From IMG/VR virus record IMGVR_UViG_3300006865_000015, positions 1 to 52,803 of that record: a stretch of 52,803 bases of DNA; one strand, 5' to 3'. Below the pieces are notes generated by a model. It searched no databases. It saw only the letters and a program-made list of their open reading frames with translations, and had not been told where the DNA came from. Positions within the stretch are counted from its first letter, which is position 1; every line of letters starts with the position of its first letter. Shown one piece after another: positions 1-52,803 of the stretch. The stretch comes from a virus (lineage: Duplodnaviria; Caudoviricetes). A program made the position numbers and the translations under genes.

Positions 1-204
1 GACACCGACGATGACGAGTACGACACGCTCCCGCAAAAGCCCGCTGCCAAGAAAGCAGTGAACGCTGGTCTCGCCGCCTACCAAGCCAAGAAGGCTGCTG
101 AGAAGGCTGCACAAAAGAAGCCTGCCGCCAAGACGGTAGCCACCAGCACGAAGGCTCCGGCGAAGGCACCCGTCAAACAGTCTCGCGGCAACAGCGACTA
201 CTGA
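1..204 (+). CDS. 3' end of a gene with an acidic then Lys/Ala/Pro-rich tail (partial; possibly an ssDNA-binding protein)
   Basis: Open frame from base 1 (DTDDDEYDTLPQKPAAKK...SRGNSDY*) followed by a terminator; function is a guess. Confidence 0.5.
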   Translation, partial: DTDDDEYDTLPQKPAAKKAVNAGLAAYQAKKAAEKAAQKKPAAKTVATSTKAPAKAPVKQSRGNSDY

Positions 205-232
205 ACATCGCAGGTATTTGACCTCGAAACAT

Positions 233-267
233 GCCCGCCCCCACCCAGGGGTGGGCTTCTCCTTTCT
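233..267 (+). terminator. Rho-independent terminator
   Basis: GCCCGCCCC-caccca-GGGGTGGGC then ttctcctttct. Confidence 0.7.
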
Positions 268-310
268 ACCCGTTCCCTTCAGGGTCGCCACAATAGGCTT
301 AGAAAGCAAC

Positions 311-712
311 ATGACCAAAGACGACATCGAATACGTCCACATGGAGCACCTCGGTCAGACCCACATCTTCCCGAAGCTCTCCCGCAAAAACATCTCATTC
401 TGGTGGGGCGAAGACGAAACAGACGATTCTATGTTCAAGAACGTCATCGAGAAGGAAATCGCCGAGAAAACAATCACCGAAAACCTACTCGACAAGATCA
501 TCGCGAAGATCCGCGCCGAAAAACCAGATGAAGGCTTTACCTCCAAAGACATTCCGCGCCTGCTACACACTGCCTACCAAGATGTCGTCGTCGAAAAGCT
601 CTGGGAGTACGTCAAAAAGCCGACCAACTACAGCAACATCAACTTCAAGACACTGCAAGTACTGATCTACGCCCGCGTGAAACAAATCAAGCCGGAGATC
701 TTTGGTCAATGA
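311..712 (+). CDS. Hypothetical protein resembling an internally deleted Rnl2-type RNA ligase
   Basis: ATG at 311 after the terminator; N-terminal YVHMEHLG..HIFPKLSRKN and C-terminal helical region (DKIIAKI..FTSKDIPRLL..INFKTL..IKPEIF). Confidence 0.5.
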   Translation: MTKDDIEYVHMEHLGQTHIFPKLSRKNISFWWGEDETDDSMFKNVIEKEIAEKTITENLLDKIIAKIRAEKPDEGFTSKDIPRLLHTAYQDVVVEKLWEYVKKPTNYSNINFKTLQVLIYARVKQIKPEIFGQ

Positions 713-996
713 AAGTCAACGTCGCCTTGATGGCACACAACCTGATCGTAAACGGAAACCTCCGTGGTGTTGCTAACCGCCAAACAGGTCGCTCCACCGC
801 ATTGGCTCTCTACTACATCGCTCGTGCTATCGAAAACCCTGGCAGCGAAATCGTCGTGCGAGATCACCACGATAGCGACGCCGCTCACGAGCTACTCCGA
901 GACCGTATCCGCGAGATAATCCACAAACTGGGCCTCCAAGGATTCACCTTCTCACAAACCGCCATCCGCTGCGACTTCGCAACAATCATCGACTAA
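709..996 (+). CDS. Hypothetical protein with P-loop-like RQTGRST motif
   Basis: ATGA overlap with upstream gene; 95 aa. Confidence 0.6.
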   Translation: MKVNVALMAHNLIVNGNLRGVANRQTGRSTALALYYIARAIENPGSEIVVRDHHDSDAAHELLRDRIREIIHKLGLQGFTFSQTAIRCDFATIID

Positions 997-1004
997 GGAA
1001 AGTC

Positions 1005-1430
1005 ATGAAGCGCATCACTCCGGCCATCATCATGGTCTTCTTCCTCCTCGCCCTGGTCTTCTGGACTGACCGCCCGAAGGCAGCCGAACTTGTTGTGCAC
1101 GGTGTGTCGTACCACTTCGACCGCTCGCGGGGGTGGAACGAGCAAAACCTCGGCGCAGGTCTCCGCTTCCAGCACAAAGACGGCTACTCCACTCAGATCG
1201 GCACCTATCGAAACAGCTACTTCCGGCAAACATGGTACGCCATCGGCCAGAAAGAGTGGCCCATCCTGTCAGCCAAAGCAGGTGTGTTCGCAGGCAAAGT
1301 CACCGGCTACAACGCTCCGCTTGCAGCTGGCCTAATGATCTCCACAAACAACTTGACCTTCAGAATCGTCCCACCCGCTATTCCTCAAACCACGGGTGTC
1401 ATCGCGCTCGAATTCCGAAAGGCGCTCTGA
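1005..1430 (+). CDS. PagP-like small outer-membrane beta-barrel protein
   Basis: AAGGAA RBS; signal peptide; SYH..WNEQNLGAG..YRNS motifs parallel PagP TWH..YNERPWGGG..FKDS; amphipathic strands. Confidence 0.6.
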   Translation: MKRITPAIIMVFFLLALVFWTDRPKAAELVVHGVSYHFDRSRGWNEQNLGAGLRFQHKDGYSTQIGTYRNSYFRQTWYAIGQKEWPILSAKAGVFAGKVTGYNAPLAAGLMISTNNLTFRIVPPAIPQTTGVIALEFRKAL

Positions 1431-1434
1431 AAAC

Positions 1435-1785
1435 ATGGCAAACACCTATCGCATCGAGGACTGCGCCTTCCGACGTGATCCTCTTGAGGCAAAGCAGATG
1501 CAGATGCGTCATCGTTTGAAGCCCGAAAGCGTAGACACGACTGACAACTCTCGGATCTGCTACCGCGTCGTTCGAAAAACGACAGAAGACGGGCATGTTT
1601 CAATGCATGCTGAGCACGGTGTTCTCTGTGCAGATGGGAGTCCTCCCACCCGATGGGAAAAGCTCTGCGAAGCCGTATCAGGAGACCGTGCCCTCGCCGT
1701 CACCCTGGCAGCCATCGATCGTGACTTCCGATCACGAGTCCGTACCATCGAATACTTCAAAGTGGAGCCCATGAATGGCTACTAA
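1435..1785 (+). CDS. Hypothetical protein
   Basis: Tightly packed ORF, ATG 4 nt after upstream stop. Confidence 0.6.
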   Translation: MANTYRIEDCAFRRDPLEAKQMQMRHRLKPESVDTTDNSRICYRVVRKTTEDGHVSMHAEHGVLCADGSPPTRWEKLCEAVSGDRALAVTLAAIDRDFRSRVRTIEYFKVEPMNGY

Positions 1786-2059
1786 GAAGAAAGTCATCCC
1801 TGCCAAAAAGCAATCTGCAGGAGCCCTCGCGCTAGCAAAGTACCGCGCTGACCTCGCAGCAGCCACTAAGAAAGGCCCGAAGGCACTAGCCGCTTTCAAA
1901 GCTGCACACGCTAAAGCCAAGCCCACAAAGAACGGCGGTGCCACTCCGATGCAAGCCATCAAGCAGTTCTGCCTACACTGCACCGGCGACAAGATGGAAG
2001 ACGTGCGAAAGTGTACCGCGCCGAAATGCCCTCTATACCACCTGAGGCCATACCAGTGA
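1775..2059 (+). CDS. Basic Lys/Ala-rich protein with C-terminal Cys4 zinc finger
   Basis: AIKQFCLHC..VRKC..KCPLY. Confidence 0.65.
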   Translation: MATKKKVIPAKKQSAGALALAKYRADLAAATKKGPKALAAFKAAHAKAKPTKNGGATPMQAIKQFCLHCTGDKMEDVRKCTAPKCPLYHLRPYQ

Positions 2060-2264
2060 GCAAACCTGTTAAAAACAACATCCCTCCCAACAAACACCCG
2101 GACAGGCCACCTGCAGACAGCCCATTCCGAAAGACCTGGGATAAAGCCCACTACTTCTGGCACCCCAATGACTGGTTCTGAAGAACACGCCCATACAGCA
2201 AAACACCCTGCTACGTAGACTGCTACAAGCAAACTGCAACCACCCTAGTCAAGGAAACCACGTC

Positions 2265-2888
2265 ATGTTCTTCACTCCGGCCCACAAGCAAACTGACCCC
2301 GCCAAGCTGCCTTGTCAAATTCGAAATACCGCGCCTGTGAAAGCCGCTGAATACAAGCCCGCCCACAATGGCTACCCGGAAAAAGAAATGAAGACGATCG
2401 GAGACTACATCAAAAAGGTCAATGCTGAGGAAGGCAAGGTGCCTTGCTACATGGACCGCAGCAACCACTGGATCGGCTTCGACTTCGACCGCACTCTCGC
2501 CACCTACCACAAGTGGGCTGGTCCTGATGAACTCGGCGAGCCAATCATGCCGATGCTCGAACTCCTCAAAGAAACGCACAAAAACACAGAGTGTCGCATC
2601 TTCACTGCCCGTGTCTGGCCGTTGATCTACTTCGACCCACACAGCCTGATGTTCACCTGGGATGAACGACGCCACAACATCCCTGAAAAAGACCAAACAG
2701 CACGCATAGACAGCGCTCTTGCCGCAACACGCGCAATTCGCAAATGGTGTGACAAGCACCTCGGATTCCAACTCGCCATCACCAACGTCAAAGACATCCA
2801 CTGCGTGCGCATCTATGACGACATCGCTGTGCAAGTCGAGCCCAACACCGGTCGTCTTCTTGGTGGCAACAACCTCTGCTGCCAATGA
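2265..2888 (+). CDS. HAD-family phosphatase (PNK 3'-phosphatase-like)
   Basis: DFDRTL motif I, FTAR motif II, K and YDD motifs III/IV; AAGGA RBS. Confidence 0.75.
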   Translation: MFFTPAHKQTDPAKLPCQIRNTAPVKAAEYKPAHNGYPEKEMKTIGDYIKKVNAEEGKVPCYMDRSNHWIGFDFDRTLATYHKWAGPDELGEPIMPMLELLKETHKNTECRIFTARVWPLIYFDPHSLMFTWDERRHNIPEKDQTARIDSALAATRAIRKWCDKHLGFQLAITNVKDIHCVRIYDDIAVQVEPNTGRLLGGNNLCCQ

Positions 2889-2915
2889 TCAGGCACACCC
2901 TCTGCAAGGAGCGCA

Positions 2916-3122
2916 ATGAAAATCGTCGCCATTAACATCAAGCGAAAAGGAAAGAAGTTCATGTCACAAGTCACCACCCTAACTGACGGTGAGCGCAGCA
3001 CTCACGAAGCAGAAAGTATATCACCTGAAGATGCCACCTATCAAGCCGTCACCTACGCTACCAACATGTTGCGTGACAAGCTGTACTCCACCGTCAAAAT
3101 CAAACAAGTAGCAACCTTCTGA
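2916..3122 (+). CDS. Hypothetical protein
   Basis: AAGGAG RBS; 68 aa. Confidence 0.6.
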   Translation: MKIVAINIKRKGKKFMSQVTTLTDGERSTHEAESISPEDATYQAVTYATNMLRDKLYSTVKIKQVATF

Positions 3123-3123
3123 C

Positions 3124-3219
3124 ATGACTCTCGTCAAGATCATTCACATCCTCATCTGCCTCGCTGGCGTGGTAGTCATCTGGGTAGGAACCATCAACAC
3201 CGGAAAGGTCTCAACTTGA
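3124..3219 (+). CDS. Small membrane peptide (31 aa)
   Basis: MTLVKIIHILICLAGVVVIWVG..; fills the gap between two genes exactly. Confidence 0.4.
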   Translation: MTLVKIIHILICLAGVVVIWVGTINTGKVST

Positions 3220-3659
3220 GCAACAAAAATCACGCAGGATCCCGTAGCTACTACAAAGACCTTGTCCCTGGCTTCGAGTACATGGACATCATGGAGCATG
3301 TACTCGGCTACGAAGGTGTGATCGCACACCTGAAAGGTCAGATCTTCAAGTACACGTTCCGCATCGGCAAGAAAGACAAGGAGTCGAGTGAGTCTGAGAA
3401 AATCAGCTGGTATGCCGCTCGCCTCGACGACGTGATCAAACGGCACGAAGCCGCTGACGGTAGCTTCCCGATCCAGAACCCTCTGGTTCAAGCACTCATC
3501 TCGCAACACGAGCGTGAACTGGAGGCGATGGCTAACCAGTTCGAGGAAGAACGGAAAGTCAGTAACGCTGCTATCGAAGATTTGCGCAAGCGAATCGAAC
3601 CTACCTTCACAGCCCCTCTCAAAGGTGGCAACGGATTCGGAAAGAGACACAAGAAATGA
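3216..3659 (+). CDS. DUF3310 (T7 gp1.7-like nucleotide kinase) domain protein
   Basis: NH..SYY..EYMDI..LKGQIFKYTFRIGKKD..KISWY pattern plus coiled-coil tail. Confidence 0.7.
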   Translation: MSNKNHAGSRSYYKDLVPGFEYMDIMEHVLGYEGVIAHLKGQIFKYTFRIGKKDKESSESEKISWYAARLDDVIKRHEAADGSFPIQNPLVQALISQHERELEAMANQFEEERKVSNAAIEDLRKRIEPTFTAPLKGGNGFGKRHKK

Positions 3660-3772
3660 GCCCTGAGCTCTTTAACACGACATGGTGGGAATGGGTCTTC
3701 CTGGCAACCGCCATGACGATCTTTCTCTACACCTGTTGCAGCAACGACGACGACCCGCCTGGAGTAGGTTAA
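3656..3772 (+). CDS. Small membrane peptide (38 aa)
   Basis: ATGA overlap; MSPELFNTTWWEWVFLATAMTIFLY.. Confidence 0.4.
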   Translation: MSPELFNTTWWEWVFLATAMTIFLYTCCSNDDDPPGVG

Positions 3773-3773
3773 C

Positions 3774-3983
3774 ATGCTAATCGTGCTTGTCGTGCTTGTC
3801 GCCGAAACATGGTACCCCACTTGGGCATGGACTATGGATGAAAGATACGATCCGCAGTACCACTTCATGCCTCCGCGCGAAGGTCTCATGGGTATTGCGC
3901 CTATGCAAGCCTGCCACAAGCAAAGAGAGATCATGCAAAGCAAGTTTCCCACCCTGAAATTCAGCTGCGAGCACCGCCTATGA
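3774..3983 (+). CDS. Hypothetical exported protein
   Basis: Hydrophobic N-terminus, two Cys. Confidence 0.5.
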   Translation: MLIVLVVLVAETWYPTWAWTMDERYDPQYHFMPPREGLMGIAPMQACHKQREIMQSKFPTLKFSCEHRL

Positions 3984-4888
3984 AACGAATCAAACCCATG
4001 CTGCTCTACCGGGAAAACCCCGACACGAGCAAACTCCCGTACCCTGTCTTCGTGACTCCCAAGCTAGACGGTATGCGCGCCGTCAAGCATGACAACGGAC
4101 TGCGAAGCCGTACGCTGAAGCTCATCCCGAATGTCTACGCGCAGGAGTACTTCAAATCAAACGCCTTCAACGGTGCTGATGGTGAGCTCATCTGCGGTGC
4201 ACCAAACGGCCCTGCCGTCCTGAGTGAATCCACCTCGCTGTTTCGATCCGACAGCAAGCCGCTACCCAACGAGTGGGGCTACTACCTGTTCGACTGGCAA
4301 GACGACAGCAATAAGCCCTATGAAGAACGCTACGATGAAATGCGCTACTTCGTGGAGAACGAAAAGATCCCGCACCTCTACGCAGTCCCGCACGAAAAGG
4401 TAGCTAATGAATCAGAACTCCTTGCCTACGAGCAACGCATGCTGGCTGCTGGCTACGAGGGTATCGTCATCCGATGTCGTGGCGGTAAGTACATCGAATC
4501 GCGCACTACCTTGCGGCAGAATAACACATTCAAGCTGAAGCGGTTCACCGACACTGAAGGTCTGATCGTAGGTGCCTTCGAAGAAATGGAAAACACCAAT
4601 GTGGCAGAAGTCGATGAGAACCTGGGCAACACCAAGCGGTCCAAAGCCAAAGCGGGTCTCGTCGGCAAAGGCACTCTCGGTGGTTTCCTCGTGCAAGTAC
4701 CCGGCTTCAAAGAACCACAACGAGTAGGCTCTGGCTTCACGCGTGATCAACGCCACATGTTCTGGAACGAGCGACACAACATCATCAACAAAATGTATGC
4801 CAAAGTGAAGTTCTTCGATCACAACATCAAAGACGAAGCCCGCCACATGATCTTCATAGAAATCCGCGACATGGAGCTTGATGGCTGA
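3980..4888 (+). CDS. lig: ATP-dependent DNA ligase
   Basis: KLDG motif I, DGEL, YLFD, EGIVI, KLK, OB-fold VGSGF. Confidence 0.95.
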   Translation: MKRIKPMLLYRENPDTSKLPYPVFVTPKLDGMRAVKHDNGLRSRTLKLIPNVYAQEYFKSNAFNGADGELICGAPNGPAVLSESTSLFRSDSKPLPNEWGYYLFDWQDDSNKPYEERYDEMRYFVENEKIPHLYAVPHEKVANESELLAYEQRMLAAGYEGIVIRCRGGKYIESRTTLRQNNTFKLKRFTDTEGLIVGAFEEMENTNVAEVDENLGNTKRSKAKAGLVGKGTLGGFLVQVPGFKEPQRVGSGFTRDQRHMFWNERHNIINKMYAKVKFFDHNIKDEARHMIFIEIRDMELDG

Positions 4889-4989
4889 GCTCCACCGCCC
4901 TTACTCCTGAAGGACATCCGCGTAGATAGTTTCCGCAGCTAAGACCCTCATGGTCTTGGGGAGCGCCACCGTGAATTGGTCAAAGACAA

Positions 4990-5136
4990 ATGTCCGGCTA
5001 CGCCGTAGCATCCTACCTGAAAACCTTCGACAAAGAGCCCTACATACCAAACTGGTTACTGGCTCTTATCAGCTACGCAATCGCTGTCCTCACCCTCTAC
5101 AGCTTCCACAAACATGACTACTCAGAGCATCCTTGA
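4990..5136 (+). CDS. Small membrane protein (48 aa)
   Basis: MSGYAVASYLKTFDKEPYIPNWLLALISYAIAVLTLYSF.. Confidence 0.35.
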   Translation: MSGYAVASYLKTFDKEPYIPNWLLALISYAIAVLTLYSFHKHDYSEHP

Positions 5137-5830
5137 CTGCTTCAAGATGGCTGGCTTCGATCCTGCCATCTGGGAAGAACGCAATCGTGATGAAGCCCGT
5201 TGGACTGCCCTTGCGCATAAAAATACCGTCTACAACGCCTACCTGAACTGGACTGTACGTCGTGAAGGTGGACCTGACGAAGCCAGCTACAACAAATACT
5301 TTCCTAAAAACCCCAACCCGCAAGCTCTCACCTTAGAAGAGCAGGCTGAAATGGACCGCTTCGCCGAAAAGTACAAGCATCTTCGCAAGCACGGCGAGTT
5401 CCCTGGCTACTGGCTCCTTGCCTACGAGACTCAACGAGAGAGGGTCAAGCTGCTACAGACCACACCACTGATCCAACTACTCGTGGAACAAGACGAGAAG
5501 TACCTTATCGACAACGGTTGGCGTTGGCCTCTCAAGGTAAAAAAGCTCATTGAGGCAGGCTGGATCATGTCAGAGATTCGAGTGACCTTCACCAAAGCGC
5601 CTACCGCATGGTGGACGCAAGGCGCTATGTTCAGGCTCCATGCTGGTGGCTTGCAAACGAAGCTGCACCGCGTCATTAGCATCACAGGAGACACCATCAC
5701 CTACGAACCTGCAGGTTACACCAACTACGGGTACATGCTTATCAAACCCCGTTCAAAGCGACCCACCACAGAGTCTCTCGCAAAGTTTCGCCAACGAGAG
5801 TGTGTTCCTATTATCGCCGTTGCGGCATGA
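5114..5830 (+). CDS. Hypothetical protein
   Basis: 238-aa ORF coupled to the next gene. Confidence 0.65.
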   Translation: MTTQSILDCFKMAGFDPAIWEERNRDEARWTALAHKNTVYNAYLNWTVRREGGPDEASYNKYFPKNPNPQALTLEEQAEMDRFAEKYKHLRKHGEFPGYWLLAYETQRERVKLLQTTPLIQLLVEQDEKYLIDNGWRWPLKVKKLIEAGWIMSEIRVTFTKAPTAWWTQGAMFRLHAGGLQTKLHRVISITGDTITYEPAGYTNYGYMLIKPRSKRPTTESLAKFRQRECVPIIAVAA

Positions 5831-6348
5831 GTCGAATCATCCTCTGTAGTGATCTCCACTTGGGTCACAAGAACATCTACAAGTATCGCAAGCTCCATGG
5901 GTTAGAGTTCGTCGATGAAGCCGCGCATCGCCACTGGCTCATGGGAGAGTTGTCCCGAGCGTTCAACCCGAATGACCACATCGTCGTGACTGGTGATGTG
6001 GCATTCACCAAAGAAGCTCTTAAGGAGTTTGGCAAGCTGCCCGGTCGAAAGACCCTGGTGCGCGGTAACCACGACAACTTCAAGACGCATGAATACCTTG
6101 AAGTGTTCGACGATGTGCACGGTCTTTGGAACTGGAAGTCTTTCTGGCTGAGCCATGCGCCTATTCACCCGGATGAACTTCGCGGGCGAGTCAACCTGCA
6201 TGGACACGTCCATAGAAGTACGTTAGCTGACCCCCGCTACTTCAACCTCTGCGTTGAAAACCTACAGGTAGTGTTCGGGCGTCCTTGGTGTACTCTCGAT
6301 GAAATCCGCTACCTACGCCCTCGTACTAAAGAACTGGAACAGAAATGA
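5827..6348 (+). CDS. Calcineurin-like metallophosphoesterase
   Basis: SDLHLGH, GD, GNHD, SHAP, HGHVH motifs. Confidence 0.92.
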   Translation: MSRIILCSDLHLGHKNIYKYRKLHGLEFVDEAAHRHWLMGELSRAFNPNDHIVVTGDVAFTKEALKEFGKLPGRKTLVRGNHDNFKTHEYLEVFDDVHGLWNWKSFWLSHAPIHPDELRGRVNLHGHVHRSTLADPRYFNLCVENLQVVFGRPWCTLDEIRYLRPRTKELEQK

Positions 6349-6543
6349 TCACTGAGCAAGACCTGTCAAGAGTCCTTCGACAGTCGGATGGCTGCTGCAG
6401 GTATCAAACTGCACTCTAAGCGTTGGGAAGAGCAGCTGGAAACCCTCATGCAAGGCGTACTAGCTGCGACAGGTGCAATGAGTATTGCCCGTGCCAATCA
6501 ACTCTACTCCTTCTGCCTCTGTGAGAGGCTTTCCAAATGGTAG
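6345..6543 (+). pseudogene. Possible frameshifted small gene (or a 51-aa ORF from 6388)
   Basis: Coupled ATG at 6345 gives only 24 aa; removing one base near 6366 joins it to the frame ending at 6543. Confidence 0.3.
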
Positions 6544-6552
6544 GTTACAAAC

Positions 6553-7065
6553 ATGAGCATCGCTAATCCTCTCCCCCTCACTGACGCTGAACTCCAAGAC
6601 CCGACCCCTGTCTTGGAAGAACTTCACGCTGAGCCGGTACCTACTGCCCAACCAGCAAGGATCTTTAGTCCTGATGCCAAGCAAAAAGCCATCTCAGATG
6701 CCCATACCGCAGTGCCGGAAGCCTCGAAATACTTCCTTGGGGGTTCCGCTGGCTTGGGTCTAAAAGCAGCTGACATCGACATCTTCATGCTCGTTCCTAA
6801 TGTGAACGAAGTTGCAGCGCGCCTTGCCGACTACGGATTCACTTACCCGCGCTTCAACGACTACGACAACAAAGGCTTCATCCCTTTTAGAAAAGGAGAC
6901 CTCAACATCATCGTCATGGATGATGAGCGTGACTACGACCGGACAGAGATCGCATACAAAGTGTGCCAGTACCTCGTGTCCGAAGGAATCCACCCGACAA
7001 AGGAGCAACGAAAGGTGATCCATCACATCCTGCAAGGCAAGCCTGCTTCATTCGCGACCCAATGA
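6553..7065 (+). CDS. Pol-beta superfamily minimal nucleotidyltransferase
   Basis: FLGGS..DIDIF (GS..DxD) motif. Confidence 0.75.
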   Translation: MSIANPLPLTDAELQDPTPVLEELHAEPVPTAQPARIFSPDAKQKAISDAHTAVPEASKYFLGGSAGLGLKAADIDIFMLVPNVNEVAARLADYGFTYPRFNDYDNKGFIPFRKGDLNIIVMDDERDYDRTEIAYKVCQYLVSEGIHPTKEQRKVIHHILQGKPASFATQ

Positions 7066-7856
7066 AACTACCTCCTACGAAACTCCGCATCTTGCTGCTC
7101 GACATTGAGACAGCGCCCATCCAATCCTACCACTGGAGACTGTGGAAGGAAAACATCAACATCGATCAGGTACAGGTGGACTGGTCCATCCTCTCGTTCG
7201 GTGCTAAGTGGTTGGGAGAACCTATGCGAAAGGCAGTCTACTACGACACCTTCGATGAGAAAGACATCCGAGATGACTCCAGCCTTTTACAGCGTCTCTG
7301 GGAACTCCTTGATGAAGCTGACATTGTAGTAACGCATAACGGCCAGCGATTTGATCTGCGCAAGATCCGTGCCCGCATGTTCACAGCGGGAATGCAGCCC
7401 TTCAGCCCTGTTCGTGTGCTCGACACACTGCAAGAGACTAGGAAGCTATTCGGCTTCACCAGCAACAAGCTCGCCTGGATCGGTACTCTCGTTGGTGTTC
7501 CCAAGTACAAGCACGGCAAGTTCCCTGGCTTCGACTTGTGGACTGAATTCCTCAAGCGAAATCCTGCAGCGCGGAAAGAAATGCGGAAGTACAACATCAT
7601 TGACGTCAAAGTCCTTGAGGAAGTGTACATCCGACTGCGCCCTTGGATTGAAGGTCATCCCAACGTGAACGTTCTGGATAGTCACAGTGATGGTGAATGC
7701 CCTAAGTGTGGCGGCCATAAGATGGTCAAGCGAGGGATGCGTACCACGCAAGTCGGCACCTACCAGCGCTACCAATGCAGCGACTGTGGCGGCTGGTCCT
7801 ATGATCGGCGCAATATGATTCCTACCGCACAACGAAGGAGGCTTCTTGGCAACTGA
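7062..7856 (+). CDS. DnaQ/RNase H-like 3'-5' exonuclease with C-terminal zinc ribbon
   Basis: DIET, HNGQRFD, YNIID; CPKC..CSDC. Confidence 0.9.
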   Translation: MKLPPTKLRILLLDIETAPIQSYHWRLWKENINIDQVQVDWSILSFGAKWLGEPMRKAVYYDTFDEKDIRDDSSLLQRLWELLDEADIVVTHNGQRFDLRKIRARMFTAGMQPFSPVRVLDTLQETRKLFGFTSNKLAWIGTLVGVPKYKHGKFPGFDLWTEFLKRNPAARKEMRKYNIIDVKVLEEVYIRLRPWIEGHPNVNVLDSHSDGECPKCGGHKMVKRGMRTTQVGTYQRYQCSDCGGWSYDRRNMIPTAQRRRLLGN

Positions 7857-8079
7857 ACTTGAAAACGAAGACCTACAAAACGGGCCTGACGAAGCCACGG
7901 ATGGTTATGACTGGGCCATCGAGGAGATCCGAGAGATCGTCAATGTGTTGGGACATCAAGAAAATCCGGGGCAACGACCCGGTGGTCCCAAACATTCTCT
8001 CCGCGTGTTCAATCTCATCAATCAACTAGTGGACCTCATCCCTGGCGACGAAGGACTCAATGATGCAGAACCCATCTGA
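7846..8079 (+). CDS. Acidic hypothetical protein
   Basis: AGGAGG RBS before a TTG start. Confidence 0.55.
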   Translation: MATELENEDLQNGPDEATDGYDWAIEEIREIVNVLGHQENPGQRPGGPKHSLRVFNLINQLVDLIPGDEGLNDAEPI

Positions 8080-8629
8080 CTCCACCCAACACGGTCTTAC
8101 CCTACGGGGTAGCACCCGCTGGCCTGACACCTTCGAGGCGGCACAAGCAGGTTTGCTTCCAATGCCAGAGCTCATGATCGATAAGATGACTAAGATGCGT
8201 GGCTTTCATGACCCTGATGTGGCTCAACACATCCAAGACGTCATGCGAGCCAATCTGACTGACACCGCTATCGAGGAACGTGCACTGGCCTACAAGCTGG
8301 AGAACCTCTACCCAGGTGCAAACTTCTCAGAGAAGCCTCCTGAATACGAAGCGGGTATGGACCTCGCGCTCGATGACATCGTCATGGAGGAATGTGCAGA
8401 AGTGATCCAAGAGATCTGCAAGGTGAACCGTTTCGGCATGGTAAACCACATCACGCAGGTCAACAATAAGGTGAAGCTGGAAACAGAACTCGGTCAGTTG
8501 CTTGCGGGTATCGAGCGCCTCGCAGAAGCCTGGGATCTCGACAAGGACGTCATCCGCAAAGCTGCGGCAGATAAGTTCAATGCCATCACCAAGTGGGCTC
8601 CGTACTATGAGCGCAATCGACAAAGCTGA
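8060..8629 (+). CDS. MazG-like nucleotide pyrophosphohydrolase domain protein
   Basis: EECAEVIQEICKVNRFG..LETELGQLL; the second motif has Q where D is usual. Confidence 0.7.
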   Translation: MMQNPSDSTQHGLTLRGSTRWPDTFEAAQAGLLPMPELMIDKMTKMRGFHDPDVAQHIQDVMRANLTDTAIEERALAYKLENLYPGANFSEKPPEYEAGMDLALDDIVMEECAEVIQEICKVNRFGMVNHITQVNNKVKLETELGQLLAGIERLAEAWDLDKDVIRKAAADKFNAITKWAPYYERNRQS

Positions 8630-9113
8630 CAAGTGGCTTTCCCGCGCAATACTAGCAGCAACGTGTTCTCGCGACCTAGACCTCCGCGACCGAGTTGGCT
8701 GCGTGATTGTCGATGGAGAGGGCAACACAGTGACGGGCTGGAACCACACGCTGGACGGAACCTGCATGCGGGATGCAGCAGGAAAAGCACGCCCATTCGT
8801 GGTGCATGCCGAGACAGCAGCAATCCAGACCGTACTTAAGTTCTCTGACCCTCACCAATGGGCTTCTCGCTGGCAAGTGTACTGCACTAAAGAGCCGTGC
8901 ATGCATTGCCTTGTGCAGCTGGCTCACGCCGGTGTGCGTGAAGTCCATTACATCGATCCCATTCCTGAGAGCAAAAGTGGAAGAAATCATTTAAGACACT
9001 TTCCATCCATCGAAATATATCAACAGCATGCAGATCAACTTCCCCGACTTCTCCGAGTCCTTGGCATTTACCCTAGGAGCAGCACCGAGTCTCCTCCTTG
9101 CGTGGCTGCTTGA
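8607..9113 (+). CDS. dCMP deaminase-like protein
   Basis: VGCVIV, GWN, HAE and PCMHC zinc motifs. Confidence 0.85.
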   Translation: MSAIDKADKWLSRAILAATCSRDLDLRDRVGCVIVDGEGNTVTGWNHTLDGTCMRDAAGKARPFVVHAETAAIQTVLKFSDPHQWASRWQVYCTKEPCMHCLVQLAHAGVREVHYIDPIPESKSGRNHLRHFPSIEIYQQHADQLPRLLRVLGIYPRSSTESPPCVAA

Positions 9114-9216
9114 CCGTGAAGTTACTCAGCGAAAAGCCCTTGGCGAACTGGTTCGATCTCAAGCGAGAGATCTTGCCCTAGTTCAGCCAAGTAAGAACCT
9201 CCACTTTGGAGACTAA
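9028..9216 (+). CDS. Small membrane protein
   Basis: One hydrophobic segment; ends 2 nt before the next gene. Confidence 0.45.
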   Translation: MQINFPDFSESLAFTLGAAPSLLLAWLLDREVTQRKALGELVRSQARDLALVQPSKNLHFGD

Positions 9217-9218
9217 GC

Positions 9219-9737
9219 ATGGCGCAACCAATCACCCGGGTCAGGGTGACAGCCACCTTCGGTAAAGAGAAGGACTACAAAGAGCTGTTCCGTAGGATTG
9301 TACTTGACTACTGCAAACGGTTCCGAGTCAAAGTGACGCGCAAGCCGTGGGATGTATCAATCGTTGTTGCCGACTACCAAGGTGAAGACGGCTCTACAGG
9401 GATCACCTCAGTGCTCCCTGACGAGAACAAGATCATCGTGCAGATTCAAGACCCGTACTACGGCAACGTCAAGCTGCCCAACAACGAGATCCTCAACCAC
9501 ACTTTCATGGTAGTTCTGTGCCACGAGTTCGTACATTGCTGCCAAGCCTTGACAGGTAGAACGGGTATCCGAGCACGTGTGCTCATGGATGAAGATCTTG
9601 ACGATGAGCTCAACTACGCTGCGTACTTCTTCGACCCGGAAGAAATCGAAGCGCGAATCCTAGACGAGTACTACGTGCGACTGGTTCCTAACAGTTTGCG
9701 CGAGGCGCTAGGTAACCGAAACAAGGAGAACACCTGA
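9219..9737 (+). CDS. Zincin-like metallopeptidase
   Basis: HEFVH plus downstream PEEIEA. Confidence 0.75.
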   Translation: MAQPITRVRVTATFGKEKDYKELFRRIVLDYCKRFRVKVTRKPWDVSIVVADYQGEDGSTGITSVLPDENKIIVQIQDPYYGNVKLPNNEILNHTFMVVLCHEFVHCCQALTGRTGIRARVLMDEDLDDELNYAAYFFDPEEIEARILDEYYVRLVPNSLREALGNRNKENT

Positions 9738-11614
9738 TGGCAATGGTGTTTGACATCGAGACAGACGGCCTCTATCCCGGTGTCAGCATCGTCTGGATCC
9801 TCACGATGGAGGATACTAAGACAGGTAAGCAATGGTCGTTTAGTGACTATGATCCTGAGTTGCCACCGCTAGCTGAAGGTCTCGAACTGTTAAAGAAGCA
9901 GAAGATCATTGCGGGGCACAACATCATTGGCTTCGACCTTGTAGTCCTCAAAGAACTACTAGGTTGGGTGCCAGATCGTAGCACAAAGATCATTGACACT
10001 TGGATCTTGTCGCAGATGATGCGATGGAAACGAGGACACCCGCATAGTCTCGAAGGGTGGGGCAAGCAACTTGGATACCCAAAACAAGAGCACGAGGACT
10101 GGACGCAGTACAGCCCTGAAATGCGTTCTCGCTGTGAGACCGACGTAACCCTCAACGTGAAGGTGTACAACAGCCTGATCGATGAAGTTCAGAAAACAGC
10201 CAAGATCAATCCGCTCATCCATGATGGAATTTGGGTTGAGATGCGGTTCGCAGCAATCGAAGCGCGGATCCGTGTTAGGGGTTGGGAATTCGACATGGAG
10301 TCTGCACTTAAGCTCCGTGAAAAGTTAGCCGCCCGTATCAAAGCAATCACCGAGAAATTGGAGCCCAAGATCGGGTTAATCTGCGTTGCGGAAGACTCGA
10401 AGAAAGACTTCAAGACCGTCAAGATTCTGAAGGATGGTCGCTATGACAAGCACACTGCTAAGTGGTTCGGCGTCGCGCAGGAGGATGGGCAAGACGAGGC
10501 TAACCGTGTTTATGAAGGCCCATACTGTCGAATCTCTTTCCAACAAGGAAAATTGTCCTCCGACAAGGTACTCAAAGCATGGCTGTTCAGTCTTGGTTGG
10601 GTGCCCGACGAATACAACTTCGAGTACATCAACGGCAAGCGAGTTGACAAAGGTCCGAAGCTGACGGACTCCTCGTTGGAACCGCTCGGTGACATCGGCA
10701 AAGAGATCATCGAGTTCAACACAGTGAAGAACCGCTATGGAATTCTTAATGGATGGATTGAAGAAGTGGAGAAACGGGGGCGTCTCCATGGTCGTATGTG
10801 GTGCATTGGCACTCCTACCATGCGTTGTCGGCATGAAGTCGTCGCCAATATGCCTGCGCTCAAGTCAGACTATGGCCCAGAGATGCGGGGTCTACTTACA
10901 ACGTCGTTCGACGATACCGTACTAGTCGGCGCAGACTCTGCGGGCAACCAGATGAGAGGCTTGTGCCATTACATCGGCAACGATGAGTACACAGCAGAAG
11001 TTGTGAATGGTGACGTTCACAAAAAGAACCTTGAACCTCTCATGGAGTTCATCGACAAGAAGACAGCTGATACGTACGACAAGCAGCGAGACCGTGCAAA
11101 GCGGTTCCTCTATGCATTGCTGTTCGGCGCGACGGCAGGCAAGTCAGCTGAAATCTTGATGGGCTCTCGCAACAGCAAGATTGGCGAAAAAGCCCAAGCC
11201 AAGTTCGCTGACTCAGTGCCGGGTCTGAAGAAGTTCCTAGAAGGCAAGAAAGCCTACTTGGAGAAGACGCAAGCACGCTTCGGGAGAGAGAATGGTTTTG
11301 TACGTGGCCTTGATGGTCGCATTCTATTTTGTGATCAGCCCCGTAAGGTACTGATGACATTGCTACAGGCGGCAGAAGGCCTCACCTGCAAGGCTGCCGC
11401 TGTCTACCTGGAAGATGCGCTCATCGACGCAGGCATCAAGCACGAATTCCTCCTGCACTACCACGACGAGCTTGTCGTTGAAGTCCACAAGCGAAACGGA
11501 GAGCGTGTGAAAGCCCTTGCGGAAGAAGCATTCCGAGAAGCGCCTAAGTGGTTCGGTGTCTACTGCATGGATGGTACCGCGCAAATAGGCTACAAGTATT
11601 CGGAGATCCACTAG
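9737..11614 (+). CDS. Family A (T7-like) DNA polymerase
   Basis: Exo DIET and HNIIGFD; pol motifs A DSAGNQMR, B RAKRFLYALLFG, C HDE. Confidence 0.97.
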   Translation: MAMVFDIETDGLYPGVSIVWILTMEDTKTGKQWSFSDYDPELPPLAEGLELLKKQKIIAGHNIIGFDLVVLKELLGWVPDRSTKIIDTWILSQMMRWKRGHPHSLEGWGKQLGYPKQEHEDWTQYSPEMRSRCETDVTLNVKVYNSLIDEVQKTAKINPLIHDGIWVEMRFAAIEARIRVRGWEFDMESALKLREKLAARIKAITEKLEPKIGLICVAEDSKKDFKTVKILKDGRYDKHTAKWFGVAQEDGQDEANRVYEGPYCRISFQQGKLSSDKVLKAWLFSLGWVPDEYNFEYINGKRVDKGPKLTDSSLEPLGDIGKEIIEFNTVKNRYGILNGWIEEVEKRGRLHGRMWCIGTPTMRCRHEVVANMPALKSDYGPEMRGLLTTSFDDTVLVGADSAGNQMRGLCHYIGNDEYTAEVVNGDVHKKNLEPLMEFIDKKTADTYDKQRDRAKRFLYALLFGATAGKSAEILMGSRNSKIGEKAQAKFADSVPGLKKFLEGKKAYLEKTQARFGRENGFVRGLDGRILFCDQPRKVLMTLLQAAEGLTCKAAAVYLEDALIDAGIKHEFLLHYHDELVVEVHKRNGERVKALAEEAFREAPKWFGVYCMDGTAQIGYKYSEIH

Positions 11615-11811
11615 TGAGCTGGAACAACGTCATACCTTGGGAGGCACTCCCGCAGAACAGCGAGGCGCGCTGTGGCAAGGAATCACCTTCATCAAAAGAC
11701 AGACATGCTCCTGCTGAGCGTAGAGAACTCATTACACTTGCCAACCTAGAGCTTGCCGAAGAAATCATCATCATGAAAGAGGACGATGGCAAACCGAAAG
11801 ACAACGCTTAA
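11614..11811 (+). CDS. Hypothetical protein
   Basis: GTG overlapping the polymerase stop; MSWNNVIPW.. Confidence 0.45.
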   Translation: MSWNNVIPWEALPQNSEARCGKESPSSKDRHAPAERRELITLANLELAEEIIIMKEDDGKPKDNA

Positions 11812-12793
11812 CAACATCCTCCCTGCTGAGAAAAAGGTGAAAATGCCTGATGTTGACCATGTCGTCATCGACGGCGACTCTGCCGTCTATGCCGTGGCAT
11901 GGGGTCCAAAAAGTCAGAAGGAGATGGAAAGGATCTACGACCAAGGGATCACCGACATCATGGAATCGCTGGAAACACCAGCGGCTACAGTCTACGTCAA
12001 GGGCAAAGACAACTTCCGCTATCGGGTCGCACCTGCCTACAAGACAAGGCGTACTCAGCGAGAGATGGATCCTGACTATAAGAGGCGGATCGACAATCTC
12101 TATGCCTATGTTCAGGAACAATATGCCTGCGCAGATGGGGCGGAAGCCGACGACTACTGTTCCGTACATGTTGGCGAACTCCAAGCAGAAAAAAAGGTGG
12201 TCGTGCTGTCGCACATCGACAAGGATTTGAACATGATCCCTGGCTACCACTGGAATCCTAACACAAAGAAGCTGCGGCAGTATCGCCCGGACATGTGTTA
12301 CAACTTCCTTATGAGGCAGATCCTCATGGGTGATGCTGGCGACTCTATCCAAGGTATCCCTGGTATCGGCCCTAAGAGAGCTTGTGAGCGTCTGCATCAT
12401 CAGCAGCCTCAAGAATTCTGGGATACAGTAGTTGGTACCTACAAGAAGGAGTTGGGTAAAGACTGGAAGAAGGTGCTGGTAGAGACCGCCAACTTGATCT
12501 ACATCCGACAGAATTACGAAGACTTCCGCCCACTTGATTGGGATGAACTTCAAGACCGCCTCAAGTGGAAAGGCCCGCTCGACTGCCCCCACTTCCTGGC
12601 GCAGATGGACTATGAGGCAATAAGCATGGAACTGGACCATGGTCTCGCCCGCACGCATGGAGAGAAACGGCTATGGGGAGCACTCCCGACATTGGACACT
12701 GGCAGTGGGACGAAAGTTTCTCGCGCGAAGAAACAGCTAGCTTCGACCCTGAACATTATCGAGGCTTCATCTACCAAGTCACGTTCCTCCTAA
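11786..12793 (+). CDS. 5'-3' exonuclease (T7 gp6/FEN-like)
   Basis: IDGD, NFR..YK, EADD, DKDL, GD.GDSIQGIPGIG. Confidence 0.93.
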   Translation: MANRKTTLNNILPAEKKVKMPDVDHVVIDGDSAVYAVAWGPKSQKEMERIYDQGITDIMESLETPAATVYVKGKDNFRYRVAPAYKTRRTQREMDPDYKRRIDNLYAYVQEQYACADGAEADDYCSVHVGELQAEKKVVVLSHIDKDLNMIPGYHWNPNTKKLRQYRPDMCYNFLMRQILMGDAGDSIQGIPGIGPKRACERLHHQQPQEFWDTVVGTYKKELGKDWKKVLVETANLIYIRQNYEDFRPLDWDELQDRLKWKGPLDCPHFLAQMDYEAISMELDHGLARTHGEKRLWGALPTLDTGSGTKVSRAKKQLASTLNIIEASSTKSRSS

Positions 12794-13224
12794 CCGGAGA
12801 GAAGTACATTGGTAAGAAGGGGTTCCATCGCTATAAAAAGTCGCGGCGAGTAGGTCCATCTGACTGGAAGCGCTACACGACATCCTCGAAATGGTTGAAC
12901 GACCTAATTGCCGAGTATGGAATGGACTGCTTCGAGTTCAAGATCCTGCTGCTTTGCAAGACGCTGTCGTGTCTCTCCTACAGTGAGCAGAACCTCATGC
13001 ACAAGTGGGATGTCCTCACCGTTAAAGATCCGGTATGGGGCCTTCCCGTCTACCTGAACAAACACATCGATGCAATCAGGTGGATACCCAAACCATGTGA
13101 GAACCTCCAGAAGATCGAGAGGATCCACAGATTCAATACCGCCCTGGCTAAAGCTCAGGAAGAAGGAACCGAGCGGCCAGTATATTCTGAAGCCACAACC
13201 TCGCTTCGGTGCAATTGCGCCTGA
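12673..13224 (+). CDS. GIY-YIG endonuclease (T4 endonuclease II-like)
   Basis: GFIY..KYIGKK..SDWKRY..FEFKIL..E..N. Confidence 0.8.
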   Translation: MGSTPDIGHWQWDESFSREETASFDPEHYRGFIYQVTFLLTGEKYIGKKGFHRYKKSRRVGPSDWKRYTTSSKWLNDLIAEYGMDCFEFKILLLCKTLSCLSYSEQNLMHKWDVLTVKDPVWGLPVYLNKHIDAIRWIPKPCENLQKIERIHRFNTALAKAQEEGTERPVYSEATTSLRCNCA

Positions 13225-13237
13225 AAGGACTGATACC

Positions 13238-13492
13238 ATGACTACTAAGAAGAATGTCTCGACCAAAGTTGCCGACAAAAAGGAAGTCGTCATCGCGAAG
13301 CGGGGCTGCGGCTCCCGTCCTGGTGAGCCGCGCCGCAAGGTGACCACCGCCATTGCCAAAAAGATTATCGCCGCTGCTGCCAAGCAAGAAGCCAAGAAAG
13401 GTGGCAAGAACATCGCCGCCCTGGGTCGTCAATTCGAGCTCTCGACCGTGACGATCAACAACGTGCTGAACAACACGTACGGTTACATCTAA
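13238..13492 (+). CDS. Small basic HTH-like DNA-binding protein
   Basis: TGAAAGGA RBS; C-terminal IAALGRQFELSTVTINNVLNNTY. Confidence 0.65.
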   Translation: MTTKKNVSTKVADKKEVVIAKRGCGSRPGEPRRKVTTAIAKKIIAAAAKQEAKKGGKNIAALGRQFELSTVTINNVLNNTYGYI

Positions 13493-13506
13493 GCAGATCA
13501 CCTGCC

Positions 13507-13538
13507 GCCTGCCCCTCGCCGGGTAGGCTCACTTTTTC
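13507..13538 (+). terminator. Rho-independent terminator
   Basis: GCCTGCCC-ctcgcc-GGGTAGGC then tcacttttt. Confidence 0.65.
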
Positions 13539-13550
13539 TGAGTCCACAAC

Positions 13551-13730
13551 ATGCGCTACAAGGAAAAGCAACAATCCCGAGTTCCATTTGGCATTCCACA
13601 AGAGGAGTTGTACACTCTGAAATTGCCGGAAGACAATCGAGCTCGCATCAAACGACTGGCCCGTAATGAGCGAGACCACAAGAAGAGGGCAGTACGAGAG
13701 CGTCAGCTTGACAAGGACTACTGGAACTGA
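13551..13730 (+). CDS. Small charged protein (59 aa)
   Basis: MRYKEKQQSR..DKDYWN*; fills the gap before primase. Confidence 0.5.
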   Translation: MRYKEKQQSRVPFGIPQEELYTLKLPEDNRARIKRLARNERDHKKRAVRERQLDKDYWN

Positions 13731-13735
13731 GATCG

Positions 13736-15376
13736 ATGGCAAGATGGATACACGCAAACTGCCCCCGCTCTGATTGCGGTTCCAGCGACGCGTTCTCATA
13801 CAAAGACGGAGACAAGTTCGGCTACTGCTTCAGCTGCGGAGAGTCATCTCCTATTGACGAGGATAGCATTGTCCGTGTCAAGAAACCTTCAACCCGAGTC
13901 ACATCAATGACCCTGGACCAGATTCAAGAACTAGAGATCCGAGGCTTCGAGGAGCGGAAGATCAAGAAAAATGTTGCTGCTTACTTCGATGTCCGTGTGG
14001 ACTACGACGAGAGCGGCAACATCAAGGCGCACTACTACCCGTACACTCGTGATGGTAAACTGGTTGCCTACAAGCGGCGTACGCTACCCAAGAAATTTCA
14101 GACCATTGGCGACTGGAAAAATCTTGACCTGTTTGGCCAGTCTAAAGCGCGCGGTTCCGACCGTCTGGTCATCACAGAGGGTGAGATCGACGCCATGTCC
14201 GTGGCTGCTGCTCAGTACGAAAAGTACGGCAAATTCTACCCGGTGGTGTCATTGACGAGTGCTGCGGTCATGGAGCCCCTAATCCGTAACCGCGAATGGA
14301 TTCGCTCGTTCAAGGAAGTTGTCCTCTGCTTCGACCAGGATGACGCCGGTCGAAAGGCTACCGAGGAAGCTGCCAAGATCGTTGGCTATGACAAGGTAAA
14401 GATCTGCACGCTGCCTGAGAAAGATGCCAACGAAGTCTGGCTCAAGCACGGTGGGCAAGACCTGCTGAACGCCCTGTTCAATGCACAAACCTACAGCCCT
14501 GCCGGTATTGTGCGTGGCGAAGCCATCTGGGAACAGTTCACTGCCATCCAAGATGCTGTCATCGTTGCGTACCCGCCCGCCCTGGCCGGTCTGCAGGAGA
14601 AAGTACTGGGTATCCGCCAGGGTGACCTTGACCTGTTCACTTCCGGCACTGGTGCTGGCAAGAGTACCGTCATCAAAGAGATCATGCTCCACCTTCACGA
14701 GAAGACGGAAGACATGATTGGGCTCGTATCGCTGGAAGAATCTATTGGCGACACTGCCGAGAAGTTCGTCGGTATGGCGCTGAAAAAGAACCTTGCTCGC
14801 CTCGACAAGAAGCTCAAGACAGAAGAACTCCGCAAGGGCTTCGAACAGGTGTTCGGTGATGAGCGAATCATGCTGCTGGATCACCAAGGCGCGGTCAGTG
14901 ATGACAGTCTCTTGGACAAGATCGAGTACATGGCCCTCATGGGTTGTAAGTACATCGTGCTGGACCACATCACGATTGCAGTGTCAGAGGGTGCTGAAGG
15001 TCGTACCGGCAACGAGGCATTCGATTTCGTCATGAATGGCCTGCTGAAGATCGTGAAGAAGCATAACATCTGGCTCGGCGTGATCAGTCATCTGCGCAAG
15101 ACCGACAACAAGAGCAAACCATTCGAGCAAGGCTACATGCCATCCCTAGACGATATCAAGGGTTCTGGCTCCATCAAGCAGATCAGCTTCAACGTGATCG
15201 CTTTCTGTCGAGACATGACGCATGCTGACGCAAAGATCCGCAATACCATTCGGTTCCGTGTGCTGAAGGCGCGACGATCAGGCGACACTGGTGACGCAGG
15301 TGCAGCCAGCTACGACCCCAAGACGGGCCGTCTATCAAAGAGTGACATCACTGACTCCGACTTCGAAGAGGAGTAA
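13736..15376 (+). CDS. T7 gp4-like primase-helicase
   Basis: Zn finger CPRSDC..CFSC, TOPRIM EGEID and DQDDAG, Walker A SGTGAGKS, DHI, SHLRK, acidic tail. Confidence 0.97.
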   Translation: MARWIHANCPRSDCGSSDAFSYKDGDKFGYCFSCGESSPIDEDSIVRVKKPSTRVTSMTLDQIQELEIRGFEERKIKKNVAAYFDVRVDYDESGNIKAHYYPYTRDGKLVAYKRRTLPKKFQTIGDWKNLDLFGQSKARGSDRLVITEGEIDAMSVAAAQYEKYGKFYPVVSLTSAAVMEPLIRNREWIRSFKEVVLCFDQDDAGRKATEEAAKIVGYDKVKICTLPEKDANEVWLKHGGQDLLNALFNAQTYSPAGIVRGEAIWEQFTAIQDAVIVAYPPALAGLQEKVLGIRQGDLDLFTSGTGAGKSTVIKEIMLHLHEKTEDMIGLVSLEESIGDTAEKFVGMALKKNLARLDKKLKTEELRKGFEQVFGDERIMLLDHQGAVSDDSLLDKIEYMALMGCKYIVLDHITIAVSEGAEGRTGNEAFDFVMNGLLKIVKKHNIWLGVISHLRKTDNKSKPFEQGYMPSLDDIKGSGSIKQISFNVIAFCRDMTHADAKIRNTIRFRVLKARRSGDTGDAGAASYDPKTGRLSKSDITDSDFEEE

Positions 15377-15379
15377 TCA

Positions 15380-17578
15380 TTGGATCCTGTTGAATACCTC
15401 ACGCAACGAGTTAGCAAGGTCACGCTGAACTCGAACAAGGTCTTCAATGAGGGAGCACGCATCCTGGCCCATCACGAAGGTTGGGAGGCGCTGCTCCCTA
15501 GCCTAGTGGACCTTGCATGGGACACCCTTGTCAAATTCGCCGTGCGATCGAAGATGAGCATTGCGGGTAACACCGTGAAGCTGACCTTCATCTCTGACGC
15601 CATCGGCAAGATGATCTGCCGCAAGATCGGTGCTGATGAAACCGACTACAAGAGCACCCTCGCTCTCGGCGACTTGCTGCTTGAAGCCTTCCTGCAGGAC
15701 GAAGCGATAGACATCTATCGTGAGTACGAGGGTAGGCAAGCACCCTACGTGGTAACCGTCCTGAACATGCCCGAAGATGTTGGCACTCTCCTGCGGGGCA
15801 CCACCTTCACCAAGCCCGAGCCGGTGAAAGGACTATGGTCGCCCATCACGGGAGAACCCTACATCAAGGGCTGGACAGACAACGCCAAGTTCAAGGAACT
15901 ACTGGATAGACCTTTTGTTCGAGCGCTGAACAAACTGCGCACGAGAGCCTTCGAAGTGAACGTACCTGTCTATGAAGTGCTGAAGGCAAATCCACCACCT
16001 GACTTCTTATGGTTGTGTGACAGTGATGGTGTGCTGTTCAAGCAGAGCATTTTGGGTAGCCTACCGCCGCTGAAGAAGACGTTCCACAAGGACGGCACAA
16101 AGTTCCTGGGAAAGAAAGACGCTCGTCTACAAAAGGCGCGCTCCAAGTGGTTCGAGTACCAGCAAGTTGTGAAGAAGGCCGAGCTTGTCATCGCGGAGAA
16201 CAAACCGTTCTACCAAGAAGTCTCTTGTGACTACCGAGGACGGTTTTACTACTCGGAGACGCTGTTCGGTTATCAGGGCTCTGACATCTCCCGTGCGTTG
16301 TTCCTGTTCGCAGAAGGCACAAAGGTTAGTGAGCAAGGTCTTCGGGCCATGAAGCAGCATGCAGCCTCCTGCTACAACAGATCCTATACGATCCGTGAGC
16401 TCAAGAAGCTCCCCTGGTTGACTACCGACTACGTGGCTCACCTTGAGCAGGAAGGTCTCGACTCCATCAGCCTTGACAAGATGACGATCGAAGACCGAGT
16501 GGCCTGGGCTACGGCGCACATGGACAAAATCACCAACGAGTGGGCTTTTAAGTTGCAGGAGACTGCCGAGAAGCCATACCTGTTCTTGGCCGTCTGCAAG
16601 GAGCTACGCGGCTGGCAAATGGACCCCGACATGTTCGAGTCCAAGCTGCCTATTCCTCGTGACGCATCCAACAACGGCTGGCAACATCTGGCGGCAATGT
16701 CAAAGGATCGTGACGCTGGCATGTTAGTCTCGCTGGTCCCCACAAAGATCCAGAAGGACTTCTATGTCGCAGTGGCTAAAGAGATGATCCACGCAAGGCC
16801 GAAGTGGTACGCTGACAGGAACATCCCGATGAAGCACATCCGAAAGGGTATCGCCAAGAGGGGTTCCATGACACGGGCCTACTCTGCGGGTCGTAACCGG
16901 ATCGCTCGCAACATGTACGACGACTGCCATGTGGAAGGCTTCACCACGAAGTATTCCATTAGTGAGGATGACTGCTACGAGTTGTCTGGCGATCTGGTCG
17001 ATGCTGTGAACCACGTATGCGCTGGTCCGCTGAAGACGACAAAATACCTGCAGAAGATCGCAGCGCACGAATTGGACCAAGGTAAGGAACATCTGGAATG
17101 GACCACACCAAGTGGATTTCCGGTAGTGTACAAGGCAGTGCTGCAGCATGAGCATCGTCAGCGGGGCACTATCCGGGGGATCAAGGGCAACAAAGATGGT
17201 CGCATCATGCATGTTATCCGAGTTGATGTCATCAACAAAGAAACCGGAGGGAAGGTGCCATGCCGAAGAAGCTTCGCCAGCGGTATCAGCCCCAACTTCG
17301 TCCACTCGATGGACGCAGCCCACCTTGCCAACACGGTAAACGCGTTCGATGGTGCATTCTGTGCTGTTCACGATTCGTTTGCGACGCTGTGTGAAGATGT
17401 GGAGCTGCTGACGGACATCGCCAAGATGACCTTCATTGCTCAGTATGACGTTGAGAACTTCTTCGATGTGATCGACACCTTGCTGGTTGAAGACCGTGAA
17501 GCCTTTATCACTAAGCAACCGCCTCTTGGTACGCTAGACGTGAATGAAGTCGTTGACTCTGAATACTTCCTCTCATAA
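15380..17578 (+). CDS. Single-subunit T7-like RNA polymerase (732 aa)
   Basis: DYRGRFY, motif A DASNNGWQH, motif B RKGIAKRGSMTRAYS, PNFVHSMDA, motif C VHDSF, C-terminal EYFLS. Confidence 0.96.
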   Translation: MDPVEYLTQRVSKVTLNSNKVFNEGARILAHHEGWEALLPSLVDLAWDTLVKFAVRSKMSIAGNTVKLTFISDAIGKMICRKIGADETDYKSTLALGDLLLEAFLQDEAIDIYREYEGRQAPYVVTVLNMPEDVGTLLRGTTFTKPEPVKGLWSPITGEPYIKGWTDNAKFKELLDRPFVRALNKLRTRAFEVNVPVYEVLKANPPPDFLWLCDSDGVLFKQSILGSLPPLKKTFHKDGTKFLGKKDARLQKARSKWFEYQQVVKKAELVIAENKPFYQEVSCDYRGRFYYSETLFGYQGSDISRALFLFAEGTKVSEQGLRAMKQHAASCYNRSYTIRELKKLPWLTTDYVAHLEQEGLDSISLDKMTIEDRVAWATAHMDKITNEWAFKLQETAEKPYLFLAVCKELRGWQMDPDMFESKLPIPRDASNNGWQHLAAMSKDRDAGMLVSLVPTKIQKDFYVAVAKEMIHARPKWYADRNIPMKHIRKGIAKRGSMTRAYSAGRNRIARNMYDDCHVEGFTTKYSISEDDCYELSGDLVDAVNHVCAGPLKTTKYLQKIAAHELDQGKEHLEWTTPSGFPVVYKAVLQHEHRQRGTIRGIKGNKDGRIMHVIRVDVINKETGGKVPCRRSFASGISPNFVHSMDAAHLANTVNAFDGAFCAVHDSFATLCEDVELLTDIAKMTFIAQYDVENFFDVIDTLLVEDREAFITKQPPLGTLDVNEVVDSEYFLS

Positions 17579-17586
17579 GGACTCCC

Positions 17587-17742
17587 ATGAAAGACTGGAA
17601 AATCACTTGGTACGAGCACGGTCTCAAGACGAAGATCATTAAGATGACCAACATCTACAACCTTCCAATGGACCTCAGTGCAAACGGAATCCCCGAATGG
17701 TGCGTGATCAGAATTGAGCAAGTTCCTGCTGAGATTGTATGA
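17587..17742 (+). CDS. Small hypothetical protein (51 aa)
   Basis: TAAGGA RBS; ATGA overlap with next gene. Confidence 0.6.
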   Translation: MKDWKITWYEHGLKTKIIKMTNIYNLPMDLSANGIPEWCVIRIEQVPAEIV

Positions 17743-18116
17743 AACCATTCAAGACAGACTTCTTCTTACCAGGTAGCAAAAGGATATTTGTCTTCGGATC
17801 CAACCAGCTGGGCATACACGGTGCTGGTGCCGCTAAGTGGGCGCTCGACCACGCAGGTGCCAAGTGGGGACAACCCCACGGCGGTCAAGGTCAGTCGTAC
17901 GCCATCCCAACGAAGGACTTCAACATGAAACCACTAAGCCTGGACCATATTCGTTGGGGTGTAGAGGGTCTCATCCGAGAGGCACTCAAGAGACCTGAGC
18001 TCACTTTTTATGTGACGCCTATCGGTTGTGGTTATGCAAGACGAAACCCTGCTGATATCAAGCCCTTCTTCGAGGGGCATCCCGACAACATCATTCTACC
18101 TCCGGAGTTCAAGTGA
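17739..18116 (+). CDS. A1S_2505-family macrodomain-like protein
   Basis: IFVFGSN..GIHGAGAA, GQSYAIPT, VTPIGCG. Confidence 0.8.
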   Translation: MKPFKTDFFLPGSKRIFVFGSNQLGIHGAGAAKWALDHAGAKWGQPHGGQGQSYAIPTKDFNMKPLSLDHIRWGVEGLIREALKRPELTFYVTPIGCGYARRNPADIKPFFEGHPDNIILPPEFK

Positions 18117-18430
18117 CTATAGAACTGGTTCAGCTAAAGCAGGCACCTTCGCAAGATGGTGAGTATCTCAACATCGACCTCCTCTTCCAAATCGACGACA
18201 AGTGTTATTGGCGTCATATCGAATTGGACGACACGCCGACGGTACTTGCTGATGGGTCTACTGTTGCTGGCTGGAAGGAACTAATGTACATCATCAATAA
18301 GCAGCTAAAGTCTGTTGAGAAAGAGCACTTCCTCAATGCAGACGCTGTGACGCGGAAGCTGTCACCCGATCCGATCCATCCTGACCTGATGGACACGATC
18401 ATTCGCCTCGAACAGCTTGTCAAGGCATGA
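18113..18430 (+). CDS. Hypothetical protein
   Basis: Coupled to both neighbours. Confidence 0.6.
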   Translation: MTIELVQLKQAPSQDGEYLNIDLLFQIDDKCYWRHIELDDTPTVLADGSTVAGWKELMYIINKQLKSVEKEHFLNADAVTRKLSPDPIHPDLMDTIIRLEQLVKA

Positions 18431-18789
18431 AGGTCATTGTAGCAGGCTCTCGCAACTGGACTAAGCGAGACTGGCTCTTTACGGAGTTAGACAAGTTGCG
18501 CAATACGCTACCCATCACAGAAGTAGTGTCCGGTGGTGCTAAAGGAGCTGACTCCCTAGGTGAATTCTGGGCTGAAAAACGGGGAGTACCACTCACCCGG
18601 TTCCCTGCGGAATGGCTCCGTGAGGATGGTACTGTGGACAAGGCAGCTGGCTTCAAACGCAACGTGAAGATGGCAGAGTACGCAGATGCCCTTGTCGCTT
18701 TCTCCACTGGTACAAAAGGTACCGCTCACATGCTGAAAACAATGAGTATCAAAGGGAAGCCGACATTCCTCTTCTCGGCAACCACTTGA
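18427..18789 (+). CDS. SLOG (YspA/DUF2493-like) protein
   Basis: VAGSR, SGGAKGAD, AGFKRN..M, KGT.HM. Confidence 0.85.
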   Translation: MKVIVAGSRNWTKRDWLFTELDKLRNTLPITEVVSGGAKGADSLGEFWAEKRGVPLTRFPAEWLREDGTVDKAAGFKRNVKMAEYADALVAFSTGTKGTAHMLKTMSIKGKPTFLFSATT

Positions 18790-18803
18790 GCCGGACCCTA
18801 AAG
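18789..18803 (+). promoter_or_regulatory. Putative phage RNAP promoter, copy 1
   Basis: AGCCGGACCCTAAAG upstream of nrdJ; matches copies at 39965 and 47894. Confidence 0.55.
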
Positions 18804-18842
18804 ACAACCCTCCCACCTACCTAACACAAGAGGATCACCTAA

Positions 18843-20714
18843 ATGACCCCGTACCAAGAATTCATCGCCAAGAGCCGCTACGCCCGCTACCTGCCAGACG
18901 AGGCCCGTCGAGAGGACTGGCCTGAGACGGCTCAACGATGGATCAATTTCTTCAAAGCGCAGTACCCACAGGCTCCGGAATGGATCTGGCCTGAACTGCA
19001 GAACTCCATTCTGAACCTCGAAGCCCTGCCCTCAATGCGCAGCATCATGACGGCTGGTCCTGCTCTGGAGCGTACCCATGTCTCGGCCTACAATTGCAGT
19101 TATCTTCCCGTTGATCATCCGCGCAGTTTCGACGAGGCAATGTACATCCTGCTCTGCGGAACAGGTGTAGGTTTCTCAGTTGAGTCTCAGTACACGAGTC
19201 AACTGCCAGAAGTGCCGTCCCGTGTTTCGGCTTCCAACTACGTCATTGTTGTTGAAGACAGCAAAGAGGGTTGGTGTTACGCTTACCAAGATCTTCTACG
19301 AAATCTTTGGGAAGGCAAAATCCCAGAATGGGATGTATCTGGTGTGCGTCCTGCAGGAGCACCGCTCAAGACTTTCGGAGGCAGAGCCTCTGGCCCCGGG
19401 CCTCTCGTTGATCTGTTCAACTTCACCGTTAGCAAGTTCAAGGAAGCTGCCGGACGTCAGCTGACCACGCTAGAATGCCATGATATCATGTGCAAGATCG
19501 GTGAAGTTGTCGTCGTGGGTGGTGTCCGCCGCTCCGCGATGATCAGCCTGGGAGACCTTGCCGACGAGCAACATGCGACAGCGAAAACGGGACCGTGGTG
19601 GGAAGCCCATCCGGAACGCGCCCTCGCCAACAACAGCGCGATTTACGCAGATCGTCCTTCCCATGAAGATTTTCTCCGCGAGTGGGATACTGTTAGGAAT
19701 TCAGGTTCCGGTGAGCGCGGTATTATCAATCGTGCTGCACTCCAACGACAAGCGGCGCGCTTTGGTCTGAGAAGCATCGACGATAACTACGGCACAAACC
19801 CCTGCGCCGAGATCATCCTGAAGCCCTACCAGTTTTGCAACCTGTCCACAGCGGTAATTCGGTCTGACGACACCCGCGCTGACATCCGTCGCAAGATTGT
19901 GCTGGCCACCATCTTCGGCACCATGCAGAGTGGTCTCACCGACTTTGATTACCTCCGCCCTATCTGGAAGGAGAACACCGAGGCAGAGAACCTTCTGGGT
20001 GTGTCCATGACGGGTATCTTCAGCAATCGGCACCTCACTGGCCTGAGCCCGACTCACAAGGCATTCCGCAAGGAGCTTCGGGAGCTGGCTCGCATGATCA
20101 ATGAAAAGTGGGCTCCGCGACTCGGCCTCAAGCCCTCTGCTGCGGTGACCTGTGTCAAGCCCGAAGGTACTGTGTCTCAGCTGGCACTTACTGAGAGTGG
20201 TCTGCATCCAGGTCATTCTGAGTACTACATTCGTCGGGTGCGCCAAGACCGAAAGGATCCTCTGACTCAGTTCATGATCGAGCAAGGTGTGCCTTACGAA
20301 GCTGACGTCATGAAGCCGAATGACACCGTGGTGTTCTCCTTCCCGATGAACTCCAAAGGTATTGTGCGGAAGGACATCACCGCTGTTGAGCACCTTGAAC
20401 TGTGGCTTGCCTTCCAGGAAGAGTACTGTGAGCACAAGCCTTCTGTCACGATCTCCATCAAGGATCACGAATGGAAGGAAGTTGGTGACTGGTTGTTCAA
20501 GAACTTCGACAAGTGTACTGGTGTTTCGGTCCTGCCTGATGATGGTGGCACCTATAGGCAGGCACCGTATGAGGAGATTGACAAGCAAACTTACGACAAA
20601 CTATCTGCTGAGATGTCTCACATCAACTGGTCTCTGTTCCGTGAGGAAGAGGACACGGTACAAGGTGCTCAGCTTCTAGCCTGCACTTCTGGTGCTTGTG
20701 AGATCAACTTTTGA
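18843..20714 (+). CDS. nrdJ: Class II (AdoCbl-dependent) ribonucleotide reductase
   Basis: YNC, GTGVG, GGVRRSA, TNPCAE, QFCNL, KPEGT, C-terminal CTSGAC; no beta subunit nearby. Confidence 0.95.
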   Translation: MTPYQEFIAKSRYARYLPDEARREDWPETAQRWINFFKAQYPQAPEWIWPELQNSILNLEALPSMRSIMTAGPALERTHVSAYNCSYLPVDHPRSFDEAMYILLCGTGVGFSVESQYTSQLPEVPSRVSASNYVIVVEDSKEGWCYAYQDLLRNLWEGKIPEWDVSGVRPAGAPLKTFGGRASGPGPLVDLFNFTVSKFKEAAGRQLTTLECHDIMCKIGEVVVVGGVRRSAMISLGDLADEQHATAKTGPWWEAHPERALANNSAIYADRPSHEDFLREWDTVRNSGSGERGIINRAALQRQAARFGLRSIDDNYGTNPCAEIILKPYQFCNLSTAVIRSDDTRADIRRKIVLATIFGTMQSGLTDFDYLRPIWKENTEAENLLGVSMTGIFSNRHLTGLSPTHKAFRKELRELARMINEKWAPRLGLKPSAAVTCVKPEGTVSQLALTESGLHPGHSEYYIRRVRQDRKDPLTQFMIEQGVPYEADVMKPNDTVVFSFPMNSKGIVRKDITAVEHLELWLAFQEEYCEHKPSVTISIKDHEWKEVGDWLFKNFDKCTGVSVLPDDGGTYRQAPYEEIDKQTYDKLSAEMSHINWSLFREEEDTVQGAQLLACTSGACEINF

Positions 20715-20872
20715 ACCTAACCTACGTCTTCTTAGGTGTGCCACTGACAATGTACATTCTTCAGGCTCTCGTGGTGTACGCACCGCAGGGCCGATGGGGG
20801 ATGTGCCTTGCTCTGCTGGCGTACGCACTAGCTAACGTGGGCCTCATCTGGGACGCAATTGTCAACTCATGA
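20711..20872 (+). CDS. Small two-TM membrane protein (53 aa)
   Basis: TTGA and ATGA overlaps at both ends. Confidence 0.55.
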   Translation: MNLTYVFLGVPLTMYILQALVVYAPQGRWGMCLALLAYALANVGLIWDAIVNS

Positions 20873-21138
20873 AAATCCTAAGCTTCTACGGAAAGAACTG
20901 CGAACCCTGTAAGGCCCTTAAAGGGCTCCTCAGCATGCCTGAGTTCGGGGAAATCGATGTCGAGTACATTGATGTCTACTCGAAGAAAGGCTACAACATT
21001 GTTCTCGAACGGGGCCTTGACAAGATCCCAACCCTGGTCAAGGTCTGTGATGATGGAGCGGAAACGATGATCATCGGACTCCCTACGATCAACTACCTCG
21101 CGGCCTTCTGTGGCCTGCAACCTACTCAAAAGGACTGA
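20869..21138 (+). CDS. Thioredoxin-like protein
   Basis: CEPC active site and IPT cis-Pro motif; next to the RNR. Confidence 0.85.
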   Translation: MKILSFYGKNCEPCKALKGLLSMPEFGEIDVEYIDVYSKKGYNIVLERGLDKIPTLVKVCDDGAETMIIGLPTINYLAAFCGLQPTQKD

Positions 21139-21141
21139 ACC

Positions 21142-21270
21142 ATGTACTACCGCCACATCGAAACCAACGCCAAGGCTAAGGCTGAACACGACCGCAACCA
21201 GAAAGATGCCGCGTTGGAGCGTGCAGACAAGCGGCGTGCCTGGAATAAGGCCAACAAGAAGGCGCAGTAA
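21142..21270 (+). CDS. Small basic protein (42 aa)
   Basis: AAGGA RBS; MYYRHIETNAK.. Confidence 0.5.
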   Translation: MYYRHIETNAKAKAEHDRNQKDAALERADKRRAWNKANKKAQ

Positions 21271-21413
21271 TGCGCGGCATCCCACGTAGCAGAGCCACGT
21301 TCAGCTGCTCTCCCCGAGAGCTTTGGCTAGGGCGTCGCGTCAAAGAGCTCTGGAGCAAGTGATGGAATCATTCGACGACTTTCAACTTCGACGTTTCAAA
21401 GAGGAGAAAGCAA

Positions 21414-21530
21414 ATGGGCAAGGGCAGTACTCGCCGACCGACCGACGAGAAGACGTTCCGGGAGAACTACGACAAGATCTTCGGCAAGAAACCACAGGCA
21501 CCGCAGCCTCTGGAGAAGCAGCCGCAGTGA
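21414..21530 (+). CDS. Small phage protein (38 aa)
   Basis: GAGGAG RBS; MGKGSTRRPTDEKTFRENYDKIFGK resembles a recurrent phage microprotein. Confidence 0.6.
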   Translation: MGKGSTRRPTDEKTFRENYDKIFGKKPQAPQPLEKQPQ

Positions 21531-21532
21531 CA

Positions 21533-21817
21533 ATGGAAGACGCATACGTTTTGGACTGCGCAGGGCAGAAAACCCGTGTGGGCGACAGCTTCTCCTACGC
21601 CACCCGGCGCGGCAGCAACCTGCAGGTCAACTTGTATGTGCTCGATTCCATTGAGATGTCCTCTGTGAAGGCGACCATCATCGGTGGTCCTGCCTATGAG
21701 CGGCGTGCTAAGACGTACGACCGTAAGAGGGGTAGTTACGTAGATAGCAAACCTAGGCAGAGCAACCTGGGTTGTTTTGGCAAGCGAGCTACCCGTGTTG
21801 GAGGCATCTTTGGGTAA
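21533..21817 (+). CDS. Hypothetical protein
   Basis: 3' part of track ORF 21323-21817; ATG 2 nt after upstream stop. Confidence 0.55.
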   Translation: MEDAYVLDCAGQKTRVGDSFSYATRRGSNLQVNLYVLDSIEMSSVKATIIGGPAYERRAKTYDRKRGSYVDSKPRQSNLGCFGKRATRVGGIFG

Positions 21818-21923
21818 AGTCGTAATCAACCCTGCACTCTTAGCGGCTCTCAATCAAGGTCATTGAAGACCGCCTAAAAGTGGGGTGGAGAGCGCCTCTA
21901 CGAAAGATCATGAAAGGATTGCA

Positions 21924-22181
21924 ATGAAGAATTACAACATGTTCGCCCTAGAAGGCGACACCGATACCAGTGACATGGACGTCTGTCAGACCCTCGGGCT
22001 GGACATCAACCTAGCTGGTACTCCTCAGATCAATGATGCTGCCATCGAAGCCATGATGCGTCAGAACATCAGCATGATGGTGCGAGCTGGTATGAGTGAA
22101 GCTGAGGCGCAGCATCAGGCTAACGTACTCGCTGACCAGACGCGTAAGCGGGTTCAACTCGCAATGTCAAATCAGCAGTAA
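21924..22181 (+). CDS. Hypothetical protein
   Basis: TGAAAGGA RBS; last gene of the + block. Confidence 0.7.
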   Translation: MKNYNMFALEGDTDTSDMDVCQTLGLDINLAGTPQINDAAIEAMMRQNISMMVRAGMSEAEAQHQANVLADQTRKRVQLAMSNQQ

Positions 22182-22183
22182 AC

Positions 22184-22230
22184 AAAAGAAGAGCCCCCAC
22201 CTGTGGATAACCACGGGTAGGGGCTTTTCA
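22184..22230. terminator. Bidirectional Rho-independent terminator
   Basis: aaaagaa-GAGCCCCcACCTGTGG-ataa-CCACGGGTaGGGGCTT-tt between convergent blocks. Confidence 0.85.
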
Positions 22231-22234
22231 TTGC

Positions 22235-25200
22235 TTAGAACGGTAGGAAGTCTTCATCGAAGTTGTCTTCGATGTTGTCAACTCTCTTGTACGCAGTCGG
22301 CTTGACTTCCGTTTTGTGCGGAGGCTTCTCGCCACGCTCATCCTTTGCCTTCACAGGCGGTTCCCACTTGGGGATGGACTTCAGCGGCTTACTACCACCA
22401 GACGGGCTCATCTGGAACAGGGTGTTTCCAAAGAACTTACCTTGAGTGAAAAGGTTCTTCGCAGTCGCCTTGACACGGCTATCGAAGTTGGCTACCCACG
22501 AGCGGAACTGGTCTTTGGGACCAGCCAGCCGCAGGGACTCTTTCGACAGATAGACCAGCGACTCAAAGTCCTTCGGTGATACCGCAAGGTACTGCCGAGC
22601 ACGGCGCGGCATCTCCGCCGAGGACACCCATCCGTAGCTGCGTGCTTCCTTCAGGATGCCTTCCATCTCAGCGAGGCGTTCTTTCGACAGGGGTTTGCCT
22701 TCATAGGCCGCGCTGCCTGCCCTTTTCTGGAGCTCAGTGTCAAGACGGTCTTGGATCTCGTCAAAGAAGGCTCCTAGCGCGGGGAAGTCGCCACTCTCGC
22801 CGATACCCACGGGCTTGGGCGTGCCAAACGAGCTCACGTTTTTACGGACTCGTTGGAAAGCCTGTTGCTCTGCACCCTTCAACAATCCCTCGAACATGCG
22901 ACCGTAGTCGGCGATCTTCGGGATGGCATTTCGGATGGCCACGTTGTTGTAGGCATTCCGGTAGACTAACGCGCCAAAGGGCGTGCTGATGATCGAATCG
23001 TGAACCCACAGAGCCGGTACCGGAGTCCGAAGACCACGGTTCACGTACAGAGTAGTCCATTTCAGAAGGTCACCGTCCATTGCCTGGATCGGCATCACCG
23101 CCATCATGCGAGACTGGCTCGTGCCAAGTGCGTTCTGAAACAGATCCCACTTCTTAGTGCGCCGCTTAAAGTGCATCTGCGAGCCCTTGGAGAAGCTCGG
23201 TTGATAGGTCAACTCGGTGGATTCAATCTGGACGTCACCACGCGGAGTGCGGAAGACATCAACTTCCCTGTTGGGAAGCTTCATGTACACTTTCTGCCCA
23301 TTAGGCAGGGTCTTCTCAGTGTACGACGAATCATCCACACTCTTGTTGATAGGTTGCAGCCCCGGAGGGCTGAACACAGCTGTGTCTCCGGAGAGACCTT
23401 CCATGTAGACTGCCGTGTCAAGGATAGCCGTGTAGCGCCCAATCGACTTCATCATCTGCGCATACTTCGCGTTGATGATCTCACCCAGGGTAGCCTCAAT
23501 GCCTGCGCCAAGCACACTGTAAGCTTCCTCACGAGTGGGAAACACAGCGTCAAGATGCTCTACAGCAAGGTCTTCAAGCTCAGATGAGTACTCCTCCATG
23601 ATCTCGAACGGATAGTCCTGGAACACAGTGGCATGCTTTGAGTAGGCGTTTTGCATCAAGGGAGCCTTGAAGAAAACGTTGGCCAGCTTCTGGCGTCCCA
23701 TCTTTTCTTCAGCAGCAGCCAAGAAGCTCTTTAAGCCAAGCAGCTTCTCTTTGTCGTCCTTCAGGATGTTACCCAGCTGCAGTTTGATCTTGTTCAGAGC
23801 AGCACCGCGAAGGTCTTCCTGCTTGGGGTTAGCAATACCAAGGCGGATCGCGTTGTCGGTAGAGCCAAAGAACAGAGACTGCAAGAAGATACCGTTCTGG
23901 GTACCGTCATCGAAGTTGTGATGCGTCAGCGCAAGCGGTTGGCCATTCGGGCGAGTCTCTAGCTGGTAGAGATCATCCCACAAGTTCTTCGCACCCATGG
24001 ATTCGCCACGTTCCATTGCGGCAAGGTAGCGAACGATGTCAGCTTCCATGTCCGGGTTGAGCAGCCACTCGTTGTACTGCTTGCCGAGCTCAGCCAGCTT
24101 CGATGCCATCTCAGGACGGTACCTGCGGATGACATCTGCTTCGTGGGTCTTCGTGATGGCCGGTTGAGGGTCGATCGTCGTGTAGTAGGCAACCACAGTC
24201 GTGTACATCAGGCCAATAGCGCCTTGCTCACGCGGGCTCAGAGCCATGAGTGCTTCGTGCTTCTTGTCACCTGGGAGGCGCAGGATGCGGTCGAACTTCT
24301 GCTGGTTGTACTGCACCTTAGTCGCGTTGAACAAGTCTTCCTTGTAGACAATGTCCTGCTTTGCAAGACCCATTGTGTCACGGATCACGTTCTTAGAGGA
24401 CATGTAGTCAGTGTCGAAGTTCGCAGGGAACATCCGCTGGTTCGAGAGAGAGTGCATGTACTTCGTGAAGCGCACTCCCGGTGATCCCTTGATGTTCTGC
24501 ATGTCGAACTCGATCGCCTGGAACTTCTGCAGCATGACTTCTGCCGCATGCTTCCGCTTGAACGACTCGATGTTTTCCGGCTTCACACCATCTTGTCGGA
24601 GATTCTCCGGGAGAGTGGCGTTCGAACGGGCAGCAGCGTAGTCCTTGCGGCCAACGCCATAGCGCTCTGCAAAGACAGAATGACTGAACAACGGGTAGCC
24701 CGTGTCAGGGTCGTTCTCCACCTTGGCAGCAACGTCAGCAAGAGCAATGTCAGCGAACAGGACGTCCTTCTGGCGGAACACCGTGCCTACGCGGCCCATG
24801 ATGTCTTTCACTGCTTCCGCAGCAGACGTAACAAGGCCCTTGGCGCCGAAGCTCTTGGCAGTGAATAGCTGACCTTTATCCAGCAGACCAGCGCCACTCG
24901 GGTTGGGTGTCGTCGAGGATCGGCCCCGAGACTGGTCTCCAAGCATGACTTCAGACATTCGTTCCAGCGAGCGGGCATTCTCTTTAGCATGCTCCGACAT
25001 GGTGACATATGGACGACCCGTGTTCGGATCATGCACAACGACCGCGTCACCTACTTCAATAGCGTCCTGCGCCATGACCTTCGCCAGCTGCTCCACGCTC
25101 TTCGGATCCAGCTTGATACCAGCATTCTTCAGGCCATTCGATGCGAAGTGTTTGATGCTGTTGACATAGTCGCTGAAGAACATACCATCCGGCACGGCAT

Positions 25201-26053
25201 TACCGGTGTGGTCACGCACAATGGCCCGCTCAGCTTTCTTCGATTTGTCTTTGTAGTCAAGCGGCACCTGCATGTTGGCCTTCGCCGAGGCGACACCAAA
25301 CACGGTAGCGATTGTGTTGCGGTCTTCAGGAGAATCGATGCCAGCATCAAACAGAATTTTCAGACCTGCCGCGTAGTGCTGCGTCGGCATGCCCTCTTCC
25401 ATATGTTCCATCGTCACACGGGCATCCGGAGAGAGCAGCGCGGCCTTAGCAGCCAGCACCGTGTTCACCAAAGGCGAGCTAGACTCATCAGCCACACTCT
25501 CGATGAAGTCCTCACCATACTGCTCCGCACGAGTGTTCCCGCTCTCAGTGGCGGCGTTGCGGGCGTTTAGCATGGACTGCGAGGCAAGAATTGCGGTAGA
25601 CGGATCCTGCGCGATGGCCTGGATGTCGCTGGCAATGTCTAGCTGGTTTGCAAGTTCTTGCTGGTACTGGCTGTTGTAGTCCTGCGGCGTGACCGTCCGC
25701 ATAATAGGTGCCCCTGTCATGGGGTCCACTTGCATGTTGCCAGCCTCATCCAGCACAGGCACATCTGTAGTAGCCGCTGCGTAGGGGGAGCGCGACACAG
25801 CAGCAACGTCTTCCATGCTCTGAATTTCTTCAGGCATGTAGGTGGTATCCGGCGTGGGGATCAGTTCAGGGTTGCGAAGCCGGTCGTAGACCAGATCACG
25901 TGGATCATAAGCAGCTACTTCGGGAACCGCAACCGAGGAGTGCATGTCTCCTTCTTGTTGTACCAGAGCGCTGAGGCTCCGCCGTTGCGGAATGAGTTCG
26001 TCTGCCGTCAGGGCAGGCCTTCCGAGTGGCGCACCGCCAGTCTTGATAGCCAT
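22235..26053 (-). CDS. Putative virion-encapsidated single-subunit RNA polymerase (1272 aa)
   Basis: NQRMFP..VIRDTMGLAK, motif A DDGTQNG, motif B KAPLMQNAYS, IQAMDG, motif C WVHDS in correct order; no Cys; in ejection-protein cluster. Confidence 0.8.
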   Translation of the reverse strand: MAIKTGGAPLGRPALTADELIPQRRSLSALVQQEGDMHSSVAVPEVAAYDPRDLVYDRLRNPELIPTPDTTYMPEEIQSMEDVAAVSRSPYAAATTDVPVLDEAGNMQVDPMTGAPIMRTVTPQDYNSQYQQELANQLDIASDIQAIAQDPSTAILASQSMLNARNAATESGNTRAEQYGEDFIESVADESSSPLVNTVLAAKAALLSPDARVTMEHMEEGMPTQHYAAGLKILFDAGIDSPEDRNTIATVFGVASAKANMQVPLDYKDKSKKAERAIVRDHTGNAVPDGMFFSDYVNSIKHFASNGLKNAGIKLDPKSVEQLAKVMAQDAIEVGDAVVVHDPNTGRPYVTMSEHAKENARSLERMSEVMLGDQSRGRSSTTPNPSGAGLLDKGQLFTAKSFGAKGLVTSAAEAVKDIMGRVGTVFRQKDVLFADIALADVAAKVENDPDTGYPLFSHSVFAERYGVGRKDYAAARSNATLPENLRQDGVKPENIESFKRKHAAEVMLQKFQAIEFDMQNIKGSPGVRFTKYMHSLSNQRMFPANFDTDYMSSKNVIRDTMGLAKQDIVYKEDLFNATKVQYNQQKFDRILRLPGDKKHEALMALSPREQGAIGLMYTTVVAYYTTIDPQPAITKTHEADVIRRYRPEMASKLAELGKQYNEWLLNPDMEADIVRYLAAMERGESMGAKNLWDDLYQLETRPNGQPLALTHHNFDDGTQNGIFLQSLFFGSTDNAIRLGIANPKQEDLRGAALNKIKLQLGNILKDDKEKLLGLKSFLAAAEEKMGRQKLANVFFKAPLMQNAYSKHATVFQDYPFEIMEEYSSELEDLAVEHLDAVFPTREEAYSVLGAGIEATLGEIINAKYAQMMKSIGRYTAILDTAVYMEGLSGDTAVFSPPGLQPINKSVDDSSYTEKTLPNGQKVYMKLPNREVDVFRTPRGDVQIESTELTYQPSFSKGSQMHFKRRTKKWDLFQNALGTSQSRMMAVMPIQAMDGDLLKWTTLYVNRGLRTPVPALWVHDSIISTPFGALVYRNAYNNVAIRNAIPKIADYGRMFEGLLKGAEQQAFQRVRKNVSSFGTPKPVGIGESGDFPALGAFFDEIQDRLDTELQKRAGSAAYEGKPLSKERLAEMEGILKEARSYGWVSSAEMPRRARQYLAVSPKDFESLVYLSKESLRLAGPKDQFRSWVANFDSRVKATAKNLFTQGKFFGNTLFQMSPSGGSKPLKSIPKWEPPVKAKDERGEKPPHKTEVKPTAYKRVDNIEDNFDEDFLPF

Positions 26054-26055
26054 TG

Positions 26056-29000
26056 TTACTCCTCAGTGAGTTGTTTCGCCACACCTTGACCGATCGCCGG
26101 GAATGACCCGACAACAGGAAGTGAACGGAAGATTTGTGCCGTGCCCACCCTAGGATTACCATCCGGGCTGGTCACGTTGTAGACACCACGCACTGCGCGG
26201 TCACCCCATGAAAGAACAGGAGACATGTCCTTAGCGCGATCCCACATTCCAGGGTTCTTACGCTCAGGATAGAGTGGGCTGAACAGGTTGGCAACCGCCT
26301 CGCCCTTGCCAAGCAGACCAGCAGAATACACCGTACGTTGCGCTCTGCGGAGTTCATCTCGAATGAACGGGTTGACACCGTCTTCGTAGGCGAGTTCGTC
26401 CTTCAGAGCATCCGCGAAGGCGGCAAACATCAGAGCAGTACCGATGGTCACAAACGCTTGGTAGCGCATTGCGGCTGAACCTTCCTTGATGTAGTTCTTG
26501 TAGAGATTCGGCAGGACGGTGGTAGTCTGAGCAGCCACGAATCGAGTCATTGCAGTGATGATTCGGAAGCGCGGATCGTAGTAGTACTTCGGCAGGTTGT
26601 GTGCCTGCGGGTTGACGATCTTCGAGTCGATAAAGTTAGAGAGGGCACTGAGGATGTTCTCCTGCACATCTCGCTCGGCAGCATCGACATCTTGGGCCTG
26701 CAGCCAGTCCGTAGCAAACAACGCGTTGGACTCTACCTTATGAGCATCAAGGAAATCTAGCACAGCAGGAACATTCATCCCGAACTGTGTCAGCTCCTTG
26801 ACAGCCTGCGCTTGCTCGTTGGTGAGGCCCGTGTAGTAGAGGATCTGCTGCGTGCGCGTTTGTCTCGGTAACTGCGAGAGAATCCCAAGCTTGTGAATGA
26901 AAGAGTCAGAGGCCATTGCAAGAGCAGCCATACGGTTACCGTCTGTAAGAGCCCGGAGACCGATGATCTCGGCAAAGACCTGCATCATCTTCTTCATGTT
27001 GGCATAGGGAAGCTCGTACTTAGCCTGCGTGTTGTAGCTGGTTTCGTTGTAGCCTAGTCTCTCGAATAGGTTCCGGCCGAAGTCGCGCCGCCACATCGTC
27101 TGGATGTCATCTGCCAATGCCTTCACCTTAGCAGGATCTGCATTAGGATTGGTCATCAGAGCATCGTATCTCTTTTGGAGATCTTCCACCTTGGCGTACT
27201 GTGTTTCAGTGTCGTACACATCACGAGCGTAATGTAGACCCAGTGACGCACTGACCATGCCAGTCGTCTTGTTGAAGTCTGCGCGCCACTCTCGCATGAA
27301 CTCCTTCACGGCAATGTGAGTTTGCTGCACCATCTTGTTGCCAGTCGTGCCGAGCATAGCGATAGCCATCTCAGGCAAACTAGAGATTGTGGCTTTAGCC
27401 AGACCAGCAAGCATCGTAGCAGTGGTTCCCCACCCAAGGGCTTTCTCAATCAGGGGGTAGTCCTTCATCGGGTTGTAGTCACCCATCTCAATAGCATACC
27501 ATGCCTTGACTTGTTCGACAGCGTCCTTGTACTCGGCTTCAGAGTCAAACTCACCCGCCTTGTAGGCTTTCTGCAGCAGGTTGGCTAGCACCTTGCCATC
27601 TTCACCGAGAAACACCCTGTTGGCAATACGGCTGGCGATATTCTGCTTGACAGTTTCCATTGCCGCGAAGATGTTGGGCTCGAACAGGTCGTTCAAGTCC
27701 TTGTTGGCATAGACACCAGTCTTACGCAGCATTTCAGCAGCAGGTGCAGCACGTTCAGGATTACCCGACACGATGCCATCGATCGTCTGAATTGCTTGTC
27801 GCTCAGTCAAGCCCTTATCTTTCAAATGAGCAAGTAGTCGAGCGCGATTCTTGTTGATCTGCGACGGACGGACCAGCGCAGACTGCAGCAGGAAGTCTTG
27901 CTCTGCCAACTCAGGCATCTCAATGCCGAAGCGCGCAGCGGTGTTGATCATGTGGGCACGGTTTTGCTCAACAGTGTCTTTCCACTTCTGCAGGATAGCC
28001 GCGTTAGGATAATCCTCCGGCAATGCCTCTCCTTTGATCCAGAAGTCCTGCGCAGCGTCTCGCAACATGTAAGCAGCTTGATAGGTGTTGGTGCCAAGGC
28101 GAGCAGCCAGCTTGTCCAGCGAATCACCGCTCCATGCCCCGAGCAGCCTCTGCTTGAAACCAGAGTAGTTCTCCCCCGGGAGCAGACCAGAGCCAGACAT
28201 GATGGCCTTCAGGATGCCACGGTACTCTCGGAAGGTGCCATCAGGGCGGGCCACATCACGAGTGATCGTACGGGCGAGACCGCGCACAAGGCGAAGCGGA
28301 TCTGAGATGATCGCACGCATTCCACTCCATGTCCCCGGGTCACCTTCAAGGTCAGACAGCTTCGTCTCAGCATGAATGTTGAAGTGTTGTGCAGCTTCAG
28401 CAATCGACTTGAACTGGCGGCCTTCCTCGCGGATACCCTCAGTCTGCATCTTCGTGTTGAACCGATGATTGTCTTCTTGTGCTCGCTTGTTCGTCTGGAT
28501 AGCGTCGATGGCAGAGTGCCACTGCGCAGTGTCATAGAGACCTTCTCCGAGACGGAAAGCACCACCGATGGCACCACCAGCAAGAGCGGCGTTGATGAGT
28601 TCCGTCTCAAAGTCCTTCTCATAGATCAGGTCTTGAAGAGGCTTCCCCTTCGTTGCGAGCATCTCTAACAACGTCTGAGCAGCTTCAGTACTGCCTTCAG
28701 TGAGGGAACCCGCAGCGAGGGCCAGACTCCCCTTTGCAAGGCGATCTACAGAGGAAAGTTCGCGCTTGGCAAATTCTGCGGAGTGCTCCACAACATCAAG
28801 GATCTCCTTGCGAGTAGCATTGAGCAGGAGCTGGTCTGCTTCTGCGGCAGACTTTGCGATCCCACGCTCCACCAGCATAGCAGTAGCTTCTGCCCGACCC
28901 GCTTTGGTGAGGATGTTCGTACCCATCATTCCGTTCAGACCCACACGATCGAGCACTGCGGAAGGAATCCCGTACATCAGCGCCTTCACGCTGTCCTTCT

Positions 29001-30156
29001 TGTCTTCGGGTTGCTCAGCGTAGTACTGGCCAGAGTAGAGAATTGCAGCAGGCATGGCAGCAGCAATTGGTGCGCCGATGCCCGTTGCGCCAACAGCAGT
29101 GGCCACACCGCCACCAGCCACCAGCGCGGCCATCATCGGAAGGCTAGACGCCAAATTGTTCCCAACGTAGAGAGCCGTGTCAGACACCGTAGACCAGGGG
29201 TCTTTAGTGTCAATGTCTTTGTAGCTGGAGAGTGTCGTCGGTAGATCGCGCTGGAGAATCTTCTCCTTGGTCACGATCTTCTGACCTTTCTCAGACAGCC
29301 AGCTCCACTTAGACTCGTCTCCTACCATCTGAAGGATACCACCAAACGACTGGTAGGCAGACGACAAACCCAGGCTCCAACTAGTCTTCAACTGGTTGCG
29401 TGCCTGATTCATGATATTTCGATCAGGCTGGCGGACATAGACGCCCCCAACAGGATCCTGCGTAGTAGCGGCAATCATGAGGTTCTCACGCTCAGTGGCC
29501 AGCTTAGCCTCAGTCTCCGCCTTGATGTGAGCAGGCGCATCTGGATCGTCCATGATCTTTGACAGACGATTAATCTCCTCGATGCTCTTCTGCACGGCTG
29601 CGATGCCGAGGGAGTTCTTGATACCAGCGTACGCGGCTTCATCCGCAACAACTGCCTTCGGGAAGTAAACCTGCGTTTCGCCTTGCGCTTGCTGCTCCTG
29701 CCTGTCTAGCGCCTTCTTGACCACAGGGTTGTGGCCGCGCAGCGAGGGGAACAAGGTGGCTGCAGCACGCATCGCAGCTTGATCACGAACAACAGACAGA
29801 TCTGTGGAAGGCGTAATGTTGGTGATTCCAAGGAGAGTGGCCTGATCGCCTAGGTTGAGGCCACGAGCGTTGACCTGATCTGACAGGGATCGACCATAGG
29901 GGTCCGTTTTGCCAGTTGGTCGCAGATCCGTGAACCCGCCTTGTTGAGCGAGTTCATTGATCAGTTGAGCGGTATCGTCCCCAGACACCTGCCCAGGAAC
30001 GAAGATGCCACCTTGCACTTTGGCAGTCTCAGGGGCATTCAGCCCGGTAAGACGGTGGCGTTTGCCATCCACTTCAACAGTGTCGGCATCAATCTGCTTG
30101 ACACGAGAGGGATCCACGGGCTTACCGTCAATCGTCAAGATAGCGTTGTTACTCAT
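26056..30156 (-). CDS. Large internal virion (ejection) protein with N-terminal SNase-like domain
   Basis: IDADT..RLTGLNAPET..DPYGRSL; Gly/Ala hydrophobic segments; no Cys; GAGAGG RBS supports start at 30156. Confidence 0.75.
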   Translation of the reverse strand: MSNNAILTIDGKPVDPSRVKQIDADTVEVDGKRHRLTGLNAPETAKVQGGIFVPGQVSGDDTAQLINELAQQGGFTDLRPTGKTDPYGRSLSDQVNARGLNLGDQATLLGITNITPSTDLSVVRDQAAMRAAATLFPSLRGHNPVVKKALDRQEQQAQGETQVYFPKAVVADEAAYAGIKNSLGIAAVQKSIEEINRLSKIMDDPDAPAHIKAETEAKLATERENLMIAATTQDPVGGVYVRQPDRNIMNQARNQLKTSWSLGLSSAYQSFGGILQMVGDESKWSWLSEKGQKIVTKEKILQRDLPTTLSSYKDIDTKDPWSTVSDTALYVGNNLASSLPMMAALVAGGGVATAVGATGIGAPIAAAMPAAILYSGQYYAEQPEDKKDSVKALMYGIPSAVLDRVGLNGMMGTNILTKAGRAEATAMLVERGIAKSAAEADQLLLNATRKEILDVVEHSAEFAKRELSSVDRLAKGSLALAAGSLTEGSTEAAQTLLEMLATKGKPLQDLIYEKDFETELINAALAGGAIGGAFRLGEGLYDTAQWHSAIDAIQTNKRAQEDNHRFNTKMQTEGIREEGRQFKSIAEAAQHFNIHAETKLSDLEGDPGTWSGMRAIISDPLRLVRGLARTITRDVARPDGTFREYRGILKAIMSGSGLLPGENYSGFKQRLLGAWSGDSLDKLAARLGTNTYQAAYMLRDAAQDFWIKGEALPEDYPNAAILQKWKDTVEQNRAHMINTAARFGIEMPELAEQDFLLQSALVRPSQINKNRARLLAHLKDKGLTERQAIQTIDGIVSGNPERAAPAAEMLRKTGVYANKDLNDLFEPNIFAAMETVKQNIASRIANRVFLGEDGKVLANLLQKAYKAGEFDSEAEYKDAVEQVKAWYAIEMGDYNPMKDYPLIEKALGWGTTATMLAGLAKATISSLPEMAIAMLGTTGNKMVQQTHIAVKEFMREWRADFNKTTGMVSASLGLHYARDVYDTETQYAKVEDLQKRYDALMTNPNADPAKVKALADDIQTMWRRDFGRNLFERLGYNETSYNTQAKYELPYANMKKMMQVFAEIIGLRALTDGNRMAALAMASDSFIHKLGILSQLPRQTRTQQILYYTGLTNEQAQAVKELTQFGMNVPAVLDFLDAHKVESNALFATDWLQAQDVDAAERDVQENILSALSNFIDSKIVNPQAHNLPKYYYDPRFRIITAMTRFVAAQTTTVLPNLYKNYIKEGSAAMRYQAFVTIGTALMFAAFADALKDELAYEDGVNPFIRDELRRAQRTVYSAGLLGKGEAVANLFSPLYPERKNPGMWDRAKDMSPVLSWGDRAVRGVYNVTSPDGNPRVGTAQIFRSLPVVGSFPAIGQGVAKQLTEE

Positions 30157-30194
30157 GGATGTTCCTCTCATGTCTATAGACCCGCAGCGGGCCG

Positions 30195-32171
30195 TTAGGG
30201 TTTCTTAGTACGACGATCTTCGATCCAGCGTAGAAAGCCGGTCATTCCGATCTTCCCATCTGCTGCACTTTCGTACCGCTCTCGAACAGAAGCAGGGAGC
30301 TTGTCCCACTCTTTGATGATCTCGTCGCTTGCTTGTTGGACGCCGTAGCTAGGATCAGCAACCTTGTTTTCGGCGATCTTCTTGTTGAGCTCATCTACGA
30401 ACTGGGCATGCGCCGCAGCATTGATCTTACCTGTCTTCGTGCGGAACAGGCCCGTGTCGTTAGGACGCAGTGCCATTACAGCATTCAGGAAGAAAGACTT
30501 CCGCAGGGCTTCACCTGCTACAGCACCATCCGCGATTTGATGCGGCTCCAGGCCTGAGATCGTGATCTCTGCCATCTTCGCAAACTGCGCGGGAGTTACA
30601 TGACGACCGAGTTCATACTTCAGAGAAGCGAACTCATGGGCCAGTGCCTTTGACTGAGCGTCGGCATCTTGGATTCGACCCTTGCCGAACATGGTACGAA
30701 GTTTGGCCTCCAGCATCTGCTGAGTGCTCTTCGTTACGTCCTCGTAGTTCTGACGGAATGCAGTCTTGCTCTCGAACTCAGTAGGATCAATGGGGATCCA
30801 CTTGCCATTCTGAGAGACCATTGCCTGCTTACCACCATCCGTATAGGCCATGACAGCGTCTTTGCCTCGCCAGAAGCCAGCTTCGTGGTTGGTGAACTTC
30901 GTGCTGCTATTCGGGTTACTGCCATCGTCCAGGTCCGGAGACGCTGTCAGCAGCATGTTTGCACGGCGATAGAGCTCCCGCGCGGATTCATACTTGCCTT
31001 GGAGTTCCAGAGCTTTCGCCTTGTTCATCCAGTCGATGGCTTGGGCTTGAATCTCAGGTGCCTTCTTGGCAAGAGCCTTGATCGAATCAGAGTCCATTCG
31101 GCGGAGATCGGCCCGAAGTTCCCGTTGCATCTGAGCCTTGGCAGCTTCTTGTGCCTTGCGCTCTGCAGCCTCTTGCGCACGACGAGCATCGCTAGCTCGG
31201 AGGGTCTCCAAGCCAGCGTACCGGAAGGAGCCACCCACAGAGCCACCCGTCAGGAGGCCACCCGTGGCGATGACTGCGAAACGAGCCAGATCCTTCTTGT
31301 CGAAGAGGCCAGTCGGTCCCCAGAGCTCGCTGATGGCGCTCTCCAGGAAAGATCTCCGCTCAGGGGTATCTTCCTGCGTCGGAAACTGCTCACGGTCTTG
31401 TTGCTGAATCACTTGCAGGTGGTTCCGGATATTCGGTTCCTGCAAGGTGGCTTCGATGCGAGCGGCACGTTCCTCGTCGGTGTCAGGAGCATCCACGGTG
31501 ACTTCTGCGACCGGCGACCGCTTCGGAGGATCTACTCGTTCGAGAGGCATCACAGGGGCTTGGCTGTCCTTGACCATGCGGGCTGCCTCCCTCTGTTTGA
31601 CTTGATTGAACTCGCCAACAGAGAGGTTTTCGTTACCGGGCTCGTAGATCGCCTTCATACCAGCACGACGCAGCGCAACATCCGGCCTTAGACCCCGGCT
31701 CGGAGTGCCAGCAGGGAGGGTGGCCACCGGAGTGGGTTCACCAATCGTAGCACCAGGACTGTCTGTGATTGCGCGACTGCGGGCGAGTTCCCCTTCGAGG
31801 ATCTGCCGAACGCGCGGGTCTTTGGTATTCTCCAGCTCGGCTTTGATTGCGATGACATCAGACGCCGCGCGACGGCGGGCGGCAGCACCAGCATCAAGCT
31901 CTTCTTCTTGCTGAATACTACGAACACGAGCGAGTTCTTCTTGAATCAAGATTCGATCTTCAACATTGGTAACGCTACGAAGATCATTCTCAAGCTGCCT
32001 GACTCTGTCCGCATTGGTCGGTTGAGCAGCGGCGTCTGCTTTGATATCAGCAACGACGTTAATACCCGAATTGCGTTGACCCACCTTGTGTCGGCTAGCA
32101 ATGTCAGAGCCCGTACCAGTCGGAACAAGTTGGAACATACCACGGCCTGCCTCTTGGGCTTCCGGGTACAT
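30195..32171 (-). CDS. Internal virion protein (likely C-terminal part of a frameshift fusion)
   Basis: 658 aa, helical, no Cys, no clear RBS; frame stays open upstream through a slippery site. Confidence 0.75.
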   Translation of the reverse strand: MYPEAQEAGRGMFQLVPTGTGSDIASRHKVGQRNSGINVVADIKADAAAQPTNADRVRQLENDLRSVTNVEDRILIQEELARVRSIQQEEELDAGAAARRRAASDVIAIKAELENTKDPRVRQILEGELARSRAITDSPGATIGEPTPVATLPAGTPSRGLRPDVALRRAGMKAIYEPGNENLSVGEFNQVKQREAARMVKDSQAPVMPLERVDPPKRSPVAEVTVDAPDTDEERAARIEATLQEPNIRNHLQVIQQQDREQFPTQEDTPERRSFLESAISELWGPTGLFDKKDLARFAVIATGGLLTGGSVGGSFRYAGLETLRASDARRAQEAAERKAQEAAKAQMQRELRADLRRMDSDSIKALAKKAPEIQAQAIDWMNKAKALELQGKYESARELYRRANMLLTASPDLDDGSNPNSSTKFTNHEAGFWRGKDAVMAYTDGGKQAMVSQNGKWIPIDPTEFESKTAFRQNYEDVTKSTQQMLEAKLRTMFGKGRIQDADAQSKALAHEFASLKYELGRHVTPAQFAKMAEITISGLEPHQIADGAVAGEALRKSFFLNAVMALRPNDTGLFRTKTGKINAAAHAQFVDELNKKIAENKVADPSYGVQQASDEIIKEWDKLPASVRERYESAADGKIGMTGFLRWIEDRRTKKP

Positions 32172-32184
32172 GCGGTTGAATTCT

Positions 32185-32237
32185 GCCCGCGCTGCCTCTT
32201 GCTCAGGGGTCAGCAGCGACGGGCCAACGGGAAAGGG
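32185..32237 (-). promoter_or_regulatory. Putative -1 programmed ribosomal frameshift signal
   Basis: In-frame C CCT TTC heptamer, 6-nt spacer, 11-bp GC-rich stem. Confidence 0.65.
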
Positions 32238-32764
32238 ACAGCGGTCGTCCCATCCGCGTAGCCTGCGGCCTTATCTACTTGCATATTGATCTGCTGGCCG
32301 CGACCCGCGAGCAGGTCTCTTGCCTGTCTTGCAGCCCCCGTGCCAATAGGCACCGCGCTAGGGTTCCCCGTGAAGTGCTGCATCAGACCTTGCAGGGCCT
32401 TGTTGGCTTCACGCCCCTCCTGCACGAGACGAGCGATGATGCCTTGGTTCTTCGGGTCTTGCGCGGCCGGAGCCGGGATGACAGCCTCACCAGGGGTGAG
32501 CATTGCCGGTTGCACATCAGTAGGTTGAGGTGCAGGTGCAGCCAGCGGGGCGCGAGCAGCAGGCAGCGGCGAGCGGGTACCCACACGAGGCTCCACACGT
32601 ACAGGCGCTTCCACGCCATACTTCGCAGCCAGGCCCCTCATCTTCAAGGCGTGCTCTTCTTCTTTCTGACGCATCCTCTGCGCCGCTTCGAGCGATTTGC
32701 GCTCTTGGTCAGCAGCCACAACCCAATCGTTGCGACGTTCTTCACCACTCAGTGGTCCACTCAT
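32210..32764 (-). CDS. Internal virion protein (N-terminal part of the fusion)
   Basis: AAGGAG RBS; PAMLTPGEAVIP and GYADGTTAVP motifs. Confidence 0.75.
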   Translation of the reverse strand: MSGPLSGEERRNDWVVAADQERKSLEAAQRMRQKEEEHALKMRGLAAKYGVEAPVRVEPRVGTRSPLPAARAPLAAPAPQPTDVQPAMLTPGEAVIPAPAAQDPKNQGIIARLVQEGREANKALQGLMQHFTGNPSAVPIGTGAARQARDLLAGRGQQINMQVDKAAGYADGTTAVPFPLARRC

Positions 32765-32775
32765 CTTGGTTCTCC

Positions 32776-33606
32776 TTATGCACCGCCAACTTCGACGTTG
32801 TCATACATCGGGTTGTAAAAAGGTCTGTAAGGGATCTGCATTTTAGGTAACGGTGCCGGTGCTGTGGCTGTCGGCATCACAATAGACGATCGACGCGGTT
32901 GCGCTGCTTGAGCGACACCTGCCAGCGCGGCATCCTTACCGCCAGCCATTGCGTTAGCACGAGCAGGGATCATAGGGATTGCGGCTCGACTCGGTACGCT
33001 CGGTGCATTCACAGCACTAAACAACTCAGGAGCAAAGCGGGCACCAGCAGCGGCGCGAGCAGCAGCCCTATCCACGCCAGAAAGCGGAGCAGGTACGCTC
33101 GTTGTTCCATCAGCAAGGCCAATCAGCTTGGTGGCGTACTTTGCAGCAAGACCCCCTAGAGGGCCAGCTACAGCAGTACCAGCTGCCTGAGCGCCAGCCT
33201 GCACGTACTCTCCTTCAGCGAGGCTTTTCAGCACTCCCGCGAAAGGCACCGCAGTCATGCCAGAAGTGGCAGCTTCTCCGACCGCATCGGTAGCCGCTCC
33301 AGAGGCAACATCCGTAGCTGCCGTGCTCATCGGAACACCATAGCCGACATCACTAAAGAGAGCCGCCTTCGTGGCGGAGTCTTGAGCTACAGAGCCAACG
33401 CTAGCAGCCGAAGGAGCCATCGCCTTGTCAAGCGCCTTCATACCGATGGCTGTGCCCACTTCGCGCATGACCCTCTTGTTGGGATCTTCCGGAAGCATCA
33501 CGTTCTCAGGCATTGAGGGGGCGCTCGCAGCAAGAGGCGCTACAGTATTGCCCAGAGGAGCAGCCGCACGTTGCGGTTGCCAGCCCCAAGGTTTGTTGTA
33601 GTCCAT
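32776..33606 (-). CDS. Ala/Gly-rich internal virion protein
   Basis: Composition, glycine-zipper segment, position. Confidence 0.7.
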   Translation of the reverse strand: MDYNKPWGWQPQRAAAPLGNTVAPLAASAPSMPENVMLPEDPNKRVMREVGTAIGMKALDKAMAPSAASVGSVAQDSATKAALFSDVGYGVPMSTAATDVASGAATDAVGEAATSGMTAVPFAGVLKSLAEGEYVQAGAQAAGTAVAGPLGGLAAKYATKLIGLADGTTSVPAPLSGVDRAAARAAAGARFAPELFSAVNAPSVPSRAAIPMIPARANAMAGGKDAALAGVAQAAQPRRSSIVMPTATAPAPLPKMQIPYRPFYNPMYDNVEVGGA

Positions 33607-34286
33607 TACTTACCCCCTTCCGAAATCGTCTGTTGACGGTTCGGGTTAGCGAACACAGTAGATGCGTAGCGTTGGAGTGCCTGCCAGGGAGCATCCACCT
33701 GCTGCTGCTCGATGTCACGAGCCGTACCACCCAGGTTCTGGAAGCCTTGCACCGCGCTGGTAGTGAGACCAGCCGTTGCGTTGACATTCTGCCCAATGGC
33801 ACCTTCAGCAGCCATCTTGTTGATGAAGTTTTGCTGTGCTGCTTCTTGATCGATCTTGGCAAACTGAGCTGCAGTTGCGGCGTCGTTAGCACCTTGTTGC
33901 ACAGCTTGTCGCGCCGAGCCGAGAGTGCCTGCCGCTCCGTAGTTCTTACCGAGTTCGGCAGTCTTCATGCCAGCTTCGAGGATGGCTGCATCCTTGAGAG
34001 CACCTGTATTGTAGGCACCACTTGTAGCAGTAGCCTTCAAGCGGTCTCGTTGGGCTTCCATGTCCTCGATGCCCATTCCGGTAACGCCAGCGATCTGCCG
34101 TGCGCCAGAGCCCATAGCAGCTTGAAGCAGCGGATTCACACCAGCGACGTTGTCTAGCTCGCCAGTGTCGTAGAGGTCTCCAGCCTCCCGCATGGCGCCT
34201 TCAATGTAGGGGCGCATCCATGCAGGGATCGACTCAGTGGTCTTGGAGCCACCACCGCCCCCTCGGCGGATCTTGATATTGTTCAT
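33606..34286 (-). CDS. DNA pilot/ejection protein
   Basis: GGGGGSKTTESIPAWMRPY N-terminus, GTLGSARQ, C-terminal GGK. Confidence 0.7.
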   Translation of the reverse strand: MNNIKIRRGGGGGSKTTESIPAWMRPYIEGAMREAGDLYDTGELDNVAGVNPLLQAAMGSGARQIAGVTGMGIEDMEAQRDRLKATATSGAYNTGALKDAAILEAGMKTAELGKNYGAAGTLGSARQAVQQGANDAATAAQFAKIDQEAAQQNFINKMAAEGAIGQNVNATAGLTTSAVQGFQNLGGTARDIEQQQVDAPWQALQRYASTVFANPNRQQTISEGGK

Positions 34287-34288
34287 GT

Positions 34289-34720
34289 TCAGGTGACTCC
34301 TTGAGGTAGGTCTTTGCGCATCACTTGGTAGACGGGTCTGTAGCCGGGGATCAGCTTAGGCAGTACCTTCGCCCAACCGGGTCTCCCCCACTGCTCCACA
34401 GCGATGGCACCTGCCTTGCTGGCAAAGCCTTCAACGTAGGAGTGAAGATGTGCCCACTCAGCGAAAGAAACGCCAGCGCATCCAACAATGTGTAATGTCT
34501 TATGCGTGTTGTAGTTGAGGAACTGCGTCAGGCAGACGCCAACAAGCTGGTCGGCGTCATCTGTGATCGCCCACAGCTGCGCTTCCAGAGCCATCAACCT
34601 GCGAAGATACTCAGCCAGCTTAGTCTCACCGCAGCCATGGTCCAATGCCTTATTGAGCAGAGGAACATAGTTCCCCCAGGTTAGGACAAGCTCGTCTGGC
34701 ATTACGATTCGTGTCTTCAT
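34289..34720 (-). CDS. GNAT-like virion assembly protein (T7 gp13-like position)
   Basis: LHIVGCAG..WGRPGWAKVL. Confidence 0.6.
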   Translation of the reverse strand: MKTRIVMPDELVLTWGNYVPLLNKALDHGCGETKLAEYLRRLMALEAQLWAITDDADQLVGVCLTQFLNYNTHKTLHIVGCAGVSFAEWAHLHSYVEGFASKAGAIAVEQWGRPGWAKVLPKLIPGYRPVYQVMRKDLPQGVT

Positions 34721-34729
34721 GGAGAGTCC

Positions 34730-36622
34730 TTAGATCTTGAGTTCTACCATCGAGATCTCGTAGCTTGTAAGCACCGAGGACATGTTGGCTAGAAGTGTAC
34801 GGTTAGAAGTGTAGCAAGACACCGTCACTTGAGCATAGAGGCGGTACTCGCGCCCAGTGACAATGCTACCAATATCATGCGGGGTGGCGATCACCACAGG
34901 GAAACGGTAACTTGCCGCAGTGTCAGTTCCGGTGATGACGCTACTCTTGTATTCGCTGACAAGAGCCGTGTTGATCCAGCTAGAGCCGTTGTACTCATCT
35001 CGCCAGAGTGTCACGGTGATATCCAGGAAGGACTGCGTGGCCGTCTTCAACCAGACTGCAATGCTCTGGTTGAGAAAGCAAAGGATGTTAGGCTTCTGCA
35101 GGTTACGAGACACGTACTGCCCTGCCATAGTCAACGTGGCAGACGCAAAGTTGACAGCAGGACCTGTATGCACAGCCACGTTAGCCTGTGTTGCCCTAGA
35201 GTTGGCGTAGAATCCGTTCAGATAGATCTCAGAGCCGTTGTAGGTGAGATTCTGTGTCGCTTTCCCTAGCACAAAACGACCATCATCGTAGAATCGAGCA
35301 CCAGAGCCAGCCATGGTGGTCCCGCTGATGGCGGGGCTGGAGCCTACAGAAAGCTCTCCTGAGATGGTCAGGTTGGTGCCGTCCCACTTGAGGTTCTTTG
35401 CTGCGTTGCCAATGGAGAGGCGCGGTGTTCCAGCGTCGTTCCCCAAGAAGAAACCTGCAGTAGTGTCCGCAAAAGATGTCTTTCCACTGTAGAGGGCACC
35501 TGCGGATGCGATCGACACAACCCCTAGGTTGGCTGTAATAGCGGACAGGGAACCTACCTTCAGGTTGCTCAGGTAAGGGGTCTGCCATACCGTGTTGCCA
35601 GTCGTTGCGGAGTAGATACCATCTGATTGGAAAAGAGATTCACCAGCGACGATTACCGGAGGCGTCTGCTGCCACGTTAGGCCGGACACACCAAAATGGG
35701 TCCCTGTGTCGGGGAAGCTGGAACCACCTGCCGTGGTAGCCGTCGAGCCGGGTGTGAACGTAGTAGCAGAAGCTGCTTTGGCGTACATCATACGCGCACT
35801 GTTACCTGGGCTACCCTGCGGCCCGATAGAGCCGTCTTCACGGTAACCGATAGAGCCTTCCACTGCAGCGGCCCAGTCTGCCGAGGTCGTCACAGCGGTT
35901 GCTGTTGCAACTAGCGTCAGCGAGATCATGTACAACGTGTAGCCGGTACCAGGGGCAACAGGGGCAGCAGTAGACCAACCCGCAGGCAACGCGCTGATTG
36001 CGCCAGTCGCCCAGGTGTAGTTGAATGCTTGCGTGTGACTTGGGATACCGCTGTTAGACCAACGGAACAACTGCAGAGTGATTGCCTTAGTGCCGTCTAC
36101 ACCGTTAGCGCCTGCTGCACCAGTAGCGCCGGTAGCACCTGTAGCTCCAGGCGGCCCTTGCGGCCCTGCAGGGCCAACAGCCGTCGTGATGACGTCGAGG
36201 TCAATGGGCGCTCCAGGATCCTCCAGCCAAAGAGCATCGATTGGTGCAGTGTTGACATTGAACTGGATCTGCCGACCGCCAGTCACTTTGTAGTACAGCT
36301 TTTTCGTTGTGCTGAATCCACCACCAGAGACCTGATACCAAGTGTACAACGCGGGGTTGGTAGACTCGGTAGTCTCGTCAGTGTTGCGCACACCATAGTA
36401 CAACCTGTTGGTCTGGGCGTTCGACAGGTTGGTACCGATACGATCATCAGCGTACTTGATGTGGATGTACTTGTAGAGGTAGCCTTGAATGACTCCGTTC
36501 GCCTTGATTTCGCCGGTCTCTACGTTCGTCTCCAAGATGCCGAGTTGGCCCAACAGCATGGACAGTCGGTAGAGGTAGCTGTCCAGCTCAGCATTACCGG
36601 TTTCCGGTGGTGTTAGAATCAT
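34730..36622 (-). CDS. Tail protein with collagen-like repeats
   Basis: YIHIKYADD..YTW, G-X-Y run, LKVGSLSAITANLG. Confidence 0.75.
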   Translation of the reverse strand: MILTPPETGNAELDSYLYRLSMLLGQLGILETNVETGEIKANGVIQGYLYKYIHIKYADDRIGTNLSNAQTNRLYYGVRNTDETTESTNPALYTWYQVSGGGFSTTKKLYYKVTGGRQIQFNVNTAPIDALWLEDPGAPIDLDVITTAVGPAGPQGPPGATGATGATGAAGANGVDGTKAITLQLFRWSNSGIPSHTQAFNYTWATGAISALPAGWSTAAPVAPGTGYTLYMISLTLVATATAVTTSADWAAAVEGSIGYREDGSIGPQGSPGNSARMMYAKAASATTFTPGSTATTAGGSSFPDTGTHFGVSGLTWQQTPPVIVAGESLFQSDGIYSATTGNTVWQTPYLSNLKVGSLSAITANLGVVSIASAGALYSGKTSFADTTAGFFLGNDAGTPRLSIGNAAKNLKWDGTNLTISGELSVGSSPAISGTTMAGSGARFYDDGRFVLGKATQNLTYNGSEIYLNGFYANSRATQANVAVHTGPAVNFASATLTMAGQYVSRNLQKPNILCFLNQSIAVWLKTATQSFLDITVTLWRDEYNGSSWINTALVSEYKSSVITGTDTAASYRFPVVIATPHDIGSIVTGREYRLYAQVTVSCYTSNRTLLANMSSVLTSYEISMVELKI

Positions 36623-36633
36623 TCGTCGCTCCT

Positions 36634-38178
36634 TTACTTCGCGCCTGAAGGCTTGGCCTCAATACCTAGCAGGGCAATCCGCCAGTGGCCTGTACAAGAC
36701 ATCCTGTACGAGTAGAAACGACCATGCGATCGAGGATCAACCTTGTAGCCTTGTGTGCCAAGATCTTTTGGTTTGAAGTTCATGACATCGCGGCCTGACG
36801 CATTGGTCCAGTCTTCAGGAGCCAGCGCGGTGTTCTTGCCGCGCACATGGACGAGGACAGTCGGGTTTGCTTGATCCGTTTCGATGACAGGGCACAGAGC
36901 AGTGATCAGATTAGCATCTAGCGCGTTGCCCGAGAATAGGTTCAGCCGCTCTACGTACGACGTGAATGTAGAGAGTGCAGTCCCGTTCCAGAACTGGTAG
37001 CCTGATTCGTTAGTCAGCACGGTAGCTGTTCCCAGACACTGCACGACCTGCTCATCAGCATACTGGTACGCGCCACCTGAGATGCCATACGATGTGAACA
37101 TGCTGACAGGATTGCCAGTGAGGTCACGGAAGTACCAGACATTGTCCTTGTAGTTGAAGATCATTGCCTCATTGCAGACCGTGGATGCACCTTTCGGGTA
37201 ACACACCCAGATCTCCTGCGTCTTCGCATGCTTCTGCACAAACACCTTATGCGAATAGGCTTTGTTGAGCCCATTGAAGAAGTACTTGCGAAGACGCTTG
37301 TCAACTAGAGACCGAGGTAGACCACTACCGTTGTGAGCGTAAATGTCATTACGATCAACAACAAAGTGATTGCCATCAAATTCAGTGACACAACCAGTGT
37401 TGAGCACACCGTAGCCCTTAGCGTAGGGTACAACTCTTGAGTTGCCCGTGTTGATGGTGAGTACATGAATGGTGTCCGAAGAGTAGAGGAACATACTACC
37501 CCGGAGTTCAGCGCCATCCAGAAGAGGACTGGTCGAGTTGACTTCGAACTCATCTGCGGTATCCGTAGTGAACCCTGGGAGCCAGATGTCGGGGAAGGCA
37601 CCCGTGGCAGCTTGCACGCTGATTCGCACAGTGGACGGCGCATTCGTGATGGTAGACCCGTTGTTGATCGTCAGATTGATTGCCACTAGAGAGTACCCTA
37701 GCGTCCTGATTGCCTTCGCGTAGATGGTGAGACCAGAGTGGTTCCAGTTCGGAAACGGTTGAAAGGTAGAGCCTGCAACAGGATCCCCATAGAGCGCGTA
37801 CAGCGGTGTACTCTTCCCGTTGTTGATGATGACTGCGTAGCCACCATTGAAGAATTCAGTCTGCCAGACGGAGTCAGTGTAGTCTGCCGATGCGCTGTTT
37901 AGCATGAAGGCTTCCGAGCCTCCAGCATCGACACGTACTGCTTTTCCGTCTTGCAGGTAAATGTCGTAGCCCTGGTCTGGGCGACGCCAGTGGATGCCAT
38001 ACTCAGGGAGATTGTTAGTCACTGTACGACGAACAACTTCCCCTTTCATAGACTCCACACCATTGTCGACGCAGCGCATGTTACGGATCTCCGTGAACAT
38101 GTTCTCGCCAAGTTGGACACTCGGGGTGTCCTTCACGACACCACCAGCGCCGAGTTGCTGGATCGGTTTTGCTGGCAT
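36634..38178 (-). CDS. Tail nozzle/stabilisation protein
   Basis: 514 aa, beta-rich; GGVVKD N-terminus, EIWVCYP, GRFYSY. Confidence 0.7.
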   Translation of the reverse strand: MPAKPIQQLGAGGVVKDTPSVQLGENMFTEIRNMRCVDNGVESMKGEVVRRTVTNNLPEYGIHWRRPDQGYDIYLQDGKAVRVDAGGSEAFMLNSASADYTDSVWQTEFFNGGYAVIINNGKSTPLYALYGDPVAGSTFQPFPNWNHSGLTIYAKAIRTLGYSLVAINLTINNGSTITNAPSTVRISVQAATGAFPDIWLPGFTTDTADEFEVNSTSPLLDGAELRGSMFLYSSDTIHVLTINTGNSRVVPYAKGYGVLNTGCVTEFDGNHFVVDRNDIYAHNGSGLPRSLVDKRLRKYFFNGLNKAYSHKVFVQKHAKTQEIWVCYPKGASTVCNEAMIFNYKDNVWYFRDLTGNPVSMFTSYGISGGAYQYADEQVVQCLGTATVLTNESGYQFWNGTALSTFTSYVERLNLFSGNALDANLITALCPVIETDQANPTVLVHVRGKNTALAPEDWTNASGRDVMNFKPKDLGTQGYKVDPRSHGRFYSYRMSCTGHWRIALLGIEAKPSGAK

Positions 38179-38187
38179 GCCGATCTC

Positions 38188-38670
38188 CTATTTCTTGGGT
38201 TTGACCCAGACAACGCATTCAGCCTCTCTGCGAAGCTGTAGTCCTCGCAGTACCTTACCACCGCCCTTGTCCCACTTGCGTAGTTCATGTGGTACTTCAT
38301 CCCAACGCTGCGCCAGGATCCTTTTGCGAAGGGTACTGATCTGCAGGTTTCCAGGGCCAAGGTTGTATACGAAGTCCAGGATCGCGTTGATTCTTGCCGG
38401 GTTGTTTGTAACGAAGTAGTCTGCCACCAGTGTCGGACATAGCCGGAGTAGCTGAGGTAGAAACTTTCCAACCAAAGTGTGCTTGAAGAGCTCTCTCGCA
38501 CGGGACTCTAAGATCGGAGGATCTTTAAGAGTCACACGAGTGCCGTCTTCGTAGAAAGTGGAGCCGTAACCGATTGTTGGCACCTTAGCGGGGCACAGGT
38601 ATGGAAAGGGCTTGAACCCCTCGAAGTGGTGGCCGAGGATTTCAGCGTCCGTTGTGTCGATGGGGTTCAT
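38188..38670 (-). CDS. Endolysin, GH24 lysozyme
   Basis: FEG..YLCPA..TIGYG, FVYNLG, GLQLRREAE. Confidence 0.93.
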   Translation of the reverse strand: MNPIDTTDAEILGHHFEGFKPFPYLCPAKVPTIGYGSTFYEDGTRVTLKDPPILESRARELFKHTLVGKFLPQLLRLCPTLVADYFVTNNPARINAILDFVYNLGPGNLQISTLRKRILAQRWDEVPHELRKWDKGGGKVLRGLQLRREAECVVWVKPKK

Positions 38671-38674
38671 GCTG

Positions 38675-38926
38675 TTACTTGTCTGGTTTGAGTACTCGCC
38701 GGATGTAGTCGTCTACACGCCCAATCGCCTCCAGAACTTCAGAGCGAAAGGTGTGGAAGTCATCCCTCCGAACGTAGCTGATAGGGAGATCCCCCTTCAA
38801 AGACGAAAGCTCCTTCTGCATCTCTTTGTGGAGAGTCCAGAGCTCACGCGCCAAGTACGAGATGACTGCAGCAAACAGAGTCAGGAGACCCAGTGCGACA
38901 TCCTCCAGTTCTAATGCAATATTCAA
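38675..38926 (-). CDS. Single-TM lysis-region protein (holin/antiholin candidate)
   Basis: N-terminal TM, coiled coil, LPISYVRRDDF. Confidence 0.55.
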   Translation of the reverse strand: MNIALELEDVALGLLTLFAAVISYLARELWTLHKEMQKELSSLKGDLPISYVRRDDFHTFRSEVLEAIGRVDDYIRRVLKPDK

Positions 38927-39426
38927 GATAGCCGCCTCTTAGCGAGAGTACGATCGAGGAACCAGTAGTTGATCACACCACTGACCATGGCGATGAAATC
39001 AGGCGTCATCACCAGCTTGAAGGTCTCAGCTGCGGACAGAGAGGACATGATTGCCAGCCAGATGTGCATTCCAGACCAAACAGCAAGCAGCCAGTAGGTG
39101 ATCGTCGGTCGAACCAGGGCAGACATACCGGCGATGAAGCCCGCCCACTTGGTTCCAGCCGCCCCCTTGACGAGTTCGACTTGCTGGTCAACAGCAGCAC
39201 GCATAGCAGCAAGAACGCCCTGATCGATACCAGCCTCTGCGGTTGCAGTGACTTCGCGCAGCTTCAGGTCGCCCTGGAGTTGCACTAGTGCAGCCTGCTC
39301 CTTGAACATGAGGAGCTCGTGGGCGCGTTCGTTCTTCTTGTCCATCCAGGAGAGGACTTCTGGCGCGAGCCGGAAGACCCCACCAAGAAGACCACCGAGA
39401 ACGCTGCCGCCGAGTAGGGATTCCAT
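38923..39426 (-). CDS. Putative 3-TM holin
   Basis: Hydrophobic segments, VRPTITY, YWFLDR; adjacent to endolysin. Confidence 0.6.
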   Translation of the reverse strand: MESLLGGSVLGGLLGGVFRLAPEVLSWMDKKNERAHELLMFKEQAALVQLQGDLKLREVTATAEAGIDQGVLAAMRAAVDQQVELVKGAAGTKWAGFIAGMSALVRPTITYWLLAVWSGMHIWLAIMSSLSAAETFKLVMTPDFIAMVSGVINYWFLDRTLAKRRLS

Positions 39427-39437
39427 GTTGTGTCTCC

Positions 39438-39710
39438 TTACATTGCGTCAGTCACGAAAACGCCACCGACCGTCCAGAAGAAGTCAGCCCAGGTAGGATC
39501 ACCCTTCTTCATTAGCCAATCGTAGATGACTTCCTTACCGCCTGCTAGTGCGACACCAGTAGCAGCAGGAAGCCACCGTTGAACTTCCGGTTGCGCAAAG
39601 AACGGGAAGAAGGCAGCGAGAAGGAGTACACCTGCACGGACAGCCGTGGTGAACAGAGCGCCCCACACGAAGTGGTTTGCCCAATCTTGTCGAATCAGAA
39701 GTCTGTCCAT
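39438..39710 (-). CDS. Membrane protein
   Basis: D..NH..KE..D..D pattern among TM segments. Confidence 0.6.
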   Translation of the reverse strand: MDRLLIRQDWANHFVWGALFTTAVRAGVLLLAAFFPFFAQPEVQRWLPAATGVALAGGKEVIYDWLMKKGDPTWADFFWTVGGVFVTDAM

Positions 39711-39732
39711 GGGACGTCTCCTAGGTAGTCGG

Positions 39733-39930
39733 TTAGTCGGTCAGGCCTGCCTTGACAGGCTCCACGGGCTCTTCAGCCGGAAGGGCCGGAGGCGGGTTCA
39801 GCTGCGCGGTCGCTTGACCTTGGATGAGTTGGAACACCGAGTCTGCGACGCGGCGCGGTTGCTCGTTCACAAGGGTCAGAAGCCACTCAACGACGGGAAG
39901 AGGGAGCGTGAGGGTGATTTGCTTGTCCAT
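39733..39930 (-). CDS. Hypothetical protein (possible tail fiber chaperone)
   Basis: TGAAAGGA RBS; downstream of the fiber genes. Confidence 0.6.
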   Translation of the reverse strand: MDKQITLTLPLPVVEWLLTLVNEQPRRVADSVFQLIQGQATAQLNPPPALPAEEPVEPVKAGLTD

Positions 39931-39964
39931 GATAACGTAGTCCTTTCAGGGGTAGGTTGTTTCT

Positions 39965-39980
39965 GCCTTAGGCACCGGCT
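39965..39980 (-). promoter_or_regulatory. Putative phage RNAP promoter, copy 2
   Basis: AGCCGGTGCCTAAGGC upstream of the lysis/tail/ejection genes. Confidence 0.55.
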
Positions 39981-40402
39981 TAGGCGTCCTTCGTCGCAGT
40001 GAGAGTCACGTTGACAGAGGCAACAAGCTGAGTGCCACCTGAGTCAGAGAAGATCTCTAACGTGAATGACACGGAGCTCGTCCCGATTGTCGTCTGTGAC
40101 CGAGTCCAACCTGCACCGCCCGAGAGCGACTGCAGAGAAGTAGAACCTGACGAGAACGAACCAGAGATAATCGTTGCCTTGCACCAGTAACTTGAGCCGA
40201 CACCCGGAGTAGTTGGCGTAAACCAGTTGGGCTTTGTAGCTGGATTGTTACCTGCGCCTGTCGTACATGTGCCGTCTGACAGAAGGTCAAGGGAGGCTGT
40301 TGCGTTAACAGGATCGATCGTAGTTCGAGAGATTGTACCGCCAGCAAAGTCTTCAAAGGGCGTTTTAGCGCCACCAAGCAGCATCAAAGTAATGCCGCTC
40401 AT
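39980..40402 (-). CDS. Tail fiber tip/adhesin-like protein
   Basis: ATGA-coupled to the fiber; MSGITLMLLGG; Ser/Thr/Gly-rich beta protein. Confidence 0.6.
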   Translation of the reverse strand: MSGITLMLLGGAKTPFEDFAGGTISRTTIDPVNATASLDLLSDGTCTTGAGNNPATKPNWFTPTTPGVGSSYWCKATIISGSFSSGSTSLQSLSGGAGWTRSQTTIGTSSVSFTLEIFSDSGGTQLVASVNVTLTATKDA

Positions 40403-42969
40403 GACAGACCTGCCCCGCTGATAACAAACACGTTCGTACCGACACACAGGATCGTTGCCAAGCCACGCTGAGCCAGCGTTCGGTTGCCCGTCAAGGCGGT
40501 ACCTGCTAAACGCAGAGTAGTGCTCGCGCCCTGCGTGATCGTGATATTTCCAGTAGTGTTGTTGAAGACCGTAACTGCATCTCCAATGCTGAAAACACTA
40601 GCAGGTACGGTAACACCGCCAGAGGCAGACACATGCTTTGCGGCATCAGCCGCAACGAGGTTTCCGCTTGTGGTGCTCGACTGCGGTACTCGACGCCAGC
40701 CGAGTTCAAGGCCACTACCGTCTCGTAGGGAGCCACTTGAGGTCAAACGTAGACCAACTGTAGTGCCACGCGACAGGATTAGATCACCCTCAGAGCGAAG
40801 CACAAGTTCTGATTGAGCCCCGCTGGTAACCAGCGCAGCGCCCGAGCCCAAGTAGCCTAGGACGGTGCTACCGTCATTGCGTAGGAACACTGCATAGTTT
40901 GTTCCAGACGTTGAAGAGTAGAATTGCCCCCAAGCAGTAGCGCCACCGTTAATATTCAGTTTCGCGCCACCACTAAACAGACCAAGTTGCGCCAACCCAC
41001 CAGCAGTAAGCCGCAACACCTCCGCACCATTGGTGTAGAAGGACATTCGCGTGTTGGAACGATTGATGATATCTACGTTGCTTGAAGAATCCTGCTGCAA
41101 GTCAAACGAGCTACTCCCTGGTGTAGTCGCATTACCGCCAAGTCGAATTCCGGCGATAGCGCCTGCTCCAACGCGAACATTGACGTAGGCAGCTGTCGTA
41201 CCTAAGAAGTCAGCCACTTGCGAGCCGCCAGAGTTTACCTGAAGCACTCCGTAACCACTATCAGTGTTGCGGTTCACGAAGACAAGGCCACTCCCTGTGA
41301 TGCTCATGCGCAACGTTGAAGAGAGCAGCTGCGAAGTTCCAGTCTCAGCGCCCGCGTTGTAGGTGTAGAAATCAAGACCACCGCCATAGGGTCCAGTGAT
41401 TAGTGCCCCGCCTTGCATTCCAATCCCTGAAGGTTGGACGTACTGCGGAGAAGCTACGCTGGTATCTGCATAGGCACCAAAGCCAATAGCAGGTCCGTAG
41501 ACCGCATTGGCGCCAAGCCCAGGTTGCACATAGAAAGGCCGGTTAGTACCCCCAAAGCGTGCAGTGGGCGTGTTAGCTCCATTGGCAGATGGACTAACAT
41601 CGAGCGTGAAGCCAGAAGTAGGCGAGTTCAGCAGCAGACCACCTGTGGTCGGAAACCGCGCGGCTTCCCCGGTATTCATCAGGATGGAAAAGGCATGATT
41701 GCTGATCGTGCCAACAGCGCCCCGCGCAGAAGCCGTGCCGAATAGCACTTGCTGAGTGCCGTTGCTGTAGCGGTAGCCGTTACCATCGCCTGCCAAGGCA
41801 TCAACCTTGTATACCGGAGTCAGTCCAAAGCCGATGTTACCACTTGTGTCAAGGAGAGCCTGCGTGACGTTAGCGCCGTTACCAGAAAAGTACAGGCCAG
41901 CGCTGCCTGCAATACGGAGACCTTTAACGCCACCCGTTTGTGAGTAGCCACCAATCAGGCCAAGACCGTCTGCATCTTGTTCGAAGCCAATCGCGCTTGC
42001 AGCACCGGTTTGTACCCAGAACTTCCGCAGAGGGGCAGCACCGACACCAAAGCCAGCGCTGTTTAGTCGCAGTGCTTCCGCGCCAGCGATGCTCCATGCT
42101 TGCGTGTCAGCCGCAGGTGCCCACCAGCCATTGCTAGTATCGCCGCTAAATGAAAAGCCAGGGGCACCAACCGTACCGGCAATTCCTAGCAGAGCACCGG
42201 TCATAGTGCCGCCTGCCTTGGGTAGATAAGCGGAGCCATCTACCGGAGTGAAGCCAAGCGCCGTGGTCACATCTGAACTCGTCAGTGTAACAGCGCCAGT
42301 CCGGGAGTTGAATGATAGAACGCCAGGAATGCCGATCCAGGCAGAACCCGTGTACATGCGCAACTCATTGCTGCCGGTGTTGAAGTACAGCATACCAGCC
42401 GCGAGAGCACCACCTTGGTTGTTCACCGTGGGGTTTGCTGCCTTCGCGCCAAGATACTTCTGGTCCATAGCCACGAAGGAGGCAGCAGCATTGTTCTCAG
42501 AGATCAAAGCGGCAGCGGCACTGGCAGCGGCGGCACTGGCCGATGCGCTGGAAGCTGAAGCCGAATTGGCGGAGTTCGTAGCGCTGGTCGCAGCCTCAGA
42601 TGCACTCGCGCTAGCGGCGGATGCGGAGTTGCCAGCGTTAGTGGCGCTCGTAGAGGCAGCGGCAGCAGAGCCAGCAGCACTCGTGGCTGCAGTCGATGCG
42701 GTAGAAGCTGAGGCGCTCGCAGCAGAGGCACTGCCAGCGGCTGCACTCTCAGAGGCAGAAGCGGCAATAGCACTCGCATTAGCCGCGTTCTGAGAAGCCA
42801 ACGCAGCGGCTGCACTAGCAGCTGCGGCTGCGGCAGACACAGCGGCAGCAGCTACGCTTGACTCGACTAGGGTCTCGATTAGGATGGCCGGATCATTTGG
42901 GATCGGGCTGTATACACCGCCGTCGAGAGTGGTAGGGTCAGTGGACCCTGGAACGGCATCGTACGGCAT
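40399..42969 (-). CDS. Tail fiber protein
   Basis: Ala/Ser stalk, VLSFNSRTGAVTL, YLPKAGGTMTG, repeated beta modules. Confidence 0.9.
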   Translation of the reverse strand: MPYDAVPGSTDPTTLDGGVYSPIPNDPAILIETLVESSVAAAAVSAAAAAASAAAALASQNAANASAIAASASESAAAGSASAASASASTASTAATSAAGSAAAASTSATNAGNSASAASASASEAATSATNSANSASASSASASAAAASAAAALISENNAAASFVAMDQKYLGAKAANPTVNNQGGALAAGMLYFNTGSNELRMYTGSAWIGIPGVLSFNSRTGAVTLTSSDVTTALGFTPVDGSAYLPKAGGTMTGALLGIAGTVGAPGFSFSGDTSNGWWAPAADTQAWSIAGAEALRLNSAGFGVGAAPLRKFWVQTGAASAIGFEQDADGLGLIGGYSQTGGVKGLRIAGSAGLYFSGNGANVTQALLDTSGNIGFGLTPVYKVDALAGDGNGYRYSNGTQQVLFGTASARGAVGTISNHAFSILMNTGEAARFPTTGGLLLNSPTSGFTLDVSPSANGANTPTARFGGTNRPFYVQPGLGANAVYGPAIGFGAYADTSVASPQYVQPSGIGMQGGALITGPYGGGLDFYTYNAGAETGTSQLLSSTLRMSITGSGLVFVNRNTDSGYGVLQVNSGGSQVADFLGTTAAYVNVRVGAGAIAGIRLGGNATTPGSSSFDLQQDSSSNVDIINRSNTRMSFYTNGAEVLRLTAGGLAQLGLFSGGAKLNINGGATAWGQFYSSTSGTNYAVFLRNDGSTVLGYLGSGAALVTSGAQSELVLRSEGDLILSRGTTVGLRLTSSGSLRDGSGLELGWRRVPQSSTTSGNLVAADAAKHVSASGGVTVPASVFSIGDAVTVFNNTTGNITITQGASTTLRLAGTALTGNRTLAQRGLATILCVGTNVFVISGAGLS
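42480..42860 (-). repeat. Ala/Ser-rich low-complexity repeats in the fiber
   Basis: Imperfect heptads such as SAAAAST, SATNAGN, SASAASA. Confidence 0.8.
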
Positions 42970-42990
42970 GTTGTTCTCCTTTTCGCCAGG

Positions 42991-43857
42991 TTAGATCAGA
43001 CCACCCGCATTGACGTTCATCTGGACGTTGCCGCCCTTGGCCCGTCTCATTACTTCTTCGTTGTTCAGCCTTGCCACTTCATCGTTGACCTTCTTCTCGT
43101 ACCGCTTCTCCATCTTGTCATCGTCGAGATAGGCACCGATGTGCTTGAGAGAAGCCCAGATCAGAAGACGCTCGTTCGAATCACGCATCCAGTTGGGCGC
43201 TTCCTTACCAAGCAGCTGCACCTGCGCTTTGGTACCACCATTTAGGGTAATCCAAGCATCTGCTTCCGCCTCGGTGTCAAAGCCGTAGATGTTGCTCACG
43301 ATCCACAGGTACTTCCCAGAGGATGCGCTAGCTTCGAGGAAAGGCTGCGACGCCAGTAGAGTGCCGTCTAGCCAGTTGTTGGCAGACACCGTGAAGGTAG
43401 CGTTCAGAGCGGGAAGCCGTCGGTAGTAGTAGATCTCAAGCTGAACGCCTTCCGCCTGTTGCGGCGTGATCCAGATCTCATTTTCGCGCCACATGTAGCG
43501 CGCACCTGAGTAGTGTTCTTGCCACGGGTCTAGAAAGGAACGTACATCCGTTACCTGATTGAACACGTAGGGCGAGTCACGGCCACCAGATTTATCCAGC
43601 GGGCGAAGCATGACAAATTGTGCCATGTCAGAAGGAATCGGGATGACCGTGTATCTATCGTTTGCGTTGTTGTCAGCGGCACTTACTGTGTAGGTCCGAG
43701 AGAACTCAAGCGGAGGGATCCGTAGGTTCTGGTAGAGGTCGTCCACACCGTAGCGGATGCAGTCCTCAATAATCTCGGAAGGGATGGTCGCCGACTCAGG
43801 ACGGTTGCTCCAGTCACGGACCTTCGCCACGAGGGCGTCGTAGAGAGGCGTTGCCAT
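42991..43857 (-). CDS. Head-tail adaptor/tail tubular protein
   Basis: LRIPPLE, YYYRRLPAL, NWMRD; position after the capsid genes. Confidence 0.7.
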   Translation of the reverse strand: MATPLYDALVAKVRDWSNRPESATIPSEIIEDCIRYGVDDLYQNLRIPPLEFSRTYTVSAADNNANDRYTVIPIPSDMAQFVMLRPLDKSGGRDSPYVFNQVTDVRSFLDPWQEHYSGARYMWRENEIWITPQQAEGVQLEIYYYRRLPALNATFTVSANNWLDGTLLASQPFLEASASSGKYLWIVSNIYGFDTEAEADAWITLNGGTKAQVQLLGKEAPNWMRDSNERLLIWASLKHIGAYLDDDKMEKRYEKKVNDEVARLNNEEVMRRAKGGNVQMNVNAGGLI

Positions 43858-43861
43858 TGTG

Positions 43862-44185
43862 TTATACCTTCTTCATGTTCGACGTCATCAGATGAGGATA
43901 CTCTGACAGGATGATCTTCTTGAGCCGTCGATAGTTGTTCGGGTCTTCCATGAACTCCGGCGCATGGACGTTCAGGCCGTACTTTATCAGGATGTCGATC
44001 GCAACGATGTCAGGCAGGATGAACGAGGAGCGGTACTGTCGGTTGCTAGGAACTTCACCATCAAGGGCGCGTTGCAGCTCTGCGTACTCTTTGTAAGCAC
44101 TGGCGCTCTGTTCAAGTTGGAAGCCACGCTCATCAGTCTTCACCACGAAGCTATGCGGGTTGTTATCTTGCGAGCGGAAAGCCAT
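43862..44185 (-). CDS. Virion-module hypothetical protein
   Basis: TGAAAGGA RBS; 107 aa. Confidence 0.7.
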   Translation of the reverse strand: MAFRSQDNNPHSFVVKTDERGFQLEQSASAYKEYAELQRALDGEVPSNRQYRSSFILPDIVAIDILIKYGLNVHAPEFMEDPNNYRRLKKIILSEYPHLMTSNMKKV

Positions 44186-44199
44186 ATTAGGAGTCCTTT

Positions 44200-44223
44200 C
44201 AAAGAGGCCCGTTGGGGCGGGCC
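44200..44223 (-). terminator. Hairpin/weak terminator
   Basis: GGCCCG-ccccaa-CGGGCC then tctttg. Confidence 0.45.
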
Positions 44224-44229
44224 GCTAGG

Positions 44230-44535
44230 TTAGAAGTTGACAGCGCGGTTCGACAGGATGACCTGAAACGAGCCATCGGGGCTCAGACAACCAAATTCGT
44301 ACAGGTCGTTTGTACCGTTGTAGGCAGGGATGGAACTCACCACAACAAGAGTGGGAACAGCTGCGTTGATACCGTCGAGGTACTTCACTTGCGTGATTGG
44401 GCCACGGGTGATTCGGCCACTTGCCATAGCAGTATCAGCACTAGTAGTATCTGCAGCCGTACTGATGAGCACAAGAGCTGACTCGCTGATCCAGGAGCGA
44501 GTACCTGCAGCGGCAGTGATTCGAAGGAATTTCAT
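44230..44535 (-). CDS. Virion-module hypothetical protein
   Basis: GGGAG RBS; 101 aa. Confidence 0.65.
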   Translation of the reverse strand: MKFLRITAAAGTRSWISESALVLISTAADTTSADTAMASGRITRGPITQVKYLDGINAAVPTLVVVSSIPAYNGTNDLYEFGCLSPDGSFQVILSNRAVNF

Positions 44536-44547
44536 GGGGTCTCCCGA

Positions 44548-44664
44548 TTAGCCCGTCAACGTCAGGGCCGTAATGTTCGGGGCCACGTAGCCGTTGATGG
44601 AAGAGTAGGTGGTGTTGACAGCGGCGAGTCGGTCGGCAGTGAAGCCGTCTTCGATCACAGGCAT
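44548..44664 (-). CDS. Small protein (38 aa), possible capsid accessory
   Basis: AAGGAG RBS; MPVIEDGFTADRLAAVNTTYSSINGYVAPNITALTLTG. Confidence 0.6.
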   Translation of the reverse strand: MPVIEDGFTADRLAAVNTTYSSINGYVAPNITALTLTG

Positions 44665-44683
44665 GATGTCTCCTTGAAAGTTG

Positions 44684-44723
44684 AAAAGGGAGGCACAGGT
44701 TGCCCCATACCCCCCTTTTTTTT
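44684..44723 (-). terminator. Terminator after major capsid gene
   Basis: 12-bp stem with GCAA loop, flanked by A8 and T4. Confidence 0.85.
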
Positions 44724-44730
44724 AGATAGA

Positions 44731-45846
44731 TCAGGCCCCGTTGAGACCGAAGATCAGACCGCAGCCCTTCGGGTTACGGCACTCCAGGGTGCCTTCTTCC
44801 ACGATCTGGCCGATGATCGAGTCACCGAGTTGGCCCAGATCAACTTCCTGCGTCGGACGCAGAACAGCCCACGCGAACCACATCGGATCGTACACCAGCG
44901 CCGAGAAGTTGGCCGTGGTATCGAGACCGGGGACACCCGTGTAGGCAATACCCATCACGTAGTTCGGAACGACCATGATCGCGCCGAAATCCGACTCGTA
45001 GAATTCCACCGACTGGCGGAGCTTGCCCGACGCATCGATGCTACGACGCACGTTGCCGTCGCCAGCGTTCGTGGTCGAGGAGCCAGCCAGCTGGGCACGA
45101 GCCGAGAAGGCACGGCGGTTCGACGGAGACAACATCAGCCTGGAAGCCTTGCCGCCATTCTCATAGATCGCCTGCATCACCGTGTCAACGTGAGCCAGCT
45201 GCAGCGGATTCTTGTCGGCAGACGTCACCGTGGTGAACGTGCCAGCCACACCGCCGCCCGGGTTGGTCGGAGCGGTGTACTCTCCCGGGGTCGTCAGCAC
45301 GTTGAGCGCCGTCGCCGGGGTGCTCGTTGCAGCCGTGTAGTTGACCCACGCTTGATAGCCACCGAACGTGCGGATACCAGCGCCGTTGCTCGACTGCCAA
45401 GTGTTGACAGCACCGAACTCGATGTCACGACGCATTTCCACACCACGCTTCTTCAGCTGGTAGGCGTACTCGTCGGCGACACCGGCCTGATCCACAGCGC
45501 GCTTCGAGCCAGTGACGGTCACGGTCTTGCTGTTGATCTGGCAGTAGTTACCCAGGCGGGTACGGTGCGGTTCAGCGGCTTGCGCAGCGTGTTGCGTCGC
45601 GTACGACACGCCTTCAGCCACAGCACCTTGGACCGGAGGGGCCAGTTCGTCGGTCTGCCACTCGTGCAGAATCGCCTTGGCCTTGGTCTTGCCGATCGAG
45701 CTCAGGAACGGGGTCTCGTCGCGCGAGATCATGCTGATGAAGTTGGCGAGATCTTCCTTCTCACTCGCGTTCGCCGCGTTACCGGTGGCAGCGGCCGAAC
45801 GAATAGCGGCCTTCGGACCGCCAGTGGCAAAGGTATTGCCAGCCAT
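44731..45846 (-). CDS. Major capsid protein (DUF5309 / phiEco32-SU10-like)
   Basis: EDLANFISMISRDETPFLS, HEWQTDEL, NYCQI, YESDFG, EGTLE. Confidence 0.93.
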   Translation of the reverse strand: MAGNTFATGGPKAAIRSAAATGNAANASEKEDLANFISMISRDETPFLSSIGKTKAKAILHEWQTDELAPPVQGAVAEGVSYATQHAAQAAEPHRTRLGNYCQINSKTVTVTGSKRAVDQAGVADEYAYQLKKRGVEMRRDIEFGAVNTWQSSNGAGIRTFGGYQAWVNYTAATSTPATALNVLTTPGEYTAPTNPGGGVAGTFTTVTSADKNPLQLAHVDTVMQAIYENGGKASRLMLSPSNRRAFSARAQLAGSSTTNAGDGNVRRSIDASGKLRQSVEFYESDFGAIMVVPNYVMGIAYTGVPGLDTTANFSALVYDPMWFAWAVLRPTQEVDLGQLGDSIIGQIVEEGTLECRNPKGCGLIFGLNGA

Positions 45847-45903
45847 GTTCTTTTCCTTTCAGTAGAGGCGGAGAGACCTTCTTCGAGGTCTTGCCCTTGT
45901 TTC

Positions 45904-47058
45904 TCACTTCAGCTTCTTGGAGATTGAGCTGATGCCTTTGAGGAAGTCCAGTTGCTGACCAGCGTCACCTTTGCCGCTCAGGACAGTGCTACGCAGGCTA
46001 GCTTGGCTCTTCTTCGCAGCGACGGACGGCGGAGTTCCCTTCTTCACAGGCACAGCCTTTGAAGCAGGAACCTTCTTTTCCGTACGCTTAGACGCACCTT
46101 TCTCAACCGCCTCTTTGAGACTGCGGTAGTCATTGATGAATTTCACTACACGGGCGTCATAGATGGTCTCTAGCAGCGATTCCGGAATGCCTTCTTTCAG
46201 AGCGAAGTCGCGGCACTTGACCGCCACTTCGTCAGTGTAACCCGCGATGAGTTGAGGCGCTTCCTCGGCATATTTCTTCGCCAGGGCTACTTGCTCATCT
46301 TGCACACGCTTCTGGTAAGCAATCGCAACCTTCGCCAGCTTCTCCTTGCGGTTCTGCTGCGCTGCGGCGTATTCTTCTTGGAGCTCACGCATCCGCTCGT
46401 TAGCTTCGCGCGCGGCGTAGGTGTCCCCATTCTTCTTTGCCTCGTCACGGGCCTTCTTGACTTCGCCGTATTGCGCCGCGATAGCGTTCTCCGCAGCAGC
46501 CAGTTCCGTGTTGAGAACATCTGCCAGTTGGATTACTTCAGCCAGTTTCGTTTGACGCTCAGCCTCAACGGCCTTCTTCAAGTCGCCGATTTCTCGACCC
46601 TTCTGCGACAGATGCTGGTCCGTGGCGTATCCCCTGCGGAGATCACCCAAGGAGACTTTGACTACCTTACCGTCAATCTTGACGGGGACAGTCGCCGTCC
46701 AGTCGATCTGCTCTTCTTCGAAATGTGCAACTTCAGTGGTAGACTGCTCGTCATCACCTTGGTCGTCATCTTCGTCGGAGGGCGTCTCGGCTTCCTCACC
46801 TGCGGTTTCTTCGGACGATTCATCGGCATCGGGATCTTCCAATGAGTCATCCTGAGTCGTGTCGCCTTGCTCCTCTTCCTCGTCGGTGGGTAGCGATTCA
46901 TCACGTTCAGCAGCAGCCTGAAGCACAGGGCTACGACGGAGAATGGCATCCAAGGAGGGCAGCGCCGCCTCGCCAGCACTATAAGAGTCGAAGTCAGCCG
47001 ACGAGATTTCGCTCGCGGCGGTCGATTCTACAGCACCAGTGGTATTCTGTTGAGTCAT
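45904..47058 (-). CDS. Capsid scaffolding protein
   Basis: Acidic N-terminus, VKIDG..LRRGY..HLSQKG, coiled coil; upstream of the capsid gene. Confidence 0.85.
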   Translation of the reverse strand: MTQQNTTGAVESTAASEISSADFDSYSAGEAALPSLDAILRRSPVLQAAAERDESLPTDEEEEQGDTTQDDSLEDPDADESSEETAGEEAETPSDEDDDQGDDEQSTTEVAHFEEEQIDWTATVPVKIDGKVVKVSLGDLRRGYATDQHLSQKGREIGDLKKAVEAERQTKLAEVIQLADVLNTELAAAENAIAAQYGEVKKARDEAKKNGDTYAAREANERMRELQEEYAAAQQNRKEKLAKVAIAYQKRVQDEQVALAKKYAEEAPQLIAGYTDEVAVKCRDFALKEGIPESLLETIYDARVVKFINDYRSLKEAVEKGASKRTEKKVPASKAVPVKKGTPPSVAAKKSQASLRSTVLSGKGDAGQQLDFLKGISSISKKLK

Positions 47059-47081
47059 GTTATTCTAGTCCTCGTGATGGG

Positions 47082-47402
47082 TTAGCGATGGTGATTACGC
47101 TTTGCAGCTTTGGCCTCACGGGCTTCTCGCATGCGCTTCGCAAAGGGATTTTCGACTTTGCCTTCTTCGGCTACTGGGCCTTCACCCTCATTGGCTTGAG
47201 CTTCCGCGTCTTCCATCTCCACCACAAGGTCTTGCAGCTGAGAGAGACCCGTCAGGACGAAACTCAGGGCAGGAGCCTGGGAAATGATGCGGTGAACACC
47301 GTTGGAGCCTGCCTTCCGGGCAGAGATGATGGCACGAACGTTGTCTTCGAGAGCGTCTTGGAGCCCTTCGATGGCATCATTCAGTTGGGTTTTGGTCAGC
47401 AT
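47082..47402 (-). CDS. Hypothetical protein
   Basis: AAGGGA RBS; MLTKTQLND.. Confidence 0.6.
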   Translation of the reverse strand: MLTKTQLNDAIEGLQDALEDNVRAIISARKAGSNGVHRIISQAPALSFVLTGLSQLQDLVVEMEDAEAQANEGEGPVAEEGKVENPFAKRMREAREAKAAKRNHHR

Positions 47403-47784
47403 TGTCAGTCCCTTCTTGACTTGATCTTGCATGGGCTCCAGCCTCATCTAGCAGTCGTTGCTGCGATTGCAGGTACTGGGTATTTCTGCCGAGGTTGGAA
47501 AAGTCGATGAGCTTACCCTTGACAGAGCCAAGGGCCATTGCGGTGGCGTAGAGAAACTCGCGCTCCTTCACGCAGTGAGCTTCGGTCTTGAGCCATGCCA
47601 TGAAGATGTCCGATAGGACTTCCCCAAAGGCGGCATCAAAGAATTGCTCCTTCATTTGGTCCGCGAACGAACCCCTCACGATTGCCTCCTGTGCGCTCTG
47701 GGCTGCTTGCGCAGTGGTCACAGTGGCAGGAAACTTGCTACGGACAGCGTTGCGCAATGCAACCTGCTTCCGATCATCAGACAT
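47377..47784 (-). CDS. Head-module hypothetical protein
   Basis: AGGAGG RBS; WLKT..EREFLY. Confidence 0.7.
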   Translation of the reverse strand: MSDDRKQVALRNAVRSKFPATVTTAQAAQSAQEAIVRGSFADQMKEQFFDAAFGEVLSDIFMAWLKTEAHCVKEREFLYATAMALGSVKGKLIDFSNLGRNTQYLQSQQRLLDEAGAHARSSQEGTDNADQNPTE

Positions 47785-47799
47785 GTTAGTCCTCCTAAG

Positions 47800-47850
47800 T
47801 GGTTCCCTCTCCTGGACCAACGAATTAACAGTCCGCTGCGCTAAGAGGGA
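47800..47850 (-). tRNA. Armless tRNA-Asn(GTT)-like element, 51 nt
   Basis: TCCCTCT-TA-GCGCA-GCGGA-CTGTTAA-TTCGT-TGGTC-CAGG-AGAGGGA-A-CCA: perfect 7-bp acceptor stem, Asn anticodon arm, encoded CCA, no D or T arm. Confidence 0.7.
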
Positions 47851-47861
47851 GTAGGTGCGAG

Positions 47862-47887
47862 CCTACCCCGGTTGGGGCCGGGATAGG
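47862..47887 (-). promoter_or_regulatory. Leader hairpin upstream of the tRNA-like element
   Basis: CCTATCCCGG-ccccaa-CCGGGGTAGG. Confidence 0.55.
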
Positions 47888-47893
47888 TTCTGT

Positions 47894-47909
47894 CTGTTAG
47901 GTACCGGCT
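47894..47909 (-). promoter_or_regulatory. Putative phage RNAP promoter, copy 3
   Basis: AGCCGGTACCTAACAG upstream of the scaffold/capsid operon. Confidence 0.55.
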
Positions 47910-47916
47910 AACCGGA

Positions 47917-50217
47917 TCACGCGCCTTGAGCGTTGACCCCTGCAGTCGGGTTCATCATACCAGCGGCAGGCCCGGGAAGCTCCTCGATGGGAGGGGTGCT
48001 GATAGGAGTGCTGGCATCAGTGTTGACCAAGGCCATTATCTCCTTTAGGATACCAATGGTATCAGGCTCAGGCGGCAACTTCGTGGTGTCAATGCCTTCT
48101 TTAACAGCAGCTACGATGGTTTTCATGTATTCCTGCTTGGCCTTGACGACAGCAACCAGAAGTTGTCGAGCATTGTCCTGCATAGCGTTCTTGGTCTGCA
48201 CATTCGTCAGAGCCAGGTTTGCCTGCTTCGTGCTGATGTCCAGCTGCTTGATCTGCTCATCGAGTTTGCGACCCTTCTCAGCAGCTTCGAGCTCTGCCTT
48301 ACGAGACGCTGCGGCCTGCTTCTTGAAGTCCTCAGAAGTGTAGTCCACCAAGAAGTCCAGCGGATCAAGGTCCATCGCTTCGATTGTCTTGCAGGCGATT
48401 CGCACCGCAGCTTCAGGATTGATGGCACCACCAGCACCGGCTTCTTTCAAAGCGGGCAGGATCTGCTTACCAATTACGGACATCTTCTTGATGATGTTCG
48501 AGTTGGAGTGGTCTCCGACGTCAGCGTTGACGTAAAAGTTCATTTCCTCCGGCAGTTCCTTAGGGTCGACACTCTGCAGAAAGTCGTTGTGATCGTAGTA
48601 CTGCATCTTAGTGCCGCCCATCTGCTTGCGCAAGGTTCGGTAGATGCCCTCAACGAGCCGCTTGAAGCCAGTCTCCACAAGACGCCGAGCAATGTACTGG
48701 ATGCGCACTTGCGCCGCCGACATGACGCGATTCAGCTTCTCCTCAGAGTTGCCACTGACGTAGAGCGTGTCGTTCAGACCCTGCGCAGCCTTGGACAGAC
48801 CGTGTGCCTGCTCCTTGTTCTGCTGAAGAACTTGGAGAAGCGGGACCGTACCAGTGCTGATGGTGTCAGGGCTGAGCGGTGCTACGGCGTTCTGCGGGTT
48901 GCCATTCGTAGGGATCAGCTGCTTGGGCTTCATGTTCTGAAGCGCACTGAAGTCCACTACGTTCGGATCAGCCAGCTTGGGCGAGTAGTTCGTCAAGTAG
49001 ACGTTTTCCACAAAGCCACGCAGGATTGCCGTCGAAGCCAAGGTGCTCGGGCGAGCGATGTCTGCTACAGACAGGCCCAAGAACTCGTGAGGAATCTCGA
49101 ACGGGCATAGGCTTGCCATCGGGATGAAGTCACAGTCTTCTTCGACCAGGATTGTCTTGCCTACCGTGATGAATCGCTTGAGCTCAGCAATACCGTCTCC
49201 GTCACGGTCCACTCGGAACCAAGACTCGACCACAGTGATCGGCGTGTTGGCTTCCGTGGTGAAGACGTCGCGAGCATGGTTGTTCATCCAGTATTCTTGC
49301 CCGGTCAGCATCTTGCGAATGGCAGACTCCTCAGTGTACTTCGAAGCCCAGTCCATTTCGCCGTCACCAACTTCGCTCCAATTCACGAGCTCAGCCCGCT
49401 CAGGCCAGTAGGTACGGATCTCCGAGCGAGTCATCTCATAGGTGACGCCCAGGTAGGATGCGTCTTCGATGCAGGTGGCATCACGCGTGACGCGGAAGTT
49501 CTCCGGAGGGACCGTGTTGATGGCGATCCGGTTGCGAGAGATCTTCTCCCGAAGTCGAACGTCCTTGTATACGTTGGTGTACTCCGTAGCGTCAGGCGTC
49601 AGAAGTTGAGGCTCGTATTGAAGCTCACCGACAACTTCTACGTTCTCCTTGGCAAGCTCCAGATCGAGTTCCATCTGTGTGATGGTCTCGAACTCACGGA
49701 ACTTGTACTCGTGGTCTTCGACGAAGCCCCACCGAATGATGGAGTTCTTCCACATCAGAGCTGACTTGAGCCAAGTATTGAGCTTCGCCCAGCCGTCGTT
49801 CTGACGGAAGACGACGTAGTTCACAAGGTCCGAGGCTACGACTGCTTGATGGATGGCGGTCGGGCTATGGCTGGTCGGTACGAACTTCGCAATCTTGTTG
49901 TTGTTCAGCAGCAGTTCTGACAGGATTGCGGTGTAACCCTCGATAGCCTCCACTGTGTCAGAACTCACAAGCTGACTCACACCTTGCGGGGATAGATGAC
50001 CCACCGGCAGCATACCGTACTCCAGCGTACTCTTTTGGCGCTCTGTGGCCAGTGATGCTGAATTGAGGAAGTCACCTACGGAGTTCTTGATGCCATCCGA
50101 GATCATCGTGATCAGGGTGTCATCGTCAACTGCAACTTGGTAGCCGTCTGGGGCGGGCGGAGCGGTTGTTGCGTGCTCCTCGTTCTGATCACTCAGATCA
50201 ACACGGTCTTCAATCAT
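47917..50217 (-). CDS. Portal protein
   Basis: VSSDTVEAIEG, D.DGDGIAEL, PHEFLGLS; TGAAAGGA RBS supports start at 50217. Confidence 0.92.
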   Translation of the reverse strand: MIEDRVDLSDQNEEHATTAPPAPDGYQVAVDDDTLITMISDGIKNSVGDFLNSASLATERQKSTLEYGMLPVGHLSPQGVSQLVSSDTVEAIEGYTAILSELLLNNNKIAKFVPTSHSPTAIHQAVVASDLVNYVVFRQNDGWAKLNTWLKSALMWKNSIIRWGFVEDHEYKFREFETITQMELDLELAKENVEVVGELQYEPQLLTPDATEYTNVYKDVRLREKISRNRIAINTVPPENFRVTRDATCIEDASYLGVTYEMTRSEIRTYWPERAELVNWSEVGDGEMDWASKYTEESAIRKMLTGQEYWMNNHARDVFTTEANTPITVVESWFRVDRDGDGIAELKRFITVGKTILVEEDCDFIPMASLCPFEIPHEFLGLSVADIARPSTLASTAILRGFVENVYLTNYSPKLADPNVVDFSALQNMKPKQLIPTNGNPQNAVAPLSPDTISTGTVPLLQVLQQNKEQAHGLSKAAQGLNDTLYVSGNSEEKLNRVMSAAQVRIQYIARRLVETGFKRLVEGIYRTLRKQMGGTKMQYYDHNDFLQSVDPKELPEEMNFYVNADVGDHSNSNIIKKMSVIGKQILPALKEAGAGGAINPEAAVRIACKTIEAMDLDPLDFLVDYTSEDFKKQAAASRKAELEAAEKGRKLDEQIKQLDISTKQANLALTNVQTKNAMQDNARQLLVAVVKAKQEYMKTIVAAVKEGIDTTKLPPEPDTIGILKEIMALVNTDASTPISTPPIEELPGPAAGMMNPTAGVNAQGA

Positions 50218-50271
50218 TGGGGTTCCTTTCACAGCGGCGTCTAGCACAGACAGCCCTAGCTGGATGTTGTA

Positions 50272-50392
50272 TGGTGAGAGGCCCACCCGAGGCTTCTAGC
50301 GACAGGGTGGGCCAATGTTGATGCTTCTCCCATAGGGGCGCATCTTCCTAAGCCCCTCGGCCTTGCGGCCAGCAGGAGGACTAGGCCTGCTT
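50272..50392 (-). ncRNA. Structured intergenic RNA candidate upstream of the portal
   Basis: Four stems, one GCAA tetraloop, two possible pseudoknot pairings. Confidence 0.35.
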
Positions 50393-50394
50393 TT

Positions 50395-50610
50395 TCATCG
50401 CCCGTCGCTCAGTTTCTTGAGCGGCAGGGTTTTGTCCGCCTTGGTGATGCCTTTCGGCTTCGCCTTGTCTTTCTCTGCGAGACCACGTACGGGGAGTACC
50501 TTAGCTGCAGGGGTGTACTTCTCAGGTTGCGTCTTGGCAAACTTCGCAATCGTCTTCGGGCTAAGGACATCTTTGATGCCTTGCGTCGTCTTAGGGTCCA
50601 TGAAGTTCAT
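50395..50610 (-). CDS. Small Lys-rich protein
   Basis: GAGGAG RBS; MNFMDPKTTQG.. Confidence 0.65.
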   Translation of the reverse strand: MNFMDPKTTQGIKDVLSPKTIAKFAKTQPEKYTPAAKVLPVRGLAEKDKAKPKGITKADKTLPLKKLSDGR

Positions 50611-50621
50611 GGTGTCTCTCC

Positions 50622-50957
50622 TCAATAGGTGGAGGGTCGTGCGATCGAGCGCAACAGCTTCATGAAGCCGACTTGGAAGTCCGTGTCCGCGAGAGCAGCC
50701 CAACGGGCTGGGCTTAGACGGGTCACACCGTCCTGCTCCAGCGGGTGGTTCTCAGTGAAGTCGCGCACATCCGTGACCAGATGAGCGACTTCCTCCGCTA
50801 CGGCTTTCACACGGTTGATGAGGGCCTGCTCCTCCGGGCTCAGCTGGTGGTAGCCTGCGGTCGAAACTTTGGCGGGGTTAGCCATCCGGGTGTCAAATCC
50901 GAGTGAATGCTTCTTGGGGACTTCGATTCGATGATCGTCTGCTTTTACTTCGTACAT
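50622..50957 (-). CDS. acb2: Acb2-like anti-CBASS cyclic-oligonucleotide sponge
   Basis: GYHQLSPEEQALINRVK..RWAALADTDFQVGFMKLLRSIARP parallels Acb2 [41 protein letters not shown] (recalled). Confidence 0.85.
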   Translation of the reverse strand: MYEVKADDHRIEVPKKHSLGFDTRMANPAKVSTAGYHQLSPEEQALINRVKAVAEEVAHLVTDVRDFTENHPLEQDGVTRLSPARWAALADTDFQVGFMKLLRSIARPSTY

Positions 50958-51044
50958 GGTGTTCCTCTCTATTAGAGTCTGTAGTATGGACCGACCACCA
51001 AACTGCCTGGAGTGATCTCACGGGCTATACCTTAGGAGTCAATT

Positions 51045-52715
51045 CTACAACCACACAGTGGGTTCCTGCCTCCATGCGAGGTTCTTCTCGCGGAAGCCGA
51101 TCTTGGTGTTCGTCAGCTTGTCTCCGTGCGTGCGGAGCATCTCAAGCCCGATAGCAGTCGCCATGACTGTATCGTCATTAGATCCCGGCTGAGCTGCCGT
51201 CTTGCCAGTTTCATCCTGCACGTAGGTCATGAGCTCAGAGATGATCACCGGATCGGGGATCCAGATCTCCTCATTCTCAATGGCGTTCTTCAGGTAGCCG
51301 ATGATGGCAGGTTTTGATGTGTGAGTCGTGCGCCAGCCTGCTTTTGCGCCTTCTTCCATCGAGACGTTCGCTGTTTTGGTTTGGTAGTACAGGTTCTGGC
51401 AGTTCATCTGGATGAGCCGGTTCAACGTGGCGATTCCCATGCTGTTAGACTCCACTCCGATGAGCGCATTGTTGTAGTACCGTGCAAGGTAGAATAGCAA
51501 GTCGCCATACTTTGAGGGATCTACCATGTTGTTCCTGTAGACTGCGCAGATTTGCCGCTTCGGGTTGAGCACTACAGCGGCACTGTAGTCCTTCCCAACT
51601 CCGAGGCTCACGTCGGCTGCTAGGACGTACAGTCCCGATGAAGTCGGCGGAATGAAAATCTTTAAGCTGCCAATCTTGTCATCTTCCCACTGCATCTTCT
51701 CGAAATTGAACTCTTGACGATACTTGATGGGTTGAGGAATCAGAGCGTTGAGCTTTTCAAGGTCGAAGACGTTCGCGCCGGACACCAGGAAGGCTTCTTC
51801 CGCGTGAGCTGGGTACTCTTGCTTGAACTTGTCTTCGCCACCTTCAGCAATCTTCAGACGTCGCCAATAAAGCTGTTCCTTCGTGAGGAGGTAGCCGTGC
51901 TTCTCGTAGATCTTGAGTGCGTAGGCCGCTTCCTCTGGCGTTTTCTCGAAGTTTGGAGGGGCTTCTCGGGCGTACTCGGGTGTGAGAAACCAGGGAATGA
52001 AGATGGCGAGGTACTCGTTCTCACCTTTCACTGCGCCTTCCCAGAGGCGATGGAACTCATTGCCCACGCCGTTGGCAGTAGACTCCAAGATGACTTCCGT
52101 GCCGTTAGCCTGGGAGATGCCCTGAAATAGGCCAGCCAGGATCTTGTCGTCATGCTGCCAGAATGCTACTTCGGATAGGTGCGCCACAGTAGGCGTCATG
52201 CCACGGCCTGCTTCGGGGCTACCTGCCGTGAAAAGGCGGTATCCAGACTCGTTGTGCTCGAAGACAATCTCCTTGGCGTTGGACTTCTTGATGCCGGGTT
52301 GCCATTCCGGTTCCATGTTATTGATCGCTGCTCGCGACATGGTGAACAGGGCGTCGGAAGTGGCAGAGTCATGCGCCATGACTACCGATTTTTGGAGTCC
52401 GTGGAAGTAGCACTTCCAGAATACTCGTGCAGTGGTGTAGGTCGAGATACCTTGCTGGCGGGCCTTCAGGATGATGGCTCTAACTCGCCCAGTTTCTCGC
52501 AGTTGTTTCTCGATCTTGTCGTTGATCAGCCTCTGAGCTGCGTTCAGCTTCATCGGGATGTAGCCTTGAGAGCTATCCTTTGGCAGAATCCTGATACGTT
52601 CTTCCGCGAACAGGGCAAAGTTGGTCTTGTAGACTTCTTCCTGCTCCTTTTTCTTCAGCAGCTTAAGTAGTTTCAGCTTCTCAGCATTTGTGACGGGCTT
52701 CTTTGTGGTCGCCAT
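51045..52715 (-). CDS. terL: Terminase large subunit
   Basis: LKARQQGIST, HLSEVAFW, ESTANG, ADVSLG, NDDTVMA. Confidence 0.95.
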   Translation of the reverse strand: MATTKKPVTNAEKLKLLKLLKKKEQEEVYKTNFALFAEERIRILPKDSSQGYIPMKLNAAQRLINDKIEKQLRETGRVRAIILKARQQGISTYTTARVFWKCYFHGLQKSVVMAHDSATSDALFTMSRAAINNMEPEWQPGIKKSNAKEIVFEHNESGYRLFTAGSPEAGRGMTPTVAHLSEVAFWQHDDKILAGLFQGISQANGTEVILESTANGVGNEFHRLWEGAVKGENEYLAIFIPWFLTPEYAREAPPNFEKTPEEAAYALKIYEKHGYLLTKEQLYWRRLKIAEGGEDKFKQEYPAHAEEAFLVSGANVFDLEKLNALIPQPIKYRQEFNFEKMQWEDDKIGSLKIFIPPTSSGLYVLAADVSLGVGKDYSAAVVLNPKRQICAVYRNNMVDPSKYGDLLFYLARYYNNALIGVESNSMGIATLNRLIQMNCQNLYYQTKTANVSMEEGAKAGWRTTHTSKPAIIGYLKNAIENEEIWIPDPVIISELMTYVQDETGKTAAQPGSNDDTVMATAIGLEMLRTHGDKLTNTKIGFREKNLAWRQEPTVWL

Positions 52716-52803
52716 GCCGTAGTCCTCCTGCTTGGGTGTGCTTTGACGGTCCTCTTTGTCTTTCTGTGTTAATCCACATCAAGTGGTGCCATGCTACATG
52801 GTC

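Follow-up and report, generated by a model that had tools for sequence, protein, structure and literature searches.

Can a tailed phage carry a compact, stand-alone RNA polymerase among the proteins it ejects into the cell? This question is raised by a gene at the end of a late operon in the 52,803-nucleotide stretch of phage DNA analysed here (the window). The gene encodes a 1272-residue protein, P0001, in which the original prediction had suspected a natural miniature counterpart of the virion RNA polymerase (vRNAP) of phage N4. Our analysis makes it probable that P0001 represents an unnamed family of single-subunit RNA polymerases (RNAPs) in CRP-7-type podophages, that it is active and DNA-dependent, and that it is packaged, ejected and used to transcribe the first genes. 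The coordinates of the relevant features are collected in Table 1.

Table 1. Features of the P0001 locus and of related elements in the window
Feature	Position	Strand	Basis or remark
P0001 gene, 1272-aa Cys-free predicted single-subunit RNA polymerase	22235..26053	(-)	open ORF, AF2 model, Foldseek, VIA-align
C-terminal tail of P0001, residues 1217-1272	22238..22405	(-)	predicted disordered; conserved F..PF at end (family consensus)
T/DxxGR-like region NQRMFPANFDTDYMSSKNVIRDTMGLAK, residues 538-565	24359..24442	(-)	R540, K554, R558 invariant in 49/49
Motif A DDGTQNG, residues 715-721	23891..23911	(-)	D716 = T7 D537
Motif B KAPLMQNAYS, residues 796-805	23639..23668	(-)	K796, Y804 = T7 K631, Y639
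IQAMDG, residues 989-994	23072..23089	(-)	Q990, D993 align with T7 H784, D787
Motif C VHDS, residues 1017-1020	22994..23005	(-)	D1019 = T7 D812
Hairpin and U-run between convergent operons	22182..22234		-35.9 kcal/mol, z -6.26, 0/200 shuffles match
1371-aa Cys-free upstream neighbour, N-terminal staphylococcal-nuclease-fold domain and long helical body	26056..30171	(-)	SNase match Z 8.0
658-aa Cys-free protein, size class of N4 gp51 / T7 gp15	30195..32171	(-)	Cys count, relatives' loci
184-aa protein, N-terminal part of ~900-aa fused ORF of relatives	32210..32764	(-)	relatives' loci
Two Cys-free proteins, 276 and 226 aa, head of cluster	32776..34286	(-)	Cys count, PHROG search
Canonical T7-like RNA polymerase, 732 aa, 11 Cys	15380..17578	(+)	PF00940 E 2.2e-50
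Promoter-like motif TnAGCCGGnnCCTAA, four copies	6632..6643, 18789-18800, 39969-39980, 47898-47909	(+),(+),(-),(-)	motif search

Predicted fold and catalytic motifs

P0001 alone found no match in Pfam, PHROGs or PDB sequence searches, and none to PF00940 at E<=1, so its assignment as a polymerase rests on predicted structure and profile comparison. In the AlphaFold2 model of residues 73-1272 (pLDDT 86.7, pTM 0.85), P0001 adopts a right-hand single-subunit RNAP fold with N-terminal domain, thumb, palm and fingers; together with VIA-align, the model places the T7-RNAP-like body at residues 73-1216. Foldseek against the PDB gave 73 matches at E<=1e-3, and all those among the matches listed are single-subunit RNAPs, the best E-values being 7.7e-14 for yeast mitochondrial RNAP, 1.8e-11 for T7 RNAP and 4.3e-10 for N4 mini-vRNAP. 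The original prediction had named the last two as the references for a structural check, and the right-hand fold did emerge in both comparisons. VIA-align gave Z 21.7 with T7 RNAP (8dh5_M; rmsd 5.4, 587 residues aligned, T7 residues 12-883) and likewise 21.7 with the yeast mitochondrial enzyme (6ymw_A); T7 and mitochondrial RNAPs fall at Z 18-22 overall, compared with 13.4-16.4 for N4 mini-vRNAP (2po4: 16.4). Of the 43 matches at E<=1e-3 that the model obtained in BFVD, those bearing a name (some rows have none) are T7-like RNAPs or N4-like vRNAP segments, except for three proteins that are uncharacterised or called 'coil containing'. Judged by both the model and the sequence profiles, the likeness of P0001 to single-subunit RNAPs is far beyond chance.

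The motif strings proposed originally are all present in the translation at matching codon positions, and the assertion that both catalytic Asp and the Lys and Tyr of motif B are intact holds as well, D716, D1019, K796 and Y804 all being paired with their T7 counterparts. In the comparison of the T7-like profile with the family profile, R540 of the T/DxxGR-like region pairs with T7 R425; R540, K554 and R558 also align with N4 R424, K437 and R440, whereas the residues leading to the Arg differ (SNQR versus WRGR). D716, which aligns with N4 D559 in addition to T7 D537, is invariant in 49/49 sequences, as are Q990, D993, H1018 and D1019. Across 38 divergent members at 14-30% identity, the sole invariant columns are R540, R558, D716, R749, Y804, V986, D993 and D1019. 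Since these columns include catalytic residues, their conservation indicates selection on catalysis in the family. Within the close subfamily, K796 reaches a conservation of at least 90%.

Two features set the model apart from a plain T7-like body. Between motif B and the QxxDG element lies a beta-rich insertion of ~90 residues (model strands 811-901), and the C-terminus extends into a disordered tail that has no counterpart in T7 RNAP. The last aligned residue of the model, 1144, pairs with the T7 C-terminus at 883, which leaves ~55 extra residues, and pLDDT is below 50 at model residues 1165-1200. T7 RNAP requires its free C-terminus in the active site; the extra residues beyond the equivalent position count against the proposed reading of P0001.

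A family distinct from both T7 and N4 enzymes

Where does P0001 belong among single-subunit RNAPs? Comparison of the T7-like profile with the P0001 family by hhalign gave a probability of 95.8 and E 6.6e-9 over 601 columns, pairing R425/R540, D537/D716, K631/K796 and Y639/Y804. For the N4-like profile, the probability was 86.9 and E 4.1e-6, the 238 aligned columns stretching from the T/DxxGR region as far as motif B. The N4-like and T7-like profiles match each other at E 2.7e-10, and the N4-like profile is no closer to the P0001 family than the T7-like profile is. P0001 resembles N4 mini-vRNAP no more than it does the T7 and mitochondrial RNAPs, and so forms a family of its own: by model and profiles it probably lies outside the N4 gp50 family, as a third lineage slightly closer to T7. 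The idea of a stand-alone mini-vRNAP thus survives insofar as a separate 1272-residue protein carries the predicted RNAP fold, but not in the sense of a trimmed N4 enzyme.

By fold and profile comparison, P0001 may be placed in the T7-like superfamily but not in PF00940 as now modelled, which matches 4/38 divergent members at E<=0.01 (best 1.4e-4); in a neighbouring ESM Atlas cluster (1216 aa), PF00940 is found on 88% of members. The T7/Autographiviridae RNAPs (PF00940) and mitochondrial RNAPs are the best structural matches, whole-length and with all catalytic motifs paired. Compared with T7 RNAP, P0001 is extended by 72 or more residues at the N-terminus and has a longer C-terminal region, Q990 in place of H784, and 0 rather than 12 Cys. 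The genes also differ in location, that of P0001 lying in a late operon of ejection type and those of T7-type RNAPs among early or replication genes.

The family comprises 215 clusters, nearly all of ~1100-1600 aa, none of which (0/215) bears an RNA polymerase name; the longest protein among the 150 HMM matches listed has 1606 aa. Our literature search found no published description of the family. Its only member found in an isolated phage is gp33 of Roseobacter phage CRP-7 (MK613349.1, 'hypothetical protein'), a distant relative of 1235 aa that was not detected by tblastn with P0001 and is recognized by hhalign (probability 99.6, E 1.6e-23, 674 columns). In its genome gp33 takes the place of P0001, coming after gp36, gp35 and gp34, and it likewise coexists with a T7-like RNAP (gp30). 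Its motif B has Arg where P0001 has Lys, and the CRP-7 genome has a G+C content of 40% (PMC6918029), compared with ~54% in this phage.

Late-operon context and cysteine depletion

As the original prediction held, P0001 is encoded by the last gene of an ejection-type cluster. In this minus-strand late operon, its start lies 2 nt beyond the stop codon of the gene for the 1371-aa protein, and the hairpin directly after it looks like a terminator ending that operon. The accompanying claim of an SU10-type head also agrees with Pfam matches to SU10_MCP (E 1.5e-73), SU10_portal (1.6e-117) and SU10_adaptor (3e-11). The upstream neighbour is presumably a large ejection protein. It is homologous to CRP-7 gp34 (E 4e-23), and hhalign of its family against T7 gp16 and the N- and C-terminal domains of N4 gp50 gave no significant match. 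Its model (pLDDT 64) has a weak helical match in Foldseek to the T7 core (9jyy_I, E 0.072, probability 0.69), and a VIA match to the PhiM1 ejectosome (8vb2_A, Z 7.4) that lies within the noise range of helical proteins; both are faint hints toward gp16-class proteins. Further upstream, the genes for the 658-aa and 184-aa proteins are fused in most relatives, and the 226-aa protein weakly matches a PHROG annotated 'DNA ejection protein' (E 0.0078).

This organization is shared well beyond the window. Synteny around the P0001-type gene is conserved in 72 related loci, and in the close subfamily the gene order is the same, wherever flanks exist, in 45/45 loci that hold the motif A part. A T7-like RNAP is encoded in 34 of these 45 loci, the remaining 11 breaking off within 2.9 kb downstream, at or short of the closest point at which the others have the T7-like RNAP. 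In the second subfamily (~15% identity), it is present in 27/27 loci.

Cysteine content sets P0001 and several of its neighbours apart from the cytoplasmic enzymes. P0001 contains none (0/1272), as originally noted, and neither do the 1371-, 658-, 276- and 226-aa neighbours, whereas cytoplasmic enzymes of the same phage have 1.4-1.9% Cys. Control phages behave alike: there is no Cys in N4 gp50 (0/3500, in line with the earlier statement that N4 vRNAP is Cys-free), gp51 and gp52, in T7 gp15 and gp16, or in CRP-7 gp33, gp34 and gp35, compared with 14 in the T7-like RNAP of CRP-7. In related loci, polymerase-like ORFs have 22 Cys in 55,078 aa (none in 29/45), and the co-resident T7-like RNAPs 334 in 23,699 aa (14.1 per 1000), making Cys ~35-fold rarer in P0001-type ORFs. 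Among the 141 members of the family that reach 1000 aa or more, Cys stands at 0-0.39 per 1000.

The closest parallel is N4 (Schitoviridae), whose gp50 has a 1106-aa core, mini-vRNAP (PDB 2PO4, 3C2P, 9PNQ). Both gp50 and P0001 possess a T7-like right-hand polymerase module and lack Cys. In N4, the genes for gp52 (150 aa) and gp51 (644 aa) lead to gp50, whose gene is the final one on the minus strand and runs toward the replication arm; the corresponding series in the window is 184, 658, 1371 and 1272 aa, with P0001 last in the late operon and its gene likewise convergent with that arm. Both phages also have a second, T7-like polymerase, in N4 RNAPII (as described in PMC4496689). The difference is in length, 1272 aa as against 3500 aa. 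N4 gp50 is described as having its polymerase between N-terminal injection and C-terminal encapsidation regions, the latter with a metallopeptidase (PMC5512222, PMC13434306). Since the polymerase fills residues 73-1216 of P0001, there is no ~1000-aa N-terminal or ~1400-aa metallopeptidase-containing C-terminal region of the N4 kind, and no extra Pfam domains were found in it; in place of the gp50 flanking regions there is the separate 1371-aa protein upstream.

Taken together, the last place in the late operon as in N4, the Cys-free neighbours, a rarity of Cys like that of proven ejected N4 and T7 proteins, and the conserved synteny lead us to infer that P0001 may well be packaged into the virion and ejected.

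Competing readings and a proposed two-polymerase programme

Besides P0001, the phage encodes an ordinary T7-like RNAP, making this a two-polymerase system. In an 11-sequence alignment that includes this enzyme, the columns for T7 D537, K631, Y639, H784 and D812 are invariant. It had not figured in the original prediction. The promoter-like motif TnAGCCGGnnCCTAA occurs in four copies, all intergenic and oriented along transcription; it represents the only promoter-like class found in the window, and one was found in CRP-7 as well. N4 uses hairpin promoters for its early genes. In the CRP-7 intergenic regions, the hairpins listed include no repeated family. Both ends of our contig are cut inside or next to genes, so the early region, with whatever promoters it may have, falls beyond its limits.

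The most serious competitor to an ejected polymerase is an active RNAP that stays in the cytoplasm, for example for very late genes or replication priming, and whose gene merely happens to come last in the late operon. Any active RNAP would show such a fold and such catalytic residues, the single class of promoter-like motifs fits such an enzyme, and P0001 is without the C-terminal region that in N4 gp50 is reported to be needed for encapsidation (PMC5512222). We nevertheless consider this unlikely: Cys is nearly absent from the 141 family proteins and not from the T7-like RNAPs of the same genomes, and a lack of Cys also marks the N4 and T7 proteins proven to be ejected; the gene is closely linked to those of Cys-free neighbours of ejection-protein size, at the genomic place of N4 gp50; and P0001-type proteins evolve much faster than the co-resident RNAP (15-44% versus 36-70% identity across relatives). 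Fast evolution is a tendency of virion and ejection proteins. The same context and composition would suit a packaged protein with a retained polymerase fold whose main task is that of a DNA-translocation motor or of a structural ejectosome part, with its RNA having no role in gene expression. The presence of a separate complete RNAP is in keeping with this idea, as is the proposal that N4 vRNAP pulls the genome in by transcribing (PMC13434306). Yet the invariant residues are those of nucleotidyl transfer and rNTP choice (D716, D1019 and Y804, with K796 in most members), and we give a mainly mechanical role little credence. Moreover, a motor polymerising RNA on phage DNA would in practice be a transcribing enzyme, so that this reading overlaps with an active ejected polymerase.

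It seems highly improbable that P0001 belongs instead among the DNA polymerases or primases of the Pol A superfamily, or that its match to RNAPs was produced by the structure prediction itself. Palm, fingers and thumb are indeed common to Pol A DNA polymerases, and P0001 alone has no Pfam RNA_pol match. However, the significant PDB matches listed are all RNAPs and cover the RNAP-specific N-terminal domain, DNA polymerases appear in the BFVD search only at E>=1e-3, and the Tyr paired with T7 Y639 is invariant. Besides P0001, the phage encodes a Pol A DNA polymerase and a primase-helicase of its own, and the profile evidence, independent of the model, agrees with the RNAP assignment.

Returning to P0001 as an ejected, active RNAP, the sequence of events might be as follows. 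The protein would be produced late, when the final gene of the structural and ejection operon is expressed, and would join the other Cys-free internal proteins inside the capsid. Upon infection it would reach the cytoplasm by way of the tail and the ejectosome channel and regain its fold there; it would then transcribe the first genes of the incoming DNA and might also help to draw the genome in. Through these early genes, the canonical T7-like RNAP would next be expressed, to serve phage-specific promoters of middle and late genes. What kind of template and promoter P0001 would use, and how the two polymerases would share the work, are suggestions within this scheme. The need for a second RNAP is not obvious in a phage with a complete T7-like RNAP, and this counts against the scheme. 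Particle-carried polymerases for first transcription are described for crAss-like phages (gp66), P23-45 (an RNAP fused to the tape measure) and phiKZ and AR9 (multisubunit vRNAPs); these are two-barrel or multisubunit enzymes according to the sources, unlike the single-subunit Pol A-type fold predicted for P0001.

On a wider view, which we put forward only tentatively, CRP-7-type podophages, widespread and uncultured, might run a fully host-independent two-polymerase programme. A stand-alone polymerase of ~1250 aa would be threaded through the tail, refold, transcribe the leading genes, help to pull in the genome and hand over to the T7-like RNAP. Together with the 1371-aa anchor-type protein, it might represent an unfused state that was either the source of N4 gp50 or a parallel to it. 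If so, P0001 would be the smallest natural ejected polymerase and would stand for a third deep lineage among the single-subunit RNAPs of phages.

Fold and sequence relationships of P0001

The protein encoded by the 1272-aa ORF (P0001) has the fold of a single-subunit RNA polymerase, as the original prediction had proposed. The AlphaFold2 model, covering residues 73-1272 and built on an alignment with 48 homologs, has a mean pLDDT of 86.7 and a pTM of 0.85, with values below 50 only in one loop and the last ~55 residues. At E ≤ 1e-3, a Foldseek search against PDB gave 73 matches; those listed are all single-subunit RNA polymerases, including yeast mtRNAP (7.7e-14), human mtRNAP (7.5e-12), T7 RNAP (1.8e-11) and N4 mini-vRNAP (4.3e-10). 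The picture obtained with BFVD structures agrees. VIA-align paired 587 residues with T7 RNAP (8dh5_M; Z 21.7, rmsd 5.4) and 671 with yeast mtRNAP (6ymw_A; Z 21.7, rmsd 6.8); Z-scores for N4 entries were 13.4-16.4. The alignment with T7 spans the whole enzyme including its N-terminal domain (model residues 1-1144, T7 residues 12-883). Compared with T7 RNAP, P0001 has an N-terminal extension of at least 72 residues (outside the model), a ~90-residue β-rich block between motif B and the QxxDG element (model strands 811-901), ~200 instead of ~70 residues after motif C, Gln at the position of T7 H784 and, as modeled, a disordered tail of ~55 residues past the position aligned with the T7 C-terminus.

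At the sequence level, this relationship is well hidden. With P0001 alone, Pfam returned only a sub-threshold match to Gp7_6th (E 0.027) and PHROGs no match, and PDB sequence searches gave only chance matches both for P0001 and for a 49-sequence profile. Comparison of P0001 with the T7-like RNAP of its own phage, taken as a single sequence, was not significant by either BLASTP or hhalign. The same was true of hhalign comparisons between the family and a single T7 or N4 sequence (E 0.21 and 0.16), although the best local alignments nonetheless paired the correct motifs. Significance was reached only with real profiles on both sides.

A word-seeded search identified 48 homologs of 1034-1401 aa, all unlabeled or 'hypothetical' except for one 'actin-related protein'. 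Every motif quoted in the original prediction is found at its given position, and the invariant columns of the homolog alignment coincide with these motifs: D716, G717, Q719, N720 and G721 of motif A, L799 and M800 of motif B (K796 and Y804 are each retained at ≥90%), Q990 and D993, H1018 and D1019, as well as N538, R540, K554 and R558. An 836-position HMM built from the polymerase part, searched against 1.84 billion cluster representatives, gave 215 matches at E ≤ 1e-3 (169 at ≤1e-10, 82 at ≤1e-30); among the best 150 of these 215, full-length members have ~1030-1606 aa and none is N4-sized. In 38 divergent members, 14-30% identical to P0001, the sole invariant columns are R540, R558, D716, R749, Y804, V986, D993 and D1019. 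Thus, both catalytic Asp residues and the motif B Tyr are indeed intact, as is, at its slightly lower conservation, the motif B Lys. PF00940 matches only four of these 38 at E ≤ 0.01.

The profile of the divergent family aligned with a T7-like profile (T7 in the first row and ten further sequences, among them the RNAP of the same contig) with a probability of 95.8 and E 6.6e-9 over 601 columns. It paired T7 R425 with R540, D537 with D716, D569 with D747, Y571 with R749, K631 with K796 and Y639 with Y804; the alignment of the family with T7 alone added H784/Q990, D787/D993 and D812/D1019. T7 residue positions are those of the T7-like alignment, with roles as described in the literature. An N4-like profile of seven polymerase cores aligned with the family from the T/DxxGR region through motif B (probability 86.9, E 4.1e-6, 238 columns). 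For comparison, an alignment between the N4-like and T7-like profiles themselves reaches E 2.7e-10 over 222 columns; the new family is therefore about as distant from each of them as these two are from one another. In structure and alignment length it leans to T7 and mtRNAP. A stand-alone mini-vRNAP, as originally predicted, remains the best-supported reading, but profile and structure distances indicate a lineage of its own rather than a cut-down N4 enzyme.

Genome layout and related phages

The 52,803-bp IMG/VR viral contig (estimated completeness 86%) has plus-strand genes from its left end to 22,181 and minus-strand genes from 52,715 down to 22,235, so that the convergence point of the arms is at 22.2 kb. 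The features are listed in the table.

Features of the contig and of Roseobacter phage CRP-7 (record MK613349.1)
Feature	Position	Strand	Remarks
Left contig end	1-204		inside an open reading frame
Direct repeat, 23 nt	5386-5408, 7508-7530		96% identical; inside two plus-strand genes
TnAGCCGGnnCCTAA copies	6632-6643, 18789-18800	+	
TnAGCCGGnnCCTAA copies	39969-39980, 47898-47909	-	
Ligase-like protein, family A DNA polymerase, 5'-3' exonuclease, primase-helicase	plus arm	+	
T7-like RNA polymerase	15380-17578	+	canonical; PF00940 E 2.2e-50
B12-type ribonucleotide reductase (RNR)	plus arm	+	
Hairpin	22182-22234		GC-rich, with U-run; -35.9 kcal/mol, z -6.26
P0001 gene	22235-26053	-	1272 aa
1371-aa gene	26056-30171	-	
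Nuclease-fold domain of 1371-aa protein	29758-30171	-	residues 13-138
658-aa gene	30195-32171	-	
184/658 junction	32141-32260		
184-aa gene	32210-32764	-	
226-aa and 276-aa genes	minus arm end	-	tightly packed order 226, 276, 184, 658, 1371, 1272 aa
SU10-type portal, major capsid protein, adaptor	minus arm	-	head genes
556-aa gene at terminase position, tail genes, lysozyme	minus arm	-	
Right contig end	52716-52803		just upstream of 556-aa gene
CRP-7 hairpin	17814-17858		CRP-7 record
TATAGTCCCCTATTAAAAGG intergenic regions	2022-2144, 7151-7199, 9306-9502, 38171-38282, 57176-57270		CRP-7 record

The P0001 gene starts 2 nt past the stop of the 1371-aa gene and is followed by the hairpin and U-run between the convergent operons. 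This makes it the final cistron of the late operon, in agreement with the original prediction, which also correctly recognized the SU10-type head. The hairpin, with its flanking U/A runs, probably terminates transcription in both directions; a similar one is present in CRP-7. Both contig ends cut in or next to genes, and the contig therefore lacks the divergent start of both arms, along with any earliest genes; comparison with CRP-7 puts the missing stretch at ~5-8 kb. The same clade includes contigs of 60-64 kb. The co-resident T7-like RNAP, 53-70% identical among close relatives, is short (732 aa versus 883 in T7) and ends the replication module, as in phiKMV-type phages. The direct repeat lies in a 238-aa ORF and a 297-aa RNase_H_2-like ORF and hints at paralogous segments.

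CRP-7, with a matching layout, is the closest named phage (portal 52% and T7-like RNAP 30% identical) and the only isolate found to encode a member of the P0001 family. This distant member is gp33 (1235 aa, annotated as 'hypothetical protein'; hhalign probability 99.6, E 1.6e-23). In the excerpted text of its description, functions are given to 18 of 73 ORFs and ORF30 alone is called an RNA polymerase (PMC6918029). CRP-7 was also the sole match to four tblastn queries among 50,697 GenBank phage records: P0101 and P0122 matched it only, and P0001 and P0090 had no match. Searches of article full texts on virion RNAPs, CRP-7 and AlphaFold/T7/internal virion proteins gave work on N4-like, jumbo-phage, crAss and P23-45 systems and no description of the family. 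Excerpts of one study raise, as speculation and with low-confidence models only, the possibility of vRNAPs among the large helical proteins without Cys in StenR_269 and some Zobellviridae (PMC10747016).

A 12-15-nt motif, TnAGCCGGnnCCTAA, has exactly four copies in the window, all intergenic and oriented with transcription in both arms. Allowing one mismatch, there are 10 matches versus 2.4 expected, a number reached by none of 100 shuffles. An analogous conserved motif of ~20 nt in CRP-7, TATAGTCCCCTATTAAAAGG, occupies five intergenic sites in both arms, likewise oriented with transcription, and is apparently an undescribed phage promoter. Both look like candidate phage-polymerase promoters, most simply, though tentatively, those of the T7-like RNAP. 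The intergenic regions of the window and CRP-7 yielded one co-oriented motif class per genome and no second class, nor any N4-like repeated hairpin family; the window does not include the early-promoter region.

The case for carriage in the virion

To our knowledge, single-subunit RNA polymerases carried in virions are known from N4-like phages only. Excerpts of PMC5512222 confine the N4-like virion RNAP modules to phages and prophages of N4-like type, where they are 3500-aa polyproteins almost always fused to a metallopeptidase domain. N4 shares the architecture described here, with plus-strand replication genes converging on a minus-strand late operon. The last three genes of that operon encode gp52 (150 aa), gp51 (644 aa) and gp50 (vRNAP), to be compared with the 184-, 658-, 1371- and 1272-aa products in our contig. 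The available part of PMC13434306 treats these three N4 genes as a conserved ejection operon and gp50 as the final protein to be expelled.

Position, composition, synteny and rate of change together suggest that P0001 is carried in the virion. As originally noted, P0001 has no Cys, and neither do its 1371-, 658-, 276- and 226-aa neighbours; the 184-aa protein has one, its last residue, beside a probable frameshift. The DNA polymerase, primase-helicase, T7-like RNAP and RNR of the same phage contain 1.4-1.9%. Controls behave alike: there is no Cys in N4 gp50, gp51 and gp52, in T7 gp15 and gp16 (gp14 has one) or in CRP-7 gp33, gp34 and gp35, versus 12 in T7 RNAP and 14 in the T7-like RNAP of CRP-7. 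Moreover, the polymerase-like ORFs of 45 related loci, counted as stop-to-stop frames, have 22 Cys in 55,078 aa (none in 29 of the 45), and the co-resident T7-like RNAPs 334 in 23,699 aa. Database searches gave 141 family members of 1000 aa or longer, with 0-0.39 Cys per 1000 in each subgroup.

These loci come from an IMG/VR scan that identified 46, the motif A part of the gene being present in 45. Loci with flanking sequence all show one gene order: first the 226-aa gene, next the 184/658 pair (mostly fused), the 1371-aa gene and the polymerase, beyond which come a convergent 98-aa gene, RNR, T7-like RNAP, primase-helicase and DNA polymerase. The T7-like RNAP is present at 34 of the 45 loci; the other 11 end 1-2,935 nt past the polymerase gene, and the nearest RNAP match starts 2,905 nt away. 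In a second subfamily (~15% identical to P0001; 27 loci), T7-like RNAP and primase-helicase are nearby in all 27, and every locus reaching upstream has a relative of the 1371-aa protein. The polymerase-like proteins are 24-44% identical (best tblastn segment), compared with 36-70% for the T7-like RNAPs of the same loci.

On the other hand, the neighbours are not firmly tied to known ejection proteins. For the 226-aa protein, PHROGs gave a weak match to 'DNA ejection protein' (E 0.0078). The model of the 1371-aa protein is mediocre (pLDDT 64), and its helical body only hints at gp16-class proteins (T7 core 9jyy_I, probability 0.69, E 0.072; PhiM1 ejectosome 8vb2_A, Z 7.4); hhalign against T7 gp16 and the N- and C-terminal regions of N4 gp50 was not significant. 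Our attempt to relate this protein to gp16 or the gp50 N-terminal domain left only an N-terminal staphylococcal-nuclease fold clear (VIA Z 8.0, 112 aligned; Foldseek probability 1.00), with D28, D30, T31, R40, N45, P47, E48 and R94 invariant in 19 homologs. CRP-7 gp34 has such a domain as well. It would be unusual for an ejected protein to have a nuclease at its tip. The 184- and 658-aa genes form one ORF of ~840-1060 aa in most related loci and are split elsewhere only in one (L015). At their junction in the window, the 658-aa frame continues open upstream of the ATG, and ...ARRC* is the end of the 184-aa product; a frameshift or assembly error could account for this, as could recoding or a genuine split.

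Proposed role and its alternatives

The phage has two single-subunit polymerases, a point on which the original prediction has to be corrected, and packaging of P0001 should be understood as suggested by its context. We consider it likely that P0001 is an active RNAP, made late, packaged and ejected, that transcribes the first genes before the T7-like RNAP takes over. Its fold, catalytic residues, composition, operon place and co-occurrence with the T7-like RNAP are observed, and the remaining steps can be envisaged as follows. The polymerase would be synthesized late in infection and packed together with the Cys-free internal proteins. It would leave the particle through the ejectosome, refold in the cytoplasm and transcribe the first genes of the incoming DNA. 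The T7-like RNAP, expressed next, would take over at phage-specific promoters.

A late polymerase that is never packaged seems improbable alongside the Cys depletion and a gene position shared with N4 gp50. A mainly motor or structural role is somewhat less probable again; the catalytic Asp residues persist even in the most divergent members. That P0001 is some other kind of protein or an artefact is very improbable; single-sequence searches were silent, but structure comparison and profile alignment both lead to single-subunit RNAPs. The packaged early polymerase is the reading that we prefer.

If true, particle-carried polymerases would be more widespread than thought and would not need giant flanking domains, as a free-standing enzyme of ~1250 aa would reside in the ejection operon of a podophage group unrelated to N4-like phages. 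Such an enzyme would offer a small, tractable model for the tail passage and refolding of a large enzyme and a new orthogonal polymerase for biotechnology. Proteins now labelled hypothetical throughout would gain a function, among them one of CRP-7, a cultured marine phage in which the idea would be directly testable. The family would also constitute a deep third branch in the polymerase tree, beside the T7/mitochondrial and N4 enzymes.

Follow-up and report, generated by a model that had tools for sequence, protein, structure and literature searches.

The window examined here, by which we mean the whole stretch of 52,803 nucleotides that was analysed, is an entire IMG/VR virus record of 52.8 kb, with an estimated genome completeness of 86%. 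On its minus strand, a portal gene of the SU10 type (47917–50286; Pfam PF23899, SU10_portal, E 1.6e-117; PHROG 1216) is followed by an ORF of 135 amino acids taken from the ORF list (47377–47784, with its ATG at 47784), by a scaffolding protein gene (45904–47058; PHROG 3927) and by the gene of an SU10-type major capsid protein, which was recognized by a family search (44731–45846). The spacer between the portal stop codon and the 135-aa ORF is 132 nt long. Read along the minus strand, it contains a 26-nt block, a 10-bp hairpin, an 11-nt linker, a 51-nt element of the tRNA-Asn type (read from 47850 to 47800), 3 nt and the ribosome-binding site (RBS) AGGAGG (47796–47791), which starts 4 nt past the CCA of the element and precedes the ATG.

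An earlier note on this DNA, made from the sequence alone, had listed a promoter, a hairpin, a mini-tRNA, an RBS and the head genes in that order. The hairpin, the mini-tRNA, the RBS and the ATG are indeed arranged in this way, but the promoter is not confirmed: a scan of the minus strand between 47600 and 48100 for sigma-70-type promoters and intrinsic terminators returned none. Since neither kind of site was found (the scan being limited, for promoters, to sigma-70-type sites), the element is probably co-transcribed with the head genes, and the claim that it lies in a spacer ahead of these genes, one predicted to be transcribed, is supported by its position between the portal gene and the 135-aa ORF.

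The 135-aa ORF had no match in Pfam or PHROG. It is nevertheless conserved at the same position in more than 100 related loci, with an invariant core of AW(L/C)KTEA and HC(V/S)KERE, and its sole match to a cultured phage, detected by tblastn against GenBank phages, is a distant one in Roseobacter phage CRP-7 (51.5% identity, covering half the ORF). A listed ORF of 121 amino acids (47082–47447) shares 71 nt (47377–47447) with the end of the 135-aa ORF; its true start may be located further downstream.

The 26-nt block (47888–47913) directly follows the portal stop codon. As can be seen from alignments, it is identical in the window, in two relatives designated L002 and L003 (ca. 5171–5196 in L002) and in a third, L088 (ca. 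1429–1454), in contrast to the adjacent ORF, where 35% of third codon positions differ. It occurs once in the window even when three mismatches are allowed, and a search with a pattern built from it matched only two contigs, both already known to us. The block could be a regulatory or processing site. We abandoned the possibility of a repeated phage promoter motif in the conserved 18 nt downstream of the portal stop, as this stretch does not recur within the window.

The GC-rich 10-bp hairpin next to the block (47862–47887) lies outside the tRNA-like element. Its counterparts were located at 5190–5224 in L002, 1448–1478 in L088 and 5520–5560 in a more distant relative, L004; the hairpins were compared by separate folds, for MAFFT misaligns that of L004. 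The folds have z-scores of −2.5 in the window, −3.9 in L088, −6.0 in L002 and −4.4 in L004, and the pairing is conserved in all four through changes on both sides of the stem. Among 25 distinct spacers of distant relatives inspected by eye, about 18 have a similar hairpin in front of the ORF, often with a T-rich stretch behind it. The hairpin is probably a leaky terminator or else a hairpin that stabilizes or helps to process the mRNA.

The 51-nt element itself (47800–47850, minus strand) is a remnant of a tRNA-Asn(GTT) gene, as judged from its sequence and from its alignment with the 76-nt gene of L002 and L003. Deletions have removed the tops of its D and T arms, and it keeps the acceptor stem, the anticodon arm, the variable region, a discriminator base A73 and the encoded CCA. 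The 5′ strand of the acceptor stem (47850–47844) and its 3′ strand (47810–47804) form Watson-Crick pairs at all seven positions, including U1-A72 (T at 47850 with A at 47804). The acceptor 5′ strand is followed by a 7-nt connector (47837–47843), which, according to the alignment, consists of positions 8 and 9, four bases of the D stem and position 26. The D-arm deletion relative to L002/L003 comprises 12 nt (the inner stem and the loop), with the junction between 47840 and 47839. The anticodon arm (47820–47836), identified by a pattern match, has a 5-bp stem (47836–47832 and 47824–47820), in which U40 at 47823 makes one of the five pairs a G-U pair, and a 7-nt loop (47831–47825) that carries U33, GTT at 47829–47827 and a purine, A37. 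Downstream are a 5-nt variable region (47819–47815) and 4 nt left of the T arm (47811–47814) after a deletion of 13 nt, for which the alignments allow three placements owing to a 2-nt CC repeat. The acceptor 3′ strand is followed by A73 (47803) and the CCA (47802–47800).

The hallmarks of a tRNA that can be recognized are thus a 7-bp acceptor stem, a 5-bp anticodon stem, a 7-nt loop, U33, a purine at position 37 and CCA. The canonical cloverleaf with its elbow of D and T arms, as modelled by RF00005, is not present, 12 nt and 13 nt having gone from the two arms. The description given in the earlier note holds apart from the strand, which is the minus strand, and from a miscount in the D arm, whose rest was said to be 5 nt long and in fact amounts to four stem bases within the 7-nt connector. 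That both arms have been lost while both stems and the CCA have been kept is clear from the sequence and from the alignment to the 76-nt gene.

The 17-nt pattern of the anticodon arm has one match in the window, compared with a mean of 0.01 in dinucleotide shuffles when two mismatches are allowed. RNAfold predicts a bulged two-stem shape for the element with an energy of −19.1 kcal/mol and a z-score of −2.07, 8 of 200 shuffled sequences being equally stable. ARAGORN in bacterial mode reported zero genes across the window, a scan of the entire record with Rfam RF00005 gave zero matches, and no tRNA match was obtained between 47300 and 48400 with Rfam at E-values up to 10, as one would expect from the earlier prediction that standard scanners would miss the element. 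The permissive Rfam search also returned an IMES-2 match at another site (E 8.2), which we attribute to chance. When run in the metazoan-mitochondrial mode, ARAGORN called exactly 47800–47850 on the minus strand as Asn(gtt). This call alone is weak because the same mode makes nine calls in the window, the others at places that bear no further sign of a tRNA; it is more than chance because a full tRNA-Asn occupies the same place in relatives.

These relatives were found in IMG/VR. Portal searches retrieved five and four loci, and three of the five span the spacer; L001 (portal 90% identical) stops before it and L005 consists of the portal start only. L002 and L003, whose portal is 84% identical to that of the window, share its 26-nt block and RBS context and have a hairpin in the corresponding position, and ARAGORN detects a 76-nt tRNA-Asn(gtt) gene between the hairpin and the RBS (5230–5305 in L002 and 6359–6434 in L003). 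Alignments show that the window element is colinear with this gene save for two gaps, one of 12 nt in the D arm and one of 13 nt in the T arm. A full gene at the same place and within the same flanks confirms the derivation from tRNA-Asn that had been claimed before, and we regard the tRNA-Asn origin of the element as proven by synteny. In the third informative locus, L004 (portal 78%), the hairpin is followed by the RBS and there is no tRNA.

An alignment search with the 135-aa ORF extended the comparison to 80 viral and 28 metagenome loci. Among the former, only the contigs of L002 and L003, recovered here a second time, gave a tRNA with ARAGORN (2 of 80); among the latter, a single record did so (1 of 28), whose 11,619 bases match the L003 contig in length. 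On these counts, the tRNA is a trait of one small subclade. Two further relatives, both metagenome contigs, are much closer to the window. In L088, whose 135-aa ORF shares 91% amino acid identity with that of the window, the 26-nt block and the hairpin are directly followed by the RBS, and the tRNA is wholly absent. L089 (downstream ORF with 86% amino acid identity) is a short metagenome contig that begins within the tRNA; in the part that is present, the T arm is intact, G73 and CCA are in place, and the acceptor 3′ strand resembles that of the window.

The ORF DNA of the window shares 83.6% identity with that of L088 and 82.6% with that of L089, as against 90.2% between L088 and L089; for third codon positions alone, the respective values are 65%, 65% and 82%. 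We take the branching order from these DNA identities, the protein tree leaving the window, L088 and L089 unresolved. On this basis, L088, which lacks the tRNA, and L089, which has the full one, are sisters with the window outside, and this relation implies that a full gene present in the ancestor was degraded on two separate occasions. One small clade thus contains the full, the mini and the absent form. The mini form itself was encountered once: a pattern of its T-arm junction had zero other matches in IMG/VR, being absent from L088 and L089 as well, and blastn of 47300–48400 against GenBank phages gave no match. In the spacer of relatives, which the earlier note had proposed to compare, the outcome speaks against its inference of selection: they have either a full tRNA (L002 and L003, and the 3′ part in L089) or have lost it completely (L088 and L004).

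Two positions set the element apart from the tRNA-Asn genes with which it was compared. G73 is found in 26 of 26 other genes and the window has A73; C40 is found in 25 of 25 and the window has U40. The 26 genes are those of the two relatives L002 and L003, 18 from other viral contigs, 5 from four bacterial genomes (Sulfurivirga, Pokkaliibacter, an Acidobacteria MAG and a Piscirickettsiaceae MAG) and that of L089. The patterns with which they were collected left out position 73 and accepted either C or T at position 40. The same anticodon arm occurs in 20 viral contigs and the four bacterial genomes, always with C40. The features of tRNA-Asn that the earlier note had given for E. coli agree with the bacterial genes in these four genomes. 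In PMC9976931, the bacterial asparagine identity set is given as the anticodon plus G73, with U1-A72 serving the amidotransferase route. The window retains the GUU anticodon and U1-A72 and lacks G73.

A 42-nt pattern from the L002 tRNA had zero matches in bacterial genomes. A shorter tRNA pattern matched four genomes of mixed phyla, too few and too mixed for a host to be assigned. The 18 other viral contigs with tRNA-Asn genes (L116–L133) are otherwise unrelated IMG/VR contigs of 8 kb to 367 kb, several of them above 200 kb; their tRNA-Asn genes have identical anticodon and T arms, near-identical acceptor stems and AT-rich flanks, and the one in L124 lacks an encoded CCA. The full-length genes of L002 and L003 have peculiarities of their own, namely a T instead of the C that 23 other tRNA-Asn genes have at position 32, and a T-T mismatch at acceptor pair 6-67. 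Since tRNA-Asn is a target of PARIS-type defence, the change at position 32 might, by analogy, be a variant that evades a nuclease. According to PMC12409363, the PARIS effector AriB has tRNA-Asn(GUU) among its documented targets and cuts it between positions 40 and 41.

The acceptor stem has evolved within the clade. Four of its pairs differ between the window and L002, with changes on both sides, and the 3′ strand of L089 differs from that of the window at two positions, both of which are paired in the window. Such changes on both sides of the stem, relative to L002 and L089, indicate that pairing was selected somewhere in the lineage. Past selection for pairing is, however, what one expects of a working tRNA, and it is uninformative on the time after the deletions. 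Selection on the mini form is not demonstrable because a second copy was not found in IMG/VR.

The earlier note had reasoned that the intact stems, with both arms lost, point to selection for a new role. From the divergence at third codon positions, we estimate ca. 0.24 changes per neutral site on the branch of the window. The chance that none of the 24 stem bases is hit would be 0.003 if the element had been neutral along the whole branch and, by a rough neutral calculation, ca. 0.17 when averaged over an unspecified time of inactivation. Intact stems are compatible with recent neutral decay, and the step from them to a new role is not supported. Outside of the acceptor stem, only two point changes separate the element from the tRNA-Asn consensus, which suggests that inactivation was recent.

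Taken together, these data make it likely that the element is a recently inactivated pseudogene of a phage tRNA-Asn(GTT). It occupies the orthologous position of a full tRNA and is colinear with it (L002 and L003, and L089 for the 3′ part); it has lost essential parts and has changed at fixed positions (arm tops, A73 and U40); and it is dispensable, given that L088 and L004 have no tRNA here and that the reduced form is not conserved. In the simplest history, an ancestor of the subclade would have gained a tRNA gene inside the late structural transcription unit, and, in common with other phage tRNAs, its product would have been excised from the transcript. A common ancestor with the full tRNA-Asn would then have given rise to lineages in which the gene was kept (L089, and L002 and L003), lost whole (L088) or shortened by two internal deletions (the window).

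Replication slippage across a stem-loop yields deletions of hairpin tips. Each of the two deletions may have arisen in this way, as the loss of the tip of an arm hairpin, and slippage of this kind would produce arm-shaped deletions without selection. The edges of the T-arm cut carry the 2-nt CC repeat; the D-arm deletion, with L002 taken as the ancestor, lacks a repeat at its edges, which speaks against slippage there. As part of the 5′ untranslated leader of the 135-aa ORF, the remnant RNA would still be transcribed, and it is predicted to fold as a bulged hairpin of about −19 kcal/mol that ends 4 nt before the RBS. It would have no tRNA function, as both the elbow used by bacterial RNase P, EF-Tu and the ribosome and the identity base G73 are gone. 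The elbow is the point from which bacterial RNase P measures, and mitochondrial tRNAs that lack it go together with co-evolved partners, as stated in PMC4919913. The remnant is probably without a selected function. The 26-nt block and the hairpin upstream look, from the pattern of sequence conservation, more clearly selected than the tRNA remnant does.

Several arguments can be raised against decay. The deletions spare both stems with their 12 pairs, the CCA and the distance to the RBS, an outcome that two random deletions would not necessarily have. Fifty-one nucleotides persist, and phages usually purge useless DNA quickly, as L088 did. Selection for pairing may have lasted beyond the deletions. 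Finally, U40 lies at the AriB cut site and could be an evasion change instead of a product of drift.

A first rival explanation is that the bulged hairpin and the CCA have been exapted and are kept as a structural or processing element that serves the mRNA, be it as a cleavage site for RNase P, RNase E or an RNase Z-type enzyme, as a message-stabilizing 5′ stem or as a means of tuning the RBS. We consider this unlikely, yet it has some points to recommend it. The full tRNA of L002/L003 and L089 is equally tight against the RBS, so that processing of the tRNA would already cut the mRNA at this place and a remnant might retain that role; moreover, the fold is stable (−19.1 kcal/mol), and stems, CCA and spacing have been retained. 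On the other hand, L088, L004 and nearly the whole wider family manage without such an element here, the z-score of −2.07 is modest given that 8 of 200 shuffles do as well, and the search of IMG/VR with the junction pattern provided no second copy in which covariation could be followed. The T arm and the elbow that bacterial RNase P uses, as described in PMC4919913, are also gone. The broader proposition that the remnant is kept, whether it diverts a defence aimed at tRNAs, as a decoy or competitor, or marks a cleavage site by which the head-gene mRNA is released, appears quite improbable to us.

A decoy for an anticodon nuclease deserves separate treatment. The anticodon stem-loop of tRNA-Asn would, by analogy, soak up or block a tRNA-cutting defence of the host without having any role in translation. 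PMC12409363 reports that tRNA variants of phage T5, including tRNA-Asn, counter PARIS, and its authors consider that some viral tRNAs may inhibit AriB by competition. The entire anticodon arm is kept in the window, and position 40, which is next to the AriB cut, differs from the consensus. However, U40 is equally explicable as neutral drift, the element occurs once and its closest relatives have a full tRNA or nothing, no nuclease is known to accept an armless substrate, and an RNA located in an mRNA leader without a means of release would be present in low copy. We therefore rate a decoy function as very unlikely. The parallel with AriB may bear more on the question of why the relatives carry tRNA-Asn at all.

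An artefact of assembly or sequencing, with the two deletions absent from real phage DNA, is a still fainter prospect. Hairpins can cause local errors and the sequence comes from one sample only, a single DNA sequencing run, possibly of the source sample, having been matched to this stretch and no RNA run being among the matches listed. Against this, a contig of a second assembler (Logan; 58,593 nt, mean depth 26) is identical over 47600–48050 without gaps or variants, with the reservations that it was possibly built from the same reads and that such a contig cannot reveal minor variants.

Bacteria are not known to have partners co-adapted to armless tRNAs. A working minimal tRNA, processed, charged and translating like the armless mitochondrial tRNAs of enoplean nematodes, can practically be set aside, for although the ARAGORN mitochondrial model accepts its shape and size and the acceptor stem is perfect, the anticodon loop canonical and the CCA present, that mode is unspecific (nine calls in the window), A73 replaces the identity base G73 (PMC9976931), relatives carry normal tRNAs, and armless tRNAs reportedly need co-adapted EF-Tu and CCA-adding enzymes (PMC12221289 and PMC7730189).

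As a pseudogene, the element is of little importance in itself, and its significance would be wider only if the remnant were a processed and selected RNA; if it were indeed kept, it would, as a functional armless tRNA-like RNA, be without precedent outside animal mitochondria. What the locus offers is a clean snapshot of the loss of a phage tRNA gene, with whole, shrunken and absent copies in one clade, and it dates the event by which an uncultured group of SU10-like phages acquired tRNA-Asn within its late structural operon. It also indicates that deletions of arm hairpins can mimic the "armless" shape without selection, which calls for caution when phages are scanned with relaxed tRNA models. 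Given that PARIS targets tRNA-Asn, the full-length copies of the relatives may be of interest.

The armless tRNAs of enoplean mitochondria range from 42 to 54 nt in size. The window element, at 51 nt, has the same architecture; a conserved reduced form with covariation was not found for it. The tRNAs reported from Romanomermis culicivorax (PMC3579883, PMC6158502) resemble it in having two stems, short connectors and a length of ca. 50 nt, but the enoplean molecules are conserved and expressed, belong to an organelle and have co-adapted enzymes, whereas the window element is single, belongs to a bacterial virus and lacks G73. In the literature searched, no armless tRNA of a bacteriophage was found, judging by titles and the beginnings of abstracts, and among the matches listed on phage tRNA pseudogenes, none treats such a remnant by its title.

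With the 3′ tRNA-like structures of viruses and with elements cut by RNase P, the window element shares a tRNA-derived fold embedded in a longer transcript. Structures of this kind generally retain the elbow or the stack of acceptor and T arms that is recognized by enzymes; the window element, unlike them, has neither.

Closer at hand is the phage tRNA-Asn(GUU) of L002/L003, with which the element has in common its origin, genomic place, anticodon arm, U1-A72 and CCA and from which it differs by the absence of 25 nt of arm tops, by A73 instead of G73 and by being missed by bacterial models. The tRNA-Asn of phage T5 is described in PMC12409363 as helping to counter the PARIS defence. The element also resembles tRNA pseudogenes and remnants of phage and bacterial genomes in its homology to a working tRNA, the loss of essential parts, the changes at fixed positions and a patchy distribution among relatives. 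Remnants of tRNA genes are usually end fragments, such as the 3′ parts of tRNAs that are duplicated at integration sites. Unlike these, the remnant in the window keeps both ends and has lost two internal arms, which leaves it with a tidy, hairpin-like shape.
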